Assembly: GCF_030144855.1 (NCBI RefSeq)
Contig: NC_082707.1
Location: 88,536,001 to 88,600,000 of the forward strand
From: Hypanus sabinus
Lineage: Eukaryota
DNA length: 64,000 nucleotides
Reading direction: 5' to 3'
Within the stretch, counting starts at the first letter, position 1. Every line of letters begins with the position of its first letter. The translations under genes and the position numbers were made by a program. Shown piece by piece: positions 1 through 64,000 of this stretch. The notes beneath the pieces were generated by a model, which was not told the origin of the DNA, ran no database searches, and saw nothing but the letters and a program-made list of their open reading frames with translations.

Positions 1-10
1 GGGGAGAGAG

Positions 11-704
11 TGTAAAGGGTTTCTTCTTTTACGTTACTGCTAAGGCTAATAAAATTGCTTCTTTCTTATGCTAACTGGTGAGAGAGTGTTTTCTCTCGCA
101 ACTTGTTTGGGTTATAATTACTGATAACAAGAATTGTATTCATTTGTTGACCAATTGGGATAGATATCATTCTTTCTTGTGGGTCTGTAAGCTAATGTTG
201 CACGGGCTTTTGGGGACACGGTACGAGGGGGTTAGAGGGAGAAGAGAAGATGTTGTAAGCTGGGCAATGGAACGGACCCTGAGCAGGAGTCCGAGGCCCA
301 GAGTTTTTGGCGAGAAGAGGAGACGAGGACAGGTTTGTGTGGAGTGTCTGGTCAACCACCATGGTTGGTCCCAGACGGAGGGTTGAGGAAGTTGGAGAGG
401 ATCGAATGGTGGCAAGAAGACTTTGTTAACTGAGCTCCAATGGTTGTGCATGAAGTGGTTGGATTTTGATAAGTTTGGCACCTTTTACTTTTCCTTTTAT
501 ATTGTATCTCTATTAAGTACATAGTTCCAGTAAGATCTATAAAGTGTAATCATTTAATCGCATATGGTGTACTGTCTGTTATTTGGCATGGTAGGGACAT
601 CACACAGCGTCTGCACAAGCTGATTACCCAGTTTGGCGGGGCAAAAGGCTGCTCCCCCTAGACAGAAATGAGCTGAGCGAGCCTGAGGCTTACCAGGGGC
701 TACA
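11..704 (+). mobile_element. 3' LTR of an LTR retroelement
   Basis: Purine tract ggggagagag (1-10, PPT-like) followed by TGTA...TACA termini; abuts a Penelope-like remnant. Confidence 0.6.
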
Positions 705-1095
705 CTTGTATTCCACCTAGGTAGCCACCAACCTGACAGCATGAATATCAATTTCTCTTACTGGTAAAACAATCCCTCCCCCTCTCCTCTTCTATTCTGC
801 GCTCTGTTCTTGTTCTTCCTCTCATCTGCCTATCACCTCCTATGGTCCACCCTCATATCTAATTCCTTCATCTCAAGCCCTTTATCTTTCCTCAACACTT
901 GGCTTCACCTATCATTTTTGAACTAGTGTCATTTCCCTTCCTCCACCTTTTTATTCTGGCACCTTCCCCTTTCCTTTCCTTTCCTTTCCTTTCCTGAAGA
1001 AAGGTCTCAGCCCGAAGCATCAACTATTTAATCATTTCCATAGATGATTCCTGAGCTGATGAGTCCTTCAGCATTTTGCATGAGCTGCTTTGTTT
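705..1095 (+). mobile_element. Penelope-like element 3' remnant
   Basis: Encodes FHLGSHQPDSMNINF (GIY-YIG C-terminal LxTLxPxGxN-type motif), followed by a pyrimidine-rich pseudo-LTR and a degenerate hammerhead core ctgaaga..cccgaag at 994-1017. Confidence 0.65.
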
Positions 1096-4000
1096 ATGAT
1101 TTTCATTTTCCTCCATTTGCTGGTTTCATTGACCTAATCTAAAGGCAGCGCTCCTTGGGCGTGTCACCGAGAGATTATAATAATGCTATGCCAAGAGGAT
1201 TAATGCTTCACGTATAAATTAGATAATCTCCTGGAACATCCTTTCAGACAGACTTTATGGCGTGAGTGAATCCCATTTAAGACAGGTCGGTGCCAATGAA
1301 CTTTAACAAGTTTTCTTTGTATTTATGTTGGGAATTGTTTTTATTTTGGGACAATGTGTTTTATTTTCCTTAAACTTGATCTCTTAGGATACCATCAGCC
1401 AGTGAGCAATCTGTGGATAGATTCAAAGCTGAAAAATTATCTGAGCTGCTTTCATAATGTTTGGCAAAGAAAAACTTTATGGCAATCAGGAATACTGAAA
1501 TATCAATTTTGTGTGTTGGTGCCTATTCATAGCAAAATCATGAAATACCAAATGCCTTTTATTAAAAAATACAAGCTGAATATGTTATTATTATTTAAAA
1601 TTTGTAAAGGATCATACCCTGATCTGAGCTACAGGTTGAACTTAAAGCAATCAACGTACAGATGAGAAGGGAGGGGTATCACTGGAGAATTGGCTTGTTA
1701 TTTGTATGACATCTGTTGGTGAAAACAAGCAAATGCCAACTTTGTTCCATATTGCTCTGAAATTATGGTTACTACTGATGGAGGGAAACGGAATGCGGTT
1801 CCTGAAAAAGAATTTTCTTTCCTACTCATGAGAGGAGAGCATGTCAGCTGTTCTTACTCACACACTTGATTCAATACCAACAGTGTCAAAGAATGATAAG
1901 TCCCATTTCCTCACTGCTAGCAAACTGAGAGTGAAATTGTTGATGTGAAATATTTCATGTTTTCATAATTTTGTTGACCACTTTGATCTGATGAGGTTTA
2001 CGTTGCTGAATTCCCAAAGTTCCCTAAGTTATGACCATTCATGATCACAAGTAGACCATGGATAATATCAGTGCAATTTCAGATTAAAACCAGTTTTGAC
2101 AATTCATTGCAGTGCAGACAAAGTGTGCAAAGCAGAGAGTGGATGAGGGATACAGCCTGTTCAAACCTGCACACTTCAAACTTCCACGGAAATGATTCAA
2201 GGGCCAAAAATACTTACTTGAGACACTGATCCTTTTCAGTCCCATGTACGAGAACATCACTGGAGTCAGTGCCAAAGCAGATTCTTCTCTTAAATTGTTG
2301 TGTTCACTTTAGAGTTGCAAAGCCTGAAATGTGTCTCATCAGAAAATAAGTCAGCTGCAATTCCTCTGTGGAGGTGTAACAGATTTAATGATTATGACAG
2401 GTGAATTTTGTTAGAAGAACAAACAATGTGGGAACGTCGAAAATGTTTGAAATTGTGTAGAAACATGAGGAATGTAGGAATGTGATCAAGTAGAGACTGA
2501 GAGGGAACAACGCAGATGGTGCCTGAAGCAATGGCTTGTTAAGTGCAACTGAGTCACCTGGAGGAGTGCAAATATAATAAGCTGATTGTGGATTTGTTTG
2601 GCTGAAAGCCATGTTTCCATGTACAACCCTGTAATGGCCAGAACTGATATCAGCGGAAAAAATAGTTAATCCGAAATTACTGTTGAGTCCCAAGGCTCAA
2701 ATGTAACCCTATCTTTTCTAAACCTCTCTCTGCAATGCCTTTGACACTTTCTCTTAAAGTTGCCTTTGTCCACAATTCTATTCTCCCTCTTACGTCAGTC
2801 TTCATTTTAGAGTTCCAAATTCATAACTGTTTACAAATCCTAATAACCTTCTGAGAGTTGGATACCTTGTTTTAACACTGACTCCCATTGCCCAACCCTT
2901 ATCACTGCTCTCAGTCTCCCTGTTTGCTCTGACTTTACTACTCACGGATCATTCACCTTCTCTAATGTTTAACATTTACCAGAGTTCTCAGCTTCATTTT
3001 CCAAAGCTCCTCATATCAATAAACTCCAAGACTTACATGGTGTTGAGTTCAACTCCCACTGCACCCAACTCCACACCTATTTCTGTGCCACCAGAGTTTA
3101 CTGTATTCTGTACATCATTTTTCCTTCCTTCATTCCATACTTCTGGCCTCTTATTCTTTATAGTTCTAATTTAATACTGACCACCAATATGAAATAGTTA
3201 CTCCTTCTGACTAAACCCTCTCTGAATTCAATGTTAACCATCGAGTGGACTAACATTTCTATTCAGAGGATGACAGTTGAGCTGATGGTGAGCTTTGATG
3301 GATGAAAGTAAGATGCAAAAGACCAACCAACCTGACATCATCATTAAACCTATTGTAATATCTGGTCCTTTTGTTGCTTGGTGAGATTACTTTGACCTCG
3401 CAGAAGATGCATGGTGGCCTTGAGACATCCCCACACACCTCCTCTGCGCCATTACCACACCAGTAAGCATTTGTCTGTTGTTGCTGATCTCATTTCTTGA
3501 GATCTTTCCTCCACAGCGTCCTGACTCCCCAATTGTGCACAGCTCAATACATTGTATATTGCACTGAAGCCCAAAACGTAGCTCAAAAAACAGAAGCATC
3601 ATACAATCTTATGATTAGTCATATTATAGGCTGCAAGGTGCAACATTGAATTAAAATTACAAATAAACACTTTTCCAGTTGTGGCAGAACTGGGCATTTC
3701 TGATGAAAGGTCATCTGTCCATAACATTAACTCAGGTTCCTCTCTCTCTACACTGCTGCCACACACACATCGTATGTCCAGCATTCTCATTCCTGTCAGA
3801 TTTCCAGTAACTGTGGTGTTCTGTGTCTCCTCGTTCCTACACTGACTTTCCCCCTCCCCATCCTCTCTCCTCTCCTTCTATTCACATGTCCTCACAGAGA
3901 TCCATTGTGATTCACCAGCCACCAACACCCTGTCAGCTCACACCACCACAGTTCATATAGATCTGTCTCTGTTGGTCTGCACCCTATCACTCTCACTCAC

Positions 4001-4706
4001 TTTGTCCTCTCCACCCCTCACTCAGCTCTGCAACTTGAAACATCTCTGATTTTAATCTTCTCTGAGTTCAATGAAGTGTCTCTGAATTGGATCATTAATT
4101 TCTGGTTTCCACTCTATTGTACTGCCTGACCCATGTTCCCCTGGTTCTTAAGATTTATTTCAGATTTTCATCATCTGCACTCTTTTGCCTTTCGAGCACC
4201 AAATGCACTCTGCACAGTTAACAAGCCATTTCTTGCCAGTGTGGGTTGGGAGTGTTACTCGAGTTCTCACCAGCATAATCTCATGTTTTGCCTTGGTAAT
4301 CCTATGGGATGATGGATAGAGACCCAAAGTCAGCCATTTGTGCCATCATGACAGCAAATCTTCAGCAGAATTGTCCCTTATGCCATGGCTTATCTGGAAT
4401 TTTGTGTGATATTTTCAATGTCATGCTAGCTGTGAGAGGTTGCCTTTAAGACACTTTCCTGTCACCTTGGAAATGTTGAAATGAGATGGTATTTCCTCTG
4501 CACATAAACTGCCAGCACAATCAACAGATTAGAGATCAAGAGGGGATGGCAATTAGTGCCTGTTGAAGACTCTGTCAGTGATGCATCCGGTATCTGGGAG
4601 CAGTTCAAGAAAAAATCCATGATGTCATTGCACTTGTCACAGTTAATGCACTGACAGAATCAGAGATCACATTTGCAGTCTTGGAATGGACACGGCTACA
4701 TGGACA

Positions 4707-4707
4707 C

Positions 4708-4755
<48 letters not shown>

Positions 4756-4808
4756 GAAAGAGAAAGAGGGAGAAAGAGAAAAAGGGGAGAGAGAGAAATA
4801 GAGAGTGA
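4707..4808. repeat. (CA)n microsatellite followed by a GA-rich tract
   Basis: About 22 CA units, then purine-rich simple sequence. Confidence 0.95.
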
Positions 4809-4855
4809 GCGACTGAAAAGAGTCCCTTGTGATTGTGATTTGGTTGTGTCGTGAT

Positions 4856-5002
4856 CCAATGGATGTATAATATCTGAGAGCTGACTCTTGGCCTCTGCAA
4901 ATTAGCCAACAGTTCACGGAAATGGAACTGTGGTACCTTGTCAGCAAAAGGATGAGGTCATTGGTGTTCTTTGTGAGATGAAGTCTGCAGTTTCTGGAAG
5001 GA
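4856..5002 (+). promoter_or_regulatory. candidate core promoter and non-coding first exon of the A4GNT-like gene
   Basis: CCAAT at 4856, TATAATAT at 4866 and donor-like GGA|GTAGGT at 5002/5003. The acceptor at 5467, upstream of the ATG, requires a 5'UTR exon somewhere. Motif matches only. Confidence 0.3.
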
Positions 5003-5499
5003 GTAGGTCAGACTGAGAGAGGAAGGGTCAATATCTTGGTCCCATTTATTTTCTTGTGGAAAGTTGTTTCTATTCTCCAAACCACGCACCCCACCTTTAC
5101 ACTTTTTAAAACTTAAATCTGATTTTTTTCTCTCATTGTGTTTCTGACAAAGGGTTTTCAACCTGGACCTTCTGCTCTGTTTCCACAGTTGCTGTGTGAC
5201 CTGCCAAGTGTTTCTGGCATTGACTATTTTTATGTTGCAAATCATGTTTCTGATAACTTTCATAATAATTTTGTTATTGGGTCCATAACTTCAGAACAGT
5301 AAATACTGAACATACATTATTTTCCAGTTTCTTTTTAGTGTGTTTTGTTAAGGAATAATTGCTGGCATTCATAATGGGATTCATTTGTGTTCCCTTTTTA
5401 TACATCTAAATATATTTGAGTTCATGTGGTCAGCGTTGAAAACAAAACATGCATCTTTGTTTTGCAGGAACATTTGACAAAACATCTCAGCTTCACGCC

Positions 5500-5937
5500 A
5501 TGATATCCAGGCAGAAAGGATATTTCTTTGTCTTACTACTTGCAGCTGCAGGTGTGTTGTACAAATGCTGGGAGATGGAAGGCTGTTATTCTATTAAAAG
5601 TTACATTTTTAGAATATTCCAGGTAAAAAACAATTCTGGGGCAAATGTTTCTGATCCTCCACTCCCAAACATAAAACCCGGGATTATGTTTGTGGAGTCG
5701 ACTGACAACGTAGAGCCGACACCATTAGTGGTGTGTTCAGTGGAGTCTGCTGCTCTCCGAAACCCAGACAAACCAATCTATTACTTCATGAAGGGATTCA
5801 GTGGCAACTTGAGCCAGTATCCACAGCCTGAGTACAAAGGCATCCCATTGCTCTCATCAGTGAGGAATGTCACCATTCTACCCTTGAATCTTGCTGAACT
5901 GTTCGAAGGGACTCCATTGAAAAGCTGGTATCAAAAG
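5500..5937 (+). CDS. A4GNT: alpha-1,4-N-acetylglucosaminyltransferase-like (GT32), coding exon 1 (146 codons)
   Basis: Acceptor tttgttttgcag ends at 5467; ATG at 5500 in gccATG context. Type II membrane N-terminus (RQKGYFFVLLLAAAGVLYK), then GIMFVESTD..CSVESAALRNPDKPIYYFMKG..PLKSWYQK. Phase-0 donor AAG|GTAATC at 5937/5938, the same intron position as mammalian A4GNT. Confidence 0.92.
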
Positions 5938-6911
5938 GTAATCAACAGAAATATCTGATTTTGTTTGGTAAACTCAGTGTTTGACTCAAATTAACTTTTT
6001 TTTAAATGAATATAGTGTATCGGTAGGACTGATGGGAAATAAATATCTAGGGCAGAAGTACTGAATGCAGTGAAAGGTAAAGCCACATCGACAAACATTG
6101 CTTCGCCTATTCTTTACTCTTAAACCAGTGTTGTTTCTGAGAGCATTTTACTGCAGGCCAGATGTTGGAGGCAAGGCAGACACGCTAATGGACACCAAAG
6201 GGAAAGGAACATGGCGTAGTTTGAGACAAGGCAGTGCTGTACAGAGAAAGGGGGGGGGGGGGAAATAAATGACTAAAAATTCAAACTGGATACTTTGGGT
6301 CTCAACTACAGACTGAGCAGAGATATCTGTACAACAGTCACCTGCCTAACCTGGAAGATAGATAAATAAATAAATAACCTCTGCAAATAATGATTTCCCT
6401 TCTCACATGACCAAGAAGCAGAAATCTCTCCTCTATGTACATGCAAAGGTGCTGTGAGATGAAAAATGATTACTGGTGGGAATAGGCGTGAGAGGATAGT
6501 AACAGAGTAGATAAGAAAGAGAGGTGATATGTGGAAGCCAATAAGTGATAGATGGTGAATAGATGTGACCTGTGGGGCAGATGTGGGTAAAGGACTCAGT
6601 GTGTAGGTGATGGGCAGATGAAGGAGGAGAGGGAGAGGAAATTAACTGAGTGATATTGAGATGGAGAATGGGATATGATTAGGAAAGAAGTTGGTGTGTG
6701 TGTGAGAGGACCTGAGTAGGTCATGAGTAGAGAGAGAGTGATGGGGCCAAGCAAGTTAGTTGATCTTGTTTAACTTACATCTTTCAGTTTCCTTTCTTAC
6801 TCAGCTTTTAACCAGGATTTTAAAATCAAGGCAAGCAGTACAATTACAAACTGAATAATTAATAACAAAAATAACATTGGCCTTCAGGGATCAACCCTCG
6901 AAGATAATCCA

Positions 6912-7248
6912 TCAGTGGTAGGAAGTAATGTCCATCTGCCTTAGGCAATTGGTATAATTCTCCCAAACGTCAACTATTTCCACCTCCTTCCTTAACAGGT
7001 CATTAACAATTACACATAATTCTTCAATTATCTTGGGTGATCCTTTCTGAAAATCTTCTAAGTCATTCCACTTTATCTCACAAAAAGATTTTGCCGACAG
7101 CAACACATCCTTTCCTCAATGAGCTTAATGCATTTGCAGAACATTTTGCTGAGGTTGGGTGTGTTAAAAGCTTCAAGTTTCTACAAGTGAACATCTCCAA
7201 TAGCCTGTCCTGCCCAACCGCACTATGGCCAAGAGAGCTCAGCTATGT
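6912..7248 (-). pseudogene. exon B of the same antisense fossil gene (two +1 frameshifts)
   Basis: Acceptor ttcatttag, phase 1. After two 1-nt corrections it reads (D)IAELLGHSAVGQDRLLEMF...VGKIFCEIKWNDLEDFQKGSPKIIEELCVIVNDLL...TSYH*. Confidence 0.45.
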
Positions 7249-7257
7249 CTAAATGAA

Positions 7258-7997
7258 GAGGCTGTTAAATTTTTCACACCCCTGTCAACCGTTATGAATT
7301 TCTACTGATGCACCACAGAAAACATTCTGTCTAGATGCATAATGGCTTCATATGGAAACAGCTTTACATGTGACTGCAAGGAACTGCAGGGAGTTGTGGA
7401 CACAGCTCAGCACATTATGAAAACCAACCTCCCTTCCATGGACATTGCCTATACTTCTCACTGTCTCAGTAAAGTAGCTAGTATAATCAAAGCAACCAAC
7501 TCAATATTCACCATTCTACCCTCTCTCCTCATGAAGAAGGCATAAACCATGAAAGCTTGAACCACTAGGCTCAGTGCTAACTTCTATCTACTGCAATAAG
7601 ACAATTAGAAGTTTCTTGCATATGATAAGCCAGAGTCTTGACCTCACAAACTGCCTTGTTATGATCTTGCTCATTGTAATTTCCCAGTACAGCACTTTCT
7701 CTGTAGCTTTTACACCTTATTCTGTGTTGATATTCTTTTACCTTGATATACCTCAATTTCCCAAGCTATGGGTAAATAGCCCTACTGCCTTGTGGGCAGC
7801 CTCGGGAGCATCAAAGACTACAGGTGTAAAACAGCCAAGCTGGTGCCAAACGTATTGCTTCATAAGCTTTCCTTTGGACTAAATTGGTGAGGCTGAGGGG
7901 GAGATTTTGACGACTGGGCATCTCAGAATCTCCATACCTTCTGCCCAGGCTTTTGATGATGATCATCATCACCCGTTGTTTGAGACAGATGGATGCC
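7258..7997 (+). mobile_element. Rex1/Babar LINE 3' fragment plus a second unclassified repeat
   Basis: Degenerate NFYxCTxENIL and KELQGVVDTAQHI RT C-terminus. The whole block is flanked by aatgaa (7252-7257, 7998-8003). Confidence 0.6.
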
Positions 7998-9680
7998 AAT
8001 GAACACAGATCAATATAATGTTTTCACCTTTATGCACAGTATGCAAGGCAGCCTTTTCTCCCTTTGTGGTAGATGTCACAAATAAAAACAAATTCCAGTA
8101 CCATTACCAATTAAACATAATGATGCAGGAAAGAAGTTTCATTGAATGTGGGACTTTAGGCTCCTGAAAATTTTCTATAGCTGATTAGTGAATGGTGTTC
8201 AGCCAGTATTATATGGTATCACCTGCTGTCGACTCTCGACACTCTTGTGGTTCCCATTTTACTTTCCTCTTAAGGTAGGCCTTACTTTCCTCTAGTGGTC
8301 TTAATGCAGGTGGGAACCTCAGATTGGAGCAGGGAGAGGGTCTAAATGAAAATCAGGTTTATTATCACTGACATATGTTGTGAAATTTGTTTTGTGGCAG
8401 CAGTACAGTGCAAGATATCTGATGGCAGAGGGAATCAAGATATTCCGAATGCACTGATTTTGAGTCCTTAGGCTCTTGTACCTCGTTTATCCCTGATGGT
8501 AATAATGAGGAAAAGTAGCATGTCCCAGATGGTGAGGGTCCTTAGTGGACTTACAACTGGCTGTGTGATAGCAAGCAAAGGGCAGAAGTGGAGGATTGTC
8601 TCTCTGAGTAGTTGTGTATGAAAAGGATCGCTTCTGGGACTTCTGCTGAATAACATCAATGACTTTGATGTGACTATCGGATCAACAGTATGAGTCGTAA
8701 GTTTGGAGTGTTCAGTGATGTCAGTGATACTGAGGGGGATTGTCTGAGCTACAGCAAGTTGTAGATCAGTTCGAAAGCTGGCAGAGTGACTGCAGTTGGA
8801 ATTCAGTCCTAAAACATTCAAGTGATGCACTTAAAGATAAACATTAGATTTGCTTGTCACATTGAAACATACAGTGAAATCATTGTGTCAATTCAAATTG
8901 ACAAGATTTGTGTAGGGGGACACCTACAAAGCTTGCTACGTTTCTGGGACCAAAATACCATGCTCACAACTCACTGACCCTTGCCGTCAATTGTCATGGG
9001 GAGAGCATACAAATTTCTTACAGACAGCGATGGGATTTAAACTCCAACTGATGATTGCAGGAAGCTCACGCTTGAGTGACTAAAGACAACAGCTGTATTG
9101 CTTCATGGCTTTCACTTCAGCCTTGTGCCTCAGGTGACTTTGTTTGTACTTTCCAACTCAGACTGGTTCAAGTCTGTCCTATTACATTAATCAAACACAG
9201 GGTCCAGACAACTCGATCACAGTGTCCTTCTGCAATTCTGCCATTTTACATAATAAATTACTTCATATCTGAGAATGGACCCAGGTTTTGCAGGTTATTA
9301 ACATAAACTCATTGTGTCATGGTGATTTGCTCTGTTTAAGCCCTCCCTGAAAAAGAACCAGTTTACCACATTTCACAAAATTGTGGCTGCAAGAACAGTC
9401 TCACAAAATGGCTGCCTCCCTTTGTGCAACCAGATGGCAAGAACAAAGACATCTTCTCTGTTTCCAGAATCATTGCCTTATTTCTGTCCACTGATTTACA
9501 GATCTTTCTGGCCAACTGTACCCACAGGGTCTTATACAAAGTTATGACAGAAATAATATTTCATTTATAACAAACAACTGTCTTTAGCATCAGGAAGAGA
9601 AAAGGAGATGGAAAACTATGTTTTGCAAGAAAGGAAATTAAGATAATGAATGAAACTTTTCCTTGTCATTTATTCTACAG

Positions 9681-10283
9681 GTAAATCCAGAAAAGGAGAA
9701 ATATTGGACTCATGTACTAGCTGATGGCTGCAGGTTAGCATTGATCTGGAAATATGGAGGAATCTACCTGGATACTGACATTATATCACTGAGGTCTTTG
9801 CCGTTCGCTAACTTTACATGTCCAGAGAACACAGGAACAGTCAGTAATGGGGCACTCGGTTTCCATTATAAGCACCATACCTTTTTGTGGAATTGCATGG
9901 AAGACTTTGTGGATCATTACAATGGGGATATTTGGGGTCAGCAGGGACCTCAACTGATCACCCGTGTGCTGAAGAGATGGTGCAATATTAATGAACTAGG
10001 CACCTTCATTGGCAAGGAATGCAATGGCATCTTTATATGGATCACAAATCGTTTCTATCCAGTCCCATATCCAGCATGGGAGAGGTACTTTGCTCCCTGG
10101 AAAAAGGAGCATGTAGAACAGGCCTTTTCAGATACATATGGAGCACATGTCTGGAACTTTATGAATAAACACAAGAAAAGAAAAGTTGTTGCTGGAAGTG
10201 GATCATTAATGGAACATTTTTTCCAGTTGCATTGTCCAAATACATACAAAAATTTGATTCAATCCAGCAATAGTAGATCCTGA
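9681..10283 (+). CDS. A4GNT: A4GNT-like coding exon 2 (200 codons + TGA)
   Basis: Acceptor tcatttattctacag ends at 9680, phase 0. DGCRLALIWKYGGIYLDTD (DXD motif), WNCMEDFVDHYNGDIWGQQGPQLITRVL, RFYPVPY, HVWN and HCPNTY match A4GNT/A4GALT motifs. The intron and the C-terminus favour A4GNT. Confidence 0.93.
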   Translation, partial: VNPEKEKYWTHVLADGCRLALIWKYGGIYLDTDIISLRSLPFANFTCPENTGTVSNGALGFHYKHHTFLWNCMEDFVDHYNGDIWGQQGPQLITRVLKRWCNINELGTFIGKECNGIFIWITNRFYPVPYPAWERYFAPWKKEHVEQAFSDTYGAHVWNFMNKHKKRKVVAGSGSLMEHFFQLHCPNTYKNLIQSSNSRS

Positions 10284-11129
10284 TTCAGGACCTGATATTG
10301 TACAATGAGTGACATAATTTACTTGACAGATCTTCCAAATAGCAATTTGCATGCAGTGTATGAAAATAATGGGAAATTCAAAGTTCTCTGCACCACCTGG
10401 TCAGGGGTACTGAGTGCAGTGAAAGAATCAGCCACATTGATAAGGATTACTTATATTTTATTGACCTATTTGAAAATCAGTGTGGATTTTTGTTGGTCAA
10501 CTGTTTTTTTACTGTAGGTTGTAACTTTTGATTAATGTAACTTTTAACTTTAATTTTTATCATTTTTCTAGAATTTAATTGCCATACAAGCATTGATCAT
10601 CTCCTCTAGCCTCTGGTGGATCATCCAGTGCTCTTTGTCTTCCTTGTTCATCTTCACATTTCCTCAAGGCTGAGTTGAATCAGGGTATCTTTTCCAATCC
10701 TGTTTTCATCATGGTAAATCTCCCATCCACCCTCCCTAAAGCTTTCATATCCTTTGGATAACACGGCAAACAGAAATGAACACAATACTCCAAGTGTTGG
10801 CTATACAGACTTTTATAGACCTGCAACATTACCTCCCAGCTTTTGAAATCAATCCCTGAATAATGAAGGCCAACACACCAGACGCCTTCTCAACAACACG
10901 ATCAACATGTGCTGTAACTTTGAGGGATCTATGGACATGGGCCCCGAGTTCCTTTTGTTCATCATTACTGTTAGGAATCATGTCATTAATCCTGTATTCT
11001 GCCTTTTCAAGTTTGACTTTCCAAAATGAATCACTTCACACAGCTGTCAGTAATGACTGGTGGTATGTAAGAGTTGGCTTTGGAACTGCTACTTTTCTAT
11101 TAATGTGTTGATCAACTGGATTATGTAAA

Positions 11130-13500
11130 TGAAGGGTTTGTTGCCAAGTTTGTGACACAGGTTCTGTTGAAGAAGCAGAAGCCTTGGATAGATTGAGGAG
11201 AATGGTCAAAGAAGTGACAGATGGAATACGGTGAAGGGAAGTGCAGACTTGTTAGGCTTGTAGCGTCATCTGGAAATTCACTAACCCACACTTTCACATC
11301 CTTACCCAAGTCATTCATAAAAATCACCAAGATCCCCATGGAACACACTGGGCAGATTGTGCTCTATCAACCACTGCCCTTCCCATTCTGTGCACAAGCC
11401 AATTTTCAATCAACACAGTCAGGTTTCTCTGGAGCCATTACTTCTGATTTTCTGAATTAGCCTGCCATGGAACACCTTGTCAGGGTCCTTTCTAAAATCT
11501 ACATACATCACATCCATGCTCTACCTTCATTAATGTTTGTCACATCCTCAAATAATTCATTCAAGCTTGTGAGGCGCATACAAACTTTATACTCTCAAAT
11601 GTCACTTTCAAAGGCCTCCCACTTAACAAGTACACATTTGCCAGAAAACAGCCTGTCTCAATCCTTACTTGCCAGATCCTTTCTGATATCATCAAAACTG
11701 GCTTTTCAACAATTTAGAAATCTCACCCACTAATCAGAACTATCTTTTTCCATTGTTACTTTGATCATTATGATCACTGGATGTAAAATGTTTCCCTACA
11801 CAAACTTCTGTCACCTGCCCTGTCTCATCCTTTATAGTGGATCAAGTATCGCCCACTTTCTCATTGGGATTTCTACATACTAGTTAAGGAAACTTTCTGA
11901 ACACATTTGATACACTCTATCCCATCTAATCCTTTTACTGTATGGGGAACCCAGTCAATACATGGTAAGATAGAATCTATCCTGACAGTGCACTGCCATG
12001 ATATTTTCCCTGACTATTAACACCACCTCTCTTCCTTTAATCCACCCGACCACTCCCTGACACACCCAGAGCAACAAAATTCTGGAATATTGAGCTGCCA
12101 ATCCTATCCGTCCTGAACCAAATCTCACTTCAATATCATAATTCCATGTGTTGATCCATACTCTGAGATCTTTTGCCTTTCCTACAAAATGTCTTCCATT
12201 GAAATATATGCAGCTCAGGACATTCGTTGCACCATGCTCAACCTTTTGATGTCTGAGTTTTCCTGACGTTTTAATAACATGTGTCTCCATAACCTCTCAA
12301 ATATCTCTTCTGGCACTCTGATTCCATCCATCCATGGAGCACTAGCAAACTTTCCTGCTTGGATGTTAGTCCCCTCCAGTTCTGGAGCAGTTTGTCTCTT
12401 CTTACAGGACCCACCTTCCCTGGAAGAGAGTCCAATTATCCAAAAATCTCATGCCATCCCTCTAACGCCAATTGCTTAGACATGTGTCAAGTTGTATAAT
12501 CTTCCTAGTTCTGGCTTCAGTATCACATGGCACGGGAGGCATTCCTGAGATCGCAACACTGGAGGTCCTGCCCCTTAACTTAGCACCTAACTCCTTGAAC
12601 TCACTCTGCAGAAATTCTTCACTCCTCCTACCTACTGTATGTCATTGATCCCTTCATGGAGCACGAGCTCTAGCTGGTCACCTTCCCATTTAAGAATGCT
12701 GAGGACTCAATCTGAGATGTCCTGGACCATAGCACCCAGAAAGCAACATACCACTGGGGAATTTCATTCTTTCCACAGAACATCCTTCTGTTTCTCTAGC
12801 TACTGAATCCCCATCACCACAGCTCACCTATTCTCACCACTTTCTTTGTGAGTCACAAAACCTGACAGTGTCAGAGCTGTGACTGCTGTGACTTTCCTAT
12901 GCTAGGCCATCCCCCACCCGTTGGTATATCTGTTGTTAAGGGGAATGGCTACAGGAGTATTCTGCATTGGCTGTTTAATCCCATTCCTACTTCCTGACTG
13001 TAACACAGATTCCTGTGTCCTGCACCTTCAATGTAACTACCTCTCTATATCTCGCATCTATCACCCCTTCAGCATCCTGAATGATCCGGAGTTCACCACT
13101 TCTAGCTCCAACTCCTATAAGTGGAGTGTTAGAAACTACAGTTAGATGCATTTCCTGCAGCTATGGCTGTCAGGGACACTATACATTACCCTGCTTCCCA
13201 CAACTCATAAAAGTGGCATTCAACTATCCTGACTGGGATCTCAACTGTAACAAACGAGCAAATATAAAGAAATCAAAACAATAAATAAACTTTGGGGAAA
13301 AAGAACTAGATGCAGCCTTTCACTTACTCTGACTAAAGCCTCTCCTTGATGAGCCCTCGAAGGCCTAAAACCTCAAAACCCCACTCAAACACTGTCCACT
13401 CCAGTGATGACCTCTCCATTTCCCCTGCCTTATTCTCATTTGTTCCTGCCAATTAATCCCAATCAGTGATTGCCCATTGCTCAAAACATCAACCTGTGGC
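11130..13500 (-). mobile_element. fragmented CR1 LINE (ORF1 and endonuclease remnants)
   Basis: Minus-strand LSCIYFN..LRVWINTWNYD endonuclease start; decayed ORF1 esterase. Confidence 0.75.
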
Positions 13501-14054
13501 AATCGCTGCCTTATGCACTCATACACAGATGCTATATACATGATTAATTCAGTTTTGCTCGGTCCACCCATAGTTCATAAGCCTTGCCCGACAAATGTGA
13601 TCTGTGTTCTGTCCACCCTCTGCCCTCCTCCCATCATTTGTAGGATCGGTAGAATAGCAACCTAGAGTGTTGCTCAGCTTATCAACTTTATTCTCAGGGG
13701 AAAATGGAGCATGGCTGGGTCTAATTTGTTAATTTCTGGAGTGGTACATTCTGTTAGCAAGAGGTGCAGATGAGTGTTTCATATCATACACCTTAATCTA
13801 CAATCAAAGTCTCCATGTCTCTCCGGTTGCTTCTTTTAAACAAACCTGTTAGAGCTATAAGTAAACTCTCATATGTTGTTTCTAAAGGGGACCCAATCAT
13901 TTCCAATCAATCACCGAGCCCATTACCCAGTCTCCAAAACAGGGAATGTTGGCACATTTTCATTCAGAAATTGGTGTTCTCTGTCTGTAATCTGTTGTTC
14001 TCTCTCTTTTTTCAACAATTCTCATAATTCCAGCAGGTTCAAGAACTGAACCCG

Positions 14055-14510
14055 TTAAAAAGCAAGTCAAGATCACCTAAACACTAGTCCCCCCACCTAC
14101 ACGATATCCATATCCCTCTATTTTCCTTACATCCATTACCTATCCAAACATCTCTTAAAAGCCTTTAATGTATTTGCCTCTACCACTGTACCAGGCATCT
14201 GCCACTCACATCCCCTTTCAACCTACCCCCTCTCAGCTTCAGTACAGACCATTTGGTATTAGAGCATTTCTGCCATGGGAAACAGATACTCCCTGTCTAC
14301 TCTATTAATGCCTCTCACAATCTTAAAAACTTCTATCTGATCTGCCCTCAGGCCCTGGCACTCCAGAGAAAAGAATTCAAGTTTATCCAGTCTCTCAGGA
14401 CAGCATGTGCCCTCTAATCCAGGAAGCATCCTGGTAAATCTCTTCTGCACTCTCACCAGAGACTCAACATTCTCCCTATAGTGGGGCAACTGGAACTGTA
14501 TGCAATACCA
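14055..14510 (-). mobile_element. CR1 LINE 3' end
   Basis: YCIQFQLPHYRENVESLVRVQKRFTRMLPGL..QIEVFKIVRG. Confidence 0.85.
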
Positions 14511-15009
14511 TCTTGAGTCACTTAAACAGCTTTCCACTCAGCCCCCACACAGACACACTGGTGATCAGTGTACCATTCTGTGCACGAGAATGGCTGTGCT
14601 TCCTCCTTGCGATGATGTGGTTTCCGTTGGGTGCTCTAGATTCCTCCTTCATCAAGATGATTTGCTGGAATGGTAACCAAACACTAAATTGTCCCCTAGT
14701 GTGTGAGGGAGTCATAGTATCTGGGGAGGGGGTGGGGTTGGGGGGGCAGGAACTTTTAAAGTACATATATGTCAGCACAAACAACTCTGAGAATCATTTT
14801 CCTGCAGGCATACTCAGCAAATCTAAGGAATAGTAACTATAAAAGGATCAATGAAAGAATAGCCAGAGTGAAGAAGACAAGAACTGTGCAAATGTAAATA
14901 AATAGCAATAAATGACAAGGGCATGAGATAGAATCCATAAAGTGAGATCGTTGGATGTGGGAACATCTCAATGGATGGGCAAGTGAGTGTGGTTATCCCC
15001 TTTTGTTCA

Positions 15010-16500
15010 AGAGCCTGATGGTTGAGGCTGAATGGCCTGTTTCGGTGCTGTATCTCCTATCTTCTCATTGAACTCAGTACAGTGTTCATTCCTTTGGAGT
15101 TGTAAAGCACCTGCTTTACCATATGGTCCTTTCTCTCCAAATCCTGAGCTCTGCAGCTGATAGGGAATTTGGTACTTCTGTTGAACTATTGAACTGCCAG
15201 TTCTGCATCCAATTCTCACTACCGGCCGCAATATCATAACTCCAGGTGTTGATCCATGCTCTGAGCTTACCCACCTGTTCTGAAATTGAAATATACATAT
15301 CTCAGGACACAAGGTGCACCATGCTCAACCTTTTGATTCCTGACTTTGTCTCCGGTCTTATCAACATCTGTCTCCCAACCTCTCCACTAACTGTTCTGGC
15401 ACTCTGTTCCCATCTCCCTGAAACTCTAGTTTAAACCTTCCTACTAGGATATTAGTGCCCCTCTGGTTCAGGTGCAAACTGTTCATTCTCTACGGGTCCC
15501 CCCATCCCTGGAAGAAAGCCCGGTGATCCAAAAATTTTATGCCCTCTCTACTACATCAGCTCGTTTGTCCCATATTCAACTGTACAATCTTCCTAGTTCT
15601 AGCCTCACTAGCACGTGTACAGGTAGCGATTCTGTGATCACAGTCATCAAGGTCTTGCCCTTTAAGCTAGCACCTAACATCCTGAACTCTGTACGCAGAA
15701 CCTCATCGATTGTCCCAGTTATGTTATTGGTACCTATGTGGACCACATCCTCTGGGTGTTAATACTCCAACTTAAGAATGCTGTAGATGCTACCCAAGAT
15801 ATACTGGACCCTGGCTCCTGGGAGGCAACATAACATTCTGGAATCTCGTTCTTATCAACAGAGCTTCCTGTCTGTTCCCTTAACTAACGAATCCCCTACT
15901 ACCACAGCGTACTTCTTCCCCCCTTTTCCCTTTTGAGGTTGACTCAAAACCAGAGACAGAACTGCTGAGATTTTCCTCTGTTAAGTCATTCCCCCCCCAC
16001 ACACAATATTCAAAGAAGTAAACTGTTGTTGAGAGTATGGCCACAGGGGTACCCTGCACTGGCTCCTGAACCCAATGCCCCATCCTAATTGTCACCCAGT
16101 TTCCTGTGCCAAGCACCTTGGGTATAACTGCTTCTCTATATGTCCCATCTATCATCCCTTCAGCTCCTGATGATCTGTAGTTCACCCAGTTCCAGCTCTA
16201 ACTCCATAACACAGATTTTTAGTAGCTGCAGCTAAATGCACTTGAGGCCATTGTCATAGTCAGGGACACTGGAAATTTCCTTGCTTTCCCACTTCCTGCA
16301 GGAAAAGCATTCAACAATCTGCCTGTTATCTCTACTGTCCAAACTGAGCAGATGTAAAGAAGGGAAGGAAATATAACTTTACCTAGAGCTTATCCTTTTT
16401 GCCTTCTCTGACTAAAGCCTTTCTTCACTGAAGCCTGGAAGATTTCTCTAATTCTGTCCACTCCAAAAATGACTGCTGCACATGCTCCTGCGTTCTTTTA
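15010..16500 (-). mobile_element. CR1 LINE ORF1/ORF2 remnants
   Basis: LRAWINTWSYDI; ORF1 YREAVIPK..WVTIR..QGTPVAI. Confidence 0.75.
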
Positions 16501-16819
16501 ATTTGCTACTGCTAATCAATGCCAAACACTGATTGGTCGTTGGTCAGAGCTCAGATAAACTGCTGGGATCCACTGCTGCCTTTTTCTACTCAGTTGTTGG
16601 ACCTGAGTGAAATCCCCTCCTCTCAAACTTCTGATGTCCAAGTTCCCAAATGCCAAATGATCGCTGGTCAGAGCTCCAAGATGTAGGTAATATATCAATT
16701 GTCAATGAGGTCGAACGAGACAGGGGGCAACAAATACTTTTGTTGATTTTCATGTTTTGGATAAACCATCGATGGAGGTAATAGTAATGATTTTAATAGT
16801 GTTATTGGGGAATGTATCT

Positions 16820-17714
16820 GTCTTTTGACATGTAATCAGTGAAGGTGCTTTGGACATCTACGACAGCTTTCAAATTGATGGACAGCCTTTACAATGGACA
16901 TTGATGACAAAATTTAAGGAGCATTTTTTCCCAAGTAAAAAGCATCATGTTCTTTTCCTGTGAACGGAAGCAAGGTGTCGGCTTTGACCAATACTTAGTT
17001 GAGCTTCACACACTGAGTAAGTCCCATGAGTTTGGAGATTTGAGAGAATCATTAGTTTATGACAAAATAGTTTGTGGAATCACATTTCAGTTTGAACTTG
17101 TGCAAAGACTCACTGATCACATGGATGTAGTCCAAAGCTCCATTATGAGGCAAAGGAAGCAATTATGGTCTCACAGCAGAAACAAGAAAAGGAACAAAAG
17201 ATAGGATCTTGGCAAAGGGATGTGAAAGAAATGAACTCGTAAATCAGAGTTCTCAAAAAGACACTGGTATTAATGCCACAAGTCAAAGCAAGACAGTTGT
17301 AGAAACAAAGAGCATTCCAGAAGGGATTATTAAGCCACCATAGAGATGGATTGAGTGTGATTGAGTAATTGTAGGATTGCATATTCTCTTTGCAATTGAA
17401 GGCTATGTTAATATCTTCAATGGAAGACATTATTGTGTCTTGCAGTTTTGTGAGGGCATACTATCGTGTTTGTTTTCTTTAAAGGAAAAAGATGTGTTAT
17501 TATGTGTGCACATAATAGGGAACTTCAGTTCCCAGTGTGCAATGCAGGTTGTTCACCTGGAACTAGATGTGACTCTGGTGAATGGATGATAGACTCTCTT
17601 GGTGGGCTGGAGGGTCCAGAGTAAAATATGGTCGAGTTGAAGCCATTCTGTAAATAAACAATGTTTTAATTTTTTACCTACGCAAGTTTGTCTTTATTAA
17701 GAACAATCATAACA
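16820..17714 (+). mobile_element. internally deleted Gypsy element: gag remnant, PPT and 3' LTR (17495-17714)
   Basis: FDQYLVELHTLSKSHEFGDLRESLVYDKIVCGI (gag); PPT aaaggaaaaaga; LTR termini tgttat...ataaca with an internal aataaa. Same family as 43222-43766. Confidence 0.7.
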
Positions 17715-18379
17715 ATAATCACCAATATTTTAGATCCATTTCAGAGTTATCAGAGAACTTCTGCAAGTGAGAAGACTCAGACTTGTACTGAAAGTCTGAT
17801 GTGTACAGTATGAACAGAAATAGAGACAGGAAAGTGTCATGGTCCCTTCTGGCAATCCCCCACCTGGCTATTTACATCAGGAATTGGGCCTCAAATCCCT
17901 CGTTTAGTTTCCAATCATTCTCAGGTTCCACTAACTACACACACCTTCCTTCCATCGGCAAATGCAGGATAAAAACCCTGTAATCACAACAAGGAGATGC
18001 CAGTTCCTTGGTTGACGCCGGTGTGAGTAACTTTGTTTCATGGTTCTTAGAACTACTGGTTCTAAGTCTAGCATTGCTCTTGCATACTGATTCCACGCTT
18101 GCTACAGCAAGAAAGCCTCCTGACTCTGCCTCTGCGCCTTTGTTTTTCACTTGTGTTTGTCCGCTGCCTTGCTCATGTAACAGAAAGTCCCTTGTGGCAG
18201 TCCATTGCCATTCACCACCAACTCAGACGGAGAAATCTTCTAAACTCCAGTTAGTACAAGCACAGAGAAATATAACACTCTTCATATGCTAAGCATTTCA
18301 TGCCTAGAATCATTCATGTGAAAGTCCTGTGGACTGTCTGCAATGCTGCATATCCTTTCTTGGTTGTGGGAGTGAGCAC

Positions 18380-19670
18380 AAGATTTTAAAAGTGAGCAGG
18401 GCCTACCAGACCCATTGAGTGAGCTTTAGATATCACAGTCCATTAGGTAGAAAGGCCATTGTGTGAATGTACAGAATTAGATGAGTGAGCTGAAAGCTTT
18501 GACTCAATGGGCTTAGGCAAGAAACAGCAGAGGGCAAGACAAGTTTCTACTGTGTTCCTTTTTTTCTTTGTCTATTAGTGTCTAGTTACAGTAATGAAAA
18601 TGGATCCAGACTCAGGTATGTTCATCATGGCAGATGTAGGATATCTGGTTGATAACTATTTGCCTACATCCAACTTGAACTCCTTACAGACCACGAGAAC
18701 TGGAGCTACAGTTGGATTACCTATGACTCAGTCTGGAGAATGAGAATGTGATGGACAGAAGCTACAGAAAGGGAGTTGTTCCTAAGTTGCAGGAGGAAGG
18801 TACCTGAGTGACATCAGACAAGGAAATAGGCAGATAGAGCAGAGTACACCTGTGGCCATTCCCTTCCAGTAACAGGTATAATGCTTTAGACATTGCTTTG
18901 GTGGTGACCTTCTGGGGGGAGGTCACAGCAACTGGGTCTCTGACACTGAGCCTGGCTCCGCAACTTAGAAAGGAAGGAAGGAGAAGAAGTGAGCAGTTGT
19001 AATAGGGTTTCCAATAGTTCAAAGAGCAGGTAGCAAAATTGTGGATCATTGGGATGTCTTCTGGGGAGGGAATGACCTGAACAAAAAGGACGAGTTACAC
19101 CTGAACTCAAGGGGAACCAGTATCCTTGTGGGCAGGTTGTCAGGAGTATGGTAACTAGAATCAATACTGGATATTCAGGGTCTATACAATATGTTTGAAA
19201 AGGACAGGGAGGGAAGTTAAAGGGGTGGTTTGCAGCATTGTTAATCAACGATAGTATCACAACTGAAGAAACCGTCTCCTGAGCCTGTGTGGGTGGAAGA
19301 CACAAACAGGAAAGGGGCAATCACTTTTTTGGGGTTAGGCAGAGAGGGCATCAGAATGGAGTTGAGGGGGATAATAAATCGGCCATGATTGAATGGAGTG
19401 CAGGCTCGATGGGCCGAATAACCTGATTCTTATTCTATATCTTATGGTCTTATTTTATGGATTCTGCAAACCAACAGAGGCACAGTGGAATAGATTGGGA
19501 TGCAAATTTTGGAAAGATGTAAAATTTTGAAACGCTTATTGTTATGTATCTTTCCTGATATTGACTGGCATCTTTTTTATACAAAAGGATTAGATGGGGT
19601 GCAATTTGTCAGAAGGATCCCTGATGAACTACGTGGAGAAGAGGGGAGGCCATACTAGATCTGGTGCTAG
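18380..19670 (+). mobile_element. degraded CR1 LINE 5' region with a CR1 3'-tail insertion
   Basis: ORF1-like ESTPVAIP..NRY segment, followed by endonuclease remnants. Confidence 0.65.
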
Positions 19671-20285
19671 TGTGATGGCATTGGGTTCACTATCTGTTAG
19701 GCCCTAAATGACACATTTAAATTCAGACAAATAGTTCTTACACAGATTTAAATGTGATTCACTCACCACATTATCATTCAGATTATTCATATAGATCACG
19801 AGCAACAACAGACCCAGCACAAATCCCTGTGGCATTCCATCAGTCACAGGTCTCCAATCGGACAGGCAACCACCTCCTACCACTCTGTGGCTTCTCGGAC
19901 AAAGGCCATTTCTAATCCAATGTACGACCTCATCCTGAATGTCATGTGACTGAACCTTCCTGACCAAACTCCCATGAGGGGCCTTGCCAAATGCCTTGAT
20001 AAAATACATGTTGTCAACATCCACTTCCACATTCACTTGTCTTCATCAACTTTCCTGGTAACTTCCTTGAAAAACTCAATAAGATTGGTTAGACACGATC
20101 TAACATGCACAAAGCCATGCCAACTATCCCTGCTCTGTCCCTGTATATCCAAATATATGCTGTCCCTTAGAATACATTCCAAAAATGTTCCCATGACTGA
20201 TGTCAGGCTCATTGGCCTATAATTCCAGGTGTTGATCCATGCCTGCTCATCTATCTTCTCTACGATACTTATTGCATTGAAATAT
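19488..20285. repeat. high-identity duplicate of 43767-44978
   Basis: Nearly identical sequence with the same chimeric junctions; this copy lacks ~430 nt (44031-44456). Confidence 0.9.
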
Positions 20286-21599
20286 TCCCAAAGTTCTCTA
20301 TTTTATGAACATTCTTGATCACAAGTAGTCCGTGGATAATAACAGTGCAAATTTAAATTAAAACCAGCTTTGATTAATTTGTTGCAGTGCAAACAAAGCA
20401 TGCAAAGCAGAGAGTGGATGAGGGATACAGCCTGTTCAAACCTGCACACTTCAAACTTGCATGGAAATGATTCAAAGGCCAAATAATATTTACTTGAGAC
20501 ACTGATCCTTTTCAGTTCCACGTACGAGAACATCACTGGTGTCAACACCAAAGCAGATTCTTCTCTGAAATTGTTGTGTTCACTTTAGAGTCACTAAGGC
20601 TGAAATGTATCTCATCAGAACATAAGGCCATGCATTCTCTTGACATCTTTTATTTCTATATTGTGTTTCCTTTGGAATTATATGGTGGTTCTCTTCTCAT
20701 TTTAGGAAAATATATTCTGTCACATCCATGCCTTTTTCATACTGGAGAGGGATCCATAGAAAAATATACCTTAGACATCGCTTTGGTTTTGGTTGGTATT
20801 GCTTTCTTGTTTAAAGTATTAAAGAAATCAGAATGGTCAGGAGTCCTGAAATTATATTGATCTATGTTGAAAAAGAGAAATAGCAAACAAAAATCATGCA
20901 ACGAAGCAAGTTTTGGAACTATGGACACTGGTTTCCTCACTTGTGAAAAACTGTGCTGGAAACTAATGCGGTGCAGGATTTCAGCAGGCCAAGCAGCATC
21001 AATGGAAAAGAGAAGACAGTCACTGTTTCAGGCTGAGCTTCTTCATCAGGAAAACATCGACTGTTCAGTCATTTCCATAGATACTGCCTGACCTGCTGAG
21101 TTCCTCCAGCATTTTGTGTGTTTCTTGGATTTCCAGCATTGGCAGATTTTCTCTCGTTTGTGCAGTGCAGTATTTTCTGCTTTCCCTATTTTACTGTCCA
21201 GTTTGACCTGATGAGGGTCTCTCTGCAAGATACTGCGTATTTTCCATTTTATCTCTGCTCTTCGTTACATGTGCATCACAGTTGAAGCCAGAAATGAAAG
21301 CAGATTTCCTGGTTTACTTGCATTTCTTCTATGGGAGTAGGATCAGATTTGAAATACCCTGCAGATAACCTTTATTCAAACAATGAAATGTTTGAAATTA
21401 TTTGAAAAGTGATTATTATTTACATCTGATCTGTCTGGAGGAGGGCAAATGTTATGAGGTGAATGGGGACGGGAGGGGGTAACACAATACGGGAGTATTG
21501 AGACACAATTTACAATTGTTACTGAAAATGCCCGGCAAGTCGAACAGCATCTGTGGTGCGAGAAACAGAGATCATTCGGATGTCACAGCAGCAAATCTA

Positions 21600-21910
21600 T
21601 TCGAGCAGCTGTCTCACAGCTTTGGCGAATGAACATTGGGTGTTGTTTGTGTGGAGTTTGCATGCTCTCACTGTGAATTTGTGAATCTCCTCTGGGTTCT
21701 CCATTTTCTTCCATATTCCATAAAACATGTGGGTTGTTTAGTTAATTGGCTGCAATTAATTGCTCCAAATGTCTAAGTGAGTGGTAATAATTGACAGGAG
21801 TGTGAGGGGTGAGGGATTAAGTTTTAATTAGTTTAGAATCAGTGGAAATGAGTGCTTGATAATCAATGTGAACTTGGTGGGCTGAAGGACATGTTTCCAA
21901 CTGCATAACT
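21600..21910 (+). mobile_element. degenerate V-SINE (HE1-like)
   Basis: V-domain-like tgtgtggagtttgcatgctctc and CR1-type tail gggctgaaggacatgtttcc. Confidence 0.6.
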
Positions 21911-22944
21911 CCCTACTGGCCAGAAAGATACTAGTGGAAAAGGCCTCTCTCTGCAGCAGCTTCATCATTCTCTCTCAAAGTTGTCCTGGTCCACAATTCC
22001 ACTTCCTCTATCAGCACATTCAGTGATTCCTTTCTTCCTTCATCTTTGTCATCAAAATTCACAACAGTTCAGGGATCCTAATTCACTTCAGGCCATTTGT
22101 TCTGTTGTGTTTACACTGGCAGAATATCACCACAGTTCTTAGTTTCACTTTCCAATGTTTCTCATATCAATAAATTCCAAGACTTGCATAGTGTTGAATT
22201 CTTCTACCACAACACCAACAGTATTTCAACATTCTGTATACATTTTACAAACTCCAGCACCTTTTTTTTTCATTCCTTCTGGCATTATCCTTTGCAGATC
22301 TATTCAATACTGACCACCTCAGCAATATTGGTACATTCTCTGACTAAGCTCTCTTAATTCAATGTTAAACACTGATCAGAGAAACATTCCTACTCAGAAG
22401 ATGAGTTTTGAGCTGATGGAGGGCTTTGCAAAAGATCAATCCCAACATCATCGTCAAACCTGCTGTGATTTTGGTCTTGGTGTTGTTTGCTGAGATTACT
22501 TTGGTCTCAAAGAAGCTGAATGGTAGCTCTGAGACATCACTGCACACCTCCTCTGGGTCATTACCCATGCAGTAAGTATTTGACCATTGTCACTGATCTA
22601 ATTTCTTGAGATCTTTCCTCCACAGCGTCATGACTCCCTAACTGTGCCCAGCCCAGTACATTGTAGTTTCTAGTGAAGCCCAATAATTAGCTAAAAAAAC
22701 AAAGAAACACACTGCCATTGGTTGATTAGTCATATTATAGTAGTTACATGAACAAAGTCACCAGAGAGAAGTACTGTAGCGAGGAAGTGGCCTCTTTGCT
22801 CAACAATTTGAGATACAGCCAGCATCAGATGGAGACCCTTTCAGTGGGAAAATTGTTGCTTGACCCAGCACTATCCAACATTTGTATGTGCTAAAGATCA
22901 AAGAAAAATTCAGGATGGTTCAAATAAATCCATATTTACAATGC

Positions 22945-23050
22945 AAACATGAGGAAATCTGCAGATGCTGGAAATTCAAACAGCACACACAAAATGCTGG
23001 TAGAACACAGCAGGCTAGGCAGCATCTATAAGGAGAAGTACTGTCGACGT
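22945..23050 (-). mobile_element. Penelope-derived terminal fragment, absent from the paralogous site near 3635
   Basis: Matches 47861-47965; truncated at gtcgacgt inside the hammerhead motif. Confidence 0.7.
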
Positions 23051-23364
23051 GTAACTCTGAATTAAAATTGCAGCTCAACAGTTTTGCCAGTTTGGGGCAT
23101 TTATGATGAAAGGTCATCAGTCCATCAGTCCATAACACTAACTCAGGTTCCTCTCTCTACACTGCTGCCATACACACAGGGTATTTCCAACATTCTCCTT
23201 CCTGTCAGATTTCCAGTAAATGTGGTGTTCTGTGTCTCCTTGTTCCTACACTGTCTTTCCCCCTCCCCATCCTCTCTCCTCTCCTTCTATTCACACGTCC
23301 TCACAGAGATCCTCACCAGTACCAATACCAATTAAGATAAATGTGTAAAAGATAACATTCTTAC

Positions 23365-23640
23365 CTCGTAAATGATAGTGAGTTAACGAGTAGTGTGTAT
23401 TCAATATGAGCCCCATTTTATACTGACACATTTCTACAAGTAGGTTAGTAAAATTTATATCATCCCAATAAACAAATACCAGAGGATTTACACATTCCGT
23501 TGCTTCCATTACTGAATATCCTAGTTCCATTCCCATTGCTTCAACGTCTGAGAAGTTAACTACATGCACTCTTCTTCCAACAACTCTGGAGAAAGTGTCC
23601 ATTAAGTTTCTTTTATCTTTTCCATGGAGAACATTGTCTC
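23365..23640 (-). pseudogene. exon A of an unidentified antisense fossil gene (5' truncated)
   Basis: Stop-free for ~92 codons (DNVLHGKDKRNLMDTFSRVVGRRVHVVNF...THYHLR). Ends at a consensus donor GAG|GTAAGA, phase 1. Confidence 0.5.
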
Positions 23641-25407
23641 AGAATCAGAATCAGCCAGGTTTGTTATCACTGCCTTGTATAATGGGAAATTTGGGTTTTG
23701 TTTATCAGCATTGTACAGAACATAAAATGACTGTAAATTGCAAAAGAAATGAATAGAGTGAAGTAAAGAAATATTGAGGTAATGTTGATGGGTTTCATAA
23801 TGTAGGGAAGAAGTTTCATTGACTGTGGGACTTTAGGCTCCTGTACATTTTCTATAGCTGGTTGGTCAATGGTGTTCAGCCTGTATTATACCATATCTAC
23901 CATTGTAATCACGTGCTGCCGACTCTCGGTACTCTTGTGGTTCCCATTTTACTTTCCTCTTAAGGAAGGCCTTTCTTTCCAGTCAGCTTATTGATTCTAA
24001 TAATCTAAGAAAAGTAATGCATAAGTTTCCCAACCTATCTCCCAAAAGTACCAATTTCAAATTCTTAATTTGGGTATGCATTCATCAGCAAACTTTTCCA
24101 AAATTTATTATGATTGACATATACTGTGAAATTTGTTTTGTGGCAGCAGTACAGTGCAAGATATCTAATAGTAGAGGGAAAAAAAATATTCTTAATACGT
24201 TGATTTTGGGTCTTCAGACTCTTGTATCTCATTTATCCCCAAAGGTAATAATAAGATAATAATAAGATGGTGAGGGTACTTAGTGCTAAAGTGGACTTAC
24301 AATTGTCTGCATTATGGGAAGCAGAAGGATTGCTTCTCTGAGTAGTTGTGTATGAAAAGGATCACGTCTGGGACTTCTGCTGATTAACAAGAATGACTTT
24401 GATGTGACTATCGGATCAACATTATGAGTCGTAAGTTTGGAGTGGTCAGTGATGTCAGTGATACTGAGGGGGGTTGTCTGAGCTACAGCAAGTTGTAGAT
24501 CAGTTGGAAAGTTGGCAGCTAGAATTCAGTCCTGAAACATTCAAGTGATGCACTTAAAGATAAAGATTAATTTGTCACATAGAAGCATACAGTGAAATCA
24601 TTGGTTCAATTGTAATTAATTATATTTGTGTAGGGGACACCTACAAAGGTTGCCACATTTCTGGGACCAACATACCATGCTCACAACTCACTGACCCTTG
24701 CCCTAAATGGTCATGGGGAGAGCGTACAAATTTCTTACAGACAGCAGCGAGATTTAAACTCTAATTGATGATTGCAGGAAACTCATCCTTCAGTGGCCAA
24801 AGGTGACACATGCATTGCATCATGGTTCTCACTTCAGCCTTGTGCCTCAGGTGAGTTTGTTTGTACTTTCCAACTCAAACTGGTTCAAGTGACATCAGCC
24901 ATACACGTGGTCTGGACAATCAGATCACAGGCTGCCTGCTGTTTCCTTCTGCAATGCTACCACTTTACATAATAAATGGCTTCTTATCTGGGAATGGACT
25001 CAGGTTTTGCATATTATTAGCAGAAACTCCTTGAGTCCATGTTCATTTGCTCTGCTTAAACTCTCCCTGAGAAAATAAAAATGTCACTAAATAATTCAGA
25101 AATTTGTGGCCGCAAGGATAAACTTACAAAATGGCTGCTTCCATTCCTGAAGCAACTTGGCAAGAAGAAAAACATTTTCTTTGTCTGTTTCCACCATTCT
25201 TGCTTCATTCCTGTTCACTGATTTGTAGATCTCTTTGGCCAACAGTAAACCATGTGGTCTTATACAAAGATATGACAAAGATAGTGTTTCAGTGATTATA
25301 AAGAACCATCTTTAGCTTCAGGAAGAGAAACAGATGGAGAAATGATAATTAGAAATAAAGGGAATTAATATAATGATTTTAAATTTTTCTTGTGACTCAT
25401 ACTACAG

Positions 25408-25855
25408 GTAAATCCAAAAATGGAGCAGTATTAGGCATGTACTTGCAGATGGCTGCAGGTTACCATTGATCTGGAAATATGGAGGCATCTAACTGAAAAC
25501 TGACATTATATCAATGAGGTCTAAGCAGTTTGCTAACTTTAACTGGCTCAAATGTTTTCAGTAATGAACCAATGGGTTTCCAGCAGAAGCACCATACCTT
25601 TTTGTGAAATTGTATGGAAGATTTTGTGACCAATTCTATTGGGCATGTTTGGGGCCAGCAAGGTACTTGACTGATTTCCCGTGTGCTGAAGAGATAATGC
25701 AATACTAGTAAACTAGCCACATTCATCAGCAAGGAATGCAATGGCATCTCTATATGGATCACAAATCATTTCTATCCAGACAATATATAAAATGAGAGAG
25801 GTACTTTACTTTTTTTAATTAAAGTTTAATTCAATCCAGCAATAGTACAGCATAA
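25408..25855 (+). pseudogene. A4GNT-like pseudogene, exon 2 (copy 2)
   Basis: actacag|GTAAATCCA is homologous to 9681. TGG>TAG at codon 9, further stops and frameshifts, and a ~150-nt deletion covering the APWKK..HCPN region. Upstream 24105-25407 is paralogous to intron 8360-9680. Confidence 0.9.
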
Positions 25856-26609
25856 CTTTGGACCTGACATTGCACAATGAGTGACATAATTAAATTAACA
25901 GATTTTCCACACTTACTGTCTAAAACTACATATAATTCTTTTATCCACAATTGCAATCTAGAATGCATTCATTATGAAACTCGGAATTCTGACCAATGCC
26001 TCAATCTGTTCCAATACCCTCTCTTCAACGTAATTGCCATCAAAATCGAAATCCAATTTCCGATCTCAGGTTTATGTGCTGTAACTTGACAATGAGTGTA
26101 TTGCTAGTGACCATGAAGCAGTTGATCCACAGTCAATTCACTGTAGAACAACAAAGCAGCAAGATTTGCCAAGCCTTTCAGGTGACAAATGTTTAATATT
26201 TTTGTATTTGGAAGAATGATTATTCTGCATTATTAGAGAATGGCCAATTTCAGAGGAAATTGTCAATGAGTAATTTACCTAATTCAAGGAATGATATTTA
26301 AAGATGAGTTAACAAGGCAAATGAGATTATTTCTGTGCAAAGGAAAATATCGATGCTGAGGAAATTTCTGGTAAAACTGAGTTGACTCTTGGATGCAGGG
26401 AAATGACTGAAAAGCATGAGTACCATATAGGCTTACAGTTCACTTTGTACTGCACAAGAAGCTCCAGCTATGATTGTATATCAGTGACTGTCACACAGAT
26501 GCTTTTGAGATCTTCATTTGATAATAGCGGACAATGGAATGGGGAATCTATAATGAATCTAATCTGTCAAATGTCAATTCAGTTTGTTGGCCTCAGCAAA
26601 TCACCTTCA

Positions 26610-27225
26610 TTGTAAATCCAATTAGGAATAGAGTATAGGAGCAGGGATGTGATGTAGAGGCTTTATAAGGCACTGGTAAGACCTTACTTACAGTTAGCGT
26701 ACAGTTTTGGGCTCCTTATTTAAGAAAGGATGTGCGGACATTGGAGAGGGTTTAGAGAAGATTCACTAGAATGATTCTGGGAATGAGAAGATTAACATAT
26801 AAGGAATGTCTGACTGCTCTTGGACTGTACTCCTTGGAGCTTAGAAGAATGAGGGGGGACCTCATAGAAACATTTCGAATGTTGAAAGTCATGGACAGAG
26901 CGGATGTGGCAAAGTTGTTTCCCATGGTGGGGGAGTCTAGTACGAGGGGACATGACTTGAGGATTGCAGGATAGAGATGCGAAAACATTTTTTTAAGCCA
27001 GAGGTTGGTGAATCTATGGAATTTGTTGCCACAGGTGGCAGTGGAGGCCAAGTCATTGGGTGTATTTAAGGCAGAGATTGATAGGTAACTGAGTAGTCAG
27101 GGCAACAAAGGCTATGGTGAGAAAGTGGGGGAATGGGACTAAAGGAGAGATTGGATCAGCTCATGATGAAATGGTGGAGCAGAATCAATGGGCCGAATGG
27201 CTGACTTCTGCTCATGCTCATTTAT
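26610..27225 (+). mobile_element. CR1 LINE 3' end
   Basis: LGLYSLELRRMRGDLIETFRML followed by the 3'UTR. Confidence 0.88.
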
Positions 27226-27964
27226 TGTTACATTTTAGCTCAGGTTATACAGTTATTTGCTTGTGTGTTTGTGGTCACCCTGACTGTAACTGGGGTGTGT
27301 AATAATCACCACCCTGTCTGAATGCGACTGAGTTGGTTCTCTCTCTGGGTCCAAGCGCCTGGCTTGATTTTGTGCTTGTCACAATAAAACCAGTAGTTGA
27401 ACTAAATGTCCTTCCCTCCTCTGTCGTCATGGACCAAATGTTCACCACAGTACAGTTGTTGTCAAGGAACGTGTTAATTATGCAACCTTGAGATTTGTTT
27501 GCTCACAGGTAGTCACAAAGCAAGGAAGCCGAAAGGACCCAATTAAAGAGGAAAAAAAAGAATAAAAGACCAACACTTAATGCTCATGGAAGAAAATAAC
27601 ACAAATCACACAAACAACTGAAGCAAACATCATTCCAAACCAAAATTGAGTACTCAGATCCTGGAGTAGGCCCAAAGCCTTACATGTCAGTTCATCATGT
27701 TAGCAGGCACAGAGCACAGCAGCCACGGCAGTCTTCATAGCCTCAGCGCCAACCAGAGTCGGGTGACCATCGCGGAGAATGAGTGAAAATGGCTCTCGCT
27801 CTAGATCCCAAAACCCTGACTTTTCAGTCTATCTGGGCTGGTGTTTAAATTAACCCAACAATGGAATAGCAAAAGGCACCAGCACTCTGGAGAGAGGAGT
27901 GAGCATCCTGGAGAGCGAGTGCAATTAGCTGTTTTCTCCGCTCTGGGTCAGCATTTAAATTGTC

Positions 27965-30392
27965 TGAGTAATAAGGACTACATTGGATAATAGCATAAAT
28001 AGGTAACTTAGTAAGGAAAATTCAATCTCTTTCTTAATATTTCCCAACATTATGAACCAAGCTGTTTAATTAATAAATGTTGGAAAAGCTCCTGGAGGCT
28101 TGTTCCACACCTGTAGGAACTTGGGGTGATGTCAAGTTGAACAATACTTGCACACGTCTATATCTTCAAACCGGAATAATTTGTTCCTCTAATACCAGTC
28201 CTACTCCTTTTGTATCGGTCTGAACCTCATCACCTAACAAGGGATGAGTAACAATGGCACAGCAATGGTTGTGTGGTATCAGTTGTTGCTAACTCTACCA
28301 TTGGGTAAGATGCATATGGGAGATCTTAGAGATCTGGAGCAACTTTTTTTGGCCACCAACACAGATTCTTCAACTGTTCCATTGTTCTATCTGCTCCATG
28401 ATGCCCAAAAATGTCAAAGGAGCACTACATAACCTGGCTTCTTTCACCTTCTAGCTCCACAAATTTACAATCCCATTCCAGAACTGTATTCCTGAGTGTT
28501 CCCCATATTCTTCAGAATTCTCTCCTCTCTGTGTTTTTGCTAACTCCTGATCCTGCTGCTGTATCTTGACTAAGTCTATAGGTGTACAGTTTGCTGTTTT
28601 CTGTGTCATCAATCTCTCCATATCTTGATTCCATTTCACCCTGCATCTTGCTCCTAGTTTGGGTAACTCAACAGCCTTCCTGTTCCCTTGAGGGAAGGTC
28701 TTCATGCCAGCTTCACCCTTTTTACGCCATTAGAGTTTTCTCTTGCCTTCTCAAATATATATTTCAACAATGGTGCAAATCATAATGGTTTACGATCTGC
28801 TGAGATATAGCTTCTAGCTTCCCATAAAGGTAAATATTCTGTCAAACTATTTTAAACATTCATACTATCTGAGTATATGATTGCTCCTGAATGATATCTG
28901 TCTGCATGGCTGACACCAATAGCTATAGCTCTGTCACTTGATCACAGATTGTTTTCAGTAACTTGATTGCAACACTTTTGATCTCTACTCCTTCCTCATC
29001 CTTTACATATAAACCACATCCTGTAAGCCTCGCTCCATCCTGAACTGATGATGATCCTTCAACAAAAACCCGTAAAGAGGAATTGCCTGGTGACATGACT
29101 CCATTTTCCTCCATTGATCTTGAGATGGGAATGAATGGTTCATTCCGTAGTTATACTATTGTCTCCTGATACCCATGACGTTCACCCTGACAAGTTAAAT
29201 TGTCAGTGAGCGTGATTGTATTATTAACTGTGACATTATGACCCTGTAATAGCAGTGTCCATTGGACTGGTTGAGATTGTTTGCCTGCCCCTGTCAGGGT
29301 CCGGTCCGGTCCGTAATCCGCGTTCCGGGTCTCGATCCGGTCCAAGGGCTCCGGACTCCAGGTCCTGCAGTTGTCCCTCCTGTCACCCATGAACTAGTTA
29401 GGACCCTCCTGGCTCAAGGAGGCACACCTGTGACTCACTGAGCTGCAGGTGTTTATAAGGAGCCTTGGGACTGGGACCAGGCGGGTGGTCGTTTTGTTCT
29501 GTATCCTGCTTCTCCACCGGCTCCAAACTCTTCTCTGCATTCTGTTATCCTGCCCGGGCTCAGATCTACTCCTCATCGTGCTTCTCTGCCCCATACCAGT
29601 ACTGTCAGGTTGGTCCTCTCCCCGACCTTTCTTCCCATGCGCTGGTCCCATTCTGCCCATTCAGTTAATTGGCTGCAATTAATTGCTCCAAATGTCTAAG
29701 TGAGTGGTAATAATTGACAGGAATGTGTGGGGTGAGGGATTAAGTTTTGATTAGTTTAGAATCAGTGGAAATGAATGCTTGATTCTGCCCGTTCCTATCC
29801 CTTGTCTCCCTCGGGCAGCCCTGGCCGGTCTGCCGCTGCCCGGCGGGGGTTCTGCCCCGTCCTCCTTTTCCGCCCGAACCCTGGGATTGTGCTCCGCACC
29901 TGCCTAGGGGTCCGCGTCGTGCCCAGGCCTCCGGTGTTTCCGCCTGGGAGGCGGCCCTACCCGGGATATATGTGGCCTGCCCAGGAAGAGCTGTCCACCA
30001 GCTTATCTAGCTACCTAGACCTGTCTACCTGCCTGCCTGCCTGAACCCCGGGGACCTGCCTGCCTACCTGCCTGAACTCCGGGAGCCCGCTCCGCTCTGC
30101 CTGCCTGAACTCCAGGAGCCCGCTCCACTCTGAATGCCTGAACTCCTGGAGCCCGCTCCGCTCTGCCTGCCTGACACTCTATCTACCTGAACCCCAGCTC
30201 TACCCTTAAATGCTGCAGCAACCCCATCCTGTCCTCCCCCTAGTACTTCAGTGTCTGCATCCTGCGTTTGGGTCCATCTGGTCCCGTTCCTGACAGCCCC
30301 ATACAGCAAAAGTTAAATTGGAGTATGCTCTATTACAATGGTTAGTGTGATCAGACCCATAATGTTAGTGAAATGTTTAACTGACCGAAACT
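27965..30392 (-). mobile_element. retrovirus-like pol fossil (tether, RNase H, integrase N-terminus), interrupted by a solo LTR
   Basis: VKHFTNIMGL..IEHTPI..LLLYGAGKQ..QWTLLLQ (tether); VFVEGSS..TEL..IYSDSM..LPLWEARSYISADRKPL..QGNRKAVELPK (RNase H); GHHGADRTMEQLKNLCWWPK (integrase Zn finger). Confidence 0.8.
29292..30295 (+). mobile_element. solo LTR with 5-bp TSD GCCCC
   Basis: TGTCAGG...CCTGACA perfect inverted termini; gcccc at 29287-29291 and 30296-30300; TATAAG near 29454; internal 33-bp tandem repeat ~30068-30175. Confidence 0.9.
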
Positions 30393-30711
30393 GTTATTTG
30401 TCTATTCACCCTCCACAGATATTGCCTAACCTGTACTGTCTTTAATAATTTGACAAATTCATGTTGCTGCTTTTGGATCAGCTCAAACTTTTCAAGATAC
30501 TTTGTCACTGTGTCCTTTAAAATAGAACATCACCTCAACACAGTAAATCTTGAACAAGGCCATATTTTCCTGATTTTTCTTTTTTAACCTTGAAATGTAC
30601 TGGTAATCTATGATTTGCTTCCTTTGAGGATGTGAAATTTTGTGCTTCTATTCTATAAAAATAATTAATGTGGGCAATACAGAGAAAGAAACTTCTATCT
30701 TGTATTTCATG

Positions 30712-31154
30712 GGATCTTTTGAAAAAAAAATCTCAGCTCCATACTACAACCTTTATTTAGAAGGGATGTCTCCTGATATTAATATTTACAATTGCAGGTG
30801 TGCTGTTGAGATGCTAGAAATTGAACCTTTGTTATTACTTTCAAAGCTACACCTTCAGAATTTCCAAGGTGGAACAGAATTCTGATGCAAGTATTTCTGA
30901 ACCTGAAACTCCAGACAAAGACCCTGGGATTATATTTGTGGAGTCGACTGACAATGTAGAGTCGGCGCAATGGATGGTGTATTCAGTTGACTCTTCTACC
31001 CTCTGAACTCAGACTTCATCTTCTACATCATGAAGCGGTTCAAAGACAACTTGAATCAGTATCCACATCCTGACTACACAGCCGTCTCTTTGCTCTACTT
31101 AGTGAAGCTTCTTGTTATTCTCCTCTGAACTGTTTGAAGATATTCCTTTGAAAG
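30712..31154 (+). pseudogene. A4GNT-like pseudogene, exon 1 (copy 3)
   Basis: PGIIFVESTDNVESAQWMVYSVDSS aligns to PGIMFVESTDNVEPTPLVVCSVESA. Acceptor AG and start ATG appear lost; CGA>TGA at 31004; several indels. Upstream 30530-30580 resembles 5285-5335. Confidence 0.88.
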
Positions 31155-33587
31155 GTGACCAGCAACATGAACTTATTTCATTTTGTGTATGAACTGTTTG
31201 ACTCAGATTAACTTTGTCCAAATAGCACCATGCATGTAGTGTGTGAAAATGATGGGCAATGCAAAGTTGTCTGCATCACCTCGTCAGAGGGACTGAGTGC
31301 AGTGAAAATTTCAGCCATATTGATAAAGATTGCTTACATTTCATTAATCTTTTTGAAATTCAGTGTTATTACTCTTACAGCATCTTTTTTACTGTAGGTT
31401 GTAACTTTTGACTTATGCAACCTTGAAGTTTAATTAATTTTGAACATTATTGTAGAGCTCATTTGCCACACCTGTACCTGCAAGCATTGAAATGGGGGAT
31501 CTTTCAGTAATGTCTGTCTTCCTTGTTCACCTCCACTTTTCCTCAAGACCTCGTTAGATCAGGCTGTCACATTGTATCCAATCTTGTTAATTTAGAACAT
31601 TGAACATTGAACAGGAAACAATACAGCACCATATAGGCCATCTGGCCCCAAGGTTCTTCCAATCATTTAACATACTTGAAAGTCAATCTAACCCTTCCCT
31701 CCCACATAGGCCTCCATTTTTCTTTCCTCCATTTGCCTGTCTAAGAGTCCTTCATGTATCTGCCTCTCCACCACATCTGACAGTAAGTATCACGCATCTA
31801 CAACTTCCTGTGTAATAAGCCTGCTTTGTATTTTACCCATCCTAAACGTTCTTCCCAATATTCTAAAGTTATGCCCCTTTGTGTTGGACATGTCCACCGT
31901 TGGCAAAAGTCCCTGGCTGTCTACTTCAAAGGTTCAATGTTTCATCTTATTGTCAAAGTACGCAAGTACAATACAACTCTGATATTCGTCTTCTACAGAC
32001 AGCCATGAAACACAGAAAAACCATGGGTATTGTTGAAAGAAAAGACATCAACCCCACCTTCACACAAAAAATAAAAAGAAATTAAACTCACAAACACCAA
32101 CACCACCCCCCCCCCCCAGTTCTCCCTCACATGAAAACAAACAGATCATCTACAGGGAGAACAGCAGAGCAGCTAGAATATCAAAACCCAAATCCCCAAC
32201 CCCTGCCCTCACGAAAGAATAGCGACAACAACACTCAGAACTCCAAACCCCTTGTTCCACACAAAAAACTGAGATCGTTCATAAAGAAAAACACCAACAA
32301 GAGCATCAGACCCCAAATCCCCAATTCATCCCTCATGCTAAAAGTAACATATCACCCACTCGTCACAAGGCAACAAGAAAGAAAGCACTGAAAACTGAAG
32401 GAGACCAATATAAGCTACAGTCAAACAGTCACATAAATCTCAGAATTTCAATAACATCCTCATGTCAGTATCAAGGCGAGTGGTTGTACAAACGCAGTCC
32501 TTCAGTCACTGCCATGTCAGGTCCAATAGCCTCCATCTTGACTAACGACCGCTGTCATCCCATAGCAAGCAACTGTTGACCTTCTCCACGTTTGCCTCTA
32601 TGCTTCAATTTTCTTTGAAACCTCAAAATGGAGTCGTCCTTGACCCCTCACCTTGTCTCTTGTCATCTCCACGGGGCAGCTTGTGGTTTCAGTGTGAGAT
32701 TATTCAATCGAATTCCAAACTTCACATCTTGATCTACACTTCTTATCAACTTGTACAACTCTATCACATCACCTCTCATCGTCCTTCTGTACAAGGAGAA
32801 GAGCCCTTACTCGCACAAAGAAGTTTTCAATCCTGGCATCAATCTCCCCTTCACTCTCTGTAAATTGCCACTTCCTTCCAATAATGAGACAATCAGAAAT
32901 GAACAAAATACTCCATGTAAAATGAATTCTATAGAGCTGCAACTTTAACTTACAATATTTGAAATTAACCCCTGACTAATGAAGGTCAGCACACCATATG
33001 CCTTCCTAACCACCCTATCAACGTGCTGCAACGTTGAAGGGTCTAAAGATGTGAACCCCAAGGTCCTTTGTTCATTCATATTGTTCAGAATCCTGGATCT
33101 AATCCCATATTCTGCCTTTTCAAGTTTGACCTTCCAAAATGAATCATTTTACATGGCTGCCAGTGACTAATGGTGTTATGTCCAAAGTTCAAAGTAAAAT
33201 TTATTATCAGAGTCCATACATGTCACCACATACAACACTGAGCTTCTTTTTCTGTGAGTATAGTTCAGAAATCTATAGAACAGCAACTGTAAATAGGATC
33301 TGTACAATGTAAATATCAGGAACTGTAGACTATAAACAAATTGTGCAAATGCAAATATAAATAAATAGCAATAAATAACAAGCATGATATGAAGACAAAA
33401 GGGTCCTTAATGACTGTAGTTATCACTTTTAGTTCCTGAGCCTGATGGTTGAGGGTTAGTAACTGTTTGATTCAGTCATAAGGAATTCAAATGCAATGTT
33501 AGCACAACATCCTGGAGGAACTCAGCAGACCAGGCAGTATCTATGGAAAAGAGTGCCATTGATGTTTTGGGCCAAAACCCTTTGGCA

Positions 33588-33815
33588 GAATTTATGCCAA
33601 TGAAGACAATTTCCTCAGCAAGGACTGTCTCCCCTTTGAGAACTACCTTTGCCAGAAATGGCTTACCAAAACGAATTGTGAGTGACAATGGACCACACTA
33701 CCCACCAGAAGCCCGACCGTTCATGAAGCAAATATGGCATTAGACATTTCAGGTCAGCCCCTCATCACCCAGTAAAGAATAGGTCAGCTGAAAGGTTTAT
33801 CCAAACATTCAAGGG
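33588..33815 (+). mobile_element. Gypsy integrase core, 5' half (continues at 41485-41990)
   Basis: RTTFARNGLPKRIVSDNGPHY..AERFIQTFK; resumes after the CR1 block with HAMTNQTPTMLFM and WRHHVDQI. Confidence 0.8.
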
Positions 33816-34907
33816 GTTAAGACAGGCAAGGCTGCGCAGGCAGGTGACATCAGCCAGCAGAGCGGAAAAGTTTAAAAAGAAGACCGCCATATCCAGCGGG
33901 CAGCAAAGTGAGAGGGTAGTAGAGTGATAGGGCTACAGCTCAATGGGCTTAGGCGGTAACAGGACGAGGCGAGGTATGTTTACCTGTGTCAATTGCGAAA
34001 AGGAAGAATGTGCGTGAGGTCAGTGTTCTGTGCTCAGTATCAGATGTGGGAAGTCCTGGAGTCACCCAGCCTCCAGGACGGCCAAATCTGCACCCAGTGT
34101 GTTGAGCTGTAGCTCCTAAGGGACCGCGTTAGGGATCTGGGGATGCAGCTCAATGACCTTCGTCTGGTCAGAGAGAGTGAGGTGGTGATAGAAAGGAGTT
34201 ATAGGCAAGTGGTCACACCAGGGCCACAGGAGACAGACAAATGGGTAACAGTCAAGAGAGGGAAGGGGAAGGGTCAGGTACTAGAGAGTACCCTGTGGCT
34301 GTCCCCCTGAACAATAAGTACTCCTGTTTGAGTACTGTTGGGGGGGGGGGACAGCCTACCTGGGGGAAGCAATGGTAGCCATGCCTCTGGCACAGAGTCC
34401 GGCCTTGTGGCTCAGAAGGGTAGGGAAAGGAAGAGAAAGGCAGTATTGATAGGGGCTCTATAGTTAGGTGGTCAGACAGGCGATTCTATGAACACAGGAA
34501 AGAAACTCGGATGATAGTTTGCCTCCCAGCTGCCAGGATCTGGGATGTTTCAGAACGCGTCTATGATATCCTGCAGTAGGAGAGAGAACAGCCAGAGGAT
34601 GAGGTAAATATTGATACCAATGACATAGGTAGGAAAAGGGAGGAGGTCCTGAAAAAGACTACAGGGAGTTAGGAAGGAAGTTGAGAAGCAGGACCTCAAA
34701 GGTAGTAATCTCAGGATTACTGCCTGTGCCACGTGATAGTGAGCATAGGAATAGAATGAGGTAGAGGATAAATGTGTGGCTGAGGGATTGGAGCAGAGGT
34801 CAGGGATGCTGATTTCTGAATCATTGGGAACACTTTTGGGGCAAGTGTGACCTGTACAAAAAGGAAGGGTTGCCCTTGAATCCCAGGATTCAATATCCTG
34901 GCAGGTA

Positions 34908-35170
34908 ACTGAAGAAGCTTCTTTCCAACTGTGATAAGACTGTTGAACAGATCCTGACCCGGATCTGGGCTGTAAATTCCAAAGATATGGACCTGACTTG
35001 CAGTACTGTACTTTCCCTTTCCTATTTTCTAATTATGATTTATAATATTTTTATTATATTTACTTCAATTTGTACTTCAGGGAGCGCAAAGCGCAGAAGC
35101 AAATATCACTGTGATGATTGTACGCTCTAGTATCAATTGTTTGGTGACAATACAGTATTTGTGTTTGTAA
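34908..35170 (+). mobile_element. Rex1/Babar 3' tail inserted in CR1-A, TSD AGGTA
   Basis: SFFPTVIRLLN C-terminus; aggta at 34903-34907 and 35171-35175. Confidence 0.7.
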
Positions 35171-35904
35171 AGGTAGATTTGCTAAGGCTACTGGGGAGAG
35201 TTTGAACTAGAGTTGTTGGAGGGTGGGAACTGAACTGAAGAAACTGGAGAAGAGGCTCACAAATAGAGAAAGCTTGGAGACTGTGTGTGAGGGAGGTTAG
35301 GCAGGTGATAGAGAAGGGACGCGCTCAGACCGATGGTTTGAGATGTGTCTATTTTAACACAAGGAGTATTCTGAACAAAGCGGATGAGCTTAGAGTGTGG
35401 ATCAGTATTTGGAGATATGATGTGGTGGTCATTACAGAGACTTGGATGGCTCAGGGACAGGAATGGTTACTTCAAGTGCCGGGCTTTAGATGTTTCAGAA
35501 AAGACAGGGAGGGAGGCAAAAGAGGTGGGGGTGTGGCACTGTTGATCAGAGATAGTGTCATGACTGCAGAAAAGGAGTACATCATGGCAAGATTGTCTAC
35601 GGAGTCTCTGTGTGTGGAGGTTAGGAACAGGAAGGAGTTATTAACTTTACTAGGTGTTTTTTATGGGCCATCCAATAGTAATAGGGACGTCGAGGAGCAG
35701 ATAGGAAACAGATCCTGGAAAGGTGTAATAATAACAGAGTTGTCGTGATGGGAGATTTTATTTTCCCAAATATCGATTGGCATCTCCCTAGAGTGAGGGA
35801 TTTAGATGGGGTGGAGTTTGGTAGGTGTGTTCAGGAAGGCTTCTTGACACAATATGTAGATATGCCTACAGCAGGAGAGATGGTACTTGATTTGGAATTG
35901 GTAA

Positions 35905-38900
35905 GTTGGGAGTTGCAGCGGTTGCATCTCTGGCACCGAGACTGGACCCTCAGCTCAGAAAGGAAGGAGGGTAAAGAGGAGAGCAGTAGTGATAGGGGAT
36001 TCAGTTGTTAGGGGGACAGATAAGAGGTGTTGTGGAAGAGATCGAGAATCATGGGTGGTCTGTTGCCTCCCCGGTGCCAGGGTCCGCGATATCTCAGATT
36101 GAGTTCTCAGTATTCTCAAGAGGGAGGGTGAGCAGCCAGATGTTGTGGTCCATATAGGGACAAATGACGTGGGTAGGAAGAATGAGGAGGTCCTGAAAGG
36201 TGAGTTAAAGGAGTTAGGCGCCAAGTTAGCAATCTCAGAATTGCTACCAGTGCCACGTGCAGGCGGGTTTAGAAATAATAAGATAGTGCAGATCAACATG
36301 TGGCTGAAAACATGGTGCAGGGAGGGATGGCTTCAAATTATAGATAATTGGGCAGTTTTCCAGGGAAGGGGGAACCTGTTCCGATGGGACGGTTTACATC
36401 TGAACTGAAGGAGGATAAATATTCTTGCAGGTAGGTTTGCTAGAGAGGCTCCAGTGGATTTAAACTAGACTCAAGGGGGGAGGGGAACGACAGTGTAGGA
36501 ACAGATGTATCGGAGAAGGAAGAAAAAGAAGACAGTAAAGTTGTTTGCACCATTAGCGATAATCAAAGAATAAGAAGTGGAGAATTTCTTAAATGCATTT
36601 ATTTAAATGCCAGGAGCATTGTAAGAAAGGTGGATGAGCTTAGAGCATGGATTGATACCTGGAAATATGATTTTGTAGCTATTAGTGAAACATGGTTGCA
36701 GGAGGGGTGTGAATGGCAACTAAATATTCCTGGATTTTGTTGCTTCAGGTGTGATAGAATCAGAGGGACAAGAGGGGGAGGTGTTGCATTGCTTGTCAGA
36801 GAAAATATTACAGCAGTGCCCTGGCAGGATAGATTATAGGGTTTGTCCAGGAAGACTATTTGGGTGAAATTGAGGAATGGGTAAAGTGTAGTAACACATA
36901 TAGGGGTGTATTATAGACCACCTAACAGGGAGCGAGAATTGGAGGAGCAAATTTGTAAGGGGATAGCAGATATCTGTAGTAAGCACAGGGTTGTGATTGT
37001 GGGAGATATTAATTTTCCACACATAGACTGGGAAGCCCATACTGTAGAAGGACTGGATGGTTTGGAGTTTGTAAAATGTGTGCAAGATAGTTTTTTGCAG
37101 CAATACACGGAGGTACCAACTAGAGAAGTGGCAGTGTTGGATCTCCTGTTAGGGAATGAGATAGGTCAGGTGACGGAGGTATGTGTTGGGGAGGTATGTG
37201 TCAGGTCCAGTGATCACAATGCCAATAGTTTCAATATAATTATGGAGAAGGATAGGACTGGACCCAGGGTTGAGATTTTTGATTGGAGAAAGGCTCAGAA
37301 AAAGAGAAATCTCTACAATAAATATAGGCAGCATGGAGTAAATGAGGTGACTGAGGAATGTAAAGAATGTAAAAAGAAACTTAAGAAAGAAATTAGAAAA
37401 GCTAAAAGAAAAAACAAGGATGCTTTGGCAAGTAAGATGAAAATAAATCCAAAGGGTTTCTACAGTAATATTAATTGCAAAAGGATGGTGAGGGATAAAA
37501 GTGGTCTCTTAGAGAATCAGAGTGGACAGCTATGTGTGGAGCCAAAAGAGATGGGGGAGAATTTGAACAATTTCTTTTCTTCGGTATTCACTAAGGAGAA
37601 GGATATTGAATTGTGTAAGGTAAGGGAAACAAGTAGGGAAGTTATGGAAACTATGATGATTAAAGAGGAGGAAGTACTGGTGCTTTTAAGGAATATAAAA
37701 GTGGATAAATGTCCAAGTCATGACAGGATATTCCCTAGGACCTTGACGGAAGTTAGTGTAGAAACAGCAGGGGCTCTGACAGAAATATTTCAAATGTCCT
37801 TAGAAACGGGGATGGTGCCGGAGGATTGGCATATTGTTCATGTTGTTCCATTGTTTAAAAATGGTTGTAAGAGTACACCTAGCAATTATAGGCCTGTAAG
37901 TTTGATGTCAGTGGTGGGTAAATTAATGGAAAGTATTCTTAGAGATGGTATATATAATTAACTAGATAGACAGGGTCTGATTAAGAACAGTCAACATGGA
38001 TTTGTGCATGGAAGGTTATGTTTGACAAATCTTATTGAATTTTTTGAAGAGGTTACTAGGAAAGTTGATGAGGGTAAAGCAGTGGATGTTGTCTATATGG
38101 ACTTCAGTAAGGCATTTGACAAGGTTCCACACAGAAGGTTAGTTAGGAAAGTTCAATCGCTAGGTATTAACATTGAAGTAGTAAAATAGATTCAACAGTG
38201 GCTGGATGGGAGATGCCAGAGAGTGGATAACTATTTGTCAGGTTGGAGGCTGGTGACTAGTGGTGTGCCTCAGGGATCTGTACTGGGTTCAATGCTGTTC
38301 GTCATATACATTAATGATCTGGATGATGGGGTCGTAAATTGGATAAGTAAGTATGCAGATGACACTGAGATAGGTGGCGTTGTGGTTAATGAAGTAGGTT
38401 TTCAAAGCTTGCAGAGAGATTTAGGCCAGTTAGAAGAGTGGGCTGAAAGATGGCAGATGGAGTTTAATGCTGATAAGTGTGAGGTGCTACTTTTTGGTAG
38501 GAATAATCAAAATAGGATGTACATTGTAAATGGTAGGGCATTGAAGAATGCAGTAGAACAGAGTGATCAAGGAATAATGGTGCATAGTTTCCTGAAGGTG
38601 GAATCACATGTGTATAGGGCGGTGAAGAAAGCTTTTGGTATGCTGTCCTTTATAAATCAGAGCATTGAGTATAGGAGTTGGAATGTAATATTAAAATTGT
38701 ACAAGGCATTGGTAAGGCCAAATTTGGAGTACTGTGTATAGTTCTGGTCACCGAATTATAGGAAAGATGTCAACAAAATAGAGAGAGTACAGAGGAGATT
38801 TACTAGAATGTTACCTGGGTTTCAGCACCTAAGTTACAGAGAAAGGTTGAACAAGTTAGGTCTTTATTCTTTGGAGCGTAGAAGGTTGAGGGGGGACTTG

Positions 38901-39270
38901 ATAGAGGTATTTAAAATTATGAGGGGGATAGATAGGGTTGATGTGGATAGGCTTTTTCCTTTGAGAGGAGGGGAGATTCAAACAAGAGGACACAAGTTGA
39001 GAGTTAGGGAGCAAAAGTTTAAGGGTAACACGAGGGGGAACTTCTTTACTCAGTGAGTGGTAGCTGTATGGAATGAGCTTCCAGTAGGAAGTGGTAGAGG
39101 CAGGTTCGATATTGTCATTTAAAAAAAAATTGGATAGGTATATGGACAGGAAAGGAATGGAGGGTTATTGGCTGAGTGCGGGTCAGTGGGACTAGGTGAG
39201 AGTAAGTGTTCAACGCGGACTAGAAGGGCCGAGATAGCCTGTTTCCGTGCTGTAATTGTTATATGGTTAT
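35905..39270 (+). mobile_element. 5'-truncated CR1 LINE (element B) nested in element A
   Basis: SGNH esterase IGDSVVR / VHIGTND / DGLHLN; endonuclease ISETW, VGDIN, SDHN; RT DFSKAFDKV, GVPQGSVLG, YADDT. Multiple stops and an internal deletion. Confidence 0.92.
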
Positions 39271-42001
39271 ATGAACCTGGTGAGGTGTCAGATCTCTCAG
39301 TGGGAGAGCATTTTGCATTGGAGAGAGAGATAGGAACAGACAAATTAAAAAAGTGTTTAGTTGGAGTAAGGGGAATTATGAGGCTATCAGGCAGGAACTT
39401 GGAAGCTTAAATTGGAAACAGATGTTCCAAGGGAAAGGTGTGGAAGAAATGTGGCAAATGTTCAGGAGATATTTGTGTGGAGTTCTGCATAGGTACGTTC
39501 CAATGAGACAGGGAAGTTATGGTAGGGTACAGGAACCATGGTGTACAAAGGATGTAATAAATCTAGTCAAGAAAAAAAGAAAAGCTTACAAAAGGTTCAG
39601 AGAGCAAGATAATGTTAGAGATATAGAAGATTGTAAGGCCCTAATAGGAAGGAGCTTAAGAAGGAAATTAGAAGAGCCAGAGGGGTCATGAGAAGACCTT
39701 GGTGGGCAGGATTAATTAAAACCCCAAGGCATTCAACAAATATGTGAAGTGCAAGAGGATAAGATGTGAAAGAATAAGACCGATCAGGTGTGACAGTGGG
39801 AAAGTGTGAATGGAACTGGAGGAAATAGCAGAGGTACTTAATGAATACTTTACTTCAGTATTCACTATGGAAAAGGATCTTGGTGATTGTAGTGATGACT
39901 TGCAGTGGACTGAAAAGCTTGAGCATGTAGCTATTAAGAAAGAGGATGAGCTGGAGCTTTTGGAAAGTATCAAATTGGGTAAATCGCTGGGACCGGATGA
40001 GATGTACCCCAGGCTACTGTGGGAAGCAAGGGAGGAGATTGCTGAGCCTCTGGCGATGATCTTTGCACCATCAATGGGGATGGGAGAGGTTCCAGAGGAT
40101 GGGAGGGTTGCGGATGTTGTTCCTTTATTCAAGAAAGTGTTAGAGATAGCCCAGGAAATTATAGACCAGAGATTCTTACTTCAGTGGCTGGTAAGTTCAT
40201 GGAGAACTTTTTTATCAACAATTGGAGAAGTATAATATGATCAGGAATGGTCAGCATGGCTTTGTCAAGGGCAGGTTGTGTCTTGTGAGCCTGATTGAAT
40301 ATTTTGAGGATGTGACTAGATGTAGTGTATATGGATTTCAGCAAGACATTTGATAAGATACCCTATGCAAGGCTTATTGAGAAAGTAAGGAGGCATGGAT
40401 TCAATGGACATTGTTTTGTGGATCCAGAACTGGCTTGCCCACAGAAGGTAAGGAATGGTTGTAGATGGGTCATATTCTGCAAGGAGGTTGGTGACCACTG
40501 ATATGCCTCAGGGATCTGTTCTGGGACCCTTACTCTTTGTTATTTTTATAAATGACCTGGATGAGGAAGTGCAGGGATGGTTTAGTAAGTTTGCTGATGA
40601 CACAAAGCATGGGGGTGTTGTGGATAGTGTGGAGGGCTGTCAGAAGCTACAGTGGGATATTGATGATGCAAAACTGGGCTGAGAAGTGGCAGATTGAGTT
40701 CAACCCAGATGAGTGTGAAGTGGTTCATTTTGTTAGGTCAAGTATGATGGCAGAATATAGCATTAATGGTAACACTCTTGGCAATGTAAAGGATCATAGG
40801 GATCTTGGGGTCCAAGTCCATGGGACACTTAAAGTTGCTGCACAGGTTGACTCTGTGGTTAAGAAGGCATACAGTGTATTGGCTTTCATCAATTGTGGGA
40901 TTGAGTTTAGGAGCTGAGAGGTAATGTTGCAGCTATATAGGACCCTGGTCAGACCACACTTGGAGTATTGTGCTCAGTTTTGGTCACCTCACTACAGGAA
41001 GGATGTGAAAACCATAGAAAGGGTGCAGAGGAGGTTTACAAGGATGTTGTCTGGATTGGGGAACATAACTTATCAAGACAGGTTGAATGAACTCGGCCTT
41101 TTTTCCTTGGAGCGACGGAGGATGAGAAGTGACCTGATAGAGGTGTACAAGATGATGAGAGGCATTGATCATGTGGATAGTCAGAGGCTTTTCCCCAGGG
41201 TTGAAATGCATGCCACACGAGGGCACAGGTTTAAGTTGCTTAGGAGGAGGTGCAGAGGAGATGTCAGGGGTACGTTTTTTTATGCAGAGAGTGGTGAGTG
41301 TGTGTAATGATCTGTCGACAACGGTGGTGGAGGCGCACTTTTGAGAGACTCTTGGATAGGTACAATAAGCTTAGAAAAATAGAGGGCTATGGGTAACCCT
41401 GGTAATTGCTAACATAGGACATGTTCAGCACAAATTTGTGGGCTGAAGGGCCTGTATTGTGCTGTAGGTTTTCTACGTTTCTATTAAAGCAGTGGACATT
41501 TCTGTATGGCACAAGGTAGACAACTTATTTTTTCATGTATTGGAGCTCTGTTCATGCAATGACAAATCAAACACCAACAATGCTGTTCATGAGCAGTAAT
41601 CTGAGAAGCAGCAATAGCATCAAGATTGGACAGGAACTCCTAGTGCTTAATCACTGAGAGGGCAAGTGGACACCTGATAGGATAGCTAGAAGGAGTGGAA
41701 CATCAATATACATACTGGATGCTGGAAATCTGTCATGGAGACATCATGTGGACCAGATACTGGATTCTCAATTGAAGATCACACCTGAGTTGATTTAATC
41801 CAACAAGATGAACATATTACAGCCACTGGACTTACGTCCCAGTGATGATCATGATAACTGACAGCAATGTGACACCAGCAACTGAGAATGTCGCCTTGGA
41901 CAAGTTACTTACCAAACCTAACGTCACTCCACAGGTCCAGGGGCACTGTGAGAATGTTACCATTGTCAAGACAACTGCCAAACCTGATGCCACTCCACAG
42001 A

Positions 42002-42222
42002 TCTCTCTCTCCCTCTCTTTCTCTCTCTCTCTTCCCCCTCTTTCTCTCTCTCTATCCCTCCAACTCTCTCCTCCTTTCTCTTCCTCTCTCTTGCCCTCTC
42101 TCTCTCTAGCACTCACTCTTTCTCTCTCCCTCTCTATAGCTCTCTCTCTAACTCACTCATTCTCTCTCTTCCCCTTTTACACATCTCTCTCTCTCCCTCT
42201 AACTCACACACTCTCTCCCCCT
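42002..42222. repeat. degenerate (CT)n low-complexity tract
   Basis: Directly visible. Confidence 0.95.
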
Positions 42223-42579
42223 AACACCAGCTAAGGCCATCTCCCGCATATGTGCTTTATTTTAATTGATACGCTGCTGCACACACACAACAGATGCCAA
42301 AAGGGTGTCACTTGTTCCCAAATGAATTTTCACCAATTTTAAGCTTTCATTATTCCTATATTATTTTTATCTACTTCTCTCTGCCTCCCATACACACAAT
42401 CGGTACCCTGAATGTGCTGTGTATACCGAGAGTGAGAGAAGCTTTTTAATATGTAACGCCTCAATACCTTTGTGCCACAGAGGCTGTGTACAGTCTCACT
42501 TTTACCTTTTAATATCAAAGCAATCTCCTGTCCTTGAATTAATGCAATTGTTGTTCAGATGGTTCAAGCATGATTTATT

Positions 42580-42836
42580 GTAGCAAACACAAGGAAATCT
42601 GGAGATTTTCTGGACTTCCTGGACATTTAGATACTCTGGAAATTCAAGCAACACACACAAATTGCTGGTGGAACTCAGATGGCCAGGCAGCATCTATCGG
42701 GAGAAGTACAGTCGTTGTTTCAGGCCAAGACCCTTTGTTAGGACTGACGAAGGGTCTCGGCCTGAAACGGTGACTACTTCTTCCTATAGATGCTGCCTGG
42801 CCTGCTGCATTCCACCAGCATTTTGTGTGTGTTGCA
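42580..42836. mobile_element. Penelope-derived inverted repeat with abutting hammerhead-like cores
   Basis: Arms gcaacacacacaaa.. / ..ttttgtgtgtgttgc; core ctgacgaagggtctcggcctgaaac at 42744-42768. Confidence 0.75.
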
Positions 42837-43221
42837 TGATTTATTATAGATGATTTTAGACTACAGTTTGAGATTGAGCCAGTTTGAACCTGTTACAAAC
42901 TTCCTCTGTCAGATAACAACCCTGTGGAAAATCCCTTTATCTCTCTGTTACATGATTATCTGTGTTTCTCTCTTTGCCGTGATAGAGCCAAGTAAGTTCT
43001 TTTTGCCACCTGTCACCTGGGAAAGTAACCATAAGAATACATACTTTCCTCGTGTTCTTCGTTGCTCTGTTCCCATACTCTCTATAACAATATTTATCAT
43101 CTCCTGATAAGGCTCCAGGATACTTACTTCACTCAGCAATTCACCTTTTCTCCTGTTTTGCTCATGTCAGTCATATATTGATAACCCTGTGCTATCACTC
43201 ACCTTTACCCTTTACCCTAGC

Positions 43222-43766
43222 TGTTTGTCTTTATTAAGAACAAACATAACATGGTTTCAGAAGTCAGCGTGAGGAATAAACATGAAGAGTAAATATATTC
43301 TGAGTGATTATGAAAGAGACTCTGGATTCCAACAGACAGAAGCTACCTGCCAGAGAGCACATTGTGTCCTGAAACTGCTGTTGTTCACTGAATTCACCAA
43401 GAGAGATTCAACAGAGAGCTAGAAAATTCAGTAATGGATAAGCTGTCCTCCCACACCTATGAAGTTACCGGCAATCTAACTGATAATTGGAAACACTTCA
43501 AACAGCAACTCAATATATATTTAGCAGTGAGCCGAACTGGTGGGGGGGAGGGGGAGGCAGAGGAAAAATTGAAAGCATCTACATTTCTACATGTAATTGA
43601 TGAGAATGCTTTGGACATCTATGACAGCTATCAAATTGACAAGACAGCCTTGACATTGGACATTCTGATGACAAAATTCGAGGAGTATTTTGTTCCAAGT
43701 AAGAACATCACTTTTAAAGGATGCAAGTTATTTTCCTGTTACCAGAAACAAGGTGTTATCTTTGGG
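43222..43766 (+). mobile_element. Gypsy 5' LTR end, PBS and gag N-terminus
   Basis: LTR end tttgtctttattaagaacaaacataaca matches ~17687-17714; PBS-like tggtttcagaagt; gag TGNLTDNWKHFKQQLNIYL..KFEEYFVP. Confidence 0.8.
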
Positions 43767-45109
43767 GAATAGATTGGGATGCGAATTTTGGAAAGATGTA
43801 AAATTTTGGAACAGTTATTGTTATGTATCTTTCCTGATATTGACTGGCATCTTTTTTATGCAAAAGGATTAGATGGGGTGCAATTTTTCCAGAAGGATTC
43901 CTGATGAACTACGTGGAGAAGAGGGGAGGCCATACTAGATCTGGTGCTAGTGTGATGGCATTGGGTTCACTATCTGTTAGGCCCTAAATGACACATTTAA
44001 ATTCAGACAAATAGTTCTTACACAGATTTAAAACTCACAGAGGATTTCTAATTTAAAAAATATTTGTGAATTTGGAAAGATACAAAAACTGCAAAGGATG
44101 TCCAAACACAGGTACAATTCTGAGGAACTAGAAGAACCTACCAGCAAGTTGCAGACAAACGAGTCATCCGTCTCAGAAAACAAAAGTAATAGAGTCATTG
44201 AGAAATACCCCATGGAAGCAGATCCTTCAGCCCATCTAGCCTGCGCCAAACAATTTAACCTGTCCAGACCCATCAACCTGCACCCAGATGATGGCCATCC
44301 GTAACCCTATTATCCATGTACCTAACGAACTTGTCTGCATTAAATTCCTTCTGCCATTTCTCAGCCCATTTTTACAGCTGAAAACCTCTGCAAGCCATAA
44401 TGGACTTCCTCACTGTCCACTAAACATCCAAACTTGGTATCATCTGCAAATCTACTGATTCACTCACCACATTATCATTCAGATTATTCATATAGATCAC
44501 GAGCAACAACAGACCCAGCACAAATCCCTGTGGCATTCCATCAGTCACAGGTCTCCAATCGGACAGGCAACCACCTCCTACCACTCTGTGGCTTCTCGGA
44601 CAAAGGCCATTTCTAATCCAATGTACGACCTCATCCTGAATGTCATGTGACTGAACCTTCCTGACCAAACTCCCTTGAGGGGCCTTGCCAAATACCTTGA
44701 TAAAGTACATGTTGTCAACATCCACTTCCACATTCACTTGTCTTCATCAACTTTCCTGGTAACTTCCTTGAAAAACTCAATAAGATTGGTTAGACACATG
44801 CACAAAGCCATGCCAACTATCCCTGCTCTGTACTGTATATCCAAATATATGCTGTCCCTTAGAATACATTCCAATAATGTTCCCATGACTGATGTCAGGC
44901 TCATTGGCCTATAATTCCAGGTGTTGATCCATGCTAGGCTCATCTATCTTCTCTACGATACTTATTGCATTGAAATATCTGCAGATCAGGACATTAGTCA
45001 CAGCATGCTCAATCTTTTGATTCCTGACATTGTCTGAAGTTTTAACATCTGTCTCCACAACTTCTCCACTATCTGATCTGGAACGTTGGTTCCTCCAGTT
45101 TAGCTCCAG

Positions 45110-45800
45110 GAGGAGGAGAAAATGGCGGCGCGACGCAGCGCGCGCGGTCTCTCTGGAGAATGGATTTCTGTTACTTGTTCAGTAGGGATCTGTGCACAAT
45201 CCTGATTTGATGGAGGCAGACGTGAGAGCGTGGAGGAACATCTGGGGAATCTTCTGAAATGCCCGCTTCGCTGCCGCTGCTACTGTGTGGTCCAGAATCT
45301 CCGGAGGAGAAGGCCTCCGAGACCTCGGCTTTGCTCATTTCGGCGGACGGGACGAGGTCAAAGGCGCTCGGCAGAGGATGGCGCTCGGGAGGCTGTATTG
45401 GAGGGGCTAGTCGGAGGCTCAAAGTTTTTGGATGGACTCAGAGCCTGCTGTTGTTGGGTGCTTCCAAGGGCAGTAGTTGTAAGTGCCTGGAAGGTTATGG
45501 CAGGGAGAGTTTCTCCCTTTTGCTGCCTGATATCAGGAATATTGGAGTCGATCAGGACTTGAGACGTTTTTTTTAAACTGTGCCCAAACTCTGCTTTTAT
45601 CACATTATGGTATTGCTTTGCACTGCTGTAACTATATGCTATAATTATGTAGTTTTGTTAGTGTGAGTCTTTGGTTTGTCCTTTTTTTATTTTGTGATAT
45701 CACTGTGGAGAAACATTGTATTATTTCTTAATGCATGCATGAATTTCTAAATGACAATAAACAAGGACTGAGTGTCCTCATAACCTAATCTAATCTAACT
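45110..45800 (+). mobile_element. young CpG-rich non-autonomous retroelement with (ctaat)n tail
   Basis: GC-rich 5' end aatggcggcgcgacgc, aataaa, then a ctaatctaatctaac tail. Confidence 0.55.
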
Positions 45801-47064
45801 ATTGTGCCCCCCCACCACCATGTGCAGCTGCAAACCATCTCTTTGTCCCGGCTGCACCTTCTGTTTGAAGGTTTAGGAACAAATCTAGTGCTTTCGATCA
45901 CTCTTCTCATTACTAACAATCCCCAGTGCTTCTAACATTTATACCAGCTGACAGGGAATGGTTTTCAGATACTTTTGCTGGGACAAAGTAATTTACACAG
46001 ATGGCCTAAAAGCTTCTGGAGACAGCGATCCCTGACATGAAAAATTAATGTTGTGACGGCTGACTCTCTGAGTACAAAAATATCCCAACTATTGATTGAT
46101 CAGCTGTACCTGTGACTGTGTTTGATGTGTCCATGGACAACGTCAGTCTGATCTGCAAACTTCCTTGAAATAAATACCTGGTTTTGCCTGGTTGGATGTA
46201 GGCCAATTATCATAACCTCATTCTCTTATATAGATGAAACATCAGTCTGCAGAACTTCATTTTTTACTTGTCTACAACAAGAAAATTAACGAAAAATTCT
46301 GGTTAGAAGTTTAACTTTGTCACAAACAACTCTGAGTTTTAGAAAGTCATGCAGCTGTGAGAAAGCTGTGGTTAACAGATAAATCTCTTGGGACATGAAA
46401 GGTGAAAATCTGCCACACTAGGCAATGAATCAGGTCAGGTTCATTATCTCTCAGTGGGTGAGCATTTTGGAGACAGATACCACAAATCAGAATCAGAATC
46501 AGGTTTAAAATCACTGGTGTATGTTGTGAAATTTGTCGTTATGTGGGAACAGTACAGTACATACATAATAATAAACACTGTAGATTACAGTATATATATA
46601 TATATATATATATGTTTATTTATTTATTAAAAAGTTAAATTGAATAAGAGGCAAAAATTAGTGCATTATTTTGTGTGGTGGGGCAGAGATACAACTCGAC
46701 CAAAGGAGATGTAAGCTGGCCTTCTATCTGCTACTTGCAGGTCACCCTTGAGTAAGCTGTAACATCTGCTTAGCACCCTGGTCAGGGACATGTGAAGCCA
46801 TGGGAGCTGGTCATGGATGATCCTGTGAGTAGCTGGTACATATCACAAATCTTGGTTCTGTATCAACTGACACCAGCAAACGATCTCTGAAGAGTGTTGA
46901 TAATTGCTGGGGTCACACATCTTGTATAGACACTGCCCAAAAGAAGGTAATGACAAGCCATTTCTGCAGAATTACTTAACTGGAACAATAATGGTCATGA
47001 GACCATGTTCACCTCTGATATACGACACAGCATATAATGATAATGATGACTGGAATCAGTGAAA

Positions 47065-47670
47065 AAGGGTGTCCTGAAAGATATTGACCCCCAGCAACTT
47101 GAAATTGCTCACCCTTTCCACAACTGATCCCTTGATGAGGACTGGTGTGTTCCCTCATCTTCCCCCTTCTAAATCCACAATCAGTTCTTCAGTCTTACTG
47201 ACATTGAGTGCAAGGTTATTCCTGCAACATCACTCAACTATGTGATCTATTTTGGTCCTGTAAGCCTTCTCGTCATCATCTGAAATTCTGCCAACAGTAG
47301 TTAAATGGTCAGCAAATTTATCATGACATTTGAGCTATGTCTGGCCACACAGTCATGGGGTTTGGAGAGAGCAGAGCAGTGGACTAAGCACACATCCCCG
47401 AGGTGCAGCAGTGTTGACTATCAGCAAGGTGGAGATGTTATTTATGATCTGCACAGACTGTGGTTATCCAGTGAGGAATTTGAGAATCCAATTGCAGAGG
47501 GAAGTACAGAGGTGCAGATTTTGTAGGTTTTGTGATCAGATCTATAGAAATGATGGTGTTAAACACTGAGCTGTAGTCAATAAACAGCATCCTGACGTAA
47601 GTACTAGTATTGTCCAGGTGATCGAAGGCCACATGAAGAGCCAAGAATGTTATAGATCCAGCCATCTGCA
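47065..47670 (-). mobile_element. Rex1/Babar LINE RT fragment
   Basis: [29 protein letters not shown]. Confidence 0.8.
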
Positions 47671-47956
47671 GACTATAAATCTCCTGTTCACCCACAGTTT
47701 TTGGTTTGGATATGTACAATATGTTCTCATAGGCACATACAGGTCTTAATGAAGTCAATGAGTGGGTTAATGTGGATTTTGTTTTGAAGCACATGGTGGA
47801 AAGTTACCTCTCTCCATCTACTCTTTATTTGCTCTTGAATCAACAGTACCTGTGAGTCCCAAACACGAGGAAACCTGCAGATGCTGGAAATTCAAACAAC
47901 ACACACAAAATGCTGGTGGAACACAGCAGGCCAGGCAGCATCTATAGGAGAAGCAC

Positions 47957-47991
47957 TGTCGACGTTTCGGGCCGAGACCCTTCGTCAGGAG
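47957..47991 (-). ncRNA. minimal type I hammerhead ribozyme motif (Penelope-type)
   Basis: Reverse complement reads tc-CTGACGA-a-gggtctcggccc-GAAA-c-GTC^gac; helix I is only ~2 bp. Confidence 0.65.
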
Positions 47992-48219
47992 TAACTGAAA
48001 GGAAAAATACTAAGAGATTTGAAAGTAGGAGGGGGAGGGGGAATTGCAAAATGATAGGAGAAGACCGGAGGGTGTGAGATGAAGCTAAGAGCTGGAAAGA
48101 TGATTGGTAAAAGTAAAAGCTCTTAGCTTCATCCCACCCCCGCCAGTCTTTTCCTATCATTTCGCATTTCCCCCTCCCCCTCCTACTTTCAAATCTCTTA
48201 GTATCTTTTATTTCAGTTA

Positions 48220-48253
48220 GTCCTGACGAAGGGTCTCGGCCTGAAACGTCGAC
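48220..48253 (+). ncRNA. minimal type I hammerhead ribozyme motif (Penelope-type)
   Basis: gtc-CTGACGA-a-gggtctcggcct-GAAA-c-GTC^gac: intact core, palindromic ACGT helix III, short helix I (gtc/gac). Predicted cut after 48250. Confidence 0.7.
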
Positions 48254-48331
48254 AGTGCTTCTCCTATAGATGCTGCCTGGCCTGCTGTGTTCCACCAGCA
48301 TTTTGTGTGTGATATCTGTGACTCTTAAGTT

Positions 48332-48960
48332 TTGTTAATACAGTGGATTAATACATGGGAAAATAGAATCCCTATCATGGATAACAAATCTGAGGAAGAA
48401 AGCTCTATCATAAACACTGATAGACAATGCCTGGTCCTAAAGAAACTTTATTCAGTAAGGAAATGCAAAGGATTTAGAGAAAAACATCTTGCAGACTGTA
48501 GGGGCTTTCTGGAGGAGCATTCAATATGTTTCCAGTGTTGTGCTTCAACAGCACACCAAACCAAAGACTGTAATGCTACCATACATTGCACTGGGTGGAA
48601 CTGTGACCGCTACATTTCAGCATGTCATTCAGGGCCAGCAACTTGGGCTTCTGGTTCTAGAACACCCACAGCTCAGCACGACAGGGAGCCAGCTGAACAT
48701 TCATCAGATGTAGATACCTACCCATGCACAGAGGTATGTGCGAAAGGGCTCCAAGGCAAATCCTACTCTAAAATATGTCTAAATAACATCTACATGAAAG
48801 GGCATTCTGAGGAAAAAAGAAAAACACGTGTGTTATCAGATGATCAGAAAAACATGTCCTGGGTGAAATCAGCATTCTTTGCCACATTCAGCATTCAAAG
48901 TTCTGTTTCCCCAGACACTGGAAAGACATGTTCTGGTACATGAGAAGTTATTGGAAGAAG
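48332..48960 (+). mobile_element. BEL/Pao LTR retrotransposon gag-protease remnant
   Basis: Zn-knuckle series C..RKC, CFQCCASTAHQTKDC, HCTGWNCDR..ACH, then SKICL and a VLSDDQKNMS protease-like motif. Confidence 0.7.
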
Positions 48961-51039
48961 ATTGCAAACAATTCTAAACATAAACTTCACAGTCTATGCA
49001 GTTATGTGTATATGTGCACATGACAATAAACTTGATTTTGAAGGATGAGGAGAAACGTGCAGTGTAGGGTAGACGGGGCAGGTTTGGTGTTGTTGGTGAA
49101 GGATCTGTAAGCAGAGACAGGTCAAGAACATTGTCGAGCACATTTTCTCATAAGGCCTGACCTGTCAGGCATTTTCAGCAGTGTGTGTTTTGTATCTTAC
49201 AGATTCAGTGTAGTGTTTCCCATTACACTCCTTTCCCTCGATTTACTCCTCCTCCAGACAGATTCATTAAGATTAACAAGCCCTGACTCCCGGATTAATA
49301 TATGTTGTTCAGTCTCTGTCTCCACTACATTGCAAACATTTATTCCTCCCTCCTAATTCACAGCAACTTCCAACATTTCCGGATTCAGAAGTGTTGTTCC
49401 CAAGTCAAACAAAATGGAAAAGTTTTGTGTGAAATTCGTGCTGAGATCAGCAAAACTCTCGTTTTAACTAAGGGCAGACATGAACTGGAGAACTTGCAGA
49501 ATTCAGCAAACGAAATATCATTGGAACAATCTAGGCAACAAAAGAGTTGAAACCAACAATATTTCTCAACAGCAGTTTTACATTCAGTAAAGAAATCAGA
49601 CTTCTCTGTCTTTATCAATCATTGGTGCTGAATCAAGTGTCAGCTTTATCTCAGTCTTTCGTGCTCTCAACTTCTGAGCTAGAGGACAAAGTTTGCTTCT
49701 GGTATTTTAAAGTTTCCGTGCCACCACAAAGAGCCATACTCAGAGCAGTCCTCTGCCTGCAATCACTTGGGATATTGTGAAATTATGGAAAAGATAAATT
49801 AAAAACAATTTTCTTTCCTTCCCACTCCTTGTCTTTGATGGTGTCTGTCAGTGAAAGGCATTAGAGGCAGATGGTAATTGCTTTATATCCTTGATTCATG
49901 GCTGATAGTTTTCTCCATTGGACAACCCCCTGATCTGCTCCCCCAAGTGATCAGATGTGGGAAAGAATTCTCTCTGAGATTAAATGAGCTCACAATGTTC
50001 TACTCCCATTCAGCTATATGAAATTGAATGAGATACATTTTAATTGTTGCTTACATGTAATATTGTTCTAGTATTTCTGTTCCTGTTGATTTCCTTCACA
50101 TTTTTATTGATACTTAGAAAAACAACGCTAAAGTTATTTGGATTTTATGTACACCTTTTAGCTGACAATGTCAAAACAAATCAAGGTGTGACAAATAAAA
50201 GATATTTTTCCAAATAATTTGCAAACCACAACATAACTACAAAGGAAGGTGTTAAAAAATCAATGCTACCCACCTGAAGTAATGTGGCTGAATCTGTGAT
50301 GCAATTCTGTGAGTCTGTTCAAGAGTCTGGTTGTACGTTCAAGATGGGGTAACAAATTCACATACTAAACAGTGAATTTATTCTCCAAACATCAAGGTGT
50401 AATACCATGAGGAAGAACTACATAAATAAGAATGAGCAGTCACATAAGGTGACAATCTTAAAAGGTGAAACGAAGGTGGTGAAGAAGGAATAAAATAAGC
50501 TGATAGAAGATCAGTAACTTGCAACACTAGCTCTATTTCTCTCTCTGTGGAAGTTGTCTGATCTGCTGAGGATTTCTAGCACTTTCAGTTTTAAATTGGA
50601 ATTTCTGACATCTGCATTTCTTAATGCGTTTCAAAAAATGGAGACATCGCAAGTTCAAAATGGGCCCAGAGGTGAGGAGCAAAGGCAAACGATAGGAATA
50701 AACAAAAGGATGTGATCCCATGGAAACAAGAGCGATTCAAAGTTAAATGAGAGGATCAGTGTGAACGGAATTAGTAATCATCTGTGAAGTAACAAAAAAT
50801 GAAAATCAAAATATGCAGATGCTGTAAAACTGAAACCGGACAGTTTGACTCCATCTGTTGAAAGAGAAACACTCAATACCACCTGTGATTCAGACAACAC
50901 AGAATATCGATCATTACAGCACAGTGCAGGCTCTTTGGCCCTTGATGTTGTGCTGACGTTGGTGTTGTTCACAAATTGGTTAACATTATTGAAGCTGAAC
51001 TTAACCACATACTTGTGAGTAGTAAAGGACTGACTGAGG

Positions 51040-54000
51040 CCTGCTGATAAATGTGGTGAACATCGAGCTGTAGTCAATGAACAACAGACTGATGCACTTT
51101 CATCCAGATGGTCCAGAACAAAGTAGAGAACCAAAGAAATTGTATCTGATATTGACCTGTTGTGTTGATAGGCAATTGAGGTGAATCAAGTCCGGAGCTG
51201 ATTAACACTATAACCAACCTCCTAAAGCCCTTGATTACACATATATAGCTAGGGTGCTTAAGTGTTTTGCACAGTATTATATTTGTAAACATGGAGCAGA
51301 CAGCGAGTTTGTAAATCTGGAGCAAACAAAGGAATCAGTGAAAGATCGCACCAACTTGGGTGTTCAACTTGTGTGTAAAAGACAACAAGCAGTGCAAATA
51401 CAAAAAAAAGAATATAATAAGAAAAAATAAATAAGAAATAGATATCAAGAATATGGGATGAAGAGTACTTGAAAAGGAGCTCATAGGTCATAGGAAATTA
51501 CATTGATGGGACAAGTGAAGTTGAGTGAAATTATCCTCTTTGGTTCAAGGGTCTGTTGGTTGAGGGGTAATAACTTTCCAGTTCCTGGTGGTGTGAGTTC
51601 CGAGGCACCTGGACCTTTATCCTGATAACAGCAGAAAGAAGATATCATAAAGTAGGTGGTGGGGATCTGTGATGATGGATGCTGCTTTCCTGCACAAACA
51701 CTTTGTGTAGATACTGTATGCTCAATGGAGGGGTGATCTTTACTCATGATGGACTGGGCCATATCCACTGCTTTTTTTTTGGTAGGATTTTCCATTCAGG
51801 GGCATTGGTGTTTCCGTACCATGCTGTGATACCACCAGTGAATACGCTCTCAACTACATGGGTATAGAAATTTTTCAAAGTTTTAGATGTCATACAAATC
51901 TTCACAAGCTCCTAAGGAAGTAAAGATGTTGCCATTCTTTCTACTTAATTGCACTTACTTGCTTGGTCCAAGACAGATCCTTTGAAATCATAACACAAAG
52001 GACTTTCAAGTTGCTGACTCTCACCACCTCTACTGAGGACTGGGTCATGGACCTCTGGTTTCTTCCTCCTGAAGTCAATAATCAGCTGCCAGGTCTTGCT
52101 GACATCAAGAAAGAGGTTGTTGTTATGGCATGATTAAATTTGCCTCCTATATACTGCTTCCTGACCACCTTCAATTCAGCCTCTGACATCAGCAAACTTG
52201 AATATGGCATTTGGGCTGTACACACAGACATAAGTAGAGTGAGTAGAGCTTTACACTTTGTTCCTCCCCTCTGGGCCCATTTTGAATTTGTGATGTCTCC
52301 ATTTTTTGTTGGTTACCAATTTGAATTGATTGGAGACTGCAAGTGAGGAAATCAAGGATTCAATTGCACAAGGAGGTATTGAGGACATGGTCGAAGCATA
52401 TTGATTAGCTTTGAGGGGATAATAATATTGAATGCTGAGCTGTAGACCATAAACAGCATTCTGATTCAAAGGATTTGTGGGTTCATTTACAATCAAAGTA
52501 TCCAACTCCGAGATTCTTCCCCAGAGAGCCATGAATCCAAGATCATCAACTCCCAAATCCACACAAAATGCAACAAGAGCATTGGCCCCCAAATACCTCT
52601 CTCCCCAAAAAAATCAAATAGAAATACAAGAAAAGTGACCCCAAACCCCCCCACATGAAGCCGAAAAAGATCATCGGTCCCCAATCCACCCCTGAACAAA
52701 AAAATGAAAGGATGAAAATCATAGAATATAAAAAATATAAGAATGAAAAAAGTCCACAGACTATAGTCCAAATCCATATCCATATACAAAACACAGAGAA
52801 GCTTGGTAACATTCTCCAGGCAAACAGTGGAAGCTTTAATCAGCAAAATGGAGTCGACCATTGGAGCTGAGGTATCCTCGACTTGAGCCCTATGCAAGCT
52901 GCCGTCTGCAATTTAAAAACACAAAAGAAGTGAAATAAATAGTATTGTGGTCTATCCAGAAGATGTCGACCATGGGAGCATTGTCTGCAGGTGCCATTTT
53001 GACAGGACGTATGCATTGTTGCTATCCAGATGTTCCAGTGTTGAGTGACAAGCCAATGAGACGGCATCTGTTGTGGACCTATTGTGCAAGCAGGCAAAGT
53101 GGAGAGGATCCTGCTTCTCAGGCAGGAGCTGATGTGTTTCATCGCCATGGAAGTAAGTGCTGCAGGACGATAGTCATTGAGGCAGGTTATCCCATTCATT
53201 GTAGCACTGGTATAATTGAAGCCCGCTTGAAGCAAGTGAGTACCTCAGACTGCCAAATCGAGAGATGCCTCATTTGGGCCAGATGCTTTTCCTGAGTTTA
53301 CCATCCTGAAGGCTGCTCACTTGTCACCCTCAAAGACAGAAATCACAGATCATCAGGGGCTGTGGGAGTTGTGATGGTTCCTCCGTTTTGACGGTCCGAG
53401 TGAGCATAGAAGGCATTGAGCTCATATCGAAGTGAAGTCCTTGAATAACTCTGATCTAGTCCGGGGCTTCTGGTTGGGAAGACTCTAAATCATTTTATCG
53501 GGACACACGTATGCACAACTGTTTTAATAAAGTCCATGACAATCATGGATTAGATAAGGTGGATGTGGAGAGTGTGTTTCCTATGGTGGGGTGATCCAGA
53601 ACTAGAAGGCACAGACTTAAAATTGAGGAGCAACCCTTTAAAACAGAGATAAGTAGGAATATTTTTAGCCAGAGAGTAGTGAATCTGTGGAATGCTCTAC
53701 CACAGAGTGTGATACAGGGCAAGTCCATATGTGTATATTTAAGACAGAAGTTGATCGTTTTCCAATTGGTAAGGGCATCATAGGATATGACCAGAAGGCA
53801 GATGTATGGGGTTGAGTGGAATCCAGGATCTGCCATGATCGAATGGTGGAGCAGACTCATTGGGCTAAATGGCCTAATTCTGCTCCTGTGTCTTATGGTG
53901 TATTTATTCAGGTCCACAGATGAGTCCTTGAACATGGCCCAGTCCAACAATTTGAAGCAACCCAGTAGTGATTCCGCCACCCACAGCCACCTCTTTGCTG

Positions 54001-54530
54001 TCCTAATCTGCAGAGGTTTGCTCTTTAGTCTCAGCCTGTATGTAGGTAGGAGAAGAACAGCCAAGGGATCAGATTTTCCAAAATGTGGTCTGGGCATGGA
54101 AAATTGCCATTCCTCCTTTCGACAAAACCACCATATCCGAGCACCACTGAGAGTTTATCATGAAACACACACCTTCAGCTTTTGCCTTTTCCAAATCAGC
54201 AGTTTGGTGCATCCTCTGAATCAAGATGCTTTGGGTTTGATTGCTGTATCTGGTGTGCTGGGAGTAAGTCATGTCTCATTCAAACACAAAACACGATGAT
54301 CTCCCTTTTCCCTCCAATACAGCAATCTTTCCCTCAGGTCCTCAATTTTGTTCTCAAGCAACTGCAAACCTGCTAACAAGATGCTGGGTAGAGGGTATCT
54401 CATTTCTCTGTGTTTCAGTCTGGCTAAGAGTCCCCACCCCCCACCGCCATACTTCAGGAAATGCTGATGAACCTTCATCTGCTTAAAGGTACCATACTTG
54501 CTTCCTTGAAAGTTAAGTCTGACAGGCCTT
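51040..54530 (-). mobile_element. cluster of Rex1/Babar fragments with a nested + strand CR1 3' end (53545-53900)
   Basis: LNDYRPAALTSMAMK, HFGKSDPLAVLLLP, GVCFMINSQWC and LENKIEDLRERL. Confidence 0.75.
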
Positions 54531-54917
54531 TCATGAGATCATAAAATGTCATGATTAAGTAGATTTAAAAGCACATTGCTTAATGGGAAACTGCATGCTG
54601 CAGATTGTAGTGAAATTAATTCAAAAGAGGTATATTTAGAAGTGTTATATGTAACCCGCAGAATGTCATTGAGTTCTCATGCACCATCTTCCCCAGCTAA
54701 AGATTTATATTTTATTTTAATACAATTTAAGATATTCTAACATTAAGGCAAAATATACAAATAGAGGATGAATATTTAAGATCAGAAATAAATTTTGTCC
54801 TTAAGGGGCCAAAGCTGGAAGACATTTCATTGGTGGTGAGTATTAAGACCAGTCTCTAATCTTAGCTGTTTGTTATAATTTTACCTATCATTAACCATTT
54901 TAATCTCTCTACATCAC

Positions 54918-55555
54918 AGTCTGTCTGTCTGTCTAGGTACCATATCCAATGTGGACGTTGGTGACCATGGTTTTCCATACAGACCTATCCCTTGTTCTTT
55001 GGATGACTTCCATTTCCTCGATGTGTAGCCACCTGGCTAGGCTTTTGATGTACAAAAGCCGAGGTCTTCCTCTAGGCTTGCTCCCCTCGATCTTTCCAGA
55101 GAGTCTGAGTTTTTCCAGTTCATCTTTCCGCATGATGTGTCCTATGAATCTGAGTTGTCTTTCTCTTATTGTTGTTATGTGTGATCTCACTGCTTGGGCT
55201 CTTCTGAGAACTTCTTCATTTGATGTGCGTGTGGTCCATGATATTTTTAACATTCTCCTGAGAAGCAAAATTCAGCTTCTTCTTCTCTCTTTTCCATTGC
55301 TGTGGAAATGGTCCAGCATTCACGTCCGTAAGTCAGGATAGAATAAATGTAGCACTGTAGTGTTCTGTCCTTACTGTACATGCTCACCTTCCTGTCTGTT
55401 AATATGGTCTTCATTTTCTGGAATGCTTCTTTCACCATTGCTATTCTGTATTTGATATCTGTGTCACACCTGCCATCACTTGTTATTTGGCTGCCAAGAT
55501 ATCTGAATTTGTTGACTTGTTTGATGTTTCTATTTCCGATCTTGATCACACATCG
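54918..55555 (-). mobile_element. RTE-clade LINE 3' end with (AGAC)n tail
   Basis: QVNKFRYLGSQITSDGRC..RIAM; RRMLKISWT..NEEVL..RQLRFIGHIMR..GKIEGSKPRGRPR. Confidence 0.88.
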
Positions 55556-56290
55556 TGTCTGCCATGGTTGCCTACCCCTGCCATTTGAGAACAACTTCTT
55601 CTGTGGGACATATCTATCCTGTGCCTTTCGAACTACTCCCAAAAACTTCAGTCACCTCTGCTCTACCATCATCCCCACCAGTATCCCTCTCCAATCCACC
55701 TGGGCAAGCTCCTCTCTCATACCTCTGTAATTCCCTTTATTGCATTGTGATACTGATACATGTGAGTTATGCTTCTCCCTCTCAAATTACAGTATGAATT
55801 CAAACATATGATCACTGCCTCCTAAGGGTTCCTTTATATAAAGCTCCCTAATAAGATCTGGGTTATTGCACAACTCCCAATTTAAGATAGCCTTTCCCTA
55901 AGTAGGCTCAAGCACAGGATGATGTAAAAATCCTTATTGTAGGCATTCAACAAAGCCTCTCTTGTGATCCAATACTAATCTGATCTTTCCAAACCCCTTG
56001 CATATTGAGGTCCAGTACAATTGTGTCATTCCCCTTAATACCTGCCTTTTACGTCTCCCTTTGCAATCTCAGCCACTCATCTCGGCTACTATTTGGGGGG
56101 TCTGTATATGATTCCTATAATGTTTTCTGGGAGATTCTGGCTTTCCCTGTTCTCCAACATCCTGCACGAAGAACACATCACAGCCATTTAAATGCTACAG
56201 TAAGAGTGAGAAAAAAACATAAAGGAAACCTTAACAGACGCTTTACACAGAGCCGACACCTCTTCCAAACCGAAGCCTCTTTTGCATCTA
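55556..56290 (-). mobile_element. internally deleted CR1 fragment
   Basis: AQDRYVPQKK..GRQPW (ORF2) and VMCSSCRMLE (ORF1 start). Confidence 0.7.
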
Positions 56291-56299
56291 CTGTCACCT

Positions 56300-58950
56300 A
56301 TAAGATAGGTGAACTTGGAGCACTGTAATAGAGTGATGTATAACATTGTGGGCATCATAGAATTATGGCTGAAAGTAGATTATAATTGGTTGCTTAACAT
56401 ACAAAGTTACACATTGTAGCAAAAGGAAAGCCAGGTAGGTATTGGAATAGTGTGTCTCTTTTGATACAAATTAAATCAAATTATAAGAAAGAGGTGATAT
56501 GGGATCAGAAGGTGTAGACTCATTATTGATAGAGCTAAGAAATTGAAAGGGTAAAAAGACCCTGATGGATTATAAATAACCACCAAAGTGTAGCAAAGAT
56601 GTGGTGTACAAATTACAACAGGGGATAGAAAATTTATGTCAAAAGGGCACTGTTACCATTGTTACGGGAAAATTCACAATGCAGGTAGATTGGGAAAATC
56701 ATGTTGGTGCTGGATCCCAAGAGGGGGAATTTGTATAATGGCTATGAGAGGGCTTTTGAGGGCAGCTTTTGATTGGGGGAGCCCACTGTGACTGAATTCA
56801 CTCTGAAATTTGTGAAGAATCTAATGTCAGGTGTTTCAGGATTATAGTGAAGAAAAGAGAATTACGGAGGCCTGAAAGAGGAGCTGGCCAAAATTGATTG
56901 GAAGGGGGCACTAGCAGGGATGATGGCAGAGCCGCAGTGTCTGGTGCTTCTGGAAGTAATTCAGAAGGTGTGGAATAGATACACCCCAAAGAAGAAGACG
57001 TATTCTAAAGGTAGGATGGTGTGACTGCGGCTGAGAAAGGAAATTAAAGCCAACATAAAAGCCAAAGTGGGGGCATATAATAGAACAAAAATTCATGGGA
57101 AGTTAGAGAAATTATTTAAGATTTAAAAACTAACAAAAGGCAACTAAAAATGTCATCAAGAAAGAAAAAAATTGAATAATGTGAAGGATGATACCTAAAG
57201 TTTCTTCAGATATATAAAGTGTAAAACAGAGATGAAGTTAGATATTGGACTGCAGGAGAGGTAGTAATGGGGGAGAAGGAAATGAATTGCAGATGATTTG
57301 AATAAGTATTTTGCATCAGTCTTCACTTTGGAAGACACCAGCAGTATGTCAGAAGTTTAAGAGTGTTAGGCTGCAGAAATGAGTAAAATTGACATTACTA
57401 AAGAGAATGCGCTGGGGAAATTGTAAGTTTTGAAGGTAGATAAGTCATCTGGACTAGATGGTTTACACACCAGGGTTCTGAAAGAGGTGGCTGAAAAGAT
57501 TTTGAAGGCATTAATAATGATCTTTCAAGAATCAGTAGATTTTTGCATGGTTCTGGAGGACTAAAAAGCTGCAAGTGCCACCCCACCCTTCAAGAAGAGA
57601 GAAAGACAGAAGAAAGGAAATTATAGACCAGTTTGTTTGACCTCAGTGTGTGGGGAGATGTTGGAGTTGATGATTATGGATGTGGTTTCAGGGTACTTAG
57701 AGGCATGTGATAAAATAGGCCAAAGTCAGCATGGTTTCCTCATGGGGAAACCTTGCTTGACAAATCTGTTGGAATTCTTTGAAGAAATAACATACAGGAT
57801 AGACAAAGGAGAATCTGTGGATTTTGCGTCCTCAGATTTTCAGATGACTTTTAACAAGGTGCCACACATGAGGCTCCTTAAGAAGCTAACAGCCCATGAC
57901 ATTACAGGAATAATACTAGAACGGATAGATTATTGCCTGATTTGTAGCAGGGGAGGAGTGGGAATAAAGGGAACATTTTCTGTTTGGCTGCCAGTGACTA
58001 GTGGTGGTCCACAGGTGTCTGTGTTAGGGCAGTTTCTTTTTCCTTCACTTGTCAATGATTTGTATGACAGAATTGATGGCTTTGTGGCCAGCTTTGTGGA
58101 CAATATGTATATAGGTAGAGGGGCAGATACGTTCAGGAAGCAGAGATATTACAGAAGAACATAGACAGATTAGGAGAATGGGCAAAGAAGTGGCAGATGA
58201 AATACAGTGTAGGGAAGAGTATGGTCATGCATTTTGGTAGACAAAATAAAAACAGGCTATTTCCTAAATAGATAGAAAATTCAAAAATCTGAGGTGCAAA
58301 GGGACTTGAAAGTCATTATGCAAGACTCCTTAAAGGTTAATTTGCAGGTTTGTGGTGAGGAAGGCAAATGCAATGTTAGCATTTATTTTGAGATGGCTGA
58401 ACTATAAGAGCAAGTATGTAATGTTGAGCCTCTATAAGGAACTGCTGAGGTCTCACTTGGAGTAGGCTGAGCTGTTTTGGACATCTTATCTAACGACTTT
58501 GTAGAGTGCCCAAAGCAGGGTCACAAAATGTTTCCATGAATGAAAGGTTTATCATATGATGAGTGTTTGATGGCCCTGCAGCTGTACGTACTGGAAGTTA
58601 GAAGAAGCAGGGGGGATCTCATTGAAGCTTATCAGATGATGAAAGACTTTGATAGAGTGGACGTGTAGAGGATGCTCCCTGTTACGGGAGTCACAGCCTC
58701 AGAATAAAGGGATCTCCATTTCGAATGGAGATGAGAAGGAATATCTTTCCCCCAGCTGTACAGGCAAAGTCATTGAGTATATTTAAGGCAGAGGTTGATT
58801 GATTCTTGATTAGTCAGGGCATGAAGGGTTATGAGGAGAAGGCAGGAGATTGGGGCTGAGAGGGAAATGGAACAGCCATGACAAAATTGTGGAGTAGACT
58901 TGATGAGCCAAATAGCCTAATACTGCTTCTATATCTTATGGTCTTATGCT
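56300..58950 (+). mobile_element. degenerate CR1 ORF2 and 3'UTR
   Basis: SQHGFLMGKPCLTNLLEFFEEI, VTSGGPQVSVLG; tail tcttatggtcttatg. Confidence 0.88.
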
Positions 58951-59333
58951 CTAAAATTCTGACAGGGATGGGCATGGCAGATTGCAAAAATCCCTTTCCT
59001 TTCATGGGAATGTCAAGGGTACAAAGGGTATATAATTTAAGATTAGAGTGTGGCTTCAGTATGGAATTAGAAAGTAGTGGAGGCAGGTACTCTCGCATCT
59101 AGAGAAACACTTGATTTGTAAAGGGATAGAATACTATGGACCTAATGCAGATAACATGAATAGGAAAGGTTTTCAATATGGGGAAATGGAGCCAAGTGAG
59201 AGAAGGTCCGATTGGCATGTTGAATAGCATGGACAGATGGTTCTGAAGGAACTCTTCCTGTGCTATACATCTCTAAGAGACTTTCACTCAATTGGGAAGA
59301 TTATAAATGAGTGCAGTATTCAGTGGATGTGAC

Positions 59334-61662
59334 TGTCATTGTCCGGTCCATGAAGTCCACGTTCCGGCTCACGGTCTGGTCCATGGACTCCAGACTCCGG
59401 GTCTTCCAGTGTTCCTTTGTCTCACTGGGGCTTAATCGTAGGCACCTGATTCTTGTCTTGGGGCCAGGAATATAAGTGGTTCTGGGATCAAGGCTGGTTG
59501 CTGGTTTGTCTCATCAGTGTCCTGTCCTTGTCTCTGTGGGGTTTGTCTTGTCAGTATCATGTCCTTCCCACTGTGTGGGTTTGTCCTGTTGGTATCCTAT
59601 CTTCACATCTGTGGGGTAAGTCAGGCTGTCCTTGCTGTTACACTATTGTGGGATCTGTCACTCCTGGTCCTTGCCTTTGTTGGGTAAGTCAGGCTGTCAT
59701 TGCTGTTACCCTGAGGCTGGACTGTTCATTTCCTTCCCTTCAAAGCCTTTCCCTGCAACCTATGCCTGGAGCCTTGCCCTGCAACTGTCTGTCTGTGTCC
59801 ATGCCTTCAAAAGGTAGGTCTGGCTGTTTTGCCACTACCTTGCATTGGGAACTGCCTCATTGTGTTCTGTGCTCTGTGTAATGAGTCCTAGCCCTACATC
59901 CTGTACCCAAGGAGGGGTCCTGGCTTGGTGTTCCATGTTCCTGTCTCTCTCTTGACACTGTGCACTGTGTTCCTGTCTCTCCGTCGACCCTGGCTCTGCA
60001 CTCTGCATTCCTGTCTCACCCTCGACCCAGGCTCAGTGCTCTGCATTCCTGTCTCTCCCTCGACCCAGGCTCTGTGCTCCGCGTTCCTGTCTCTCCCTCG
60101 ACCCAGGCTCTGTGCTCCGCGTTCCTGTCTCTCCCTCGACCCAGGCTCTGTGCTCCGCGTTCCTGTCTCTCCCTCGACCCAGGCTCTGTGCTCCGCGTTC
60201 CTGTCTCTCCCTCGACCCAGGCTCTGTGTCCTACGTTCCTGTCTCTCCCTCGACCCAGGCTCTGTGTCCTACGTTCCTGTCTCTCCCTCGACCCAGGCTC
60301 TGTGTCCTACGTTCCTGTCTCTCCCTCGACCCAGGCTCTGTGTCCTACGTTCCTGTCTCTCCCTCGACCCAGGCTCTGTGTTCTCTGTTCCTGTCTCTCC
60401 GTCGACCCTGGCTCTGTGTCCTACTTTCCTGTCTCTCCCTCGACCCAGGCTCTGTGCTCTGCGTTCCTGTCTCTCCCTCGACCCAGGCTCTGTGCTCTGC
60501 GTTCCTGTCTCTCCGTTGACCCAGGCTCAGTGCTCTGCGTTCCTGTCTCTCCCTCGACCCAGGCTCTGTGCTCTGTGTTCCTGTCTCTCCCTCGACCCAG
60601 GCTCTGTGTCCTACATTCCTGTCTCTCCCTCGACCCAGGCTCTGTGTCCTACGTTCCTGTCTCTCCCTCGACCCAGGCTCTGTGTCCTACGTTCCTGTCT
60701 CTCCCTCGACCCAGGCTCTGTGTCCTACGTTCCTGTCTCTCCCTCGACCCAGGCTCTGTGTTCTCTGTTCCTGTCTCTCCGTCGACCCTGGCTCTGTGTC
60801 CTACTTTCCTGTCTCTCCCTCGACCCAGGCTCTGTGCTCTGCGTTCCTGTCTCTCCCTCGACCCAGGCTCTGTGCTCTGCGTTCCTGTCTCTCCCTCGAC
60901 CCAGGCTCTGTGCTCTGCGTTCCTGTCTCTCCCTCGACCCAGGCTCTGTGCTCCGCGTTCCTGTCTCTCCCTCGACCCAGGCTCTGTGCTCCGCGTTCCT
61001 GTCTCTCCCTCGACCCAGGCTCTGTGCTCCGCGTTCCTGTCTCTCCCTCGACCCAGGCTCTGTGCTGTGTGTTCCTGTCTCTCCCTCGACCCAGGCTCTG
61101 TGCTGTGTGTTCCTGTCTCTCCCTCGACCCAGGCTCTGTGCTGTGTGTTCCTGTCTCTCCCTCGACCCAGGCTCTGTGTTCTGTGTTCCTGCTCTCTCTT
61201 GACCCAGGCTCCGTGTTCTCGTCTTGTCAATGTGCCTCATCGAGCCCAGGAGTACCTTGCCCAGCCCAGTGCTGGGATTCCTTCATCCTGTGCTGGAGGT
61301 CCCTTGTCCTGTCCAGCAGTCTTTCGTCCCACCCTGTGCCTCTCCTCATCCTGTAGCCACGTCTTGTACTCGCCTGGTTCTGGTGTCCGAGCCAGTGTCA
61401 AGACCCAGGTTCTATGTCCTTGTCCAGTCTCTGGCTTGAGTCCAAGCCCAGGCTCCTAGTTCCCAGTTCCATGTCCTGGTTCCACTATCCTCGTTATGTC
61501 CTAGCCCAGGCCCAGAATCCTTGTCTCATCCAGGGCCTTTGTCATGTCCAGCGTCTTTTCTTCCTCACTTCCCTTGCTTCCTTCTCATGCCTAGTCCTGT
61601 TCCTGGTAGTTCAGTGTCTGTGTCTTGCTTTTGGGTCCACCCTGAATGCCCCCTTTATAACA
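59334..61662 (+). mobile_element. solo LTR with 5-bp TSD GTGAC, expanded by a minisatellite
   Basis: TGTCAT...ATAACA termini; gtgac at 59329-59333 and 61663-61667. The 5' gtccggtcc.. and 3' cagtgtctg..tttgggtcca ends are shared with the LTR at 29292. Confidence 0.88.
59936..61220 (+). repeat. 38-bp minisatellite, about 33-34 copies
   Basis: Unit gttcctgtctctccctcgacccaggctctgtgctccgc; variation is concentrated in the last 6 nt. Confidence 0.97.
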
Positions 61663-61789
61663 GTGACAGGCTGAAGGACTTGTTCCTCTCTGTGCAACTT
61701 AAACTCAATTTCACATGCTCCCTTAAAGTACCTGTTATAGTGTCCTTATGTAATGGCTGCAGCCACTGCAAACTGGGGTCCTTCTCAAC

Positions 61790-62140
61790 ATTGTAGAGAA
61801 CATTTTGTGGCCCATTACATTTGACATTTTTGGATTCAACAAGATCCTCAATTAATTATGTGTTTACTAAAGAGATGGGACAACACTGATAACACAGTGT
61901 GCTTATTGACAAGGAAGGCAATGGCAGCTCTTTATGGGTTACAGTTTGCTTCCATCTCGCCCCATATTCAGCACTTTACTCTCTGCAAAAAGGCAGATAT
62001 AGAATTGGTCTTCTCAGCTCCATATGGAACACCTGTCTGGGGAGAAATGTGAGTTATGACAGGAAGTGGATCATTACTTGAACATTATTTCCAGTTATAT
62101 TTTACAAATAGATACAAAAATTTAATTCAATCCAAACAAA
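61790..62140 (+). pseudogene. A4GNT-like pseudogene, degraded 3' two-thirds of exon 2 (copy 4; may be the partner of the copy 3 exon 1)
   Basis: aagagatgg, aaggaaggcaatggca, catatggaacacctgtctgg, ggaagtggatcattacttgaacattatttccagtt and tacaaaaatttaattcaatcca align to 9895-10268. Confidence 0.82.
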
Positions 62141-63294
62141 AATTCAGTGATTTAAGATCTGATATTGTACAATCAGGGACGAAATTAAATGGCGGATTTC
62201 CAAAATTATCATCTAAAAGGACATAAAACTTTTTAGACCACAATGCATTCATTTTTATACTTTATCCAGAGACTACTATTCCAGTTTGGATACTCTGTTT
62301 GTAACAATATTCAATGTATCAAGTATCTGGATTCACTGTAATCACCATTAGAATCTAGCACAAATTTCCAACTCTGGGTTTCTGTCATGTACCTTGATTG
62401 TAACCAGGCAGTCATATTCCATAGTCAGTTCATCGTGAAACATCTGACAGGTCTTTCAGAACAAAAATCTTTAACGAGGAAAACTGGGATAAACAGGGAC
62501 TCTATATTACCACATTAAGATCTATGAAATGTTGCCTGCTTTTGTATTTGGAAGAATTTTAATTCTGGATTTTCACCAAGACAGTAGAGAATGGGCAATC
62601 ATATAGGAAGATGCACATGATCACCTTACAAAATTGAGGGTAGATCATTAAAATGAAGATTGAAAAACAAATTAAATTACTTCTATAGAAAGAAAAAATA
62701 TTGATGCTGAGAAAAAGCCAGTTAAAATAGAGTTGACTTTGAGATGCAGGGAAATTATTGAAAAGGACAAGTAACATAAAGTCAGAGAAGTCACAAGCTT
62801 ACGGCTTGGTTAGTACTACATTCCAAACTCCAAGTACGATTGTATAACATTGCTTGTCACATGGATATTCTTTTGATCTTCCTTTGACAGCAAAAGAACA
62901 AAATGTCTCTGATCCTTCGTCTACTACAGCTCAGTTTTGTTTGACAATTAACAAGGAGAGATCCTGTAAATGTTATTACTGTCCCTTTCAAAGGATTCAT
63001 CAATGGCTGCTCTGGGAATGATGTGAAATGGCCACTTGTAGAAGTTGGTTTTACCTTGTAGGAAGAGAGAGTATGCAAGCTCTGATGCAGCTGTTGAGCT
63101 TCTGTCTGTGTCCACATTAGTCAGGAATTGTCTCTTTGCATTGGCGATTGCCCTCTAGAGAAGGTACCTGTAATTTCTGTGTCTCAAACACCACAGATTA
63201 GGATTCAGTGGATTATGCATTTTGTACATGTGACAATAAAAACCAATACCAATTTCCCTGTCATATGGCAAGTGATTTTTTTTCATTCACAACC

Positions 63295-63645
63295 CATAGA
63301 AACATAGAACATAGAAAAACTGCAGCACAATACAGGCTCTTTGGCCCACAATGCTGTGCCGAACATGTACTTACTTTAGAAATTATCTAGATTACCCATA
63401 GCCCTCTATTTTTCTAAGATCTCTGTAACTAGCCAGAGTCTCTTAAAAGAACTATCGTATATGCCTCCACCACCATCACCGGCAGCCCATTCCACGCACT
63501 CACCACACTTTGCATAAAAAACTTACCCCTGAAATCTCCTTCAAACTTACTTCCAAGCAACTTAAAACCGTGCCCTTCATTATAGCCATATTAGTCCTGG
63601 GAAAAAGCCTCTGACTAGTCACACAATCAATGCCTCTCATCATTG
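63295..63645 (-). mobile_element. CR1 3' end
   Basis: Reverse complement of the 41160-41484-type tail ((catagaa)n, cagcacaatacaggc). Confidence 0.8.
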
Positions 63646-64000
63646 TTGCTGCTTACTATCAGGCATGATTTGGAATAACACACAAGTCTCACACAGCTGA
63701 AATGTGTTCTTCTTCTCAGGGCTGTTTCTCAAACTCGATCTTACCCTATTTCCCAGTACGAAATGTTTCCAGTGGATGTCCAGTAAGATCAGGTTCTATT
63801 TATGCCATTTAATGAAGAGCAACTTTTGAGACTCAAACAATTCTCATGAAATGAAGTAAGTAGTTCAATGCTGAGGTCAGAACAGAGAATGTGGAACAGT
63901 ACAGCTTAGGAACAGGTCCTTCGGCCCACAGGGTCTAGGCTAACCATGATGCCAATTGAAATCCAAATTAGCCTGGGCATCAAAGGGTATCTGCATCCAC

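What the first reader, a model, noticed from the sequence alone, without database searches (positions are those of the whole stretch)
6912..23640. Fossil antisense gene of unknown family nested in A4GNT intron 1, split between two paralogous copies
Seen: copy 2 retains a minus-strand, stop-free ~92-codon segment (23640-23365) ending in GAG|GTAAGA (phase 1); the functional copy lacks it at position ~8115. The shared anchor is ccagtacca(t/a)taccaattaa (8095-8114 = 23316-23335). In the functional copy, removing the block flanked by aatgaa (7258-7997) restores tattgatctgtgttcatttag|AC at 7249/7248, a branch-like motif plus an acceptor, also phase 1. The reconstructed intron is ~149 nt. The spliced product reads ...VNPLVFVYWDDINFTNLLVEMCQYKMGLILNTHYSLTHYHLR-DIAELLGHSAVGQDRLLEMFTCRNLKLL...VGKIFCEIKWNDLEDFQKGSPKIIEELCVIVNDLLRKEVEIVDVWENYTNCLRQMDITSYH*, about 200 aa, needing two single-base corrections in exon B. 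I do not recognise the family. Inference: the short intron, low GC and several surviving CpGs suggest an integrated gene from a DNA virus or DNA transposon rather than a host gene. A death-fold (CARD-like) host exon pair is a weaker alternative.
Basis: partly seen in the sequence, partly recalled or inferred. Interest (0 to 1): 0.8.

Follow-up and report, generated by a model that had tools for sequence, protein, structure and literature searches.

The report
Intron gene fossil split by LINE
The proposed spliced gene is largely a retrotransposon read backwards, and what is left is two short open frames with no known relatives that are likely the decayed remains of an old gene of unknown family, now predicted to do nothing.

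Summary
The splice model fails. One LINE retrotransposon fragment (Rex1/Babar-like; the name is recalled) covers 7091-8114 on the + strand and is interrupted by a second repeat at 7759-7999. The claimed acceptor (7249/7248), the first ~52 codons of 'exon B', most of the '149-nt intron' and the 'anchor' are all LINE sequence.

Two low-copy minus-strand open frames remain, one on each side of that LINE: A (23339-23638, 100 codons, with a strong donor-like site) and B2 (6915-7088, 58 codons). Both show a weak coding signature (G at codon position 1 exceeds position 2: p 0.003 and 0.03, post hoc). Neither has a credible relative in any library searched. Older 66-77% copies of B2 and of the flanks were found only inside the ~1 Mb glycosyltransferase cluster. 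Recent changes are mostly non-synonymous, as expected for neutral decay.

Best reading (0.55): an inert fossil of an old protein-coding gene of unknown family, cut by the LINE and scattered by segmental duplication and deletion. Chance open frames are the main rival (0.33). Viral origin is neither shown nor excluded. Low interest.

The parts
5500..5937 (+).
   Evidence: Open frame with ATG at 5500, GT at 5938
9681..10283 (+). Coding exon 2 of copy 1
   Evidence: Pfam Gb3_synth 5.8e-43 and Gly_transf_sug 3.4e-10; acceptor before 9681
6817..6911 (-). Low-copy flank downstream of piece B2, shared with older copies
   Evidence: 66-70% match to 54734-54829 and to L079
6912..7089 (-). Piece B2: 58 open codons plus stop; candidate coding fossil
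   Evidence: copies L024 97% and L079/L094 66%
7091..8114 (+). LINE fragment (Rex1/Babar-like, name recalled): 5'-truncated, internal deletion at 7148, 3' UTR and short tandem tail. Holds the claimed acceptor and half of 'exon B' in antisense
   Evidence: PF09004 at 7e-4, below cut-off, on copy L042
7759..7999 (.). Second high-copy repeat nested in the LINE
   Evidence: 2267 first-look candidates, 40 scored, 87-89% identity; LINE resumes at 8016
8095..8114 (+).
   Evidence: Aligned to tails of L070-L073
8120..8290 (.). Low-copy flank; follows the 461-nt deletion that removed piece A from copy 1
   Evidence: 83% to 23797-23980
23316..23335 (+). Same LINE tail in copy 2, joined by a ~4-kb deletion to DNA upstream of exon 1
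23339..23638 (-). Piece A: 100 open codons, donor-like AG|GTAAGA at 23365/23364; candidate coding fossil; single copy
23639..23796 (.). Another repeat end that cuts piece A at its 5' side (right edge approximate)
   Evidence: Many contigs with loose ends at 23638-23640 and high depth at 23634-23695
23797..24104 (-). Low-copy 5' flank of piece A, with older copies in the cluster
   Evidence: L068 72%, L131 69%, L094 77%
25436..25778 (+). Broken exon 2 of copy 2 (pseudogene)
   Evidence: Split, with stops
54734..54919 (-). Older 66% copy of the end of B2 and its flank, cut by another LINE
   Evidence: E 3e-16; score 135 against a maximum of 62 in 300 shuffles

Best explanation
A LINE fragment covers 7091-8114 and contains the claimed acceptor and intron, and the two open minus-strand frames on either side of it (A, 100 codons; B2, 58 codons) are likely remains of one old protein-coding gene of unknown family, now predicted to be inert. 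Inferred order of events: (1) The sequence lay in this intron before the deeper duplications of the glycosyltransferase cluster (copies up to ~34% apart). (2) It likely stayed under some protein constraint longer in this lineage than in the L079 lineage. (3) The LINE landed between A and B2, and a second repeat landed in the LINE. (4) The gene segment duplicated (~15% apart today). (5) One deletion removed A from copy 1 and another removed B2 from copy 2. Since then it decays neutrally and makes no product. Origin is open. A mobile element or virus is somewhat more likely than a lost host gene (about 60:40, because no host family matches). By eye A has the strand/helix order of an AAA+/P-loop-like domain with a dead P-loop; this is recalled, no test supports it, about 0.15 overall.
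For: SHOWN: LINE extent. Colinear flanks in copies 1 and 2, and in older copy L079.
Coding signature G1-G2: A p=0.003, B2 p=0.031 against stop-free shuffles; ranks 9 and 6 of 409 open stretches, among mostly recognisable coding frames (recognition by eye).
Donor-like AGGTAAG has P=0.017 per 305 nt.
B2 against L079: mismatches 15/43, 9/43 and 19/45 at codon positions 1, 2 and 3; position 3 > position 2, p=0.027 one-sided and post hoc. GC->AT changes exceed the reverse 21:9 towards L079, p=0.04.
Single-sequence AlphaFold gives ordered alpha/beta models, pLDDT 73.6 and 66.9.
PRESENT DECAY: A vs organism B 6 non-synonymous of 7; B2 vs paralogue 6 of 6; neutral expectation ~74%.
Against: No credible homologue anywhere, so coding status rests on statistics chosen after the fact.
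The G1-G2 test has limited power and specificity. The real exon 2 scores p=0.23. 20 of 618 low-copy open stretches >=90 codons pass 0.17, A itself did not appear in that list (0.16-0.19 depending on ends), and Pfam named only 3 of the 20 credibly.
B2's amino-acid make-up is not protein-like (p=0.37).
The older copies have stops in the B2 frame and no G1 excess (6/42 vs 13/42). The 54.8-kb copy shows no position bias (12/29, 9/29, 12/29).
Only 1 of 5 models was confident.
The two frames are not in register across the LINE, and no good acceptor precedes B2.
Survival of both frames under long neutral decay is unlikely (0.014 x 0.057 at 15.5% per lineage), so the model needs the extra step (2).
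Confidence: 0.55

Rival explanations
1. A and B2 are chance open frames in old non-coding intron DNA, picked out because they read like protein.
For: No homologue in any library (and others). 102 open stretches >=91 codons in the window. Older copies lack the frame and the G1 excess. Recent changes are neutral. The same region already yields a convincing-looking false protein from antisense LINE.
Against: Two neighbouring same-strand frames both rank in the top 9 of 409 for G1-G2. A rare donor motif. Position-2 deficit against L079. Ordered models.
Confidence: 0.33
2. A is a real (possibly still used) exon of a nested antisense gene. The LINE fell into its intron, and the true acceptor and start of the next exon were lost by a later deletion.
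For: Near-perfect donor, P=0.017; the 26 nt after it are 46% T against 30% in A. This explains the frame offset and the good survival of the frames. The 5-nt direct repeat at the LINE edges is only P=0.06, so a deletion is not excluded.
Against: 6 of 7 changes in A against organism B are non-synonymous. A is cut by a repeat at its 5' side and sits in a pseudogene copy 16 kb from B2, in the wrong order for splicing to it. No host family matches.
Confidence: 0.1
3. One reading: two exons joined over a ~149-nt intron, giving a ~200-aa protein of an integrated DNA virus or transposon.
For: The donor-like site and the hexamer repeat exist as letters.
Against: The acceptor, the first ~52 codons of exon B, most of the intron and the anchor are LINE. 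Organism B also runs unbroken across 6700-7315.
Confidence: 0.02

Closest known systems
Genomic protein fossils from transposable elements or host genes (Frith 2022, PMC9004415; passages read)
   Same: Decayed, frame-broken, formerly coding DNA in vertebrate non-coding regions, which the paper says is hard to identify with standard methods such as BLAST.
   Different: Those fossils were assigned by homology to known TE or host proteins. Here no protein match was found, so coding status is only statistical.
Rex1/Babar non-LTR retrotransposons (PMC6274825, passages read; assignment of this copy recalled from motifs)
   Same: Truncated dispersed copies with a conserved 3' UTR followed by an oligonucleotide tail. 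C-terminal frame on the + strand.
   Different: This copy has lost the central RT region, so the family name rests on a sub-threshold Pfam hit and memory. It explains only 7091-8114.
Degraded Maverick/Polinton fossils and non-retroviral endogenous viral elements (PMC8097293, PMC11089739; passages read)
   Same: Low-copy eroded coding remnants. The latter paper notes highly degenerate EVEs in sharks.
   Different: No viral protein match, no terminal inverted repeats, no neighbouring viral genes, and no A32-type ATPase match.
AAA+/P-loop ATPase domain and death-fold domain (both recalled resemblances)
   Same: By eye: a hydrophobic strand ending in two aspartates and alternating strands and helices (AAA+-like); a ~91-codon phase-1-ended unit (death-fold-like).
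   Different: No canonical Walker A motif. No Pfam match to either. The models contain strands, unlike all-helical death folds, but are of low reliability.

Membership tests
Rex1/Babar-like LINE (7091-8114) | Dispersed, truncated multi-copy element | tested here: met
   307 candidates, 40 scored, on many contigs; 13 of 19 loci span the claimed boundary
Rex1/Babar-like LINE (7091-8114) | Conserved 3' UTR followed by a short tandem tail | tested here: met
   4 of 4 loci colinear through 8016-8118; feature described in PMC6274825 passage
Rex1/Babar-like LINE (7091-8114) | RT domain that groups with Rex1/Babar | tested here: inconclusive
   Central part deleted; tblastx to two RT-region copies gave nothing; PF09004 19.6 bits against cut-off 21 on L042
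Rex1/Babar-like LINE (7091-8114) | Target-site duplication | tested here: inconclusive
   5-nt direct repeat at 7085-7089 and 23334-23338, P=0.06 by chance
   Inside the LINE, antisense
Endogenous viral element | Homology to a viral protein | tested here: inconclusive
   No match by sequence or Foldseek on weak models; divergent short fossils can be missed
Endogenous viral element | Neighbouring viral genes | tested here: inconclusive
   Flanks are host exons and retroelements; two short flank frames gave no family
DNA transposon / Maverick | Terminal inverted repeats around the element | tested here: inconclusive
   Only short, imperfect pairs; ends may be deleted
DNA transposon / Maverick | Dispersed copies elsewhere in the genome | tested here: inconclusive
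   None in 367 kb outside the cluster; whole-genome searches missed even the 66% copies inside the cluster
AAA+/A32-type P-loop ATPase | Walker A motif GxxxxGK[ST] (motif recalled) | tested here: not met
   Absent from the translation of A
AAA+/A32-type P-loop ATPase | Profile or fold match to the family | tested here: inconclusive
   No Pfam hit; fold searches on single-sequence models uninformative
Death-fold (CARD/DD) exon | Six-helix bundle and Pfam death-fold match | tested here: inconclusive
   No Pfam hit; models show strands but have pTM 0.56-0.57
Functional gene today | Purifying selection | tested here: not met
   A 6 of 7 and B2 6 of 6 non-synonymous; B2 vs organism B 4 of 7 listed; small numbers
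Functional gene today | Antisense transcript using the donor | not testable with these tools
   Only assembled contigs could be laid

The most novel reading that the evidence does not exclude
A and B2 are the only trace found of a protein family absent from 1.84 billion representative proteins: an AAA+-like gene from an unsampled virus or transposon that was captured in a glycosyltransferase intron, kept under selection in one paralogue lineage for a long time, and then broken by a LINE.
Probability: 0.12. Interest if true: 0.55.

Novelty: new member of a known kind. Interest (0 to 1): 0.2.

Why it matters
Mostly as a caution: an antisense LINE plus a chance hexamer repeat produced a convincing false intron and half of a false protein. 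If the residual pieces are coding, they mark a protein family missing from the libraries searched, and its age can be bracketed by the cluster's duplications. They are short, broken and unassigned, so they open no clear question yet.

Tried and rejected
SEQUENCE SEARCHES
- Piece A against 1.84 billion representatives: one hit, P0001 (E 2.8e-6). It is a singleton tandem-repeat reading and was rejected.
- Word-index searches: A 'longer', B2 'longer' and 'near'. Nothing found; weak evidence by the tool's own note.
- No positive control showed that proteins of this animal group are in those libraries.
- PDB sequences: nothing below E 0.5.
- Pfam, NCBIfam and PHROGs: nothing credible.
- Viral contigs and prokaryote genomes: none.
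- Metagenome hit L058 is an 18-aa chance match inside an unrelated long frame.
- Own-genome hit L057 (E 0.94) rejected.
- Phage hit H1 (E 0.4) did not reproduce against the annotated gene.
- Polyomavirus large T (PF06431) and A32 ATPase (PF04665): no match over cut-off in the genome, none at this locus.
- Rfam: none in 5000-26000.

STRUCTURE
- Foldseek: no match at E<=0.001 in PDB or the viral library.
- VIA-align: best Z 4.6 (rmsd 2.8, 57 aligned) and 3.3 (rmsd 8.4, 66 aligned); no family stands out.
- The complex-prediction tool and the protein atlas were not available.

READS AND EARLIER NOTES
- No RNA holder listed.
- The first 91 letters of organism B's contig over piece A could not be placed.
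- No earlier notes for this place.

CLUSTER AND LITERATURE
- No second copy of A in ~0.98 Mb of the cluster plus the window.
- Five literature searches. I saw the listings and searched passages in four papers; none described this locus. No supplements were read; EVE catalogues in supplements of PMC11089739 could bear on the viral reading.
Full report
SETTING. The window is G000:C16:88536001-88600000 of a 4.0-Gb genome. It lies in a cluster of alpha-1,4-glycosyltransferase copies: 21 of 22 exon-2 matches fall on C16 at 88.05-89.08 Mb, and Pfam gives Gb3_synth for exon 2. Copy 1 is intact (exons 5500-5937 and 9681-10283). Copy 2 has lost exon 1 by a deletion and has a broken exon 2. Copies 1 and 2 differ by about 15% in shared intron DNA. 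A 97-99% paralogue of copy 1 lies ~0.4 Mb away (L024).

THE SPLICE MODEL FAILS. A DNA search with 6900-7260 returned many dispersed matches, most starting at about 7147. With sensitive alignment, 13 of 19 such loci run unbroken across 7220-7290, through the claimed acceptor (7249/7248) and the claimed insertion edge (7258). Locus L042 also matches 7091-7148 colinearly, so the element begins at 7091 and has an internal deletion. A second repeat occupies 7759-7999 (2267 candidates, 40 scored). Beyond it, 8016-8118 again matches dispersed copies. The + strand reads as the C-terminal frame of a LINE. 'Rex1/Babar-like' is recalled, with a sub-threshold Pfam hint and the 3' architecture described in PMC6274825 (passages). 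A contig of a second organism runs unbroken over 6700-7315 with 18 differences, so the insertion is shared. The acceptor, about 52 codons of 'exon B', most of the 'intron' and the anchor are therefore LINE.

WHAT REMAINS. Piece A (23339-23638, 100 codons) abuts the LINE tail in copy 2. Piece B2 (6915-7088, 58 codons) abuts the LINE's other end in copy 1. Both are on the minus strand. Flanking blocks are colinear in the two copies, and an older copy, L079, holds a 5' flank block and the end of B2 in the same order, so they were likely neighbours. A 5-nt direct repeat at the two LINE edges could be a target duplication (P=0.06). The frames are not in register across the LINE. A carries a near-consensus donor 26 nt from its end (P=0.017 per 305 nt) followed by T-rich DNA, but no good acceptor precedes B2. 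Whether an intron ever lay here is open.

ARE THEY CODING? For: G is enriched at codon position 1 over position 2 (A p=0.003, B2 p=0.031; ranks 9 and 6 of 409). Against L079, B2 differs at 15/43, 9/43 and 19/45 sites by codon position (p=0.027 post hoc), and L079 has drifted further towards AT (21:9, p=0.04). Single-sequence models of A are ordered alpha/beta (best pLDDT 73.6, other four 43-57; 66.9). Against: these tests were chosen after the fact. The real exon 2 fails the same test (p=0.23). 20 of 618 low-copy stretches pass the threshold while A is borderline and was not listed, and Pfam names 3 of those 20 credibly. The older copies have stops and no G1 excess, and the 54.8-kb copy shows no position bias. 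Recent changes are neutral: A 6 of 7 non-synonymous against organism B, B2 6 of 6 against L024 and 4 of 7 listed against organism B, where 13 of that contig's 18 differences were shown. Under neutral decay both frames would survive with probability 0.12 x 0.24 over half the copy-1/copy-2 distance and 0.014 x 0.057 over twice that. A fossil reading therefore needs constraint lasting until roughly the LINE insertion.

HOMOLOGUES. None credible in 1.84 billion representatives (A only), word-index searches, PDB sequences, Pfam, NCBIfam and PHROGs, or viral, metagenome, prokaryote and phage DNA. No positive control showed that this animal group's proteins are in those libraries. In ~0.98 Mb of the cluster plus the window there is no second copy of A. 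B2 has copies at 97% and 66%, and the 5' flanks at 69-84%. None was found in 367 kb outside the cluster. Whole-genome searches missed the 66% copies, so distant dispersed copies are not excluded. The pattern fits an old part of the duplication unit better than an active transposon family.

MECHANISM. Shown: LINE extent, nested repeat, deletions, older cluster copies, and an excess of non-synonymous recent changes. Inferred: A and B2 were one coding unit, constrained for a time, broken by the LINE, parted by reciprocal deletions, and inert today (0.55). Resemblances to AAA+/A32 ATPases, polyomavirus large T and death domains are recalled. The Walker A motif is absent, and profile tests gave no support.

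NOVELTY. A protein fossil broken by a LINE is a known kind (PMC9004415, passages). Degenerate viral fossils are reported from sharks (PMC11089739, passages). Mavericks were not found in the few chondrichthyans screened, and their intact genes lack introns (PMC8097293, passages). Five searches listed nothing on this locus. Interest 0.2.

Noticed in passing
G000:C16:88.05-89.08 Mb: Large expansion of alpha-1,4-glycosyltransferase copies, many broken (21 exon-2 matches; further exon-1 remnants). The window holds one intact copy and three remnants (25436-25778, 30809-31083, 61789-62148).
   Followed up: partly
window 8207-8276 and 23853-23962; L068 7591-7699; L131 7312-7596: A ~100-nt block kept at 69-83% in several cluster copies, ending in a pyrimidine tract plus AG on the + strand. 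It could be an old splice or regulatory element rather than coding DNA.
   Followed up: partly
L131 7273-7600: That block is tandemly duplicated at a 188-nt spacing.
   Followed up: no
window 59958-61219: 38-nt minisatellite, 33 copies, 94% matches; it produces long spurious open frames.
   Followed up: no
window 51327-54919 and G000:C16:88.79-88.80 Mb (L094): Inverted segmental duplicate at 74-87% identity inside the cluster.
   Followed up: partly
window 9557-9647 vs L027 and L028: A ~90-nt piece just before exon 2 is inverted in two paralogues relative to copy 1.
   Followed up: no
G000:C26:132273629-132274174: A 40%-identical glycosyltransferase match in a 399-codon open frame; probably the single-exon family member (name not tested).
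   Followed up: no
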